Assembly: GCA_964016885.1 (NCBI GenBank) | Contig: OZ024742.1 | Span: 89,838,001-89,902,000, forward strand | Reading direction: 5' to 3' | Origin: Eledone cirrhosa | Lineage: Eukaryota | Length of the DNA stretch: 64,000 nucleotides | In this document: piece by piece, positions 1 to 64,000 of the stretch | Numbering within the stretch: the first letter of the stretch is position 1 | How the letters are laid out: every line of letters begins with the position of its first letter | Made by a program: the position numbers and the translations under genes | The notes under the pieces: generated by a model | Databases searched by the model: none | Told to the model about the DNA's origin: nothing | Seen by the model: the letters and a program-made list of their open reading frames with translations, nothing else

Positions 1-189
1 CGTATGTATGTATGATTGTGTGAATGCATATGTTTTTGTGTGAATGTATGTGTGTGTAAAAGGAAGAAAAGGGATACGCACATATTTATGTCTCTAACTT
101 AAAAACGGTGACACACATACACACATACGTCTCTAATTTAAGAACGGCGATTAACACACGCACGACCACATACACACACTGTCTTATTA

Positions 190-645
190 CCACTTAAGGG
201 CTTTGGCACGTGCAAACATCCCATCAAATTTGGAACCGTCTGGGTTGTACAGAATTGATGGTAAAAGACTTGACGGTCTACTCTGTGCTCCTGGTCAAGA
301 GGTAGATGCCTTATCTGGGACGTCACAGTTAGTGACTCTTTTGCTTCTTCCCACATCCTGAATGCAATGGTAAGGATGAGAGCTACAGCATCTGCAGCTG
401 AACGGAACAAAATCCTAAAATACCGTGTTCTGTCAGCTAATTATCCATCCTGTGGCGTTCGAGACGTTTGGGGAAGTCGGGCTACTGACAACGAGGTTCT
501 CATCTTCACTGTCGGCTTGTAAATCAGAGGTAACTGGTGATACTCGTGAGGGCACTTGGTTGTTCCAGCACCTCAGCTTCGCCATCACCCCAGGTAACGC
601 TGCGAGCAAAAGTTATACTTCATTTTGCTCTCGAACGCTGCTATC
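190..645 (+). mobile_element. CRE-clade non-LTR retrotransposon fragment (restriction-like endonuclease C-terminus), frameshifted
   Basis: Reading across frames gives EPSGLYRIDGKRLDG..WSRGRCLIWDVTVSDS..AERNKILKY..PVAFETFG..TGDTREGTWLFQHLSFAI.GNAAS, the pattern of CRE RLE domains. Confidence 0.75.
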
Positions 646-984
646 ATGAGTGTGTGACTGTATGTGTGTATTTGTGTAAATGTATATGTGTGAATATGTC
701 CTTGAGCGTGTATTTTTGTAAGTTTGTATTTGCGCGATTATAGTTATATACTCATACATATAGATGTATGTATATGCACATACAGACATGCACACACATG
801 CGTCAGCGTATTGAAAAAAGTCGTAATCTCTTCATCTATCTCTTTCACTCATTCTCTCAAATTATTTATATTTAATCAAGAGTTACGAAATTTAGTACAT
901 AAATTATGTAATATTCATTCATTATTTATTCAAAGTAATCCAACTTATTTCAATAACTCGATTAAAAGAAAGAAATCGGATGCT

Positions 985-2300
985 GTCCAGCACTTCTCCC
1001 TTTATTATAGTATAGATGTACTATTTAGAATAACCGAAAGATTCTCAGCTCTGGAGTTTAAGAATGATGTCATATTCCACGCTAGGAAGACTGCCTTGCT
1101 CTTTGAAAACTCCACTTGGTTAAAGAGAGCTCCAGACTCTCATTTCGACGTCAGTATGGGCTCGACTGACTCGGTCATGGTGACCGACCTTATAGGACTA
1201 TACATACTCCATAAACACATCGAAAAGTTTCGTGTGTTCGGCGGTGGTCTGTATCGAGATTACGGGCTTCTTACCCTCACAGGGTACAGCCCCAGTACAC
1301 GGACCGGGTCCGTAAACACCACATGAAATTATTCCGCGATTTGGGTTTCAAAATCAGCCTACAGTCGTCCCTTACCCGCATCAATTTTCTGGATGTTACA
1401 TACAACCTGGAGAATCATTTGTACTACCCACATAGGAAACCTAATGCGAATTTACACTCTATCCAGCAGAGTTCTAACCATCCAAGGGACATTACCAATA
1501 ACTTAGTAAAAAAATCTCGCCCCGCATACCTCGCTTGTCCGCAAGCGAGCAGATCTTCAAAGAACACGTGCCATATTACAACTAGGCCTTCAAAAGAAGC
1601 GGATTCTTATTATCCAGGCCCTTCTAGCGGATCCAGCAGGTGACGCCGCCACTCACGCCAGGTAACGTGGTTCAACCCTCACCACTATGTCGAGACTGCA
1701 ACACCAATTGGCAAGATCTTCTTCAGACTTCTCGATAAACAATTCTCATCCAACACCGCTACCACAATATCATCAACAAAAACACTGTTAAACTTTCTTA
1801 CAGCACTACACCCAACTTTGCACAAAACATTTCTTCATCTAACAATAAAAAACTCCTCTCTAGCAGAATAAATAACAACGATATTAGAAGTGATCAAACT
1901 AGGAAGTGTAACTGTCCGGATCGTGCCCCCATCGTGCCCCCACAACAATAGATGCCGAGGACAAAACGTGGTCTACCAGTGCAATATGAGGATGGAAAAC
2001 TCCAACAGGCCTACATCGGATTAACCGCCTCCGATTTTAAGACCCGGTATTATTAACACCAACACCAACACACATCTAGAAACCCGGCCCGGCGATACGC
2101 GGCAGCATTTTCTGGCCATATATTGGGACCTCCAAGACAACAATATTACCTACCATCTAAGTTGGAACATACTTTCCAAGACAAAATCTTACTCGGGAGG
2201 ACGCCGTCCGTGTAATCTATGCTCGGAGAAAACAATCCAGATGCTGTTTGCAAAGGCCCGACTTTTAAACAAAAATGATGAACTCGTTCCCTCGTGTAAA
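985..2300 (+). mobile_element. Penelope-like retroelement relic (RT plus C-terminal GIY-YIG)
   Basis: FDVSMGSTDS..DLIGLYIL..GLYRDYGL (GLYRDDGL-type RT), INFLDVT..YPHRKPN, SSNHP, WFNP, then CNCP..NVVYQC..YIGLT; several frameshifts. Confidence 0.85.
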
Positions 2301-2676
2301 TACAGAATACATAGGACATATCGTATCTTCAAACCCTCTCACGACCCAGGTGGGTAGACCTCGGTTGTATCTCCTTCCTAATTACAAAGTAAGTATGAAT
2401 AAATATATATACGAAACCATGTTAGAGGTAACTAAATATGTTCACTTTTCTCCTAGTTTATTTTACACCTAATTCTGTTTAGTTGACTGTATATCTGGTC
2501 GATTTATACACGCTGTCGAAATACTCGATAAATACTCCGTCACAACCGCCGCGAAGGGCTGCTTTCGGTTATTTGTCGGAGATTTCTTCATAGAAGCCTT
2601 TATTCGTATAGCTTGGTCTAATCGATTTTTTATACGGTTAATTATGCTAATAGGGAGACGAAACGGTATATATTTC

Positions 2677-3416
2677 GAGTGAGTTAATCGGCCGGGCGCA
2701 CCGAAAACGATTTTTGGAAAAAATGAAACGAAATTTCATTTCTCACTCTTAGTACGGCTGTTACTTACATATAAGTATGTATACGTACATACATATATGT
2801 ATACAGACGTAGAGTAGTATGTATATATATACATACATGCACACATATATATATATGTACGTATGTATTTACCGAACATTTATTATAATGCTCGGATTGT
2901 TTGTAAACAAACAAACATCCCGAATTAAGCCGTACAGTGTTTAGCAACCATCGTTGCCCTTTTGTTCAACACTGACAAAGGAACGATGTACTAGTTTCAA
3001 GCTTATTATCTATCGTCAGCACCGTATACCTTCCTGCCAGATGATTGAACGTCTGAATGTTCATACTTTCCTTATGCATATTAACGGTTGAGCAGCCCAA
3101 TTTGGATATCGAGTGAGTTAATCGGCCGGGCGCACCGAAAACGATAAATGGAAAAAATGAAACGAAATTTCATTTCTCACTCTTAGTACGGCTGTTACTT
3201 ACATATAAGTATGTATACGTACATACATATATGTATACAGACGTAGAGTAGTATGTATAAAATATACATACATGCACACATATATATATGTACGATGGAT
3301 TTACCGAACATTTATTATAATGCTCGGTTTGCTTGTAAACAAACAAACATCCCGAATTAAGCCGTACAGTGTTTAGTAACAGCCGTACTAAGAGTGAGAA
3401 ATGAAATTTCGTTCAT
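2677..3416. repeat. About 270-bp direct repeat pair (2677-2950, 3110-3380) followed by a short inverted copy (3376-3416)
   Basis: cgagtgagttaatcggccgggcgcaccgaaaacg...ccgtacagtgtttag occurs twice; gtaacagccgtactaagagtgagaaatgaaatttcg is the reverse complement of part of the unit. Confidence 0.85.
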
Positions 3417-3804
3417 TTTCCTTTCACATACTGTACCGATTGTGTTGTTAATTGTGTTTACCTTTTATATACACATATGTATATCAACGACTACGTGGAC
3501 CTCTCAAAATTGCTGGATTTTCTGATTGGACTTTCACCTCGAAACTGGATACCAACCAGGAGTACACCTGAACTTCCACCAGAAAATCTTTCGTATCTTT
3601 GAAATTTTCTTTGCTTCTTGCATTTAAAAATTCCACGACTCTCTACCACTTTTCCTTTACTACATTCTTCTCAGCCGTCTATTTTTCACTCCCACCCAAG
3701 TACCTTCGATATACCGAATCTCAAATCTTTTCTATTTGTATCTAAAGACATTGTTTCTAATTCCATCCCGCCCGTCCCCTTAATCTATTTTATTTCTCAT
3801 TCTT

Positions 3805-3840
3805 TCTTCTGATGAAGGACTAGCGACCGAAACGTTAAGA
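3805..3840 (+). ncRNA. Minimal type I hammerhead ribozyme motif
   Basis: tctt-CTGATGA-agg actagcga cc-GAAAC-gtta-aga; very short stems, typical of PLE minimal HHRs. Confidence 0.55.
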
Positions 3841-3959
3841 CCTTCTTCCTGCTATATCAAGCGTTAACCTAATATATACCTTCCTTATACTGTACAGATT
3901 GCGTTGTTATTTCTGTTAACCATTTACACACACACACACACATATATATATATAAGAAC

Positions 3960-4262
3960 GTAGATTTTATATGTGGCAGGTGCTCAGGTGCAATAGATAG
4001 CAAGTGCCCACAGCTTATTAGCTCCTTCAATTGCCCAGATTGTTCTATAGAAATAGTGGACGCCTTCCGTTACCTGGGTGACAAAATCAACAATATATGT
4101 TTTCTGAAAGTACAGTAGCCAAAGTCAGAATGGGATGGAAAAAGTTCAGAGAGCTTATACCACGATTGGCCACTACAGATTTCTCTCTACAAATGAAAGG
4201 CAGACTGTATGATGCCTGCATACGAACAGCAATGTTACATGGCTGTGAATCATAGGCATTGT
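3960..4262 (+). mobile_element. RTE-type LINE RT C-terminal fragment
   Basis: IEIVDAFRYLGD..KVRMGWKKFRELIPRLAT..MKGRLYDACIRTAMLHGCES. Confidence 0.75.
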
Positions 4263-4264
4263 GT

Positions 4265-4965
4265 TCGCTACTGCTGCACTTAGGTTACCTTCGTAACATG
4301 CTGTGGGCTCATCCGGGATCCTAAATAGGGCCTTTGGACCCCTGGCTATTGCAATATCTGCTCCTTATCCTAGATGTGGAAGACGGGACGGGACGTTTGG
4401 CACCACACAGTGATGTTCTGTTCGGGAGTTGGTCCAGCTCCCAAGGCCAAAGTTCGGTAATAGTCCCTCCAGGATTTTCCCTATGTATAGCACTGCGTAT
4501 CTCTCCCTTCTTCGTTCCAAGGAGTAGAGGTTTAGTTCTTTTAGCCTCTCCCAGTAGCTTATCTCCTTCATCGTCGCAACCCTCTTGGTGTAGCTTCGCC
4601 GGATTGCCTCAAGCTCCGTGGTTAGTTTGACACTATGGGGTGACCACAGCTGGGAGCCATAGACCATGAGGCTTAGGACAAATGTCCTCCATACTATCAA
4701 CATGGTGTCTCGGTGTCTTGTCCAGAAACTCCTCAAGATCCAGCCAGCGAGTCATCTGCACATTGTCGCCCTTTCCATGATGTGGGAAGAAAAAGATGCA
4801 TTGTCGCTCATGTCTATTCTCAGGACTCGTATCGATTTCGAGCGGAATTTCGATCCCTTCTGGTCCGGTGTATCTGTGTTGTATTGTCTCTGTATTTGCA
4901 GGTTTGTATTGTAGACCTTGAAATTTTCCAGCATTAAACTGGATATTGTTGTCCTCAGCCCATTT
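4265..4965 (-). mobile_element. CR1/L2-group LINE 3' fragment
   Basis: WAEDNNIQFNAGKF, DMSDNASFSSHI, YGSQLWSPH, SYWERLKELNLYSLERRRERY in minus-strand ORFs. Confidence 0.8.
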
Positions 4966-5075
4966 GTAACATGTAAATAAACAAATAAATAAACGAATAC
5001 AAACACACACAGACACCCGGATGTGGCGCATCCGCAGACTGAGCACAGGCACAAAAACAAAGAAAAGAATCTCCA

Positions 5076-5118
5076 GTCACTGAAGAGGTCACAGAATGTG
5101 TGACGAAAGAACTTTGAC
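5076..5118 (+). ncRNA. Type I hammerhead ribozyme motif
   Basis: gtca-CTGAAGA-g gtcaca gaatg tgtgac-GAAA-gaac tt-tgac; a paralogous copy with shared flank lies on the minus strand at 45971-46013. Confidence 0.7.
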
Positions 5119-5326
5119 AACATATAAACAACTATCTGGTTGTGGAACCAACCAACCAACCAGAAATTTATAAATTCCCAAATTTATAAATTTATTATAA
5201 TAAATTGAAGTGAAAGCATCTGGTGCGTGTGTTTCTTATTGGCAACATGACCCTCCCAAAGCATAACAATATCGGTTTCAACGCACGTTTTCAGATAAAG
5301 AATCTTGCTAAACAAATTCAGAAACG

Positions 5327-5445
<119 letters not shown>

Positions 5446-5528
5446 CATCAAGTGTAAATGTGTATCAACTTTACTCATATAGTTGCCAAATTTAAACAAT
5501 ATTAATATTCGCTTTTTTATTATTTTAG

Positions 5529-6238
5529 GTTATGGTTACTGTGGTACCCAGGTGTATAACACTGCGACTCAAATTTGCTGTGAATCTCAGGTTTTATCCA
5601 AAAATGGATTGAAGAGGCCTGCTTGCTGTGGAAGTGTAGTATTTGATGGGGAAGATAAATTATGTTGCGCTGGTAGTTTAATAGATAAGGCAGCAGATAT
5701 GAATGCATGTTGTGGCAACGCGGGGATAGATGCATCTCTTACGGTCTGTTGTGGGGGGAACAATACAGTCAGGCTCACCCACATATGTTGTGGTGGGGTA
5801 GCAGTTGAAAGAAAAACTGTAGTTGATGGTTGTTGCGGGGCAGCTCTTATCAATACATACAAAGAACTTTGCTGTGGTGGGGTTAAAAAGGTGATCGCAA
5901 CCAGCTTTCCTGGAGGTTCTAATGTCATAGAAAACACATACGCTTGTTGTGGATCCAACATTTACAAAACAACTGTAAACGAATGTGTCGCTGGAAATAT
6001 CAGGCCAAAGCATGTCCATTATCCACATCCACCAATGCTACCACCCAGAATACCAATACCACCACCCCAACTACCAATACCGCATCCCCATCTACCAATA
6101 CCACATCCCCAACTACCAATACCACCACCCCAACTACCAATACCGCATCCCCATCTACCAATACCACATCCCCAACTACCAATACCACCACCCCAACTAC
6201 CACTATATCCATGGTGGACACGGCCGGGGTGGCAATAA
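5529..6238 (+). CDS. Terminal exon of a galaxin-like (double-Cys repeat) protein with a Pro/His-rich C-terminal tail; probably secreted
   Basis: Uninterrupted frame with nine CC dyads (ICCES, ACCGS, LCCAG, ACCGN, VCCGG, ICCGG, GCCGA, LCCGG, ACCGS); polypyrimidine tract and AG acceptor at 5527-5528 (phase 1); TAA stop followed by two AATAAA. Upstream exon(s) not identified. Confidence 0.85.
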
Positions 6239-6253
6239 GCTTTGCTTGATATC

Positions 6254-6272
6254 AATAAATGCATTCAATAAA
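6254..6272 (+). promoter_or_regulatory. Tandem polyadenylation signals of the galaxin-like gene
   Basis: AATAAA at 6254-6259 and 6267-6272, followed by a GT/T-rich tract (tgttttgtctgttt). Confidence 0.7.
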
Positions 6273-6499
6273 CATATATGAATCCATGTTTTGTCTGTTT
6301 ATTTTGTTTTATATTTAACATATATTTGTCCGGAATTTTAGATAGTATTTCAACCTCTTTAGTTATGGAGGAGAAAAATATCAAACGTATTCTAGCGGCA
6401 AAGATCACTTCAAATATATTCTCAAAAAACAGTATTTCAAGAGCCATGTTTTCCATTAATTATCCGTGATTCAAACTTTCCAATCATAAAAAAATATTT

Positions 6500-8700
6500 A
6501 AAAGGTAAATAAACAAGGTGAAATTGTAAACGAGAGGGTTGCTTGAACCAGTAATGTAGTGTGTCGAGAGTGAAAACGTTAAATGGTTATTGAAAGGTTT
6601 TGCTCGCACAACTGACTAGTTAACATTTCCACACAGACGAGTGGGAGCTCTGTCAGCTTGACATCGTAATTTATTTGTCTGAGAAGATTGACTTCCAAGA
6701 CTAATGAGCATCTTCTTCCCACAAATCTTGAACCTGTTGTTGGCTTTTCGTTCATCAATCAAGTATTCTCAGTATACTACCCAATGCTCATTTGCATGAT
6801 ATTCCATTGCTTTATTATTATTGCCGCATCTTAATGACTTGAAACAATTAGTTTAAGAAAGGAAAAGATAATGGTTATTGATCATTCGAAAATCCAATCG
6901 CATAGACCAAATATAATTCATCTTAACCAGTCAAAGACAAATAATTCAAAACCCTGGATTTATGAATAGAGTAAACATTGGGAATCGTAGAATAGTTAGG
7001 ACAAAATTTAAAATAAACCAAAATTAGCAAGACTTCAAATTATAAATAAAGAAACTAAAAATTATAAATAGCGTCGATAAGATTTCTAAATAGAGCTAAG
7101 TATATTATTAGTGTCAAAATAGAGAATTGATGGAAGTAATTTGTCAGCATTCTTCTAAACGAAATATGAAACGCTGCAATGATAATAGAAGTTGGCATCA
7201 TTTTCAACAAATAGATTTAGTAGTTAAGATGGAAATAGATGGAAAATAGCATAGCTAGACAGTAGAAGAAATAAAGCTGAATAGAAACTGTACAGAAAAA
7301 TATTGTGAAAAGTAGAATATTCGGAAAAAGCGTTTTGAAAGATGAGATTAATTCGTACCTACCAAATCTTTCATATAACAGGCATAAAAATATAGACAGA
7401 AAATCAATCTGGTTAAGCTCTCCCTAGTACGGTAAAGGTTAAGCTCTCCCTAGTACGTAAAGGTAAACGTAGATAAGAAGTTCTTAGAAAATGAGAAAAC
7501 TTGGACGAAAAAGACGGAGACCATCAGACGCCCCCAAAAAGGGAAAATTTAGAAACGATTTTGGAGAGCGGAGTAAGCATAAATAAAATAGAAAATGAAA
7601 CGTACAAAAGTACAATAAAAATTTGAGGAAAAGAAATAAATATTTAAAGTAGTCTATAATCGAGATATTAAATACATGTTTAAAACTTATATCAGATACT
7701 ACATAGTTTGCCATTAAATGACATATCTGTCAACCACAAGGAACTACCATTACAAATTTATTCTGTAGAGACTAAAGACAATATAGATGTAACCATCTCA
7801 ATAGACATAATAAAAATACGATGACACCTATAATAATATATACCAAAATACAACAGCCAAGATACACCTGGGTGGTGACTGCTCAAAGACGTTCCTTATA
7901 CAACGTAGTTTCATCTAACCGCAAAGTGGAATATTGTTAACTGGAGAGCACTCAAGAGATTTAAGTTTTGTAGATGACAGGAATCCTCACAAATACAGCT
8001 ATGAGATTTAAATGACGTCTATACCAAATGTATATAAAAAAATAAACATTTTCGGTTTGAACATTCAGAATGAGAAACCAGGTACAAAACAATGCAGCAA
8101 CACACAGTAAGAGATTAAAAGAAAAGACACTTTAATAAAGAATGTAAATAATTACGAATATCTAGGTCAGAATTATCAGACAAAGCAAAGAAATAAATTT
8201 GAGAACAAGAACAATGGTGAGATAAATTTGTTTAAGAAGGAACGATAATATATACGGCGATAAGATTACCTATGTTGGTGAAAAGGAATGTGTTCAATCA
8301 CTAATGTTTGCACTGTTGTATATGCAAGGGGAACGTGGAAGACATACCAGAGTTATGTGCTTGTGTGTGAAGAAAGGGATGAGAAAGAGGACAGTAATTA
8401 GAAATATACTTAAGGAAATAACAATGAAAAACAAAGTAAAGGTCGGCAGTAATTTTTAAACAAAACGGCAGACGATAGGTGGACAAAGAGAACCACTGAC
8501 TGGATTACAGGAGAGAGATGGAAATAGAGCAGTAAACAGAAATTCATGAAGACGAACAGGAGAAGTACAAGACAAATTTGAACAAGAATAGCGTTGAACA
8601 TAAAGTATGTAAGGGGCGTCAAAAGGGATACGTTCAGGAATGAAATGCCAAGCCCTAAAGAAGTGCGCGGCTATCTCTGGCAACAACATATATACGGCCG
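6500..8700 (+). mobile_element. Highly degraded RTE-like LINE
   Basis: Residual motifs: NERVA near 6527, LSFVDD near 7960, YEYLGQ near 8152, ADDRWTKRTTDW near 8468; purine-rich strand bias. Confidence 0.5.
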
Positions 8701-9129
8701 AGACAAAAGAGTGCAAGATATATAGCTAAGGGCTCTGTGATTCATATCGCTCCAGTGATGTTTCCTGAGACCATATGTAATGTACGTAACTCTCATTAGC
8801 TGAGACTACAAAGATTGAAGTGTGTAATTGACTAGAGAGAAAATGAGCCCAATTCCATTAGATTGTGTTTGGCTATAGGGGTTAATCTATCGCCAAGTTT
8901 AAAACCATCACCGCTGGCATGATTTATTTTTGTGATGAGCCTGGAGATTTAGAATAATATTATTGGGTTTTTTTAAATGCTTCAAACTATCAATCGTATT
9001 AGATGCAAATATGTCAGTGGTGAATTTCCTATGTATAATTCTAAATCGGTCCAATGGCTTGATTTTTCTGTATAGATTTACCAGCGTAATTTGAGTTACA
9101 TCTTAATTGCCTACCAGCACGAGCGCTTA

Positions 9130-10220
9130 TCTATATATATAAAACTGTGGTTGTCTGTCTGTCTATCGATTTTTGGCACACATCTCCTCTTAGAATCTCT
9201 GACGGAATTGCACCGAAATTGCTATACTTGTACATTGAGCCCTAGCGAAGACATCGGAAAAAAGTATTTCAAATTGACCCACCCTATGTGACGAAATCGA
9301 ATATAATGTATCGATTTTTGAGCGTAAGTTATCAGTTATTTCCCTTTGTTCTGTTTACATTGAGCGTCTTACGTAAAAAATTACGCTGGCTTTCTCAGCG
9401 TTTAAAATGACATTAACACAATACACGAACAATTGTCGAGCCAGCAAAATATTGACCTGCAAAATTCATCAGTTCGAACACTAAGCTTCCGTTTTGCTTC
9501 ATTTCCATTTAAAAGCATTTTAAAACAATATTTTTACTTGAAAACAAGTCTATTTAAAGACTACGTAAAACAAGCAAATATTTCGTAAAAAAAAGCAAAA
9601 ATTATATAAGTTTATTTAAAATATATGTATCTGTAAATTTCGTTAGGCGTGCAGACAGACAGTCGTGCAGACAGACAGTCGTGCAGACAGACAGTCGTGC
9701 AGAGAGGTGATATACGCGTGCAGACAGATAGTCGTGCAGAGAGGTGATATAGGCGTGCAGACAGACAGTCGTGCAGAGAGGTGATATAGGCGTGCAGACA
9801 GATAATCGTGCAGAGAGGTGATATAGGCGTGCAGACAGACAGTCGTGCAGAGAGGTGATATAGGCGTGCAGACAGACAGTCGTGCAGAGAGGTGATATAG
9901 GCGTGCAGACAAACATAACTGATAATTTGGTTACGCTAATGTTTTTCTCTGCGTTGCAGTGTTTACATTTTCGATCTTTGTTAATAAATAACCAGTGCAG
10001 TTTCTATCCCCAGCATCCTCTTTTGTTATAACATTCGGGTTATCGTTATGTTTTCTTAACTTCATAAGGCATATTGTTGGTTGAGGGAATATTAATCAAA
10101 AACACCACATGCAAGTCTGCACAGTAGACACTACAGTTTTTAAGCCAAGAAAGAAACTTAACATTGTAACTTTAACACAGCTACTGAGCGACCCCGAGCA
10201 ACGCCGGGCTTTACTGCTAG
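9130..10220 (+). mobile_element. Non-autonomous Helitron
   Basis: 5' TC (tctatatatataaa), 3' hairpin cccgagcaacgccggg then CTAG; inserted between A9129 and T10221 with no TSD; termini resemble the Helitron at 57383-61025. Confidence 0.85.
9646..9911. repeat. 37-bp minisatellite inside the Helitron
   Basis: Unit gtgcagacagacagtcgtgcagagaggtgatataggc, about 6 copies plus 16-bp subunits. Confidence 0.9.
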
Positions 10221-10469
10221 TTATATATGAATTAGAATGTCCATTTTCAGACGGCAAAAAACAAAGAAAAGACGTCGCTCCTATGGCACTACGAAAAAGT
10301 TGACATTTCTATCACGTAGAACTAGACATCACACAGATCTTAAATCTTTCATTATATTTATCTTGCTGTATAACAATTCTATACAGTTTTTAATTATGAT
10401 AATCTTAACTACACTAGTAATGGCGACGCTGGGTTACGCAGTAATAAGCATAACTACTGCTGCTGCCCA

Positions 10470-12090
10470 CCAAATGTAAGAAGAAAAAGTTAAAGAGAAG
10501 AGAACAATTAAACAATAATTCCAACCTATCGCACTGAGCAAAGTCCTCCGACATCTTGTAGCCAAGATAGCTTGTAAGTCAGTCAAATATGACCTGGGCG
10601 AGGCGCTAAGCTCTGTTCAGCTCGGAGTGAGAGCTGTGTGGATGTAAGGTGGCAGCACATGCAGCTAGATACTTCTTGGACACATGCCTCTTTCGACATT
10701 CTACCTCCTAAAGAAGTAGAAAACGAGAAACGCTTTCAACAGCGGAAGGCGAGATCACGTCTTAGACGAGCCCCTTTGATATTCCCTCATGTTCACCTCT
10801 CGTACGGGACACCAAACATACTCATTGCCGCTGACAACAAGGTCACTTCTGCTACAGATATCCAGCATGAAGACAAACTTGTTCCGCTCCTCTTTGTGCT
10901 GGCAGGCGTAAGGTTTCCCACTCTGCCGGTCGCCCTTCATTGGCTTGTACCTGGACTACGTGACCCCTAAGGGCTCAGTTGAGTCGGCAGTTAGGTACCT
11001 CCGGGTAATCATACAGCTTCGGACTTGAGATAAACCCATCCAAGTCCGAGTTGATAAACGTAAGCTACGGTGAGGCCACTTCTACGACGCCATACACAGC
11101 ATCCACCCCGTATTGTCCGGAGCTCGGCCTATGCCCAAAGACTATGTCTGCTTTCACGGCTCTCCAATTCTCTTGACAACCATACTAGAGTGCCTGGAGA
11201 CCAAGCACGCAGACCTGTTTAGGATGATGGAGAGGCGCTTTTCATCCAGAGGAACTGCCTTCCCGTTTCTAACTTCTTGTTAACACACTCGTCTCTCTCT
11301 CGTAGATCACCTCGGTGAACTTGATGCCACTATCCCACGCTGTGTGGAACTCATCCGTAACGTTAGTTTCGACAGTGCCGGCTGGCAAAAGGCGAGACTC
11401 CCTGTGGGGTTTAGTGGCCTCGGCCTCCATCCGCTCCAAATCTGGCGCTGTTGGCCTGCTTCTCCTCAAATCTACCTTCATAGGGCTCGATTCAGGCTTA
11501 AAGCAATACAGCCTCGCCTGCCTCTGTCCCGCTTCGCAGTCAAACAGCGGCACGTGCATCAATTCAGTGCCCCCTTCATCAACCGGTAGCTTTCTTGATG
11601 ATGTGTGCACTCGAATCGAAATGGCCCAACGCCTCGGCTTCCGCATGTGTGAACCACACGCATGCCGTTGTGGAGCTGTCATCGATTAATTCGGCCTGCA
11701 CCTACAATCATGCCACCACAATGCAAGCCAGTTTCCCCGAGATACCGCTGTCAACGACATAATGAGAAGAAGCTTAGAGGCAGCCGGTTTCCCATTACAA
11801 CTGGAGCCAGTAGACGTCGACCATGGAGACGGCAAGAGACACGGCGGAATTACCTTCTTTCCATTAGAGAGAGGTAAATCTGGAACGCGACACACTGCGA
11901 TACGTTCTCCACATTGAACTCAGTCGCTTCGACCAAAAATCTTGCATGCTATGCAGAGGACAGAAAGCCAAGCAAATACACGAGCTGGACCACCCGGTTC
12001 CTCCTTGCACCGGTCGTCATCGAAACTTCAGGCGTCCTCCGATTCCATACAGCTGACTTCCTCTGTAGAATCGCAGATATAACATTACCG
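10470..12090 (+). mobile_element. CRE-clade non-LTR retrotransposon relic (RT, zinc knuckle, RLE)
   Basis: PIALSKVLRHLVAK..VQLGV, degenerate IQHEDKLVPLLF (QGDPLGPLLF), CEPHACRCG, LEPVDVDHGDGKRHGGIT, PVVIETSG. Confidence 0.75.
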
Positions 12091-13699
12091 TGCACGTCGG
12101 CTGCTCAGCACACTTCAAGATGTATATCTTAATTAACTACCAGCACGAACGCTAATTATATGCGGACTAATACGTTCATTTTCGGAATTTTCATAAATCT
12201 TTATGAAACTTATCTATAACTGTGAATTTTTAATGAGTTTTTGATCTCTTATTTATAGTATAATATAATATAGTATATGCATATATTTCTTTTAAATATA
12301 TTTACTGCACTATAAAATCTAAAATTTAAGACAGATTCAAACTTATATATAAATGTGAATTTTTGGTGCGCTTTTGATCTCTTATTTATAATATAATTTA
12401 TTATAATATGTATGTAGTTATATATTATATTTTATATATTTTGAAATATTTTGAAATAAACCACCACATTTCTATATATATGATTCTAATATAGAGAATA
12501 TATCCAAACTAAAAATTATTATAGACATTATTTTGAACTCTGAATTATCCATGCACTCATTATTGTTTTTCTTATATATATATATATATATATGTGTATT
12601 TAAATGTAACACGTTGAACTCTACTTTATAAAATTATAACTGTTATCATTTACCTAAAGTATACTACACTAATAATACCTAATATATATCTATATATATA
12701 CCTCCCTCTATCTAATGATATGTTGATATCTTGGTTGAAGAATAATTAGTACATTTACACCCAGTTATACATAAGTATATATTTATCCTTAACATCCTTC
12801 AATCTATTATGTTATTTTATTTTTACCTTCGTCGTTATTATTTACCTTAAAAATACTGGCTCATTAATATATACCTATATACATAATAGTTATTTAAATA
12901 TTTATAACAATAAGTACGTCAAAAGCTTTACATACCTAATATGTTGGTATCTTTGTTAAAGTTTAAATTTAGGTAAATGATCAACAGTATAATATTCCAT
13001 TCTTTATGTGCCAGCTAAATCCTTTAAATGTTACCCTCATAAAATTCAGAAGTTTAGAAATGATAACACACTTATCGAATTTATAAAAATAATATATAAA
13101 TAATCAGCAAATAATCCTGAATCTGGAGTCTTCACCCTAATATTATAAATTAAATATTTTCAAATTTAACCGTTTAACTTTCGGAAAAAATCTCCTTCTG
13201 CATATATCAGCCCCCCCCCCTCCACCATTTATATTACCCTCTTTATAAATCCTTTTCCAGTGGCTATTACTGGCTTTTATGATTCATGTATATATTATGT
13301 TATAATTCATGTATATGAAGAAATAGAAGGCAATAAATAGAGAATAAATGAAAAATTAATGAAAACGTAACGAAAAAGTAATGAAAAATGAAAATGGAAA
13401 ATGAAAAATGAAAATGAAAAGTGAAAAATAAAAATGAAGATTCAAATAAAATAAGATAAAATGTGTGTGTGCTATACCCAATCTCAAGGTCAGAAATATG
13501 TTGGATAAAGTTGTAGGAGGAACAAGATAGTAAAAGAATAAAACGAAATAGGATAATCAAATAAAATGTGTGTATTTTAACCAATCTCAACTTAAATATA
13601 AATATAAGGTGATAAAGTGAAGAAAACAGAAAACAAATAACAAATGAATAATGAGAAATCAAAAATGAAAAATCAAAAATCAAGTAAATTAAAATGTGT

Positions 13700-14645
13700 G
13701 TGTGTTATAAAGATGTTGGCCAAATTAGAATCAATCTCTCGGCTATCATGGTGTCTGCTCAGCCTAGGTTGGTCCCTATGGATTGAGGGGAGTTCCTAAC
13801 CTATGGTGTTGTTACTGCCCATATAGCTTGAGGGAGGTCTGGCCGAGAGGTCTCTAGATGTTCTGGAGATTCCCTATAGTTTGAGGGCAGTTCACATCTT
13901 ATTGTGTTGCTACTGTCCATATATCTTGAGGAAGGTCTCGACCCTGAGGTGTCTGCATGTCCCGAAGAAGTCGGTTCTGAGGTTTATCAGGCCGCTTCCA
14001 CCTCTTAGTATCTCGAGGGTCTCGTTCAGACATAGTTTGCATATGCAAGATCCGCTTTATCGGGTGGTACTTTCCTGATTATGGACCAGGACAGAGAGTA
14101 CGGGGTCCTGTCCAGATTAAGCTTCCAGATCAGGTCGGAGAGAGCCGTACTTTTCCTTTTGGCCTCCTTATTGAAGGAATGGCGATGGTTAAACCAGCGG
14201 TCTTTAAAGCTCGTTGATGTGGCTCCTATGTAGAGGTGTTCGAAGTTGGGGGTTTTAACCCTACAACCGTATACTAGGTCCTTCTTAAGGCATTCATTAC
14301 CAAGGAGGCATGATTCGGGGTTTCTGCAGTTGCAGAGGGTAGTCGATCTCTGCGTGCCTAGATTGGGGTTCCGTTAGGTGTTACATGGTGGTCTTCCCCC
14401 AGGCACGGTGGGGGTTCCCCGAGTTTGTTTGGGTTTCTACGGTGGGCACTGGGGTCCCCCTTTCTCTCCTTTCACATGGTTCTGCTTAGTGCTTGTATTG
14501 CCATCTTTTGGTTGTGTGTGGATTTTAAGCCTACTCCTGTTGATGCTAGCTATGTGTTCGGCCAGATTTCTCGTGGTGGAACACGAGAGCTTCACAGTGT
14601 GTCTGTTGAAGATCTTGTGGTATCTATGGTCCCTCGGGAAGCATT
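13700..14645 (-). mobile_element. Penelope-like element 3' part (GIY-YIG endonuclease)
   Basis: Minus strand reads FPRDHRYHKIFNRHTVKLS, CNCRNPESC..CLKKDLVYGC..YIGATSTSFKDRWFNHRHSF. Confidence 0.85.
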
Positions 14646-15651
14646 TATAACACACACACACATTTTATTTGATTATCCTATTTCGTTTTATTCTTTTACC
14701 ATCTTGTTCCTCCTACCACTTTATCCAACATATTTCTGACCTTGAGATTGGTTATAGTACACACACATTTTATCATATTTTATTTGAATCATCATTTTTA
14801 TTTTTCACTTTTCATTTTCATTTTTCATTTTCCATTTTCATTTTTCATTACTTTTTCCTTTTTCATTACTTTTTCATTAATTTTTCATTTATTCTCTATT
14901 TATTATTTATTTTCTGTTTTCTTCATTTTATTGCCTTCTATTTCTTCATATACGTGGCAGAACCCCACCACCACCACCACCATCACCACGGGAGATAGTG
15001 GCAGGAGGGATGAAGAAACACACACACAGATACTTCTAAATTGTCAGCAGCAGCAAGACATAAGCTGACCACAACACCAACAACACTACCAAAATAAGGG
15101 TAGAGGTCAGATGTACTTAACAATAGCAAACACAAACACTACAGGGAGCCTCACCACAGAAACAATTTCTATAGACTTTGGACTGAGGAATGCTCTCAAA
15201 ACTGACCAATGGAAAGAGTGACCTTACAAATCTTTATAACATTGAGATGGGTATAACACACACACATTTTATTCGATTATTTTATTTTATTTTGTTCCTT
15301 TACCATCTTATTCCTTCTACCACTTTATCATTTTTTTTTAGCTGACTCCAACAACAACACCACTACCAACATAAGAATAGAGGTCAGATGTATCTAACAA
15401 TAACAAGAACAACAACTACAGATTGGCTTGCCTCAGAACGAATTTCTATAGACTTTTGACTGAGGAATGTTCTAACAACTGACCAATGAGAAGAGAAGAG
15501 GCCCTTTGACGCTGAAATTCGTTTGTTTAAATTCATATGATTCCAGTTCCTCAGTGAAATAACAACCCAACCAGGAACTGGGCATATCAGAGTATTGACA
15601 AAGTTATACACCTCAACAACATGTGTACTCGTCTCTACCACACTAATTCGG

Positions 15652-15706
15652 ACTGCCTGAAGAGGTCACAGCCAAAGATGGCTGTCACCGAAATATATAT
15701 AGCAGT
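15652..15706 (+). ncRNA. Type I hammerhead ribozyme motif
   Basis: actgc-CTGAAGA-ggtcacagcca aaga tggctgtcacc-GAAA-tatata-TA-gcagt; perfect stem I and palindromic stem III; a partial inverted copy lies at about 16590-16752. Confidence 0.85.
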
Positions 15707-16232
15707 AATAAACGAAGACAAATTTTAAACATTTGACTTATTTATTTTATTTTATTTTACATTACTCCGGAGTAACCAAACCAACCTGCGCCCTTCGTCG
15801 AGTGCTCCAATCTGCATACTGAGGTGTTGGTATACAACCAACATAAACTCAAAAAAAATATATATATATTCAAAAGATATATTTATAGAGAGAAAAGGAG
15901 CCATATATCGTTTGAGAAACACATAGTATATTGAACATATTTAATTCAAATAATAGTCAGAAAAATATACATACATAAGGGGGAATAGATCCTTGCAGCA
16001 CAGTTTCAAAGCTCCAAGAGAACACTAGGCAAGTGAAAATCTATCCAAGTAATCGATTATCGATTGCAATAAATGCCAAGGAAAGACAAGGTGCTACTCA
16101 CCACAGGAATTGTTTACAAAATACCATCATATCTGTTGACAGGTGAAAGTCTGAATGAGCTTCAAAGTACATAGTACCGATAAACATTTAACGACAAGTG
16201 CAGATACATTCCTTAGAATCATTATGTAACAT

Positions 16233-16417
16233 AATTGTTTCTACATTAGGCACAAGGCCAGCAATTACCCAGTGCATTACAGGTACTTTATTTTATCGAC
16301 CCCGCAAGGATAAAAGGCAAAGTCAACCTCGGCGGGATTTGAACTCAGATCGTAAAGGGACGTAACTATGCTGGAAAGCATGGCGTCCGACCCTCTACCG
16401 ATACTGCCAATCCACGC
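16233..16417 (-). mobile_element. tRNA-derived SINE
   Basis: Minus strand has A-box-like tggcagtatcgg and B-box gagttcaaatcc; a second copy lies at 61505-61684. Confidence 0.8.
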
Positions 16418-17312
16418 TACTTAAACACGGCGTAATAGATTGTTTGTGCCTAAATACACCGCTTCTATAACTTACCACCGTGTTCATTTTTGTTTTTTGT
16501 TTATTTTTGATTTACAGCATGCAGTATAAATACGAAGGCCGTTAGCCATCACAGTGACAATAGATTTCTTTTTTTTCTGCATATGCTGGTTGTTTACCGA
16601 CACCTCAGTATGCAAATTGGAGCACTCGACGAAGTACGCAGGTTGGTTTGTTTACTCCGGAGTAATGTATAATAATTTAGTCAAATATGTAAAATTTAGC
16701 TTCGTTTATTAAAAATTAAAAATTACTGCTATATATATTTCGGTGACAGCCATCCTATAGGAACACACCCACCTAGCAGCTAAAACCATGCCTCACACCG
16801 TTGTTTTCAACCCTTCTCTTTCACTTCCTTAACCAGAACTCAAGTTTGCTGACACTAGATAATATAAATAGACGAAGTACGTCGGTGGAGTCCTATCTTC
16901 TGTGCAGATAGGCACCCCAAGTTTCCGAACAACAGGCCCCAACGCCAACCCCGCATTGTGACCCGAATACCCTGGGGATATCCGCCTCGAACCCGTCCCC
17001 CCTCGCACGCATGAGTCAGGGATAAATACCACAAGGAAAAATGACGCGCCGATTATTACCACTTACCCCTCTCCCCACCTCCAGAGGGGACTTTGACCCT
17101 GTGTCCGTGTGAGTGTATCCACATGTGGGCGTGTGTATGTGTACAAGTATGAGTGTGCGTGACTGTGTAGACGTAATATGGGAATGCACCTGAGCCTGTG
17201 TTTGTGCATGTGTGCTTGCAACGGTGTGTGTTGACATACACGCATATGTACTTTATGCTGAAATAAGAAATCGTACTTTTCCGATTCTCTAGAGAAGCCG
17301 GAAGATGGGTAT

Positions 17313-17355
17313 ATATTGCTGATGAGATGTAATAACATCGAAACTAGTCCAATAT
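17313..17355 (+). ncRNA. Type I minimal hammerhead ribozyme
   Basis: atattg-CTGATGA-gatgt aata acatc-GAAAC-ta-GTC-caatat; all core nucleotides and stems are intact. Confidence 0.9.
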
Positions 17356-17643
17356 TCCTGTCTGGCTCTCTGGAGAATAGAGGAAATGTGTTTCCTTGAA
17401 AACCCGTATGACTCTAAAACCCGGTTTGTCTGTTTGGTTACATACAGACTAGCTGGACACTCACAGTAAAGTGTCCAGTGAAAAACTCAGTACATGTACA
17501 TATGTATACATGTGTGTATTTATATGCATACTCGTATTTCAGTATACATATGTAGATGTACACTTTTAACTTAATTGTTTAAGCGTCAGTCATACAAAAG
17601 TGAGTTAGAAGCGAAACGAAATTTAATTTCGTTTCGTTATTTG

Positions 17644-17690
<47 letters not shown>

Positions 17691-18529
17691 TATGCAAAGC
17701 TCAATTTCTCGTTGCGGTGAGGGGTTATGAAGTTCATACAGAGATATGAGGTTCGATTGCTCGTAGTGGCCGCTATCAACTTTCTTCCGTCTATAAGGGA
17801 TCTTTACCCGATTTCCTACGCTATCCCTCCAACATCTGACTGTTTTTACATTTATTTTCTGTATTATGCGTCAGGATATACTACATTTATATAAATATAT
17901 TTAAAAAAAACACACGCTCACTCACATGCATACATGCATGCATACATACATACATACATACATACATACATACATACATACATACATACATACATAGACA
18001 CATACATACATGATGATGGCTGCAACTCCATTTCGAATAATGCCATCGCATGATACGTAAGCATGAGCAGTACGGATGTGGCTTTTTAGTTCTGCTAGGG
18101 ACTTGCTTATGGTCAGCAATACTATGCATCGCAAACAAAATGCCACATATCAATCGATGCCTGTGCTTGAAGCTTTTTTGAGTGAGGAAAGGCTTTACCC
18201 GGGACCAATCCCATTCTCTGAACATCTACCCAATACATTTACCCCAAAAAGAAGAAATGGTCTACATCTTGGGATGCAAATGAAGTCGCAGGTTTTATAG
18301 AAGAGTTACCTTCTCATAGAGAGATGTCTTAATGAAGACTAGAAGTCACTCGCTCCACATAAACAAATTATTTCATGGCCATTTACTATCCTTAATTTCT
18401 CCGCCCTTTGACGGTTTTTGTTTTTCATCCCACAGCGTATCTAAAATCACCCTCCTCCCCAAGCAAGCTTGGTGGGGGTGCCGCTTTAGTCGCCGTCGGC
18501 CCGACTATACATATATACATAGATGGCAC

Positions 18530-18998
18530 TAAAGAATACTGGTAGAACCTGAAAATAAAATCTGCCACCAAATTAAAGCACACCAGGCCTGGTATTGTTG
18601 TTTGGGACCACACATTGAAAACGTGCTCTGTTGTAGAGATCAGCAGCCCACTTTATGTCAACGTTGTGAGAAAATACAAGAGAAGGAGGACATCTACGGA
18701 TGATTGGTGAGGAGTTTGCAGATCCAGTATCCAAGATACACCTTCAGCTTCATAGCCATCATTATTGGAGCTACAGCTTACATACCAATCCGCTTGGACT
18801 AAAGTATAACTGAACTTGGATTTGTGGACAAAGAACGCAGCTCCCTAATTCATAGACAAAAAATGGCCGAGATAGCTGGCACCTTCAAGATCTGCAAAAC
18901 ATTCTTGCAATTCAAGGGATGACAATTTCTTTTCTTTTACAAACTTGCCAGCAGGAAGGTGGCCGGTCAAAAATGTACTCGAAATTAAGAGAAAGAGA
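18530..18998 (+). mobile_element. R4/Dong-like RLE retrotransposon 3' end
   Basis: EYW..KLKHTRPGIVVWD..VVEISSP; ends at a (CATA)n tract. Confidence 0.7.
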
Positions 18999-19017
18999 AA
19001 CATACATACATACATAC

Positions 19018-19610
19018 ATGGCTGCCAACTCGTTTTCGAGTACGGCCACTACTTTATATCCATGTAGGAGAACCCCTACCGAAGCGCTCAACGAGTGTGA
19101 CATTTTAGTCCAGCCAGCGACTTGAAAACTCTAGTACAAACACTACACTTATGACAATTATTGACACATAGTGTTGGACCCATGGTACCATGTGACGACA
19201 AGTGCAGAGAGATCTCCAGATATAAAGCAATACCTGTGCCGTGAAGCTTTTATAGTGAGCAAAGGCACTGCACAAAGCCAGTCCCACTCTCTTAACCAAG
19301 ATGATATTTACCAAAAAGAAGAACATGTCAACATCATTGGATACCATCAGGGTTGCAGGTGTTATATCAGAGTTTTCTTCTTCTAGAATTCTGCCTTGAC
19401 AAAGGCTAAGGAGTCATCTCTCCCGGTGATTTTGGATGGCCATTGACTCTTAAGAGCTCCTTTGCCCTTTGACGGGTTTTGTTTTTAGCCTTGCAGGATG
19501 TCCAAAGTCACCCTCCTCACCAAGAAACCTTGGTCAGGTCACCAGTTGGTGCTACTAGTTACATGTATCCCAGTACAACCTGTCCCATGGTCGGGTCGTT
19601 GGCGACTAAA
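19018..19610 (-). mobile_element. About 600-bp non-autonomous RTE derivative (5'UTR joined to 3' end), with an inverted 5' terminus
   Basis: Near-identical to copies at 23432, 24018 and 28618; carries the RTE 5' motif ctaggagaaggaaaactctga, an RTE-like C-terminus and a (TATG)n tail on the minus strand. Confidence 0.75.
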
Positions 19611-19719
19611 CATACATACATACACACATACATACATACATACATACATACATACATACATACATACATACATACATACATACATACATACATGAATGTC
19701 GCATCATATCCCTCCGACA

Positions 19720-20940
19720 ACATCTACGAACCTCGAAGCGTAGGAGCTCGTCTCTCGAGCAAGTCTATCTGCATGAATCAGATAAGATCATGAGAGTTGG
19801 GAAGTAATTCCTCGAAAGATTTTCCCTGTGTGATAATCAAAAACTCACACCCAGGGAAGTCCCTCAGCAGTATCACAGTGAATCCATGGATGAAAAACTG
19901 CATGCTTATTAGCAAAAAATCATGCATGGATATGTTGCCAGGAAGCTCCAGTGTGAGAGTAATATAGATAAAGAAAGTAGTATATCTTGGACCAACAACC
20001 GCTATATTGGCTCCAACTTTGAAGGATACGCTTTTGCAATCCAAGAACAGGAAATCAACACGAAATACCTGATTCACAAAAGAGATAGGGATGCAGGCAA
20101 ACCACCTAGATGTGCTAACAAGTGCAGACTCTGCAGAATTAACATCGAAGATATCACCCATGTCATAAGTAAAGATGTCATCGTGGTACTATCTACCTAT
20201 GAGGTATGATGTAGTGGCCAAAACACTGTACAATGCAATCCGTAGAAAAGATAGCCCCGATAATAAACACATTAAAAGCTATAGCAGCATGGAAGACATA
20301 CACATACATAATATGAAAGAGTACTGGTGGACTGTTCCAGTAAAAACCCCAATAAAATACAGGCATAACAGACCAGATATAATGATATGGGACAGGGAAA
20401 AGAAGGCATGCACAGTAGTGAAAGTTAGCTGCCCAACAGATGCCAATATAATATCAAAGATTAGCGAAAAGGAGAATATTTATGCAGAACTGATGAGTAA
20501 TCTGCAGATACTCCACCCTGATTATACCTTCAAATTTATGCCTGTGGTTATTGGGGCACTGGGATATGTTAGTAATTGCCTCAACACATATCTTGAGAAG
20601 CTGGGCTTCACAGGAACAGAAAGAACACTAGTTAGGAAATTACAAGTACAATCCATTACTGAAACAGTAAAAATATGTAAAGCATTCCAAAAAAGTTGCA
20701 TCTAATAACTGCATATACACATGTACAGATACAAAGCATATACACATGCACACATACAACTCAAAACATACACATCCACACATACAATAAAATTCATACC
20801 TACACATGAATGCGTGCTGTCATGCAGACATATCTACCTAGTTCATGTGTAAATTCCAATGAGATAGTCTTGTATCTATGTTAGAAACCGACTCTCTCTC
20901 TATTGGCAAAAATGTGTGAAATTATAAAACCAGAAGAACA
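19720..20940 (+). mobile_element. R4/Dong-like non-LTR retrotransposon, 3' half (CCHC finger plus RLE)
   Basis: MHG..FAIQEQEINTK..KCRLC..EDITHVIS, HNRPDIMIWDREKK..SCP..FMPVVIGALG; ends in catacatacat. Confidence 0.85.
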
Positions 20941-21196
20941 TACATACATATATACATACATACATATATATATACATACTCCATCAGTCAACGCGATCAG
21001 TCGCATATTTTGCCGTGGGAGACTATTTATTAAATTTAAGATGAATACAATCTCCGACAGTAATGCCACAACTACAGCCAGGTTGAATAATTGGTTATTC
21101 TTCTAACTATCCCTTCTGAAGACACCTTTTATTCGAATTCGTAGAGATATCCGACTAAATACATAATTCATTTTACAAGGATTTGCTACAAACAGC

Positions 21197-23430
21197 ATGG
21201 CTGAACACAAAATCAACAAGAAAATTAAGGAAGTATCGAAGACAAATAACAAAGAAGGTAATCAAACTTTATTCAGTTGTAGCTACAGAAGAAACCAAAA
21301 TTATAAATGGCATTTCTCTTGGAGTTGCGAACTTAATAATGATTTATTTAATTGTTATAAAATGGCAAAACACAATCCCTCCATTTGCTATATGAATAGA
21401 ATGAAGCTACACTGGGACGAAATGCACACAGAACTAAATTATTTCACAGCGAAACAATTACGCCAACAAGCGACGTTTGTTGAACGTAAAAATAAGATAA
21501 ATATTATTAATTGTAAGTCCCCCACAACAAACATGGAATCAACAACATGTGCTACAGATCGCCATGCTACTAGACTTCCTAGCAACCAGGTCGAACAGCG
21601 CCTTGAAACAACTATGCCTGTAAGAAACTTGACACCACCTGTACCATCTAAGTCTACCTCGAATGCTGGGGAAAACACTATGGATAATAATAATAATCGA
21701 AGAAATAAAAATAATAATCGAATAAATGTGACACCACGTATACCATCCGAGTTTACCTCGACTGTTGTGGAAAATACTATCGATTATGATAATCAAAAGT
21801 ATAAACAATTGAAAACTTCCCTCAACGAAAACTTTCAGGGAGAAATTAATTTATCTATAAATATCTCTCTGACTGAACGTGTTAAAATGACAATGGTGAA
21901 TAAAAAACCAAATAATGAAATACTACGTGTTATTGACGAAATAGGGGATGAATATTTACGACGGATAAAAACCCCAACATTTTGGCAAATCAACGCCTGT
22001 TTATATGCCTTAGCAATGACAGTGAAGCATTATCTTGGTGATAGCTGAGATATTAACAAGAACAAACACCACCAAAAATACCATCATATATAACTAAAAT
22101 AGAAAAAAAGAGTGCTGACCTACGAAAAAACATAGGACATGTGACAATGCTCCTTACATGCAAACAAACACACAAAAAACACACTCCTCACCAACAAAGA
22201 GTGAAAAGTAAAATAGAGACGATGTTTGGTAACAGTAGAACCAGAACTCTCCAATATAAGCTGATCACCCTCAAACAAGAATTGAGAGCTGTTAGCGAAA
22301 AATGCCGATACCTGAAGAGAGTAGATGAGAGAAAAATGCTTAATAAAAGATTCAGACGCAACCAAACAACAGTCTATAGAGATATGAAGGGCAAAATAAT
22401 AAGCGTCACTGAGGCCCCATCCCAGAAAGACATAGATTCCTTTTGGAGAAAAATATAGGGTGAAAAGAAGAATTTCAACCAAGATACAGTGTGGCTAAGA
22501 GAAATCCGAAAGAACTATTGCTGCTACACTACAACAAAAACATACGAAATAAGTGAGGGTACCCTTGAGACTGTGATAGGAAAACTCCAAGATAAGAAAA
22601 CACCAGGAAGAGACATGATTGTCGGCTACTGGTACAAAAAACTAATATTCTATCGGAGGTATCTTACTGACCTCTACCAACAGGTTCTTAAGAGAGATAC
22701 ACTTATACCAGAATGGTTGACATTAGCACAAACGTTACTGGTCCCCAAGAACAAAGACACCCACTTGGCAAAAAACTACCAACCCATTCCATGCCAGAAC
22801 CTGATGTATAAGATGTATACAGCCTGCCTGAACCTATTCCTCCAAGATCACTGTGAAAATAATAACATCATCACAGATGAACAAGCAGCTGGAAAGAAAA
22901 GGGTTTGGAGATGTGCTGAACAACTCCTAATCAACAAAACTGCGATGTCGGAGGTGCAACAACTTAGGAGGAATATGATTACAGTCTGGCTGGACTACAA
23001 GTAAGCTTTCGATTTTGTTCCCCACTCTTGGATGATAGAGGCCCTCCAACTTGTTAAAGTCCCAGCCATTATTGTCAGAGCCATAGAGAGGCTGTCTTCT
23101 TCTTGGGCTACTATCCTATAGTTAAAGACAGAGAGGGAGGACTCTATTTTCACTGATAAAATAAAATATTGCAAGGGTATATTTCAGGGGGACAGTCTCT
23201 CTGTGATATTGTTCATCTTGTCATTAAACCCTTTGTCCTTTCTGCTCAAGAAATGTGAGGGATACATCATTGGCTCACAGGAGGAGAGAAATACGAACCT
23301 AACCCATAACTTCGTTGTGGACGATCTGAAACTCTATGCCAAGAACATGGATGGGATGAAGAAAAATCTTGACCTGGTTACAACGTTCTCAAAGGATTTA
23401 GGAATGGATTATGGCCAAGTTAAATGCTCA
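21197..23430 (+). mobile_element. R4/Dong-like non-LTR retrotransposon, 5' half (N-terminal domain plus RT), disrupted
   Basis: W..ELN..L..CY..YMNRMKLHW N-terminus; KTPGRD, YQPIPCQNLMYK, WLDYK*AFD.VPHSW, GIFQGDSLS, VDDLKLYA. Confidence 0.85.
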
Positions 23431-23431
23431 T

Positions 23432-23780
23432 ACACTGCATAAAGCCAGTCCCACTCTCTTAACCAAGATGATATTTACCAAAAAGAAGAACAAGTCAACA
23501 TCATTGGATACCATCAGGGTTGCAGGTGTTATATCAGAGTTTTCCTTCTCCTAGAATTCTGCCTTGACAAAGGCTAAGGGGTCATCTCTCCCGGTGATTT
23601 TGGATGGCCATTGACTCTTAAGAGCTCCTTTGCCCTTTGACAGGTTTTCTTTTTAGTCCTGCAGGATGTCCAAAGTCACCCTCCTCACCAAGAAACCTTG
23701 GTGGGGTTGCAAGTTTAGTCGCCAACGACCCGACCATGAGACAGGTTGTACTGGGATATATGTTACCAGTAGCACCAACT
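23432..23780 (-). mobile_element. RTE-derived non-autonomous element, 5' part
   Basis: Matches the 19018-19610 family and truncates the R4-like RT. Confidence 0.75.
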
Positions 23781-24017
23781 ATACATACATACATACATAC
23801 ATACATACATACATACATACATACATACATACATACATACATACATACATACATGATGGCTGCCCCCTCGTTCTCGAGTATGGCCATTGCACGAGGAGAA
23901 AAAAAAATTAATAAATAAATAAAAAATAATATAAAAATAAAAAAAATAAATAAAATAAAATAAATATATATATATATATATATACATATATACATATATA
24001 TATGTATATATGTATAT

Positions 24018-24350
24018 ATGGTGGCTGCCAACTCGTTTTCGAGTACGGCCACTACTTTATATCCATGTAGGAGAACCCCTACCGATGCGCTGAACGAGTG
24101 TGACTTTTTAGTCCAGCCAAGCGACATGAAAACTCTGGTACAAACACTACACTTGTGACAATTATTGACACATAGTGCTCGGCCCATGGTACCATGTGAC
24201 GACAAGTGCAGAGAGATCTCCAGATATAAAGCAATGCCGGTGCCGTGAAGCTTTTATAGTGAGCAAAGGCACTGCACAAAGCCAGTCCCACTCTCTTAAC
24301 CAAGATGATATTTACCAAAAAGAAGAACAAATCAACATCATTGGATACCA
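24018..24350 (-). mobile_element. RTE-derived non-autonomous element, 3' part
   Basis: Matches the 19018-19610 family. Confidence 0.75.
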
Positions 24351-24565
24351 TACATACACATATACACACACACACACACACACATACTTTAATAACAACA
24401 ATAATAATAATAATAATAACAACAATAATAATAACGACAACAACAATAATAATATACATATATATATACACACACACGCACACACATAAGCATATCTATA
24501 AACACACACACACACGATAGCAACTAACAGCGCTGCGATCGAATGTGGCTTTTTAGCCCAGCCAA

Positions 24566-26377
24566 TTATCTAAAATGTCTTGCACAGAGTCGGCAACCAA
24601 AACATTCACTGGGAATAGTCGGCTGTGGTTGGAGTTCTTGTACTCTTGCATGTCGCTTGAGCCCTCCTGCTGATTTACATTCTCTACCACATGTTTGGCA
24701 AGCATGATGAGTAGCATCTCCAACAGCAGCCTGGTAGTCAACCACTGGTCTTACTTTATGACTGCGAAGATGACTTTCGAGTCCAGCTTTGCTTAGGCAG
24801 AGTCTCGCACAGACGCTGCATGTCAAAACCATAGGAGGACCCTCGCCGTCTGGAAGTGCAACAGCAATGCCCTTCCTCACATCCCGCTTTACTTTCTCGT
24901 ATGCGATTCGAGATGTCTCAAAGGCAACTTTTCCCTCATATACAGTCTTTCTCCATTTATTACGATCAGCAGCAATATTTTCCCATGTATCAGCAGAGAT
25001 GTTAGCGTCTTTCAGAGAAGCTTTCAAGGAATCCTTATACCTCTTTTTTTGTTTATGTGGCGGTCGTTTTCCGTTAACTAACTCTCCATAAAAGAGTTGT
25101 TTTGGTATTCTAGAATCCTTCATCCTGGTAAGGTGACCACTCCAACGGAGTCGTTGCTTAAGCACAAGAGCTTCTATACTGTCACACATAGAGCTTTCCA
25201 AAATCTCGACATCACTGATGTGGTCCCTCCAGTGAACGCCATGGATCCGTCTGAGACACATCTGATGGAAACGCTCCAATTGCTTAAGGTGGTGTCGATA
25301 TGTGACACAGGTCTCGCAGGCATAAAGAAGACAAGAGAGCACACATGCCCTGTACACCTTTACCTTTGTCCTCCTGCATATGTCTCGCCGACTCCAGAGT
25401 CGCCTTTCTAGCTTTCCGAAAGCATCACTTGCTTTCCTAATCCTAAGTGAAATTTCACTGTCAAGGTTGCTGTATCGATTGACACTGCTTCCCAGGTAGA
25501 CAAACTGATCAACCATTCCAAGTCGTTTGCCATACACATAGATGTTTGGTTCAGTGTACTGCTTACCAGGGGCAGGTTGGTACATGACGACGGTTTTCTT
25601 GAGACTGACAGTCAATCCTAGGGCAGTGCAAGCGTCAGAAAATGCATTCAAAATGTGCTGCATATCACTCTCTGTGTGCGCTACAAGATCGCAATCATCT
25701 GCATACAAGAGGTCTCTTATGATTGATGTAAATACTTTTGTCTTCGCAGCAAAGCGCCTGATGTTAAATATGCTGCCTGAGGTTCGATATCGGATGTAAA
25801 CACCATGCTCGCAATTCCTGAATGCAATACAGAAAACCATTGCAAAGTATATGGCAAACAGGATCGGTGCTGGAATATCTCCCTGTTTCACTCCATTTTT
25901 TACTGAGATAGGCTTCGACATGTTACCTCCGACATTAACCCAAGCCTTCATGTCGTCATGGAAAGACCTAACTAAAGCAATGAACTTATCAGGGCAACCA
26001 AGTTTATGGAGAACCTTCCATAATGCATCTCTGTTAACAGTATCGAAAGCTTTTGTCAGATCGACAAAAACCTGATACAGATCCAAGCCTTGTTCCATGC
26101 ACTTCTCCTTGAGCTGTCTAGCTGAGAAGATCATATCAGTAGTGCCGCGTCCAGCACGAAAACCAGATTGACTTTCAGGAAGAACACAATCTGCAATGTG
26201 TGTCAGCAGACGGTCCAGAAGCACCCTACATAAAACTTTCCCTACGACAGAAAGTAATGATATACCTCTGTAGTTCCCACAATCATTCCTGTTACCCTTT
26301 CCCTTGTACAAGACCACCATTACTGCATCTCTCCAGTCCTCAGGTACAGATTCATTAGCCCATATCCTGCCAAACAA
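24566..26377 (-). pseudogene. RTE reverse transcriptase plus zinc-finger ORF segment (603 aa)
   Basis: Long ORF with all RT motifs and CSVC..HLRSH, CQTC..H fingers; separated from the APE segment by a stop near 26414. Confidence 0.9.
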
Positions 26378-26413
26378 AGAGTGAAGATGTTGCAGGAGTC
26401 TCTCACCACCATA

Positions 26414-27637
26414 TTATAGGAGCTCAGCATGTATGCCATCCATACCTGGAGATCTTCCACTGTTCAGCTTCGAAATAGCCACTGCAACCTCCACAAGCGT
26501 CAGAGGTTCTGCGAGAGCTACTTTCACAGGACTTTCTGGAATGAGATTGAGGAAATCTTCACTGACGACAGACGGCTGATTCAAAAGATCATCAAAGTGC
26601 TCTCGCCACCTTCGTAGAATTCCTTGTGAGTCACGAAGAAGTTCTTTGCCATCCTTGCTGCGAAGCGGTGTCACCAGAGAAGAAGACGGTCCATAAACCT
26701 CACGCAAGAGACTGTACAACAGCTTTATGTTATTGGAATCTGACGCAGTTTGTATCTCACCAGCCTTCTCACTCCACCACTGATCCTTCATCTGAGAAAG
26801 ACTCCGCCTAACACATGATTTTATATCCCTAAGTTCCTCATGCAACGTATTCCTCTCCTGTGGTTTTGCCGTCAAGTAGCGTGACAGAGCACGCCTCTTA
26901 TCAGCCAACAATTCTTCTATATGTACATCATTCTCATTAAACCAGTCCTGATGTTTTCTCTGCACCAATCCCAGAACACGCCTGCCTACATCATAAACCG
27001 ACTTTTTAAGGGTCGGCCAATCCTCACCAAGATCTGCAGCCTGCATCTCTTCTTCCAATGTCCTCTTCACATTTTTATCCTTAAGACGAACAGCATTCAA
27101 TCTTTTGGGCAGGGCAACACCAGGAGCCCGGATTTTACGTTTAGTGATTAGTTTCACTTTTGCGCGTACCAGGCGGTGGTCAGTCCAGTACTCAGCTCTA
27201 CGAAGAGCACGAACACACTGCACATCCTGTCTGTCACGCATCCTGACTAGGACGTAGTCCAAAAGATGCCATTCCTTAGATGCAGGATGCATCCATGTGG
27301 TCTTGAATTTGTTCTTTTGTTGGAACATGGTGTTGGTAACACACAGATCCAGCTCCTCACACATCTGCAGCAGGAGCATACCATTGTTGTTACACTTTCC
27401 CACCCCATGCCTTCCGATTACATTCCATGTGTTAAAATCCCTACCCACTCTAGCATTAAAGTCACCAAGCACGATGACTTTGTCTGCCTGAGGGATATTT
27501 CTTAAAACACATTTCAAGGCATGGTAAAAGGACACTTTTTCTTCATCGACAGAATTCATAGTTGGAGCGTACACACTCACCAGGGTAGCATATCTTCCTT
27601 TGTCCAGCGGAACTCTCATGGACATAAAGACGCTCAC
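26414..27637 (-). pseudogene. RTE APE endonuclease/linker ORF segment
   Basis: APE motifs and SPGMDGIHAELL; the N-terminal part continues with frameshifts to about 27930. Confidence 0.9.
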
Positions 27638-28617
27638 TAATCCCTACTGGGAATTCTTCTAATTTATTCACAAGTACAGTCTTAACAGCAAATCCTACCC
27701 CAGCTTCTCTTCTGGTTCCTTCATCTCTTCCTTTCCAGAAGAATGTATATTCTCCACAAAATTCTGTAAGATGACCATCCCCAGCTAACCTCGGCTCAGA
27801 TAAAGCCGCGATGTCAAGATCGTAACGTCGAAGCTACTTTGCAACAAGAGCAGTCCTTCGTTAAGGACGCTCCAAGGAATCCCTGTCAAGCAGCGTCCGT
27901 ACGTTCCAGCAGCCAAGACTAAATGCCTTGTTTGGCTCTATTACAATGGCATGATGACGAGCGGGCCCAGGATGTGATAACCTGGAGCCCCTGCCCTTAT
28001 TGCCAATTATCTCTTTTATATTGTTCTGGAACATCATTGAATTGGAAAAAAAAAAAATGTAATAATAATAGTAATAATAATAATAATAATAATAGTACAC
28101 TATTAATAGTTATTAATGCACTCGTGCAATGCCTGTGCGTGACGAATATTTTTAAAGTGAGGAAAGACTGTGCACTGAGCCAATCCCACTCTCTGAGCGA
28201 GAGTAGCTATAACCCGAAAAGAAGAAAAGAACAACATCATCGGTAACTACTGAGCCGCAGGTTTTATGTCGGAGTTAACCCAGTTTCCTGAGATGCCTTC
28301 TCCTAGAAGAATGCCCTGACAAGGGCATTCTCCTAGAAGAATGCTCTGACAAGGGCTAGTGGTTCTTCACTGCCAGTGGTTTAACTGCGCGATCGGGCAT
28401 CCAGCCCGATTATTTCTGTCCCCGCACAAAAAAATAGAAAAAAATAAAAATCACTTATTGACACTTATACGTACGACATACACACACGCGCATACATATG
28501 CGCGCACACACACGCATACATACGCGCGCACACAGCAACACTCATACATACAAACAAACACACACACGCTACTCACTTACACACACACACACATATATAT
28601 ATACATACATACATACA

Positions 28618-29128
28618 TGGTGGCTGCCAACTCGTTTTCGAGTACGGCCACTACTTTATATCCATGTAGGAGAACCCCTACTGATGCGCTGAACGAGTGT
28701 GGCTTTTTAGTCCAGCCAGCGACTTGAAAACTGGTACAAACACTACACTTGTGACAATTATTGACAGTGCTGGGCCCATGGTATCATGTGCCGACAAGTG
28801 CAGAGAGATCTCCAGATATAAAGCAATGCCTGTGCCGTGAAGCTTTTATAGTGAGCAAAGGCACTGCACAAAGCCAGTCCCACTCTCTTAACCAAGATGA
28901 TATTTACCAAAAAGAAGAACAAGTCAACATCATTGGATACCATCAGGGTTGCAGGTGTTATATCAGAGTTTTCCTTCTCCTAGAATTCTGCCTTGACAAA
29001 GGCTAAGGGGTCATCTCTCCCGGTGATTTTGGAAGACCATTGACTCTTAAGAGCTCCTTTGCCCTTTGACGGGTTTTGTTTTTAGTCCTGCAGGATGTCC
29101 AAAGTCACCCTCCTCATCAAGAAACCTT
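28618..29128 (-). mobile_element. RTE-derived non-autonomous element
   Basis: Fourth copy of the family, bounded by (CATA)n. Confidence 0.75.
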
Positions 29129-29775
29129 GTATACATACATACATACATACATACATACATACATACATACATACATACATACATACATACATACATACTC
29201 ACTTATATGGACATATATTTTATATAAATATACATTCAACCATGTTATTTTATTATTGTCTATTTTGAGACTGACCAAATACCAAAATGTATGATCACCT
29301 TGCTAGCCTAACGCCGCCAAATATTTATGCGTGGCATTTTTGAAGTATGAGCTGATAAACCAGGCAGTGCTTAACTGTCAACAAAACAGTTAACCAATTA
29401 GAGAATATTGAGAAGTGAACTAGAAAAAGATAGGATTAATAGCAACCACAAAGAGTAAGCACAAGAAAGACAACTTGGTAATTCCATATGTTAGCTTATC
29501 TGTGAAGTAACAACACATAAACCCGCCAACCGATATTACGGATAAGAACTTACATCAGTAACGTTTATGAAAGGAAAGAACTGTCTGATGAAATCGTGTC
29601 TGAATATATATATATATATATTTAAAAAAATAGAGGTGTAACACACGAGTTGTGATATATTAGAAAAAGGAAAAGAAAATGCTGAAAAATTGTTCCCAGT
29701 GAAAAATAGTTTAATTAGGAATAAGTATAAAATAGTTTAATTAGTAATAAGTATATTCAGTTTTAGTTTTAAGTT

Positions 29776-29810
29776 TTTACCGGTTGCGCATTTCTAATGC
29801 TTTTCAAAAA
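29776..29810 (-). ncRNA. Variant hammerhead motif (UUGAAAA core; GAAA mutated to GCAA)
   Basis: Minus strand: ttt-TTGAAAA-gcat tagaa atgc-GCAAC-cg-GTA-aaa, at the 3' end of a PLE. Confidence 0.55.
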
Positions 29811-30123
29811 TAATTTTGAGATAGAGCTCTCGTAATGTTTTCTCTAATCTGATCAGTTTTGGAAATTCTTCCTGTTTTATGTGAAAAAAGTGGCTCCAGA
29901 GGTATTAAGATTTGGTTGGTTGCTGAATGTCACGTGAATGAGTACTATAAATATCGAGCCAATTCGTGTTGCAAAAATTCTTGTAGACAAAACAATTTTG
30001 ATTGGTCGGTAGAGAACACGGGAATGTTAAAAATTGATTTTGCGCCAAATGTAGGTTTGTCGAAAAGTGTTCTTTTTCGCCTGATTGAGAAGTCACTGAA
30101 AAATAAGTTTATTAAGATAAATA

Positions 30124-30218
<95 letters not shown>

Positions 30219-30879
30219 AGTGTGGTTCGTAGAAGAGGAAATAAATTCGGTCAGTAGGAATGTGTGTGTACGTGTGTGGGGATATTTTAACATGTTGAAA
30301 GATATTTTTCAGTTCTTGTCTTATACGGAGAAGTGTGTGTGTGTGTGTATGTCTGTGTGTATGTTAGAGTACGCGTGTGTATGTGTGTGTATGTGTGTGT
30401 GTATGTGTGTGTGTGTGTGGATGGACCAGTATTTTTGTGATACTGGTAAAAATGGTGTACATTATTCGATATTTTCAGTAATTTGCAAAAAACGTTTCTT
30501 TCAAAAGAACATCAAAAACATTAATAATAAAAGGGGGGAAATGATGTATAGTATTGTCATAACACCAAGGTGTGTGTGAGTGTCCAGTTTGTGCGTACTG
30601 CAAGGGGAATCCATTAGGCCCTGCCGTATGGGAAAACTTGTGTACAAACATGTATGTGCCCATCAGTGTGCAATGCATGTGTGCGTAAATGTATGTTTGT
30701 GTGTCGGCACGTTTATATCTATAAACATCAAAAGGTATGCAAATTTGTGTATATTTGTGTTGCACCATAGAACATGTGTGTTTACGTATGTCATTGTGTT
30801 TATATGTGGATAGAAATGTATGTAGGATGTATGCTGATGTAGGTATGTATGTTGACGTGTGTATGTTCGTCTTAGGGAG

Positions 30880-32520
30880 AAGTGTTTAGACGGGGTCGGT
30901 ATTTGTTAATAAAGTGAGATTCCTTGCTGATGCGCTGGGTGTGGGTGGCATTATCTTTAAATTTGTAGAGGGGAAAGATTCTAAAGTTGGGATGATTTTA
31001 GGCGGCACAGGTATCAATGTGTTCACTTAATGGTATTTTTCTGTATTCCCGTATTTTAATTTGGGATCTATGGACAGTCATGCGTTGGCGGAGGCTGTTT
31101 TTGGTCTGGCCTATGTATTGTTCTCAACAACCTGAGCAAGTTAATACATACATTAGATTTTCTGATGCGCATGTGAAATTGTGTTTTACTATAAAATGTT
31201 GTCCTTCTTTGAAATAGAATTCCGAACACTGTATTAGGTTGATGCGTATGCCACAGTTGGGTCTATCACATTTTCTTACTGTGGGTTTCGTTGTTGTAGC
31301 TGGCAGTACTTTGGCATGTGTTAGGATGTTTTTCATTGACTTAGATTGTCTTTTGCTCTTTATGATATCGTGTGTTCGAAGGATTTGGTTCAATCTATGG
31401 TCCTTTGTTAACACAGGGATGTTCTGGAGGATGGTGTCAAAGGCCTCAATGTTGAGGGGTTGTGTGTGGAGATGTATGGAACAACCAGCTTTTAGTTTCA
31501 GTCGATTTACTTTAGGGTGTCTAAGGTTCTGGGTACTGAGTTTTAGGGCACGTTGGATTCCATTGTCAATTAGTGATGCAGGGTAATCCCTACCTATGAG
31601 TGTGTCCTTTAATTCTTGTAGCCGTAAGTAATAGGTGTTTTTATTGGAGACTATAGTAGAGATTCTCTTGGCTAAGTTGTAGGGAATATTAATTTTAACG
31701 AGTCTAGGGTGGCAAGAGTTGAAAGGAAGATATTGCTTGGAGTCTGTGGGCTTGTAGTATAAGTCTATTTCTATATTTTGTTATGAATCTTAATGAGGAT
31801 GTCGAGGAAGGGCAGTTGTTGATGGCTGTATTCCATCGTAAAGTTAATATTCGTGTTGAGCCCATTTATAAGGGTGTGAAATTCTTTAAGTTTCTCGAAG
31901 TTTTCGTGCGACAGGATGAAGCAGTCATCTAGGTATCGCTTCCAGTTCTTTTCTATGTGTAAGTAGAGAGTGTTTCCAAATTTGTTTAGTACTTTAGTGT
32001 AGTGGGTGATTTCCAACTATCCCATGACTAGGTTGGCATAAGTGGGGGCTGTTTTCGTTCCCATGGCGGTCCCAGATTCCTGCCTGTAGGATTTGTTATT
32101 GAAAACGAAGTAATTGTTATCCAAGATAAATTTGAGTCCTTCTATCACGAATTCTTTTTTGATGCGTTGTTGGAGTTCGTTGTGGTAATTATCCTGCCAG
32201 AATTGGAAAGCTTATATTCCTAGGGTGTGGGGGATGTTGGAGTGTAGGTTGTCTACATCGAACGTCACTAGTAGGGTTTGTTCAGAAAGGGGCATAATAG
32301 GGAGGTGATTGAGCATATCTAGGTCGTCCCTTATATCGCTTTTGATGTGTTTGAGAAAAGGTTTGAGAAGGGCATCAATGAAGTTTCTAAGGCGGTGGGT
32401 TTCGCAAGCGGGGCCTGCTATTATAGGTCTTAATTTGAGATCATTGGGTGAGGGGACATTGATGAGTATGTCTGTGGCTTCCTTGCATGCCTTACTTATT
32501 AATATATGTATTAACTTGCT
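30880..32520 (-). mobile_element. Neptune-like Penelope element (RT plus GIY-YIG), disrupted; 3' non-coding region extends to about 29650
   Basis: RPIIAGP, TFDVDNL, GTAMGTKTAPTYANL, WKRYLDDCF, LPFLDI, YYKPTD..SCHP, FTCASENLMYVLTC..YIGQT. Confidence 0.9.
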
Positions 32521-32934
32521 CAGGTTGTCGAGAAAAATACATAGGCCAGACTAAAAACAGCCGAATATATTATCTACGTATAGAACAGTTTATACAAATT
32601 AATTAAAATAATAAATCAAGGTATACAAACCGACCATAACTATTAACACCCAGGCAAGTTCAGAATAAAGCTATGTTGGGCAATTAAGTGAAGACATATA
32701 GATCAGGTATTGCTCGTCGTGGATGTCTGTGAAAAATATGCTCATCACAACTAAATAATAATTAGAAGACTAAAAACGCACGTGTGGTAAAAGAGGAAAG
32801 ACACACGCGACCATCGTTCAACGCGGCGCAAATAAAGATTGTTCGACTACTAAAAATAGCACCCAGAACCATTCAACATATTACAGCTCTACTAATTAAC
32901 AGGAGCCGAATATATTAAATTAAAATGTTAAAAA

Positions 32935-33767
32935 CTCGCATGAAGACGAACATCCCTTTTAATCTAGCAAGAAGAATTTGGACAATTGTCTCCAATTATG
33001 AAACGCGAAATAAAAGACTTCAAGAATTAAAGGAAATTCTACTCGAAAGACTACCCACCATTACTAATAAATAATGGAATAGAAAGTGCTCAAGCAATAA
33101 GCATTGATGAATTACGAAAACAAAAACAAATTCAAGGTACGTCCAATATTCTATCATATATCTCAACACACGACCCAAGAAATGCGGAATTTACAACATT
33201 TTTCGCAAGAACATCCCACTATTGAAACAAGACCCAAGAATGAAAAAAGCCCTTGAAACACACAAAATAATCAAAAGCAAAAGACAACCGAAATCAATAA
33301 AAACATTACTCACAAGATGCCAAATTACCCACCACTAACCTACAACCAACTGTCACAAAATGTGGGCACTCTAATTGTGGAACCTGCACTCACCTCATTG
33401 AAGGCAACACGTATACATTTCAATCAGGACAAAATTTTTCTGTAAAAAATCACTTCACTTGCCCATCAAAAAATCTGCTTTATGCCATTAAATGAATGGC
33501 ATAAACGAAGGATGCTATGAAGATTATATAGGACACACTAAACTCACTCTAAGAAACAGAATCATAGTTCATCGCCAACAATTACGAGATCCAAGCACGA
33601 GACAGATACCACTAAGTGCACATCTAGACATATGCGCAAGTAATAAGACACCCACATTCCAAGTCTTCCCATTTTACCTTTGCGCTGACAATACAACAGA
33701 ACAAATACGAATATATAAGGGAAATATGTTTATTCAAAAATATAGACCAGCATTAAATATAGTTTAA
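32935..33767 (+). mobile_element. Neptune-like Penelope element 3' part (GIY-YIG); 3' non-coding region extends to about 34770
   Basis: NIPFNLARRI, KIIKSKRQPKSIK, KCGHSNCGTC, HFTCPSKNLLYAI, YIGHT..RIIVHRQQ, FIQKYRPALN. Confidence 0.85.
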
Positions 33768-34656
33768 TATACATTATGTCAACACCATAACATACTAACC
33801 ATCCAAACAGACACATACATACACACACACATAACACCTTCTACTTTAGAAAATAAAAACCAGAACTAAATAAACCTTAACATACGTTAATACTCTAACA
33901 CCTTAACATGCTAACCACACGATTCACAAACACACACAAAATATATATTCTCCCACACACACACATAACACCCATACACACACATATACCCCCCCTCACA
34001 CACACACATAATACCCATACACACCCAAACAACTCCCTCCCCTATTTCTACTAATAGAATCATCTTCCCACACACACAAACACACACAAGCACACAAATA
34101 AACATACATATCTCTACTTTCTTTATTTCAATAGAAAGTCTGAATTCTGACACCCCAGCGAACCAGCCATATTTACTGAACCAGAACAATTCTCCCAATT
34201 CCATTTCTCTTGAACATTATCTTCTGTTTGTCTTAAAATTCTCTAAAATCTACAAAATAAATTCCAAAATACGGGCGTGAAATTTAATGAACTTGTTCAC
34301 GTGACAGTCATAAGTTCATTTATAACCAATCAAATTACATTAATAAAAAAAAAGCCTTCGTGAGCCACCTTTTTTAAAGTAAAAAAAAATTCAAACAAAC
34401 TGGCGCGAAAGCTGATGACTGCATCAACCAACCAAACTTCACTCATATATGAAAAGACAAGCTGAGCTGTCCTCGTCCTTGGTTTGAAGAACTAAGTAAG
34501 GCGAACTGGCGCGAAATTTATTATACTTAATCACCAACCAATCAAATTACTACTCTAAAAACCTGGCGTTTCAAGCCACTTTTTCCATATAAAACAAGTA
34601 ACATTCAAAAACCAACCAGATGTGAGAAAAACCACAGACCCTCCATCTCAACTCTA

Positions 34657-34692
34657 CTTTTGAAAAGCAGAGGAACTGCGAAACCGGTAAAG
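34657..34692 (+). ncRNA. Variant hammerhead ribozyme with U3-A8 core (UUGAAAA)
   Basis: ctt-TTGAAAA-gcag aggaa ctgc-GAAAC-cg-GTA-aag, at the expected position near the PLE 3' end. Confidence 0.7.
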
Positions 34693-34762
34693 GAACCAAA
34701 TAAATATATATATATTTTTTTTAAATAAGACTCCAGTTGCATTTCCGATTTCATCACTATTC

Positions 34763-34809
<47 letters not shown>

Positions 34810-34813
<4 letters not shown>

Positions 34814-35410
34814 AGTCCATAGAATCATTAGATAAAATATATACAGTATTTCTTCTCCCAATCACCATAAATCAACCACATAAAAAATCATTTAAACGAG
34901 GCTATAAGTTTAAAATGTACTTATGAAGAAACAATAGATAAATGATATAGCTTCTTATCCGCAGTTGTAGCTACAAATAATTTACCTAGTATTTCTAATT
35001 GCCTGTAAAAATTGACTAGACATATAGGTAACCATACATAATTAGGTACAAAATCAAAGTTAGAAGAAAAAATGTACATAAACCTTAACAAAATCATAAA
35101 AATATCTCTAACCGCTGTGGTGTCATTCCATTTTTGGATATATCCGATCTTGGATAAATCAACGACATTTGAAAATCATCAGGAGATAACTCAATTGGAC
35201 AAAGATTTTTCTTACATGATCCCCGCCAGAAACGAATTCAAAATGGCTAAGAATTATGACGTGGCTAGTGGTCAAGGCAGAAAGTTTGTGATTGATGCCT
35301 GTCGGCGAGTAGGATGGTTGCCAGAAAGCGCAGCTGAATACTGCCTAAAGTGTTAGTTAACCTTACGGGAGTATATAAAATTTAAAGGGTATTTACATAT
35401 AAACTAGACA
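34810..35410. repeat. Unclassified non-coding interspersed repeat between (TA)n tracts
   Basis: Reverse-complement homolog at 52660-53240 (e.g. ttagataaaatatatacagtatt; ccccgccagaaa). Confidence 0.7.
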
Positions 35411-35549
35411 AACTATATATATATATATAAAGAGGAATAAAAGAGGAAAGACACACGCGGCCATCGCCCAAGGCGGCGCAAATAGAGATCGTTTGACTAC
35501 TAAAAGTAGCACCAGAACTATTCAACATAATACTGCTCTACTTTAATAG

Positions 35550-37995
<2,446 letters not shown>

Positions 37996-38271
37996 ATATA
38001 TATATATATATATATATAACTTTGTATATTGTTATTTAGTAGAGCTGTATTATGTTGAATGGTTTAGGGTGCTATTTTTAGAAGTCGAACGATCTCTATT
38101 TGCGCCGCGTTGGCCATGACCTCGTGTGTCTTTCCTCTTTTATCACACGTGCGTTTTTAGTCTTCTAATTATTATTTAGTTGTGATGAGAATATTTTTCA
38201 GAGACATCCACCAACGAACAATACCTGATCTATATGTCTTCATAATAATTGTTTCTACTTTAGGCATCTCC

Positions 38272-38339
<68 letters not shown>

Positions 38340-38419
38340 CAAGGGATTGTGGTAAGGAACCAGATGGACCATAACGCACCAGAGTACTCAATACTTAGGG
38401 TAGTAGAGTGGGAAATAGG

Positions 38420-38525
38420 AAAAAGTATGACCCCGACGGCAGAACTCAAGACGTTTCGACGGCTATTTCTGGACTCCAGCAATAGCCGTCGAAACGGCTT
38501 GAGCTCTGCTGTCGGTGTCATACTT

Positions 38526-38529
<4 letters not shown>
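38420..38529. repeat. About 110-bp imperfect palindrome abutting (TA)n
   Basis: gaaaaagtatgaccccgacggcagaactcaagacgtttcgacggctatt / aatagccgtcgaaacggcttgagctctgctgtcggtgtcatactttttc. Confidence 0.85.
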
Positions 38530-38575
<46 letters not shown>

Positions 38576-38578
<3 letters not shown>

Positions 38579-39652
38579 TTAAAACAATGAAATAAAAAAT
38601 CATGTTATTATAGATATACATCACTGCTTTACGAGCGTTTCTAGATGGTCATAATACATTGTATCTATACTTATACACAGTTATTGATCTATGTAAGTTT
38701 ACAAACTATCAGATAGAGAGAATATTTACTTACATGCATATCACCAGCTGTTTTCAAAAGCAATAATAATTTTATTCAATAATAATTTTACTCAGAATTA
38801 GTATTATGTCCATATTTGGAGGTAGTTAAAGAACTAACGAATCAAATTGTTTTTTTCATATGGTGTTAAGACGAAAAGTAATACACTTTAGTTGAGGTCA
38901 TGACCCTTTGAAAGAAGTGGTTGAAAGGTGTTAGTAGAGATGGCATAAAAATCTATTAGAAAGGAAGTGGATTGTCAAACTGATAGTTGAATGTATCTTG
39001 TATAGTGAATTTAAAAGGAATGTCAAAATAATTGGTGATTAGTGTTGAATTGAGTTTTAAGGTGAATATAAATATATTTTGACATTCCTTTTAAATTCAC
39101 TATACAAGATACATTCAACTGTCAGTTTGACAATCCCCTTCCTTCCTAATAGATTTTTATGCCATTTCTACTAACACCTTTCAACCATTCCTTTCAAAGT
39201 GTCATGAACGCAACTAAAGTGTATTACTTTTCATCTTAACACCATATGAAAAAAACAATTTGATTCGTTAGTTCTTCAACTACCTCCAAATATGGACATG
39301 ATACTAATTGTGAGTAAAATTAATATTGAATAAAATTATTATGCTTTTGAAAACAGCTGGTGATATGCATGTAAGTAAATATTCTCTCTATCTGATAGTT
39401 TGTAAACTTACATAGATCAATAACTGAGTATAGATACAATGTATTATCACCATCTAGAAACGATCGTAAAGCAGTGAAGTATATCTCTAATGAGTTCATT
39501 TTTTATTTCATTGTTTTAACTTATATCATGACTCTGTTTTCCTTTTAATGTGTTATTGTTTTCTGCGATTTATCTTAACCTACAACATTTTCAACACATG
39601 GATTACATTGAGTTCTTCATACATAATAGACCCCAGAACTTACAGTAGATAC

Positions 39653-39660
<8 letters not shown>
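38576..39660. mobile_element. Non-coding palindromic element (arms about 450 bp, spacer about 45 bp) between (TA)n tracts
   Basis: 38576-39030 is the reverse complement of 39075-39522; a miniature copy lies at 48576-48757. Confidence 0.85.
39342..39473 (+). ncRNA. Candidate UUGAAAA hammerhead with a long stem II insertion (mirror copy 38625-38762, minus strand)
   Basis: tgctt-TTGAAAA-c agctggtgatatgcat...atgtattatcaccatct a-GAAAC-gatc-GTA-aagca; the closing pair of stem II is a C-A mismatch. Confidence 0.5.
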
Positions 39661-39734
<74 letters not shown>

Positions 39735-39782
39735 ATGAAATGACATGAGGCTGGATTTGTGTAAATCCTTGAAAGGTTTATT

Positions 39783-39840
39783 ATACTATGATAATTTCAA
39801 TGACCGGGTTCCGTATGAATCCGGTGATATCATCAGGTAT
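39783..39840 (-). ncRNA. Hammerhead ribozyme motif (retrozyme terminal repeat)
   Basis: Reverse complement of the 44603 motif, with one stem III mismatch. Confidence 0.7.
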
Positions 39841-41885
39841 TCGAAATATAAAACGTGAATGTAATAGATGAAATCCATGGGGCTCAAAATCGAGGACCTG
39901 AGGGCGATCGCTATCCTGTACCTTCTACCTTGGCCGGTCGCCCTCGAATGACGTTGCTAAAGCTTACAGTGTGCTACTACCGGTCAGATAAAGGAAAACA
40001 GAAAGGGATGGGAACATAAGTTAGCGTTAATCTCATGCCACAAGACAAAAGAAAGAAAGAAAGGAGGGAGATAGAAGAAGGGGGAAGGAAGAAGAAGAGA
40101 AGCCAGGGTTAATGTCAGCTATAAGAAGAAAGACAGAAAGAAGAGTAGGAAAGGTCGGTATTACAGTTAGGCCAGAATTGTCGCGAAGAAATTGTTTTTT
40201 TATTCTACGGGACGCGTATCTAAACAACTACTAGCGGTCAGATATAGGCAAACAAAAAGGGGGAAGGAAGATAAGTCTGTGGGAGGAAGACAGAAAGAGG
40301 GGAGAAGAGAATGAAGAGAATGAAGAAGTAGAAAAGTAAGGGTTGGTGGCTACAAGAAGGAAGATAGAAAGCAAGAGGAAGAAAGGTCGATATTAATGTC
40401 AGACTACAGTCAGGCCAGGAGTGGCGCGAGAAAATTTTTACAGGGACCCGTATCTTAGCAGAGGTGAATATATTGGGGGTCAGTGTGTTATAATGTGTGA
40501 GCAGAATATTGGAACGTTACGGTTTTGTTTAGACTTATAGGATGAAGTTAAAAATTAATAATTAATATTTAATATTAAAGAAATTAGAAAATTTAAAGTT
40601 AAGCAGTTTAACATTTTAAGGTTGATATATCTAATAGTTCTGATTTGATCTGTAATTTAAAGGTACTATGTGGCGGTTAAAACACCGGCCGCGCTCCGGG
40701 CCCCCGGGGCGAATTAAACCACTCCGAGTAGTTTCATTTACCGAAAGAAGGGGAAATTTATTTTCCCAAGCACTCAAGGTAGGCCCATGCACCAGGGGGC
40801 TGGTCGCGCCGCCATTCAAACCCACCCAACAGTCCGACAGAAAGTTGGAACTTTAAAATATTGTTTAAATTTATAGGATGAAGTTGAAAAGATTTATAAT
40901 TAATATTTAATATTAAAGAAATTAGAAAATTTAAAGTTAAACAGTTTAACATGTTAAGGTTGATATATCTAATAGTTCTGATTTGATCTGTAATTTATAG
41001 GTACTATGTGGCGGTTAAAACACCGGCCGCGCTCCGTGCCCCGGGGGCGAATTAAGCCACTCCGAGTAGTTTCATTTACCGAAAGAAGGGGAAATTTATA
41101 TTTCCAAGCACTCCAGGTAGGCCCATGCGCCAGGGGGCTGGTTGCGCCGCCATCAAAACCCGCCCAGCAGTCCGACTGAAAGTTGGAACTCTAAAATCTT
41201 GCTTAAATTTATAGGATGAAGTTGAAAGAATTTAGAATAAGATTATAAAATTAAAGAGTAAGAAGATTGAGTATTGAACAAACAGAAAATTGAAAATTAA
41301 ACATTTAAAAAAACTTCTATGAGGTTTTGGGTTGCGGGGTTTAATTAAAGAGAGTCTTTTATGAAAAAACGCTAATTGTATTATGTAGATCTATAATTTA
41401 TCCTAGTGGGATGTAGAGTACGGGATATAGTCGTGTAATATTTATTTTTGTTCTCAGGGGGAGACATTCTAGTGTCGTGTGCTAATGGGTACAAGTGAGC
41501 AAAAGTCCCAATAGGAGGAGTAGAAATACATGGATACATAGAAGTGGAATACGTGGAAGAGCACATTGATAAAGCAAAGGTATAAATATATAAACATATC
41601 AATATATAGATATAAATATGTAAATAAAGCAATAAGAGTGGTGTTGGAGTAAGATGGAGAAATCAAGACATAGGAGAAGTACAATATAGTTCAGGTTGCA
41701 GTATTTACCACTTGACAGAGCTGGTCTATTCCGTATTGTCAATCGTAATGTAATAATATAGAGAGTACTCAACGTAAAGCAATTCAACCGTCTTTGTTTT
41801 TGTAGTTGGTGGTGCTATTACGGAGTTAAATATTATAATGAAATGACAGGAGGCTGGATTTGTGTAAATCCTTCAAAGGTTTATT

Positions 41886-41943
41886 ATACTATGATCCTTT
41901 CAATGACCGGATTCCGTATGAATCCGGTGATATCATCAGGTAT
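41886..41943 (-). ncRNA. Hammerhead ribozyme motif (retrozyme terminal repeat)
   Basis: Minus strand: atac-CTGATGA-tatcaccggattc atacg gaatccggtcatt-GAAA-ggatca-TA-gtat. Confidence 0.7.
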
Positions 41944-42269
41944 TGGAAATATAATACGTGAATGTAATAGATAAAATCCATGGGCTGAAAATCGAGGACC
42001 CGAGGGCGATCGCTATCCTGTACCTTCTACCTTAGCCGGTCGCCCTCGAGTGAAGTGGCCAAAGCTTACAGTGTGCTACTACCAGTCAGATAAAGGAAAA
42101 CAGAAAGGGATGGGAACATAACATGACCGGTAGTAGCACACTGTAAGCTTTGGCCACGTCACTCGAGGGCGACCGGCTAAGGTAGAAGGTACATGATAGC
42201 GATCGGCCTCGGGTCCTCGATTTTCAGCCCCATGGATTTCATCTATTACATTCACGTATTATATTTCGA

Positions 42270-42327
42270 ATACCTGATGATATCACCGGATTCATACGGA
42301 ACCCGGTCATTGAAATGATTATAGTAT
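42270..42327 (+). ncRNA. Hammerhead ribozyme motif (retrozyme terminal repeat)
   Basis: atac-CTGATGA-tatcaccgg..ccggtcatt-GAAA-tgatta-TA-gtat. Confidence 0.75.
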
Positions 42328-43019
42328 AATAAACCTTTCAAGGATTTACACAAATCCAGCCTCCTGTCATTTCATTATAATATTTAACTCCGTAATAGCA
42401 CCACCAACTACAAAAACAAAGACGGTTGAACTGCTTTACGTTGAGTACTCTCTATATTATTACATTACGATTGACAATACGGAATAGACCAGCTCTGTCA
42501 AGTGAAACTGCAAACTGAACTATATTGTACTTCTCCTATGTCTTGATTTCTCCAACTTACTCCAACACCACTCTTATTGCTTTATTTACATATTTATATC
42601 TATATATTGATATGTTTATATATTTATACCTTTGCTTTATCAATGTGCTCTTCCACGTATTCCACTTCTATGTATCCATGTATTTCTACTCCTCCTATTG
42701 GGACTTTTGCTCACTTGTACCCATTAGCACACGACACTAGAATGTCTCCCCCTGAGAACAAAAATAAATATTACACGACTATATCTCGTACTCTACATCC
42801 CACTAGGATAAATTATAGATCTACATAATACAATTAGCGTTTTTTCATAAAAGACTCTCTTTAATTAAACCCCGCAACCCAAAACCTCATAGAAGTTTTT
42901 TTAAATGTTTAATTTTCATTTTTCTGTTTGTTCAATTCTCAATCTTCTTACTCTTTAATTTTATAATGTTATTCTGAATTCTTTCAACTTCATCCTATAA
43001 ATTTAAGTAATATTTTAGA

Positions 43020-43790
43020 GTTCCAACTTTCTGTCGGACTGCTGGGTGGGTTTTGATGGCGGCGCAACCAGTCCCTGGCGCATGGGCCTACCTGGATTGC
43101 TTGGAAAAATAAATTTCCCCTTGTTTCGGTAAATGAAACTACCCGGAGTGGCTTAATTCGACCCGGGGGCCCGGAGCGCGGCCGGTGTTTTAACCGCCAC
43201 ATTGTACCTTTAAATTACAGATCAAATCAGAACTATTAGATATATCAACCTTAAAATGTTAAACTTTCTGTCGGACTGCTGGGTGGGTTTTGATGGCGGC
43301 GCAACCAGTCCCTGGCGCATGGGCCTACCTGGATTGCTTGGAAAAATAAATTTCCCCTTGTTTCGGTAAATGAAACTACCCGGAGTGGCTTAATTCGACC
43401 CGGGGGCCCGGAGCGCGGCCGGTGTTTTAACCGCCACATTGTACCTTTAAATTACAGATCAAATCAGAACTATTAGATATATCAACCTTAAAATGTTAAA
43501 CTGTTTAACTTTAAATTTTCTAATTTCTTTAATATTAAATATTAATTATTAATTTTTTCTACTTCATCCTATAAATTTAAACAATATTTTAAAGTTCCAA
43601 CTTTCTGTCGGACTGTTGGGTGGGTTTAATGGCGGCGCGATCAGCCCCCTGACGCATGGGCCTACCTTGAGTGCTTGGAAAAATAAATTTCCCCTTCTTT
43701 CGGTAAATGAAACTACTCGGAGTGGTTTAATTCGCCCGGGGGGCCCGGAGCGGCCGGTGTCTTAACCGCCACATAGTACCTTTAAATTAC
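43020..43790 (+). repeat. Three tandem GC-rich modules of about 190 nt (two in the mirror arm, 40660-41190)
   Basis: Units start at about 43025, 43263 and 43598; core gcttggaaaaataaatttccccttstttcggtaaatgaaactac. Confidence 0.9.
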
Positions 43791-44602
43791 AGATCAAATC
43801 AGAACTATTAGATATATCAACCTTAAAATGTTAAACACTGTTTAACTTTAAATTTTCTAATTTCTTTAATATTAAATATTAATTATTAATTTTTTCAACC
43901 TCATCCTATAAGTCTAAACAAAAACGTAACGTTCCAATATTCTGATCACACATTATAACACACTGACCCCCAATATATTCACCTCTGCTAAGATACGGGT
44001 CCCTGTGAAAATTTTCTCGCGCCACTCCTTGCCTGACTGTAGTCTGACATTAATATTGACCTTTCTTCCTCTTTCTTTCTATCTTCCTTCTTGTAGCCAC
44101 GAAACCTTACTTTTCTACTTCTTCATTCTCTTCCTTCTCTCCTCCCCTCTTTCTGTCTTCCTCCCGCAGACTTATCTTCCTTCCCCCTTTTTGTTTGCCT
44201 ATATCTGACCGGTAGTAGTTGTTTAGATACGGGTCCCGTAGAATAAAAAAAAAATTTCTTCGCGACAATCCTGGCCTGACTGTAATACCGACCTTTCCTC
44301 CTCTTTCTTTCTGTCTTTCTTCTTATAGCTGACTTTAACCCTGGCTTCTCTTCTTCTTCCTTCCCCCTTCTTCTCTCTCCCTCCTTTCTTTCTTTTGTCT
44401 TGTGGCATGAGATTAACGCTAACTTATGTTCCCATCCCTTTCTGTTTTCCTCTATCTGACCGGTAGTAGCACACTGTAAGCTTTAGCCACATCACTCGAG
44501 GGCGACCGGATAAGGTAGAAGGTAGAGGATAGCGATCGCCCTCGGGTGCTCGATTTTCAGCCCCATGGATTTTATCTATTACATTCACGTATTATATTTC
44601 GA

Positions 44603-44660
44603 ATACCTGATGATATCACCGGATTCATACGGAACCCGGTCATTGAAATGATCATAGTAT
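44603..44660 (+). ncRNA. Hammerhead ribozyme motif (retrozyme terminal repeat)
   Basis: atac-CTGATGA-tatcaccgg attc atacg gaac ccggtcatt-GAAA-tgatca-TA-gtat; palindromic stem III; U-U at the base of stem II. Confidence 0.8.
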
Positions 44661-45970
44661 AATAAACCTTTCAAGGATTTACACAAATCCAGCCTCCTGT
44701 CATTTCATTATAATATTTGCTCCGTAATAGCACCACCAACTACAAAAACAAAAACGGTTGAACTGCTTTACGTTGAGTACTCTCCATATTATTACATTAC
44801 GATTGACCATACGGAATAGACCAGCTCTATCAAGTGGTGAACCTCAAACCTGAATATATATATATATATTATTCAATTTAGGAAAGTTTGTTGATCATTT
44901 AATCCGCTGACGTTTTTTGTAAACGGACATAAAGCACTCTATAAAATATCATTTTCGTTTATTCTAACTTTATTTGATTTTGTTTTTTTTATTTTCTAAT
45001 TTAATTTAATTGTTTGATAATATAGTTAATATTACAATTGATGTAGAGAATATAAAACACATACAAATGCTCAGATAGATGAGAACCGAACTCACCGAAA
45101 CTGGAAACTAAAGGAACTAGAATTTATGCTCAGTGCATGGAATTGAGCTAATGGCTCCCTTTCAAACAAGCTAATTAAGGATGCCCTACAAAGATGTGGC
45201 TTTCTGAGAACTTGGGCACAGCTACAACTGAAAAAGAACGAATTTATTCGTGCCTACTCGCTTGTTCTGCTACACGTGGATCAGTTGAGCCACATTTGGT
45301 CAGAGGACACAAAAGAAGAAGGGGAAGAAGTCGAAAACTAAGAAAAACAAAGTTCCTGGGAAAAAGAAGGCCCAGGTTCTCTGTGAATTCCACAAGAAAG
45401 TGACCTGTTAGCATAGGGCGTCTGGGACAAACTGCGGGTTTGCAAGTCGCACCCATCCTGCTTATGCCAACTACCCAAGCCAAAACCAACATGTGCAAAC
45501 AATACAGTGCACAGGGTCACTGTCCAGGATGTATGCTGAGGTTGTACGCACTCCCCTGATGACGAGAAGGAAGTATACAGAAGCAGTACAGAGTTTTAAC
45601 TGGATAAAAGGACTTTTTTTTTAATAACGGAAAATATAGTGAGACAGATGACTTAGCTTCGTCAACTACAAAGCCAAATTCAGTCACATCAACACTCGCG
45701 ACCACCACAAATAAAAGAGCTGGTGTGGCCGCTTCTGATACCCACGCAAGTGCCATATAAGCAGCCACCACTGATCCCTAAAATGTCACACTAGTGCTAC
45801 TAGTAAATGATCTTCTAACTGACACTCAGTATGGCTTTCGTCCGGGTAGAAATTGTATATGTTGGGAAGGTGATGTTTCAAATGAACACACACGCCGCTG
45901 TTGTTTTCACTTCAATTTATTACAAATTACCGGGTGGTTGGTTCAATAACCCGATGGTTGTTTATTTATC

Positions 45971-46013
45971 GTCAAAGCTCTTTCGTCACACATTCTGTGA
46001 CCTCCTCAGTGAC
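45971..46013 (-). ncRNA. Type I hammerhead ribozyme motif
   Basis: Minus strand: gtca-CTGAGGA-g gtcaca gaatg tgtgac-GAAA-gagc tt-tgac; same family as 5076-5118. Confidence 0.7.
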
Positions 46014-47096
46014 TACCCTAATAATTTAGCTCCAATTAGTTGAGCGCTTTACGATGTAACCGATATGGTGGAGAAGAGAGGAACCAACCATAAGCTACCC
46101 CGGAAATTCCCTCTACTATGGGGATGGAAACCCCTTACACTGGACGGACATACTAGTAACTTTCGGCCGGATAAATACGCGGAAACAAATAATAGGATAA
46201 ACCCCTATTTTCCTGCACCAAATCGCATTTGAACAGAGGCCCCCTCAATTCAATCTATACATGGACAGAAGGACAATCATATGGATCATTTTGCATATAT
46301 GTACTCTGTGTTTTTGCATTTATTCACTATTGGTTCTGTTCTTTTCTTTTGTGTACTTTATGTCTGTTTTTCTTTGATTTTGTTCCATGTGATGATAATT
46401 AAAACTGTGTACCAGCTTCACTAATGCCTGGAGCCCTGTAGTTATAATGTACGGCACTGTCGTTCAATATGTGGATAGAGTAACTGGGACACTAGAATCC
46501 CTCTCAGAACATATTACTTAAACATCTCCCTCCATATTATTTACTCACTTCAGTCTATATTTTTACTCACCTCAATCCGAATTATCACCCGAAAAGAATT
46601 TTTTTTATTCTTTAATTTCTAATTGTTAATTTCTTAATTGTTTAATTTATAATTTCTGATATTTGATTTAGGATTTTAATTTTTATTTCCAACTCTCACT
46701 CTTAACTTCCAACGTAAAACCATGATACCTATAATAAGTTTGTTTTCCCTTATAAGGTGATGGTCAGTCGTACCTTCAATGCTTAGTGAGGGGTAGTATT
46801 ATGACCTGTAAAAACTAACACTCTCCCATCCCCTCTGGCTCTCGGCTGACTGCCACAGCCGTACAGGCATTGGTGGGCCATTGTTTTGGATGATAGGGTG
46901 AACTGACTAAGCAAATTTCGTTGAAGTCTGCGGTGGCGAATGGTCAACTTCCTTCGGACATGCGCTTGCGCAGGCCGGTGGGGGTGAATTGGTATTCACA
47001 AGGGAGCGGATGAAAAACCCCAAAACACGCAATTCATCCGTTCCCTTGTCGATCCAATTTGGATTGCCTCGGAAACATAACCTTATTATGTAACAA

Positions 47097-47170
47097 GCTG
47101 TCTGATGATGACACGACACTCGCACACAGAACAGTGTGGCCAGTGTCGTCACTGAAATATATATCATAGC
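47097..47170 (+). ncRNA. Type I hammerhead ribozyme motif at the 3' end of a roughly 1.2-kb non-coding element
   Basis: gctgt-CTGATGA-tgac acgacact...agtgtcgt cact-GAAA-tatata-TC-atagc; (TA)n begins about 125 nt downstream. Confidence 0.75.
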
Positions 47171-47292
47171 ATTATTATTAAAGGACTTGAACATCTGAAA
47201 CTACTTCGCTTTTCCTTATTCGATATTTACTCCGTCACTCCTATGTGGAAAAAGTACGTTGAGTGCTTGAATTGAATTGCATCAATGTTTAC

Positions 47293-47378
<86 letters not shown>

Positions 47379-47606
47379 CATATATTCATATACATATAAT
47401 ATATATATTACATATATATTCATATATATATATCTTATATGCAATATGTTGAAAAGGTAACACACTAGAGAGAGAAAGTGTGCCATCAATAAAACAGGGA
47501 AAACCACCAGTGAATGGAATCTATAACTATGGAAGGCAGGGTATACACACAATAATTAAAAATATAAATTAAAATGTATATACGCACCTCTATAATTATA
47601 TAACAC

Positions 47607-47685
47607 ACGCGTACAAATCCAAAGAGATCTCTTTCGCCAGGAAGTTGTTGACTGAAATACAATAGCCTAGGGTTCATCAGCGCGT
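47607..47685 (-). ncRNA. Hammerhead ribozyme motif (mirror arm)
   Basis: Minus strand: acgcg-CTGATGA-accctag...ctggc-GAAA-gagatc..gattt-GTA-cgcgt. Confidence 0.65.
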
Positions 47686-48205
47686 ACTAGACTATACATT
47701 CCAGGCAACTCTAAGATAATCTAAAGCGACCGTCCAGCTACACGCGGCAGAGAGATGTCGCAGCTTGTTTAGGAAAGTGAAGCAGTGGTATCTGAGGGAC
47801 GAGCTGCTAGAAAGGGCAGCCCAAAAACCACTCAAAGAAGTGTGATGAACCAAACAGAGAGAGAGAAAGGAACGTTGTTATAAGGTGCGAAATATCACGA
47901 TAAATTAACGGAGCCATAGACTCTCCAGGATTCCTTTTCCTTTGAGCACATTATTGACAGGGAATAACAAGAGTCTATGGCTCCGTTAATTTATCGTGAT
48001 ATTTCGCTCCTTATAACAGTCTTTCCTCTCTCTTTGTTTGGTTGAGCACACTTCTTTGAGTGACTTTTGGGCTGCCCTTTCTAGCAGCTCGTCCCTCATA
48101 TACTACTGGTTCACTGCCCTAAACACTCTGTGACATCTCTCTGCCGCGTGTAGCTGGACGGTCACTTTAGATTCTCTTAGAATTGTCTGGAATGTATAGT
48201 CTAGT

Positions 48206-48284
48206 ATGCGCTGATGAACGCTAGGCTATTCCATTTCAGTCAACAACTTACTGGCGAAACAGATCTCTTTGGATTTGTCCGCGT
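48206..48284 (+). ncRNA. Type I hammerhead ribozyme with a full-length stem III
   Basis: atgcg-CTGATGA-ac gctag...ctggc-GAAAC-agatc tctttg gattt-GTC-cgcgt. Confidence 0.8.
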
Positions 48285-48520
48285 GTGTTATATAGTTATA
48301 GAGGTGCGTATCTACATTTTAATTTATATTTTTAATTATTGTGTGTATACCCTGCCTTCCATAGAGTATAGATTCGATTCACTGGTGGTTTTCCCTGTTT
48401 TATTGATGGCACACTTTCTCTCTCTAGTGTGTTACCTTTTCAACATATTGCATATAAGATATATATATATGAATATATATGTAATATATATATTATATGA
48501 ATATGAATATATGTATTATG

Positions 48521-48575
<55 letters not shown>

Positions 48576-48578
<3 letters not shown>

Positions 48579-48751
48579 TTAAAACAATCAATTGATTTTT
48601 TATTTCATTGTTTTAACTTATATCATGACTCTGTTTTCCCTTTAATGTTTTATGTTTTCCGGGATTTATCTTAACCTACAACATTTTGAACATATGGATT
48701 ACATCGAGTTCTTCATGCAGAATAGACCCCACAAGTTACTCTGGATACCTC

Positions 48752-48757
<6 letters not shown>
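48576..48757. mobile_element. Miniature copy of the 38576-39660 family with a 13-bp inverted arm, between (TA)n tracts
   Basis: aagttaaaacaat...attgttttaactt atatcatgactctg...gatacctctgtgt(ATAT). Confidence 0.8.
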
Positions 48758-48821
<64 letters not shown>

Positions 48822-48956
48822 TTGGAGGCTTAGTAAAATAGAATCTTTGGCGGTGTGCGAGCACATTCGACCTACGATATGAATGCATTAGCAAATGGAT
48901 ATGGATATATATATATATATAATATATATGTAAGTATGCATACGTACATATAAATG

Positions 48957-48987
<31 letters not shown>

Positions 48988-49740
48988 CTAAAATCAAGGG
49001 AATGCAAATACTGAACAAATCTTAAAATAAATTCTAAATAATTCACTGTACTTACTGTATGTGCCCTTACCGCGGTTTCAAATCCCAAATGAATAGATAA
49101 TCCAAGCGGATTTTCATTAAGAAAAAGATTCTCGTCAGAAGGCATTTCTCTCTCGGAGAATATAAAATTCCCGAGTTAAAAATTATAAACTAGCGCCATT
49201 CAAAACTGCCTCAGAATGAGAGCAAATAAATGATAAACCAGTTTTGTCATGGTACCGTGTGCAAAAGCAAAAGCAGGGTGGACAGGTCAATCCTGTACTG
49301 CTAAAAATAGCAGCCATTCAGACGACCAAAGATGTCTCTACCATTGGGGAGAATAATAATAAAAGTATATGTCTCTACATGTAATTAATACACACAAGGA
49401 CACAAGTATGGTCCGACCATATATATATATATATATACATTCCACACAATACAATTAGTTAGCACCCCGAACGTTTAATTAGGAATATACTCACTTTCCT
49501 AATGTTTGTTGAGTGAGTTTGGATTTGGCCGGCGCATTGCTATTAGCTTTCTCCGATAATGTATTTATATATATATATATATATAAGCAAGATGTATGGT
49601 AGGTCGTACGTAAATCGCGATGATCACGCCTGATCTACCAAATATGCGACGGTAGCTAGTTAAGCTCTATGCGTATAAGCAGAGCAGAAATATTAATGAA
49701 AAAGAACAAAGGAACTATTATGACATTATAACAAGTTTAT

Positions 49741-49787
49741 TGCCGACAGCCGTTTCGTCCGACCATATGGTGGGACTTTTCAGGGCA
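49741..49787 (-). ncRNA. Hammerhead motif with CUGAAAA core (C3-A8 mismatch, possibly inactive)
   Basis: Minus strand: tgcc-CTGAAAA-gtcc caccatatggtc ggac-GAAAC-ggct-GTC-ggca. Confidence 0.7.
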
Positions 49788-50769
49788 TATAACAGGTGAT
49801 TGTAAGTTCATTATTTACATCAACGTTTCACTCAAGATTAGCAGTTTGAAATCGTGGTATACATCAACAGCTCTGCTTGTATATTTGGGGTCTATATTCT
49901 AAGGGGGCTCTTTTATATTAGTTGTAGGAGTTGTAAAAGGGATGGGTTATAGGGAGTTAAGAGAATTTAAAAAGGGCCTAAGAGTTAGGGATTGAAGGTT
50001 AAAAATTAAAGAATTTATAAGTTACGCATTAAAAGTAAGAGACTTGGGATCTCGTAAAGCACCTTTAAAAATCCCTCAATAAGCGCATAAAGCTTATAAG
50101 CCCCAATAAACCTAAAGGAAAGGGATGTTTCTCTTTGTTGAATATAAGTCATCAATTTAGCGGAGAAGTATTTAGAGAGTTGTAATGTTGCCACGAGGAA
50201 CCACCGTTGGTAGAAAGATATGATAGGAATATCGACAACGACTTCAGCATGGTTTTACATTATTTATTAACAGAGGTTGAGCTGGCATGCCAAGAGAAAT
50301 AAAACAAATAAATTAAGATTACAAGAGAAAATACGGGCGACTGGCTGAAGGCGTTTGGCCAGGCTCGTAGGTAATGTTTTGTCGTTACATATTGTTTGTG
50401 CTTACGGAGCAAAAGAACAAGCGTGTTTTACCTTAGCATGGTCCAGCTGCGAGTCATAGCGTCCTCAAATCTTTGCGGGCTATTTCTCCTTCAGAACGCG
50501 TAGGGATACATCCTCTTCTCCCGGCGCTGATTGGCTGAGCTGAGCCAAATCACGCACAGAGAATGTATGTGAGCCCCCGGAATGTAGGTCACTACAAACC
50601 TAACAAACCAGAAGAGATTAAGAGAATAAAAAAAAATTAAAAAATAAAAATAAAAAGTTTCCTAAAAAATTCCTTCAAAGACAAAATAAAAATTTTTTCT
50701 AAGAGATCCCCTTAAAAAATTTTAGAAAATTTACGAAGATTTAATAATCCCTACGAAAGTTCTAAACTC

Positions 50770-50832
50770 AAAAATTAAAAATTAAAAATTAAAAATTAAA
50801 AATTAAAAATTAAAAATTAAAAATTAAAAATT
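50770..50832. repeat. (AAAATT)n hexamer microsatellite
   Basis: About 10 perfect units. Confidence 0.9.
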
Positions 50833-52431
50833 AGGGAAAAGAACTTTCAATAAGAATTAAGAGGTTAATAATGTTAATGATTTAGGGAATCCATAATATA
50901 AAGATTAAGATTTAAGTTAGGATTTGAATTTTAAGAGTTCCAAAACCAGAAATTAAAAAATTTAATGAATTTAAGATTAAGCAATCTTATATATCCAAGA
51001 TTAAAAATTAAAGATTAAGGGGTTGAACATTAAATTTAATTTTAAAAATTAAGAAATAAATAGTTGAAAGAAATTAATGAATTAAAGGTTAATTCAAAAA
51101 TCCTTCAGAAAATACCTCAGAAAAGGCCCTTTAATATTTTTAACAAAAACCTCTTCCGAAAGACCCTTCAAAGAATTAAAATTTTAGAGAACCTTTAAAA
51201 TATATATATAAATGAATTGAGGAAAATTACAAATTAAAAATTAAAAATTAAAAATTACGGGATTTGGGAGATCCGAGGAATTTTCAAAGGGCTGCTTCAA
51301 CAGATACAGCAACTTAGGTATAATAGATAAAGTAATTTAAGTAACTTAAGTAATCTAATTAAGGAGCAATTCAAAGAGCTTATCAAGTTGGGAAAGATTA
51401 AAGAAAATGATAAGTAAGAAAATATATAAGCAAAAAGAAAATAATTATAGAATGTATTTTTAATAGCTTCAGTAATCTAATAATGTATTATCAAAAAATT
51501 ATTAATATAGGATTAACAAAGACATAATAATATATTCCTGCCTAATTAACAAACAATCAATAAACAATTAACAGTCAAGCAAATTTACTCAGGGATATCC
51601 CACGCACGGATACTTTACACACATACAGCAAGATGAACAATACAGGTGACCTTGTGGGTGCGATATCCATTGTGCCAGGCAGTCATCTGCATAGCTCCAG
51701 GCACAGTTAGTCTTGTTGAAAAGTTCCGAGTTCACGAATCAACTGGGATTCACTATCAGCTGTGTGGACTCTCTGGGAAATGTACCTATGGATCAAATAG
51801 CTATTGGTCGCAGGGTGTGGTCCGTTCGATCTTTTCCATGTAGTTTCGGTCGTGCCAGTTATTAATCCATCCGTGGGATTGCACACGTTTGCGATAGATC
51901 AGCCTGTCGGTTCTAAATCCAAGGTTTTGCTGTATTGGATATATTGGTGTACATGATATATTGGTAAAAAAGTCCAGTATGGACTTGACTTGGGTGGTAT
52001 ATTGCGTCTCTCGCTATTACCCCCTCCTCTCACCAATTCCAAGTTCACACGCGACTTGTCAAATGCTAAGGGCTGTCCCCTGTTTGCTTGTTGTAGGGGT
52101 CGGTTCTAGCTTAGATGGTGGTTGTGTTATCCATGTTGCTTCTATATCCCGTCAGTCATGCATATTCAAGACAGATCACGGTATATATGCAGATATTTGC
52201 GGGTATGGTCCGGCGTCTACGCTATCCAAAGGGTCTCTCTTGTGGTATTTTCAAATTCGCATGTCATCTCCCGGTTAAGTCTGCGCATGCTTCGGTGAAT
52301 CCCGTGCATGGAATCTTGGGGTATCATATTACACGGGGTGACTAGCAGAAAATACATACTCCATGCTATCGCGCAGGTGCAGGCCTGTGGCTACGACCAT
52401 GTCCAGTCTCGGGTAGTAGCAGACAGCAGGT

Positions 52432-53385
52432 ATAATTCAAAGGGTTATATGTATATAATTCGACATAGTCACAGATACATATGTGAGTTTGGCTACCTTT
52501 CACGGTGTGGCTCAATGAAGAATTAATTAGTTCTTCAAACTTGCAATATTTTATATATAGCACTGATTAATCATTATTTGCTTAATTAATTCTTCATTGA
52601 GCCACACCGTGAATGCTTGCCAAACTCATATCTGTATCTGTGACTATGTCTAATTATATACATATATCCCTCTGAATTTAATATATACTCCCGTAAGGTT
52701 GAGTAAAACTTTAGGTAGTATCTGGCTGCGCTTTCTATCAACCAGCCTACTTGCCGACTGGCAACCAATCACTACTCTCTGCCTTGACCGCTAGTCACGT
52801 GATAGTTCTTAGTCATTTTTTAATTCATTTCTGGCGGGGATCACGGTAGAAATTTTCGGCCAGACTCGAGGTGTCTCTTGAAGAGTTCCAAGCCTTGTGG
52901 ATAGATCCAGGATTGGGTATATCCGGAGAAAATGAACAAAACTACCTGTAGTCGACACTAGAGGAATTTTGGTAAAGTTGATATGCATTTATACTTCTAA
53001 CTTCTATTTATACCTAACTCCGTGTAGTTGATTATTTATCTAGTCAATTTCTAAGGGCTAAAAGGAATGACTAGGTAAATTTTATCTGGCTATCCCTCGA
53101 AGAAGATAGTCTGTATCATTTGTCTATTATTTCTTCATAGTTATTTTTTAAACTTGAGCCTCGTTTAAATGATTATTTATGTGGTTAATTTCTACGGGCT
53201 TGGGAAAGGAAATACTGTATATATTTTATCTAATAGCTCTTCAAACTTGCAATTTTATATATAGCTCTGATTAATGATTATTTTCTTAATTAATTCTTCA
53301 TTGAGCCACACTGTGAAAGGTAGCCAAACTCATATATGTATCTTTGACTAATTATATACATATATCCCTTTGAATTTTATATATA
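52432..53385. repeat. Non-coding repeat with about 150-bp direct terminal repeats (52530-52685, 53238-53385) and a 5' inverted copy (52432-52530)
   Basis: aattaattcttcattgagccacac.gtgaa..gccaaactcatat occurs twice on the plus strand and once inverted; the body matches 34810-35410. Confidence 0.75.
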
Positions 53386-53394
53386 TATGTATAT

Positions 53395-55572
53395 TAGAGT
53401 GTGCCATAAAAAGCAAGGTCACAATACTAACGCTCCCTGTGTATTTTCCCTTTATAAATGCCCCAATTGGTAAAAAAAAACATATTTTGTATAAAATAAA
53501 TTATTTTGAGTCTTGTCTATATCATGGTGATTATAGTAGAAAATGTGATTATGTTATATGAAATCATGAAAATGTGAAACCAAATATGACCATACAATAA
53601 TTGTTTATTTTATTAATCCATTTTATTAATAAATCAGCTTTGAATATAAACGCGTACAAGGAAGAAACAAGTTTAGTTAAGTTAACTCCAGTCATATTTT
53701 TTTCAGAGTTTCTTTTTTGAAATCAGGGACGACTAGCTTCGACTACTTGAAGAACACACTGATTCTCCTCCTCATTCTTGGTGATGGCAACAAAATCAGT
53801 CATCAACTTGACTTCTCTCTTCGTCGTTGACTACTTTGATATGGTGAACAACAGCACAGGCATTTTGATATGACGCTTGTGATGACCAAGTTGCAGGTGA
53901 CAACTCAAACCAAGCATCGTCGAGACCAAGGAGATCGAACAGAAGCCTTGATTTCTTCCCAACTAAATGAGGCAGCTTCGTGGACGACTTCAACTCGGGA
54001 AATACTGGAGCATCACGATCGAGAGGCCCAGACGTTTTCGTTTTGACAAGACGTTGGGCTATTTGTTTCCACTCGGACTCTTGGACCCGACTTCAAAACA
54101 GCGCTAGCGGAATGGCTTCCACCCTCAGGTACCAAAGATGCCTGCTCAGAGCAGTAGTGGCTGCCTGCGAGAGATCTTTGTCAACCTTACTGTACCGTGT
54201 CAACTCCACGTAAAATTGGAGGTCATTGGATGGTGTATCAGCACACTTGACTGCTGTCAGCCGGTATCGCACGTAGAACAGAGCATTGAAAATACAGATC
54301 CGGCGCAACTTTTACATTTTAGCTTGATCGTAATTGAGTCGCTCGCCAAATGCATACATCTTTGCACTATAGATGATTGTGGACATCCACCAAGCGTTAT
54401 GATGTGCACCAGGCCGCATCCAATGAATTCCACGAGGAGGGGTGACACCAAGCAAGATCTACATCCACTCGGCACATCCTCGGTAGTCGTCAGATGTCAG
54501 CAAATCTTGGAGGAACTTGATGTTCTCAGAACACAGACGCTTGAGTCTCCGGTCGACAATGTTCAATGTTTTAAAGTTGGTCTTGTCCGTGAGTAACACC
54601 CAATCTTTTTGAACTCCTTGAACTCTAGGGTGTCTGGACTGGACATTGCTCCGAATAGTTGTTGCCACACTGCACACAAGATACGTTCCATGAATGGTGC
54701 CGACAAGCAAAATAAAACACCTTTTTGTTGAGCATCTCTTCTAGTTTCACGCAGGCACCATTTTTCCATCCAGAATTCGAGGCAATTGTGTCGAAGACCA
54801 AGCCCACCACAGACCCATCAACATTCCAATCTTTAACAAGATCAAATGATGCTTTGGCTTGGGTGGTTCCAGTGCCATCAGGAATTATGGGAACACCGAG
54901 GAGTTTACCTTCTCTGAAGTCCGGAGTTCCAGCAACTAGCACACCTAGCCTCTCGTGGTCACCAGGAATTATTTTGCCATCCCAATGCAAGGTAACAAAG
55001 TCTGGTACAGCAAATTGTTCCTTTATGTGTTCAGCCCCCACAGTTTGATCTTCTTAGCTGCACGTCTGCTACTATTCTTGGGGAGAGTTGTGGCGTCTAT
55101 GTCAGTCCCATCCTCAGAAATAATCGATGCCATAAATGCTGTTTTCTGGCCCAGTGTCAGCTTTAAACGATCTGCCATTAAAGACATTTTTGGACTTTGA
55201 AATGGATTCTTTGGGAGTTCCTCGTTTCTTGTCTGACTTTGAGCTGTCTCTGGGTGGGTTTGAGGCCTGAAATTCAGGATCCTGTTCATCTTCAGTTTCA
55301 TCATTGGTTGAACTTGAATCTCTCAGTTCATTACGTGGAAGTTGTGCTGCTACAGGACCTGACAAACGCTTTCTATGGTTCTCTGACTCTCGACGAGCCA
55401 CAGAAACCTGATTACGCTTAAACTTTGAAGATACCTTTTTCTGGTAACCCTTGTCTTCAGCTCCCAGAAATACTTTTTTCTGGCAACGCAGGGCTTCGAG
55501 AAATGTAGCATCTTCCATTGAATAGCTACAACTAGGCCTACTGGTTTCCGCCATTATTCTGCCAATTTGCAA
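53395..55572 (-). mobile_element. hAT-superfamily (hATm-like) transposase pseudogene
   Basis: LHWDGK, KLLGVP, FDTIASNSG..GAC..LE, ACRHH (CxxH), PGAHH, RHLWYL, VVND..ER; TAGAGTG terminus at 53395; partner TIR not found. Confidence 0.75.
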
Positions 55573-56779
55573 CTATTAGGCAAGGCTTAAATTAGTCTGA
55601 AATAATCAAAATTACATTATAAATTGATAATATACAAAATGGCATAAGAAAATGCATAGGGAGCTAAGAAAAAGACACTTTTGTGTAAAATTATCGACAG
55701 CAAATGCCTACAGCAATGGTATGTCCCACTGCGGGCTCTGTAATTTAGAACTGCTGCATATTTTAAGAGACGATAGGATGCTGCTTAACATCAAAATAGA
55801 AAAATCCATTTTCTGTAGGCATAAAATAGCTACTAGATTTACGAACTTCAAACCACCATGATTTGAACCAGCAATCCCAAAATTAGTACTGAACCACTAG
55901 ATTTTAATATATTGAATACACACTATCGCACCACTATTAGCTATCAAACAGCCAACTGATCACTGGAACATAAATCTCTGTACACTTCTTCCACCCTCTC
56001 TCCATCAACCTCATTAAGATAGAACAACCAGCAAAACATCTACAATAAACGTTTATCAAACGCCCTGTCAGCCCATAAGTATCATACATTAATTAATCTA
56101 TAATTTATTATCTTTCCTTTATCGGACCCTCCACACAAATTTTTCTACATCTCAAATCTGGTTTCTCATGTTAGCACCAAAAAACACTTCCTCAAAAACT
56201 ACTAAAATCTAATTCTACGTACACTCACTCGTTCTTATTTCTTTTATTTCTTTTATTTCTTTGTATCCTCCATTTCCTCATGTTCTTCTTCTTATTATTA
56301 CTTTTTAATGTACTCTATCTTATATTTTACTTTTTTACATCTGTAACATCCCTATCTATTTACCATACATATTTTACTATTGATGTTATTGTTTTATTTA
56401 AAATGTTATTATTGATGTTATTGTTTCGGCGTTACGCTACTTTTCTATATAAGACTTGCCTCGAGTGAACTATTTTCATATCTACGTGCTTTTATGTATT
56501 AGAGTCGATTGACGCAACCTCAAGCGATTAGCGAACTCTAGACACACCTGATCAACGAAACAATTGTCAGTACTTTAAATAAAGCCCTTATTGTACAGCC
56601 AACTATGTTACTCTTCTTTCTTTAACTATTATTACTCCAAGTATAACCTGCATAGAAATTACCGCGAACTCGCTGCATAGCTATGAAAACATCTTGTTGA
56701 GTCAAACAAAGCCGTACGTTAAAACGATCCACGACGCGGAATACTCTAACTGGATTACCTATAACGACAACTTGTTATC

Positions 56780-56814
<35 letters not shown>

Positions 56815-57382
56815 TTTAAATTTGGTGGTTTACCACTGGATAGAATTGGTCATTCTGCAATTTCAATCATGACGTAATATGGAAAAATCACTCGAAGTTT
56901 GCAACACATCCATCTTCAATGTTGAATCTTGCTGGTGATGCGGGAACGGAGTAAATGTATTATAAAGTGAAATGACAAGAGGCCAAATATGTTGAATTTC
57001 CCTAATTTCTTATTACTGTAAACAGTCGTTAAAGCAGCTCCCTCCCCCATCCCACGTAAACTTGAGTGAATGAATCTATCGCAATGTTGCTACAACATGC
57101 ATTCGCTACTCCTCCTCTAGCAATAAAGCACCAGCGCAACATAATTTAGCATTCCTCTCAAATACTATACTTCCACAGCAAGCAAGACTCGTGAATCCTT
57201 TTTTCGATAAAATCTGGGATTCACAGCAAATTTGAGTCACCTTGTTATAAACCTGGGTGTGTACGACAATAACCTAAAATAAAAAAAAAAATAACGAATG
57301 TTAATATTGGTTAAATTTAGCAACGATATTAGTAAAATTGACATACATTCACACTTGATGTATATTTATATGTGTATATATA

Positions 57383-60300
57383 TCTATATATATATAAATC
57401 TGAGGATGTGTGTGAAAAGGTTTGTAACGGATTCACGTCCACAACTTCCGACGGATTCTATTCAAAGTCAGGACAATTATTGCTTTTGGTCAGGAAAAGG
57501 TCATGAAGCAAAAGGAAATTCAAATCCATCAACAATAAGGGCAAAAATCGATCATGATCATTCCCCCTCGCTATAATTTAACTGTTTTACTCTCTCTGTC
57601 GCTCTTCACTCCCTAAATGACAACACTGCAGAGAGAGAAACAATATGTATGATCAAATGGAGCGTTTCGTATATTCCCTCTCTCTATAATTTAACTGCTT
57701 TACTCTCTCTGTCGCTCTTTACTCCCTATATGACAACACTGCGGTGGAGCATTCCGTATTGAGCGTTCCGTATTGACATACGGCTTATATGGTGCATTAT
57801 ATAAATCGAAATGTAACCCATGAACTTTTTCCTGGGCAAAATTATTCGAACAGACATGACCTCATTGCCAGAGTGTTCAGACTGAAACTGGCTAAACTCA
57901 TTGCTTTTATCAAAAAGGGTCAGGTACTTGGGGCTGTAAAATGTGACATGTTCACCGTCGAATGGCAAAAACGAGGGCTTCCGCATGCTTACATTTTGAT
58001 TTGGTTAGCTGATAAAATCAAAACAAATACCATAGACAGCTGAAATCCCTAACCCAGCAACTGACCAGGAATTACATAATATCAGCAAAGCTAACATGGT
58101 CCGTGTGCCTCGGGTCCTACTGAGCATCACACGTGTCTGAAAGAGGGGTCGTGCAGTAAAGGATACCCCAAAAAATGTGTTGACCAGACTCAAACTGGTG
58201 GCGACGGGTACCCCCTGTACAGGCCCGAGACGGCCCGTGAACGGTGGCTTCACCACAACAGTAAAGGCAGGTCAAGTCGACAATAGATAGGTGGTCCCTT
58301 ACTGCCCGCTTCTCTTGAAGATGTTCAATGCCCACATCAACGTTGAGACTTGCAACTCCGTCAAGTCGATAAAATACATATGCAAATATGTAAATAAGGG
58401 CTCTGATGCCGCAATGTTCGCATTTCAAGCTGAAAATAGCAGGGATGAGATTACAGAATACCTGGCGGGGCGGTACATCAGTAGCAATGAAGCTTTTTGG
58501 CGCCTATTTGGTTTACCCCTACACCAATGTCACCCCGCCATCGTACAGCTTGCGGTACATTTGGAAAATGGGCAAAGGGTTTACTTTACGGACCAAACCG
58601 CCGCCAAGTTGGCCGCCGACCGAAAGAGACCATTCTGATGGGTTTCTTCAAACTTTGCCAGTTCGATGCATTTGCGCAAACAATTGTGTACCCCCAGGTT
58701 CTCTCCTACTTTATATGGCCGAAAAACACTTGAGTGCGAAGAAAGTCAGGTCAGGCTGTTGAAAGACATCCTGGTGTAAAATTTGACATCTGTCTTGGAA
58801 GGGTTTACACTGTGTCCCCAAGTCAGCATGAGTGCTTTCATCTCCGCCTTCTTGTGCATGAAATTGTAGGCCCACAAAGTTTTCAGGACCTCAAAACTGT
58901 TGATGAAGAAATATGTGATACGTACCGGGAAGCCTGCTTTAAACGTGGTCTCTTGGAAGGTGATTCGCAATGGGATTCCACTTTAGCATAGGGTGCTTTG
59001 TTGAAATCAACTAAAAGTCTACGAGAACTCTTTGCCATTTTGCTTCAAAAGTGTGAATTGGGTGATCCTATATCTTTCTGGGTCAAGTACAGAGACTTGA
59101 TGTCTGAGGACTTCCTGCGCCTGGCTCATCTGCAGTATCCTTCAGTGGAAGTTGGTTGCAGCGACATTATCTACAACAGGGCACTCATTGATATCGAGGA
59201 CGCCCTCCTCGACATTGTAGGGAACGAATTGGCGACGTATGGTTTGCTGTCAACCATCAGAGAGGACGCTAACACGTTGGCCCCGGATTTGTTGCGAGAA
59301 ACAGCATATGACATCGATTCTCTTTCCCAATACTTAGAGGAAAATGAGCCTAAACTTGTGACGGACCAAAGGTTGGCTTATTTAACTATCATTGACGCGG
59401 TTCAAAATGAGACTGGGGGTATTTACTATCTCGATGCTCCTGGGGGTAATGGAAAAATCTTGGGAACAAAATTGATTCTCGCTAAGATTCGTCAGGAGAA
59501 AAAAATTGCGTTGGCCGTTGCATCGTCCTGGATCGCTTCTACTTTGCTGCCGGGAGGCAGGACAGCACACTCAACCTTAAACTCCCCTTGGATTTAGTAA
59601 AAACTGAGACACCAACATACAATATCAGCAAGAGTTCACACGAAGCTCTGGTTCTCAAAAAATGTTACCTCATTGTTTGGGATGAGTGCACAATGGCACA
59701 CAAGGGTTCGCTTGAGGCATTGGACAGGACTCTGAAAGACATTAGGGATTCTACGGCTCCTATGGGTGGCGTAACCCTTCTGCTATCAGTGGATTTTCGG
59801 CAAACGCTGCCTGTCATCCCCAAAGGGACAAGAACTGATGAAGTGCGTGACTGCCTTAAGTTGTCCATGTTTGGCCCCAGGTGAAGAGTTTGTAGCTGAG
59901 CACAAATGTGAGTGCTCATTTGCATGGGGACAACATGTCTGCAGCATTTTCTAACATTTTAACATTTGGTGTGGGCAATGTCCCTGCGGATGACAAGGGC
60001 GGCATAGCAATCGACTCTCTGTGCAACATTGTGAGCATCCCTTCTGACCTTTGGGAAGCAGTTTTTCCTAATGTCTTTAATAACTTTAAAAAATTCGATT
60101 GGCTCAGCGAAAGAGCCATCCTTGCTCCGAAAAATCCCATGGTTAATTTTATTAACGAGCAGCTGATTAAGAAGATTCCCGGTAAAGAGCACATCTTCAA
60201 ATCTATCGACCTGACGTCAGACCCCGACGATATCGTTAATTATCCGGTTGAGTTATTAAATTCCCTTGAACCCCCAGAGCTCCCACCTCACATTCTTAAG

Positions 60301-61025
60301 CTTAGGGTTGGTTGTCCCATTATGCTAATAAAGAACATGCGTCCACCAAAGCAGTGCAACGGTACTCGCATGGTCGTCAAGTCACTGACGCCCCAATTGG
60401 TTGAGGCCACCATCGTAACGGGGTGCGAGAGAGGGCAGAATGTTCTCATTCCAATGATGAACCTTTTCCCCTCGGCGTCAGATATCGCGTTCTATTTCCG
60501 GCGAATCCAATTCCCGGTGAGACCATGTTTTGCCAAGACACAAGGGCAAACATTGTCGGTGGCGGGCATCCATTTGGGAGTACCATGCTTCGCCCATGGC
60601 CAAATTTATGTTGCCTGTTCCCGCGTAGGGAGCAGGAATGGACATTTTGCTTACACTCCTCAAGGTATGACACCCAATATCGTCTACAAATAGGTGCTAT
60701 AGATGTTGATGCAGGTGTTGGAGGTGTTGGAGCAATGCCGTCTAGAAAACTATTTCCTGGTAGGGTCACGCTTGGCGGACAGATCTGACACCCAGCGGTA
60801 TCAGGGCCACCATCTTGCAACTTTGGTCTGCTAAATTCGGTATTGGAAGATTATTAACCCATCATTGATTGTCCAAAATGCTAATTGGTTCGTAACTTTT
60901 AATAACCGGTTCAACTGCTTTATGTACTTAATTTATAAGCTTATTTGCTTTCAAGCCACGTTTACCTGTATGTAACTTTTCATAGAAAATGAACAAACCT
61001 GAACAACGCCGGGCTAAACTGCTAC
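57383..61025 (+). mobile_element. Decayed, internally deleted Helitron (Rep HUH nuclease plus Pif1-like helicase)
   Basis: 5' TC; VEWQKRGLPHAYILIWL, HINVE..SIKYICKYVNKGSD, DAPGGNGK, WDECTM, KTQGQTL, HGQIYVACSRV; 3' cctgaacaacgccggg..CTAC; many stops and frameshifts. Confidence 0.95.
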
Positions 61026-61504
61026 TATATATATATATGTGTGTGTGTGTGTAGCTAGAACGAGAGAGATATTTAATCAACTTAAACATCCGTATGTTGT
61101 AGCGCCGACAACGGTGTTGGGGAGAACAAAGTTCCTGCTTTTCGAGCCAGTTCATCTCATTAACAATCATATCACACCGTCTATTGATTTGTAATTGGCA
61201 TCTGGGTTGCTCCATTATTCCTAATAATTTGTTTCGGGCATCAGTATTTAAAGTAAGGCTGGGCAAAGGTAGAAAAAAGGAGAAACTTACTATAATAACG
61301 GGTGGAGGGCGGGACTGTGTCTTGTTTATATTTTTTTTATCCGGTTAGTAAAATAAGTTGGATTACTTTGAATAAATAATGAATGAATATTATATAATTT
61401 ATGTACTAAATTTCGTAACTCTTCATTAAACAGAGATCATTTTATTGCTTATTCCATTTTGCTGTAGCGTTAGGTTCGTTAGTCAGTATGTGTATGTATA
61501 ATAA

Positions 61505-61684
61505 TTGTTTCTACTTTAGGCACCATGCCAGCAATTACCCAATACATTACTAGTACTTTATTTTATCGACCCCGTAAGGATGAAAAGCAAAGTCAACCTC
61601 GGCGGGGTTTGAACTCAGATCGTAAAGGGACGTAACTATGCTGGAAAACATGGCGTCCGACCCTCTACCGATACTGCCAATCCG
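61505..61684 (-). mobile_element. tRNA-derived SINE
   Basis: Second copy of 16233-16417. Confidence 0.8.
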
Positions 61685-61881
61685 TATAATAATGACAATT
61701 ATTGTGTACAGCGCTCATGTGCATTATAACTGTTGTTCTTCTTCTTTGATTTTTATAAAATTAGTATCACGTATCAACTACAATTACAACCACCACCACC
61801 ATCACCACCGCTTCAACTACCATATATATAGACAGAGCGGGAAAGAAAAAGAGAGACAGATAGATAGAGTGACAATGTGAC

Positions 61882-61938
<57 letters not shown>

Positions 61939-61982
61939 AATGACAGGAGGCTGGGCTGGTGTAATTCCTTAAAAGGTTTATT

Positions 61983-62040
61983 ATACTATGATCATTTCAA
62001 TGACCGGTTTCAGTACGAATCCGGTGATATCATCAGGTAA
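61983..62040 (-). ncRNA. Hammerhead ribozyme motif
   Basis: Minus strand: tac-CTGATGA-tatcaccgg..ccggtcatt-GAAA-tgatca-TA-gta. Confidence 0.75.
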
Positions 62041-63635
62041 TCGAAATATAACAAAGGAATATAATAGACAAAATCCATGGGGCTGAAAATATTTTCAGGG
62101 CTTTTGGGATTCACTTTGGATATTCAGACTCGAACATACACTAGGTATCACCTGATACCATTCCTACTCTTCCATCCTGTATATCTATATGTATAACATT
62201 GCATTCTCCAACCGTGCTATATATTGCCCATTTACTGCACCTTGATCTGTATTTTATTTCTTCTGTATTGTGATTTCTTCTATGTTCTTATATACTTCCT
62301 TTTTACTCCCTACATCACCACCCTAGGTATGACTGTATTTTGTATTTTACTTATGGTATTACTTATGCATTTATTTACTCCCTTTACTCTCATTATATAC
62401 GTATCCTTGTACTCATTAGCACACGACCCTATAATATTGCTCTCTGTACCCTTATATCTGTCTATCTTTATTTACTCCCCCTACCCACCCAGGTATCATA
62501 CTACATATAACCGGACTAACTATAGTCTATTTGCACATTTCATCAGATTTTATCACTTTCAACTTCACATCACGGGTGTGAATAACTAATAATCGTTTGG
62601 TACACGCGATGATCCGACTGATGTGGCGGCTTTTCCGACAGCACACCAGTCGCTTGGGTCGATCAGCCTTCCTTGAGTGCTTGGAAAAATAAATTTCCCC
62701 TTCTTTCGGTAAACGAAAATACTCGGAACGGCTGCTTCGCCCTGGGGCCCTGTCGGACTTGGAACCCGCCTCGACACCGGTTATTGACTGCCAAACAGTA
62801 CCTTTAAATTCTAGGCTTAATCATAACTTTTAATTTTATCTGGCCTCCTTCTACTAGCACTTAACTAAATCCCCCACCAGTGTGAATCACTAGTAGTCGT
62901 TTGTTATATACGATGTCCGGCGGACGGTGGCGGACTTCCCGCTGGCACACCCGACGCTTAAGACAGTTAACATTCCTGGGGTGCGCGGAAAAATAAATGT
63001 CCATTTCTTTCGCTATACAATAATACTCGGAACGGCTAACACGCCGTTGGGCCCCGGGCTGGTCGGGGGTACGCTACGTCGCTAAGCATGGGTTTAATCT
63101 TTACTCTGTATTTTACCCTGAAACTTTATCGTGACTATCTATAATACACTTAAACTTTTTCATAACAGCCTCCTTCTGTAAATTCTTTAACTAAATCTCA
63201 CAACTTCAAACTTAAACCTTATTTTTCTAATTTCATCTTAAATGTCATCTTCTAACTCTAAACATAAATTTAACGTTTCTAATTGTTAATCGAAATTTCT
63301 GTCCATACATTATACCATGCAGACGCCCACTATATATTACTAAATATAGTATTGTTAAGATATATGTTCTTTGATAAAATATTTTTCGCGGCACTTCTAG
63401 CACGCATGACCAGCTTGATTGTGACCTGACTTCAACGCTGGCCTCTGTCTTTGAAGGGATAGTAGTATTACACTATAAACCTACGCCCCTTCACAAAATA
63501 GTCATATGTAGGCTTAATAATGACCACATGAGGGCGGCCGACTGGGGTAGAAGGTGATAAATGTTCGGTCGCCTTCATGTCCCTGATTTTCAGCCTCATG
63601 GATTTTGTCTATTATATTCCTCTGTTATATTTCGA

Positions 63636-63693
63636 TTAGCTGATGATGTCACCGGATTTATTCTGAACCCGGTCATTGAAATGATAATAGTAT
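63636..63693 (+). ncRNA. Hammerhead ribozyme motif (weakened stem I)
   Basis: CTGATGA-tgtcaccgg..ccggtcatt-GAAA-tgataa-TA-gtat. Confidence 0.6.
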
Positions 63694-63880
63694 AATAAAC
63701 CTTTTAATGAATTACACAAGTCCAGCCTCTGTAATTTTATAATAATTAACTCCGTACTCGCAACACCAACTACACAAACGAAGACGGGTGAGTTACATTA
63801 CGTTGAGTGCTCTCCATAATATTACATCGAGGTTGACGATACGGAATGACCAGTTCTATCCAGTGGTGAACCAACAAACC

Positions 63881-63926
<46 letters not shown>

Positions 63927-64000
63927 GGAGGTGAGTTTTATTGTAGTACAATAAAGCAATGCAGATATCGGATAAGAAGCACTCTACAGTTTGTAGGACT

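Follow-up and report, generated by a model that had tools for sequence, protein, structure and literature searches.

A kilobase-sized ORF-less element with Penelope-type ends in Eledone cirrhosa, probably dependent on a Hydra-clade PLE protein for reverse transcription in trans

We analysed a 64,000-nt stretch of the Eledone cirrhosa genome (contig OZ024742.1, positions 89,838,001 to 89,902,000, forward strand; hereafter the window), which carries at 39727-44854 an insertion made of two arms facing head to head, ~95% complementary to each other and with (TA)n on both flanks (39660-39734 and from 44855). This general layout agrees with the original prediction, and so do the four hammerhead (HHR) motifs, with CUGAUGA cores at +42274, +44607, −41939 and −39836 (predicted cuts after 42323, 44656, 41890 and 39787, respectively), and the core spacings of 2333 (right arm) and 2103 (left arm). 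The relative reported at 61931-63885 is also present, with HHRs at +63640 and −62036. We refer to the family of the window element as R and to this sister family as S. The features are as follows:

39660-39734: (TA)n target, left side; microhomology overlap with the left end
39727-42121, minus: left arm, an inverted 5'-truncated partial tandem that stops at the inner of the two fixed ends (N end, untailed)
39783-39840, minus: HHR copy 1, in which core and stem I are preserved but stem III (AUUAUCAU) is no longer palindromic
40525-41257, minus: GC modules of the left arm, 338 bp, two copies
41886-41943, minus: HHR copy 2; stem III (AGGAUCAU) no longer palindromic
42122-42123: inversion point, where both 5'-truncated arms meet
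42124-44854, plus: right arm, a partial tandem up to the outer fixed end (T end, tailed)
42270-42327, plus: HHR copy 3, of type I, with AUAC/GUAU as stem I, a stem II of 31 nt and AUGAUUAU as stem III
42387-42449, plus: motif that follows the N end (ACTCC ... GAGTACT), common to Hydra-clade PLEs
42500-42510, plus: junction of a ~540-bp deletion found in both arms; T end, GCTCC..GAGCAC motif and 5' part of the unit gone
43025-43498, plus: exact 237-bp duplication, window copy only
43262-43921, plus: GC modules, 337 bp, two copies; ~55-nt core kept across subfamilies
44008-44469, plus: pyrimidine-rich modules, two copies, 70% alike
44603-44660, plus: HHR copy 4, in the form most common in the family, with AUGAUCAU as stem III and its predicted cut after 44656
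44717-44854, plus: tail of ~137 nt separating the two fixed ends
44855-44870: (TA)n target, right side
61931-63885, plus: copy of the non-coding sister family S, in which a long T arm is paired with a short inverted N arm; same two ends

The arms had been read as terminal repeat, internal region and terminal repeat; instead, they hold 1.2 turns of a head-to-tail unit, and the last ~137 nt of the right end are missing from the left outer end. Neither the 5.1-kb palindrome nor the 2333-nt monomer proved to be a property of the element. The former is a product of insertion, whereas the 2333 spacing of the right arm is due to a local 237-bp duplication (43025-43261/43262-43498, 100% identical) that is missing in the paralogous copies L031 and L032, whose HHR spacings are 2100-2105. 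The 230-nt difference between the arms, formerly put down to about one GC module, does reflect a duplication, but one of 237 bp that covers part of the 338-bp module. The GC module has a conserved core in which compensatory change was almost nil (2/16 pairs), and we therefore claim no structure for it. The window copy carries an internal deletion, has lost the T motif from its inner junctions and is probably dead. The locus was also rearranged after insertion; no empty site was found among six segmental copies.

R is dispersed in the genome, with 4,065 exact matches to a 33-nt HHR word that is common to R and S. Its unit measures 2.0-2.8 kb, mostly ~2.6 kb (1979-2778 over 23 non-paralogous spacings), and each locus contains one to three tandem, protein-less units, each with a type I HHR. 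A single stop-to-stop frame of at least 100 aa overlaps the window element (119 aa, 44123-44482, minus strand), in line with the earlier claim that it has no credible ORF. Across six units, the longest ATG frame spans 70-96 aa (70 aa in the right arm), the RT and GIY-YIG ORF of autonomous PLEs is absent, and tblastn with eight PLE proteins yielded no match at E≤1. No tRNA was found. ORFs next to copies belonged to LINEs, Helitrons or adjoining PLEs, or had no Pfam match, and were discarded; L061 and L143 were likewise rejected as tail-plus-ORF arrangements, as a TA run parts the element from a Neptune-type PLE. The description of the element as non-autonomous, ORF-less, unusually long, modular and PLE-related was borne out. 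The literature consulted holds no account of the R family or its end motifs, and the R HHR word is missing from the supplement of PMC8557442; Dfam, Repbase and bioRxiv supplements lay outside this scope, and the family may be catalogued there.

Core and stem I are kept in all four window HHRs, and a fully palindromic stem III occurs only in the two right-arm copies. Rfam returned zero HHR in the window at gathering threshold. At E≤1, 68 of the 69 matches across four loci were miRNA models on TA/CA repeats and the remaining one a weak snoRNA, with no HHR among them, and MFE folds of the monomer were also devoid of a hammerhead. Because of these results, the HHR call rests on core sequence and between-family stem covariation, by which the R unit has a predicted sense type I HHR of Hydra form near its 3' end. 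U occupies both sides of the stem II base in the window family, likewise in 14/26 published Hydra HHR rows. None of 68 5' ends lay at the predicted HHR cut site.

To describe the ends we tallied 73 loci, 36 with at least two recognised outer ends, 32 with one end and five without any. In 34 of those 36, the ends lie ~137 nt apart, one T and one N on opposite strands. At first look, 3'-end candidates numbered 2128, compared with 581 for the 5' start. Divergence was 2.6-2.9% (T-N, I-T) and 4.3-4.7% (I-N) within loci and 5.6% between loci, and rare variants common to copies of one locus reached 1.7-2.7/kb versus 0.12/kb. As in PLE insertions, R copies show a partial tandem forming pseudo-LTRs and an inverted 5'-truncated copy on the 5' side, in agreement with the structure given in the Fig. 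2 legend of PMC8557442. The tail, present at one end only, is ~137 nt long, compared with the 30-40 bp stated there for PLEs. The R ends also agree with those of PAc, where two internal start sites bound the tail (PMC11167929). The palindrome is the usual PLE insertion, with partial tandem, inverted copy and one-ended tail, and as such ordinary for PLEs.

A related motif follows each end, ACUC..GAGU after N and GCUC..GAGC after T. Both are also carried by the intact PLEs of the Hydra clade in this genome, whose ends are arranged in the same way, and families R, S, Y, Z and A agree in HHR type as well as in the N and T motifs. The N motif was present in 156 of 199 distinct HHR-plus-tail copies, a non-independent set dominated by two or three families, versus 0/199 upstream controls, and the T motif in 23/30 distinct R/S junctions. 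The motif stems comprise 4-5 bp, with a pairing probability >0.5 at 6/8 (T) and 3/8 (N) of the folded junctions.

An autonomous PLE sharing the terminal repeat, as sought following the original prediction, was not found: none of 30 GIY-YIG loci and 20 solo HHR loci held an ORF-bearing PLE with R terminal sequence. Family Y has an 892-aa ORF with RWK, DKT, CxCx5C and CxxC..CxH, all Hydra-clade motifs, and its sole named homologs are octopod (~40% identity); on this protein signature Y is a candidate Hydra-clade partner. Hydra PLEs of the genome have non-coding 3' regions of 1.0-1.7 kb ending in the same HHR, and R copies are inserted in (TA)n, as is characteristic of the Hydra clade. At L056, an R-family T arm is joined directly to a Y arm that ends at N, and (TA)n is missing between the two. 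This chimera is one case, which a deletion fusing two neighbours could also give, and no further chimera was evident among the 20 solo HHR loci. L066 directly adjoins a Neptune-type PLE much as in L056, and L063 likewise adjoins a Z-like end.

With a probability of roughly 0.8, we regard the insertion as that of a 2-2.6 kb element that lacks an ORF, has Penelope-type ends and probably relies in trans on the protein of a Hydra-clade PLE for its reverse transcription. We thus read it as a long non-autonomous Hydra-type PLE. The window locus points to a template longer than the unit. In the proposed mechanism, a longer-than-unit transcript would be bound by a Hydra RT/GIY-YIG protein at both related motifs, predicted to form short stems. 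Both strands of the (TA)n site would be nicked, and priming would occur inside the uncut RNA, one strand at T and the other at N. Joining of the two cDNAs at their truncated ends would then render a palindrome tailed on one side. The HHR may dimerise via its palindromic stem III and is probably dispensable for making the template.

The idea that R is a mere 3' UTR remnant of an autonomous PLE with an unsampled ORF-bearing master, already raised in the original prediction, draws on the long 3' regions of Hydra PLEs and on the sampling of ~130 loci out of thousands. However, in 35 loci chosen for the presence of the unit 5' start, what lies upstream is always the element's own tail or an inversion (own 3' end 29, inversion 5, deleted tail 1) and never an ORF (0/35). 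Exact tandem-junction matches numbered 40 and 47, and no frame >112 aa was found within 1.5 kb in 12/12 S junction loci. Along with the tblastn result, this leaves the remnant reading already largely refuted and, in our estimation, highly improbable. Mobilisation by a Neptune-type or other PLE instead of a Hydra-clade one is only slightly easier to entertain. Neptune-type PLEs that combine long ORFs with (TA)n flanks exist in the genome, one of them next to the copy at L066, but the HHR form and both end motifs fit Hydra families, and in the C-rich Neptune the HHR is short and of another kind and the 3' end is without the N motif. Long inverted arms and post-insertion rearrangement could further suggest a DNA foldback transposon or a hairpin duplication after insertion. 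Yet the arms are unequal, 5' truncation points vary, the two fixed end sites differ and many copies have a single arm; the T/N end rule refutes this reading, to which we assign a negligible likelihood.

The earlier proposal of a cycle through HHR-cut linear or circular monomers found no supporting evidence and met with some against it (asymmetric repeats, fold). In its fullest form, R would be a giant non-LTR retrozyme whose dimeric HHRs cut, with circularisation of a 2-2.6 kb monomer and rolling reverse transcription into partial tandems. A circle model has been put forward for PLEs (PMC4209133), and head-to-tail closure of the unit in 29/35 loci, a fully intact HHR in 91/122 copies and five arms that stop exactly at the unit start would be compatible with it. 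Inner and outer repeats are equally alike in 8/9 three-copy loci (17:20:22 discordant sites), as circles predict, but a young linear tandem master explains these symmetric loci equally well. On the other hand, at the window locus, in all three full paralogs, three variants and the deletion junction are common to the inner repeats and absent at the outer T end, and L067 shows an 11:2:1 asymmetry, patterns that a monomeric circle could not produce. Moreover, folding of the unit is not superior to that of its shuffled versions (z −0.36; one unit, 12 shuffles), and the unit lacks the highly self-paired fold of retrozymes, and the sole PLE assayed in vitro used uncut RNA as template (PMC11167929). 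We consider a retrozyme cycle unlikely. A plant LTR retrozyme (type III HHR, true LTRs, 4-bp target duplication) was discarded in view of the type I HHR, unequal ends and (TA)n flanks.

Read as a Hydra-type PLE, R resembles described Hydra-clade members (Craig et al. 2021, PMC8557442) in its (TA)n targets, 3'-near sense HHR, U/U stem II base, and tandem and inverted insertions, and it has both end motifs in common with the intact Hydra families of the genome; it differs in having no ORF, a 31-nt stem II and a perfect 8-nt palindrome as stem III. Two internal starts downstream of the HHR bound the tail in R as in Poseidon PAc of Anolis (Frangieh et al. 2024, PMC11167929), and both have AT-rich targets and no ends at the HHR cut. 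Nonetheless, PAc start sites lie within the ORF and exhibit no strand difference in vitro, whereas in R a related motif follows each of the two sites, which lie at a distance of ~137 nt, and genomic copies show one site per strand. Animal non-LTR retrozymes (Cervera and de la Pena 2020, PMC7229834; Li et al. 2026, 10.64898/2026.07.22.740005) are, like R, non-coding, head-to-tail and PLE-derived, with a type I HHR per unit, but form long arrays of short units (about 300 bp; 51-972 bp, survey period cap 1000), in contrast to the one to three 2.0-2.8 kb units of R, which are not self-paired. Non-autonomous Chlamys PLEs, e.g. MRC1, also lack an ORF, have pseudo-LTRs and resemble autonomous PLEs at the 3' side, but are green algal elements of another clade, mostly without HHR (PMC8557442).

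How PLEs choose start sites and form tandem and inverted insertions is presented as an open question in PMC8557442, with a part answer in PMC11167929. Conservation in an ORF-less family reveals the RNA signals that count, and the genome also holds young intact Hydra ORFs, which offer a protein for testing these signals. More tentatively, it is possible, if still short of probable, that in Hydra-clade PLEs a duplicated signal, RCUC..GAGY-R-CU, sets two RT starts, one per target strand and possibly on two RNAs, and that 2-2.6 kb non-coding parasites, now in thousands of copies, retained the signal, the HHR and a repeated internal motif while the remainder diverged to ~70%. If true, the duplicated signal would account for the PLE tail and inverted arms, and would define the minimal cassette that can be mobilised in trans for (TA)n-targeted insertion; if the HHRs also cut, the resulting retrozyme-like RNAs would have at least double the length of the known ones. 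Non-autonomous PLEs can thus reach kilobases and high abundance, and such elements would escape Rfam and retrozyme surveys capped at 1 kb.

The original prediction had claimed an ORF-less element of two arms carrying four hammerhead (HHR) cores at defined spacings, with (TA)n flanks and a relative at 61931-63885, and every one of these items was present in the window. The element, whose family is named R, and its neighbors are arranged as follows.

39727-42121, minus strand: left arm of the R palindrome, a partial tandem of the R unit (its head-to-tail repeat)
42124-44854, plus strand: right arm, likewise a partial tandem
Each HHR copy in the arms: predicted stem I AUAC/GUAU, CUGAUGA, 31-nt imperfect stem II, GAA, 8-nt stem III and AUA at the cut
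61931-63885: copy of S, a sister non-coding family
13913-14646, minus strand, and HHR at +15657: pieces of Y, a Hydra-type Penelope-like element (PLE) family, in inverted arrangement
38530-39660: foldback element with (TA)n at its borders, adjoining the palindrome on the left; its end recurs at 48653-48818
47102, plus strand: HHR-bearing family with 46-nt stem II, U/U base and GAGTGCT tail motif
~47296-48576: foldback palindrome with HHR-like cores at -47680 and +48211
30881-32505 (minus), 36183-37250 (plus), 1069-2324 (plus), 24566-27643 (minus), 58992-60693 (plus): broken Neptune-type PLE, two further Hydra-type fragments, LINE, Helitron helicase pieces

An Rfam search left the HHR undetected in the window element, and minimum free energy folds of single copies favored other pairings over the hammerhead. 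Identification of this putative motif rests on stem covariation between families of this genome, among which stem I changes from AUAC/GUAU to CUGC/GCAG and UUUAU/AUAAA; stem III is palindromic throughout (AUGAUCAU, AUAUAUAU, AUGCGCAU). Core, stem I and palindrome are all kept in 91 of the 122 copies spanning the HHR, and the family form is computed to dimerize at -9.2 kcal/mol, more strongly than the left-arm variants.

The 3.0-Gb assembly holds 4,065 exact matches to a 33-nt HHR word common to R and S (control, 0). R copies are scattered through the genome at 93-97% identity, and most are short 3' ends; 17 of the first 20 unpaired matches examined map at most 500 nt upstream of the cut. Full units are arranged head to tail, with 23 non-paralogous spacings of 1979-2778 nt (13 of them at 2568-2689; marker error ~45 nt, paralogous spacings left out). 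The window unit lacks ~540 bp at its 5' side and has one GC module more than those at loci L047, L065 and L067. Its 2333-nt right-arm spacing reflects either a recent change at this locus or an error in the assembly, since the segmental copies L031 and L032 are spaced at 2100-2105 nt and do not have the 237-bp duplication. Six segmental copies of the locus lie at 89.4-90.4 Mb of the same contig (L031-L033, L201-L204); the palindrome is whole in two, one unit longer in one and collapsed in three.

We rejected the reading of R as a PLE remnant. At 35 loci chosen by presence of the unit's first 306 bp, the unit start is preceded by the element's own end (29/35), an inversion (5/35, counting L140) or a deleted tail (1/35), and long frames are absent: no ATG frame of the units exceeds 96 aa, and tblastn of eight PLE proteins against the units gave no match. 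S subfamilies have the same head-to-tail junction as R (47 exact matches; 12/12 junction loci non-coding); their similarity to R or S is ~62-80% in the interior and reaches 80-88% at the ends. A ~55-nt core, GAGTRCT..GGAAA..TTTCC..ACTCGG (window 43660-43745, 62666-62750 and 62960-63040), occurs one to three times per unit, is kept across subfamilies ~70% alike, and repeats words of the end motifs in reversed order.

R insertions stop at one of two fixed ends, the outer T (window 44854) or the inner N (window 39727), ~137 nt earlier, the stretch between both being the tail. Among 73 loci tallied, with three paralogs left out, 34 of the 36 having at least two outer ends carry an opposite-strand T and N pair; the first 40 were selected by a T-end query, so that the informative part is the other end being N. 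Nine further two-armed loci, from among the 20 unpaired matches, obey this rule; at one of them the inner end is atypical. In published work, PLE insertions are tandem and inverted, and one of their ends bears a tail of 30-40 bp (PMC8557442); the tail is bounded by two internal RT start sites, and HHR-mutant PLE RNA still inserts, with no reads ending at the cut (both PMC11167929). Of 68 R copies with 5' ends in the terminal 540 nt, none starts within 3 nt of the predicted cut. Eleven of these 68 5' truncation points cluster at unit positions 1868-1878 (window ~44540-44550), on the 3' side of a GC-rich hairpin.

None of 30 GIY-YIG loci had terminal sequence in common with R. A structural HHR scan of the genome revealed the related young family Y, with an 892-aa ORF upstream of its HHR bearing the Hydra motifs RWK, DKT, CxCx5C, CxxC and CxH; in Z and A, two more families of Hydra type, an HHR of the same form lies 1.0-1.7 kb beyond the endonuclease. 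All of these families (R, S, Y, Z and A) have ACTCC..GAGT[AG]CT after the N end and GCTCC..GAGC[AG]C after the T end; the first pair changes from A-U in the former motif to G-C in the latter. The N motif occurs in 156 of 199 distinct HHR-plus-tail copies, most of them from few families, versus 0/199 controls, and folding of eight junctions supported the T stem in six and the N stem in three. R has U/U at the base of stem II, as do 14 of the 26 published HHR rows for Hydra. At one locus, L056, a T-ended R arm leads through a 65-nt inverted R piece into a Y copy that is truncated and stops at the N site of Y; this arrangement suggests a single event drawing on both RNAs, and a deletion fusing R and Y copies is a possible alternative. 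L066 and L063 adjoin other PLEs, ambiguously. Hydra-type proteins returned 58,906 and 44,622 first-look candidates in the genome, with many copies 95-99% identical and ORFs of 750-896 aa.

The distance between copies of one locus is roughly half that between copies of different loci, and rare variants are shared 14-23 times more often, which indicates that both arms derive from one source. Circles have been proposed for PLEs, yet PLE HHR activity is reported to be low (PMC4209133). A monomeric circle, from which inner and outer repeats should start identical, is a possible template for copies other than the window's: it fits eight of nine three-copy loci, but L067 is asymmetric (11:2:1). At the window, however, both inner repeats have three variants and a deletion junction in common, as seen in each of the three full paralogs, and the outer T end retains the deleted bases; this points to a template longer than the unit that carried two differing repeats. 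The inner repeats differ mutually by ~2.6%, which would argue against later homogenization. Folding showed no unusual self-pairing of the R unit.

In size and folding R does not match non-LTR retrozymes; the retrozymes described in the literature are <1 kb (PMC7229834; Li et al. 2026, 10.64898/2026.07.22.740005). Non-autonomous PLEs, HHRs in pseudo-LTRs, tails and inverted arms are already known. In a search of the literature, PMC13282606 included, we found no ORF-less families so long and numerous, nor the one-end-per-strand rule or the duplicated end motif. The window element behaves like a PLE, and the most fitting classification is that of a non-autonomous element dependent on the Hydra clade. 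Few families have been described for this clade, which in the present genome has undergone a very large and recent expansion.

Follow-up and report, generated by a model that had tools for sequence, protein, structure and literature searches.

The GC-rich module that recurs in the window, that is, in the whole 64-kb stretch of Eledone cirrhosa DNA analysed here, belongs to the interior of a non-autonomous Penelope-like element (PLE) of the retrozyme type, and constraint acts on its 53-nt core in the lineages that transpose. The module is real and constrained, and it is probably structured. As to its role, our leading but still tentative reading, to which we give nearly an even chance, is that the core may serve as a cis-acting, structured RNA domain of the element RNA on which a protein docks.

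A protein-less Penelope-like element and its modules

The modules of the first element are flanked by two direct repeats of about 400 nt, each with a hammerhead: an upstream pseudo-LTR (pLTR; 42124-42525, +), which includes the hammerhead motif CTGATGA (42274) and some of the tail, and a downstream pLTR (44457-44859, +), to which the former is 94% identical and which has a minimal type I hammerhead with palindromic stem III (CTGATGA at 44607) and, reaching up to (TA)n, a tail of about 145 nt. At both sites the hammerhead can be read from the sequence as CTGATGA, stem II, GAAA, palindromic TGATCA, TA and a 4-bp stem I, and the hammerheads of the element escaped detection by Rfam. An inverted copy of the same element (39727-42121, -; 95% identity over 1,463 nt; hammerheads at 41939 and 39836) adjoins the upstream pLTR, and a second element of subfamily B (62100-63890, +), in which both paralogues of the module and a hammerhead (63640) are present, stands beside a short inverted pLTR (61927-62090). 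The element has no protein-coding capacity, its longest stop-free frame being 119 codons, and no tblastn match to it was obtained from 117 ORFs of PLE-bearing loci. An autonomous partner sharing the pLTR or the module was not found among 50 of more than 10,000 GIY-YIG candidate loci, and at one examined locus the pLTR was a separate nested insertion.

Exact searches of the 3.0-Gb genome returned 5,039 hammerheads and 1,251 cores, with no match for either reversed control. For the 157 cores with 1,300 nt of downstream sequence, the next hammerhead lay on the same strand in 124, on the opposite strand in none, and was missing in 33, the module being located 500-1,200 nt upstream of the hammerhead. 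The initial annotation had presented the module as cargo, a description that gives way to that of a fixed component of the body of the element, invariably on the strand of the hammerhead. Inverted 5'-truncated copies of the element occur, and the 3' ends of insertions, mapped for 29 hammerheads picked by their own pattern, fell at (TA)n 95-115 nt downstream of the hammerhead in 14 and 242-273 nt downstream in 13, and at neither distance in 2. The available text of PMC8557442 and PMC11167929 gives pLTRs, inverted truncated neighbours, a tail and microsatellite targets as the signature of PLEs, and hammerheads with palindromic stem III are described in the part of PMC4209133 at hand as acting as dimers. 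Given its pLTRs, inverted truncated neighbours, tail, (TA)n ends and lack of an ORF, we assign the element to the non-autonomous PLEs of the retrozyme kind.

As far as the accessible text of PMC7229834 and bioRxiv 10.64898/2026.07.22.740005 goes, non-LTR retrozymes and non-autonomous PLEs resemble the present element in having no ORF, a type I hammerhead in each repeat, a partial tandem arrangement, thousands of copies and pLTR-type ends. Unlike the retrozymes described in these portions of the two sources, the element has a unit of about 2.0-2.3 kb (versus 170-400 nt in PMC7229834 and at most 972 nt in bioRxiv 10.64898/2026.07.22.740005), a minimal PLE-type hammerhead, a PLE tail, inverted truncations and a duplicated, constrained internal module. 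With canonical EN+ PLEs (Penelope/Poseidon, Neptune), as they appear in the sections available of PMC4209133, PMC11167929 and PMC8557442, it shares the pLTR, the hammerhead with palindromic stem III, the inverted 5'-truncated copy beside the upstream pLTR, the two 3' ends that define the tail and the insertion at microsatellites, whereas it differs from them in lacking an RT/GIY-YIG ORF and in the length of its tail, about 145 nt compared with 30-40 nt.

A profile built from the copies recovered exactly seven modules in the window at E<=10, the number that had been claimed, and none further. Copy 1 (43035-43215, +), copy 2 (43272-43452, +) and copy 3 (43609-43787, +) lie in the first element, and copies 1 and 3 belong to paralogue 1 of subfamily A. 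Alignment shows copy 2 to be the product of a single, exact 237-bp tandem duplication of copy 1 (100% identity), so that these two are not independent. Two copies lie in the inverted element (40655-40836 and 40993-41174, both -), and the second element has a paralogue 1 of subfamily B (62615-62809, +; core at 62675-62727) and, 304 nt downstream, a paralogue 2 (62919-63077, +), an older duplicate with a decayed 3' end. The GC content of the module is 0.55, versus 0.38 for the whole window. The five A-type copies are 92-100% identical to each other, 72-73% identical to the 62.6-kb copy and 53-56% identical to the 62.9-kb copy.

Several further features of the element and of its surroundings were recorded. 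A hairpin of 13-15 bp upstream of the hammerhead in the downstream pLTR (44493-44547, +), also found at 42165-42220, has a z of -2.44, is kept across subfamilies and, among the 14 pairs of its stack, shows one double change, from C-G to U-A; its structural support exceeds that of the stems in the module. Upstream of the pLTR (44040-44460), YAG-terminated pyrimidine tracts resemble splice acceptors in subfamily A and are weak or absent in B. Three sets of contigs from one sample contained no GT-AG joint, an observation that has no bearing on expression. A word resembling TTTTCGCGGC, which we take to be similar to an E2F site, occurs at 44010-44025, 44254-44266 and 63383-63393, about 250-590 nt upstream of the hammerhead, and is common to several subfamilies. 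Elsewhere in the window there are hammerhead-like motifs of other families (3809, 5080, 15657, 46009, 47102, 47680 and 48211), PLE ORF fragments (706-1643, 31124-31780 and 36578-37132; GIY-YIG, E 0.00095), an exon of a galaxin-like repeat protein (5483-6238, +; PF24748, E 5e-22), fragments of a Pif1-type helicase that are probably those of a Helitron (58992-60693, +; PF21530) and a stretch presumed from its motifs to be an RTE-like LINE (24566-27643, -). On contig C3, the stretch from 89.3 to 90.35 Mb contains further near-identical copies of window elements, which suggests a locally duplicated gene cluster.

Constraint on the 53-nt core

In the genome, 293 module copies fall into nine subfamilies of at least four members, with 22 left over. 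Most subfamilies have two old paralogues about 280-300 nt apart with flanks 56-60% identical, while subfamily A of the window has no paralogue 2 and carries paralogue 1 one to three times; the tandem period of the module is 304-338 nt. Each paralogue retains its own diagnostic core bases in every subfamily, and the two have thus not been homogenised.

The measure of constraint compared changes on internal branches, which are inherited via active elements, with private changes that follow insertion, in 196 copies left from 236 after removal of near-identical ones, about half of them located by the core pattern. The 53-nt core, at 43669-43721 (+) in copy 3, had 32 subfamily-level and 219 private changes (0.15), compared with 334 and 958 in the GC-rich flanks (0.35; p=3e-6); the AT-rich 3' part of the module had 69 and 185. 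When the test was repeated on 59 modules from 30 of 89 loci, located by flank motifs or by their neighbourhood, the ratio was 23/78 in the core versus 183/266 in the flanks (p=6e-4). The internal and private changes numbered 11 and 186 for the hammerhead and 93 and 427 for the pLTR upstream of it; the constraint on the core is weaker than that on the ribozyme and stronger than that on the element body. The earlier impression of a core that stays conserved as its flanks diverge is thus borne out, also in the flank-located copies. A decayed coding origin of the module, with the 117 ORFs of PLE-bearing loci yielding no protein-level match, is ruled against.

A function need not follow from this pattern. 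The module might be functionless, its core preserved by low local mutation, by exchange between subfamilies or by ascertainment, and the pairing of its flanks, discussed below, a relic of an old fold-back. The lack of significant covariation, the z near 0 in subfamily A, the many insertions that are cut off short of the module (about 1,251 cores versus 5,039 hammerheads) and the location of about half of the copies by the core pattern would all agree with such a view. However, the ratio test corrects for the local mutation rate and holds in flank-located copies, in every subfamily the two paralogues still differ in their diagnostic core bases, and a relic would pair equally well across paralogues, and we regard an absence of function as rather unlikely.

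Predicted fold of the core and competing readings

The core is predicted to form a three-way junction, in which GAGTG/TACTC closes two hairpins, GGAAA/TTTCC and TTTCG/TGAAA. In the 62.6-kb core, the junction is both the MFE and the centroid fold (z -3.34), and in copy 3 it is the MFE fold, but there the z of the core is only -0.21, and the whole copy does not outdo its shuffles on either strand (z -0.34 and -0.87). The junction that the initial annotation had drawn for the copies is thus reproduced as the MFE fold of 43655-43730 and 62660-62740, but its outer helix is broken by two substitutions in copies 1 and 2, which read GATTG/TACCC instead of GAGTG/TACTC (core of copy 1 at 43095-43147, +). 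In the 62.9-kb copy, the 3' strand of the closing helix is gone and both hairpins have mismatches. As to the closing helix tggcgg..ccgcca, TGGCGG in subfamily A aligns to a different position from, and is not homologous to, that in B, and the helix has a pair probability above 0.5 in just 5 of 34 copies.

Support for an RNA fold comes from the distribution of changes and from the flanks. With the helices of the initial annotation fixed beforehand and changes counted by column, 7 of the 30 columns in helices carried subfamily changes, compared with 14 of the 23 outside them (p=0.010), a concentration in loops that was matched by 2 of 105 shifted masks. Beneath the junction, the flanks can be drawn by eye into a long irregular stem of 48 pairs in paralogue 2 (87.6% of cells paired) and of 37 pairs in paralogue 1 (89.2% paired), in a register that differs between the paralogues. 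The 5' and 3' flanks paired better within than across paralogues in all 56 of 56 non-independent comparisons, by a mean of -10.2 kcal/mol, which 2-3% of neutral simulations reached (p≈0.02-0.03). However, this contrast amounts to about one deep split: the advantage of cognate flanks is absent within paralogue 1 (p=0.21), and it is found within paralogue 2 (p=0.019). Over shuffles, flank pairing in 15 subfamilies was -13.6 versus -8.5 kcal/mol in favour of the hammerhead strand, energies inflated by the mixing of GC-rich and AT-rich parts. Double-sided changes in the flank stems were single ones, a C-G to U-A in 9 of 26 rows and another in 2 of 25 rows. In addition, in the subfamily of L152:679-875, about 20 nt of the 3' flank are lost and changes on the 5' side restore, as judged by eye, a 10-pair stem under the junction.

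Covariation does not add to this support. None of the 18 core pairs had a double-sided change in 34 copies, and one stem-3 pair was broken in 13 of them. For the named stems, neither double-sided changes nor the covariation score exceeded column shuffles, tree-based double changes were not above a parallel-stack control (12 vs 9 and 11 vs 12), and RNAalifold returned other, mutually inconsistent folds. The pLTR as positive control was likewise without excess (15 vs 13), and the power of the test is low since this control was missed too; the core stems hardly vary. Several subfamily changes yield A-C rather than G-U pairs, and private branches carry no excess of A>G, and hence no editing (ADAR) footprint of a duplex. 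According to the initial annotation, a functional RNA would be contradicted by a lack of significant covariation together with conservation no higher than that of the rest of the element; covariation was indeed not significant, but core conservation was clearly above that of the rest of the body. The proposed functional RNA domain thus retains a constrained core and a modestly supported fold, through loop-biased changes and flank pairing, but not covariation. On these predictions the RNA fold leads over a reading at the level of DNA without being established.

That DNA-level reading holds the core to be a promoter or enhancer made of a cluster of short dyad sites, with the helices a mere by-product of palindromic protein sites. 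It would account for an invariant sequence without covariation, for the near-fixed spacing, for the tandem multiplication and for the position 500-1,200 nt upstream of the hammerhead, and there are precedents in the promoter of Penelope itself, placed in the pLTR region in the available text of PMC2377424, and in the internal promoters of newt and schistosome hammerhead satellites, as reported in the part of PMC2220036 at hand. However, the distal element of host snRNA promoters was unmatched (best median 5.3 bits vs 15.7-24.3 for 11 host sites), neither the host proximal element nor host 5S was matched, copies continue across the module as far as the upstream pLTR, their 5' ends not accumulating at the module edge, and the paralogue-specific pairing of the flanks is left unexplained. 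In addition, two adjacent hairpins inside a closing dyad seem more in keeping with a nucleic acid in single-stranded form than with a site in duplex DNA. The module may act as a Pol II enhancer, and we consider the promoter or enhancer reading as a whole unlikely but of appreciable weight.

The snRNA comparison used matrices from 11 distal and 8 proximal host sites of U1, U2 and U6 genes, and an internal promoter of the snRNA type, as in newt satellite 2, was rejected when these distal and proximal elements found no match. The host promoters themselves (L302-L307, L272, L274, L314 and L287-L289; 250-290 nt upstream of U1, U2 and U6) have a distal motif, TTACCTCCCTTGA, near -260, joined in U1 and U2 by AATCAGT near -57 and in U6 by a ATGCAAAT-like motif at -77 plus TATA. 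Other origins were tried and rejected in turn. Derivation from 5S, as in SINE3 and Cassandra, gave profile scores of 14.1 and 13.5 against null means of 13.6 and 13.4, with no significant pairwise match on the plus strand, and a minus-strand hit (0 of 500 shuffles) rests on a 10-mer confined to subfamily A. For an SRP RNA or Alu-domain origin, 89 of 200 and 47 of 200 shuffles scored as high on the sense strand against the 5' domain of host SRP RNA. The 3' flank of paralogue 1 resembled positions 125-170 of U2 (3 of 300 and 1 of 300 shuffles), a signal that is lost after the roughly 20 tests of which it is one, and paralogue 2 had no significant match to host U2. Paralogy between the core and the tail of the pLTR, which have a 9-mer in common, reached 13 of 200 shuffles at best over 8 tests, and a V/Meta SINE domain was rejected, the motifs of the window being absent from the searched supplements of PMC4758252 and PMC4824008, with only short colinear words in common with the V-domain by eye. 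In agreement with the initial annotation, which could name no family, Rfam 15 (known ribozymes, SECIS, IRES and snRNA) gave nothing at gathering score and nothing on the module at E<=10. Searches of other organisms gave no hit in viral contigs and one unrelated hit in metagenome contigs. A literature search, mostly among papers outside subscription, returned none on the module, for which a Repbase or Dfam consensus entry may exist.

Two of the RNA functions suggested at the outset fare worse. Were the module a so far unrecognised ribozyme whose self-cleavage divides the transcript into units of about 300 nt, the lack of an Rfam match and the invariance of some unpaired bases would be understandable. 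However, its variability sits in junction and loop bases, which in catalytic cores are not the variable ones, no fixed 5' breakpoint is seen (236 of 251 profile hits start at least 61 nt upstream of the core hairpin and 7 near -30), and there are no long module arrays outside the element. Even with a tandem period of 304-338 nt that recalls the 170-400 nt of retrozyme monomers, as given in the available text of PMC7229834, we hold self-cleavage by the module to be very improbable. Lower still in our estimate, with hardly any probability left to it, is the suggestion of a regulated poly(A) signal displayed by the hairpin. A looped AATAAA is indeed present in 203 of 293 copies, but a poly(A) site is disfavoured because the hexamer is replaced by a fixed AATTAA, AATTGA or AATCGA in 4 of 9 subfamilies, and in addition 302 of 304 cores continue past the 3' end of the core, one has an A tract nearby, and insertions end at the tail and not at the hexamer.

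A possible docking site in a borrowed transposition pathway

Under the preferred reading of the core as a docking site for a protein, transcription through tandem units would yield an RNA that carries the module on the hammerhead strand. A borrowed PLE protein might then prime at two positions in the tail and copy through hammerhead and module, with reverse transcription often stopping early or switching strand, as the mapped ends suggest. The core junction, placed atop the long irregular stem, is predicted to bind a protein, which would stabilise a non-coding and possibly cut or circular RNA and hand it to the RT, and lineages with an intact core would transpose more often.

A non-autonomous element also retains what its RT needs, and the core, a predicted three-way junction, which we presume to resemble CR4/5 of telomerase RNA, could instead be the binding site of the partner's RT and a counterpart of the telomerase RNA junction. 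PLE and telomerase RTs share their most recent ancestor, according to the accessible part of PMC8557442. However, in PAc, the one PLE studied in vitro in the available text of PMC11167929, the protein-binding region and both start sites lie in the region of hammerhead and tail. Both 3' ends of the present element map to that same region, and the module is therefore probably not the primary RT signal; it was also absent from the 50 GIY-YIG loci examined. We thus judge an RT-binding site improbable and, as the RT-binding region of the studied PLE comprises hammerhead and tail, favour, by analogy, a host RNA-binding factor for stability or trafficking as the docking partner of the core over the RT itself.

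A more far-reaching proposal would see in the core a new class of RNA, a three-way junction that loads or activates the telomerase-related RT of PLEs, or cleaves itself, and that a protein-less parasite has retained and multiplied, with self-complementary loops (AUUAAU, AUUGAU and AUCGAU) allowing RNA dimers; we speculate on it as a long shot. The loops of paralogue 2 (for example in L152:679-875, L079:948-1144 and L191:1766-1962) read AUAAAU, AUUAAU, AUUGAU and AUCGAU, of which all but the first are self-complementary and have a G-U step between them, like a dimerisation loop. The series comprises only three changes, and it is plausible that it arose by chance.

The docking reading has a functional analogue in Alu SINEs, which are likewise non-autonomous and are built of monomers in tandem that each bear a small junction atop a long stem (the Alu domain of SRP RNA), and in which SRP9/14 has a role in stability or trafficking. 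The likeness of the Alu domain to the module is functional only, with no sequence relation to host SRP RNA. Cassandra, Helenus, SINE3 and the SINEs with V or Meta domains similarly keep a conserved non-coding block in a non-autonomous element; the module differs from this group in that it is not derived from 5S and is mobilised as a PLE.

Non-autonomous elements are natural deletion scans, in that the parts they retain reveal what transposition needs. The cis-elements of PLEs in the cited literature are the hammerhead, the tail, the promoter in the pLTR and the SECIS of Naiad, and to these is now added another sequence under constraint, which lies at a distance of 500-1,200 nt from the hammerhead and occurs as two old paralogues and in nine subfamilies. 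Its core might thus provide a short, testable cis-element, together with a set of natural variants, for how a protein-less hammerhead RNA is made, protected and delivered to a telomerase-like RT.
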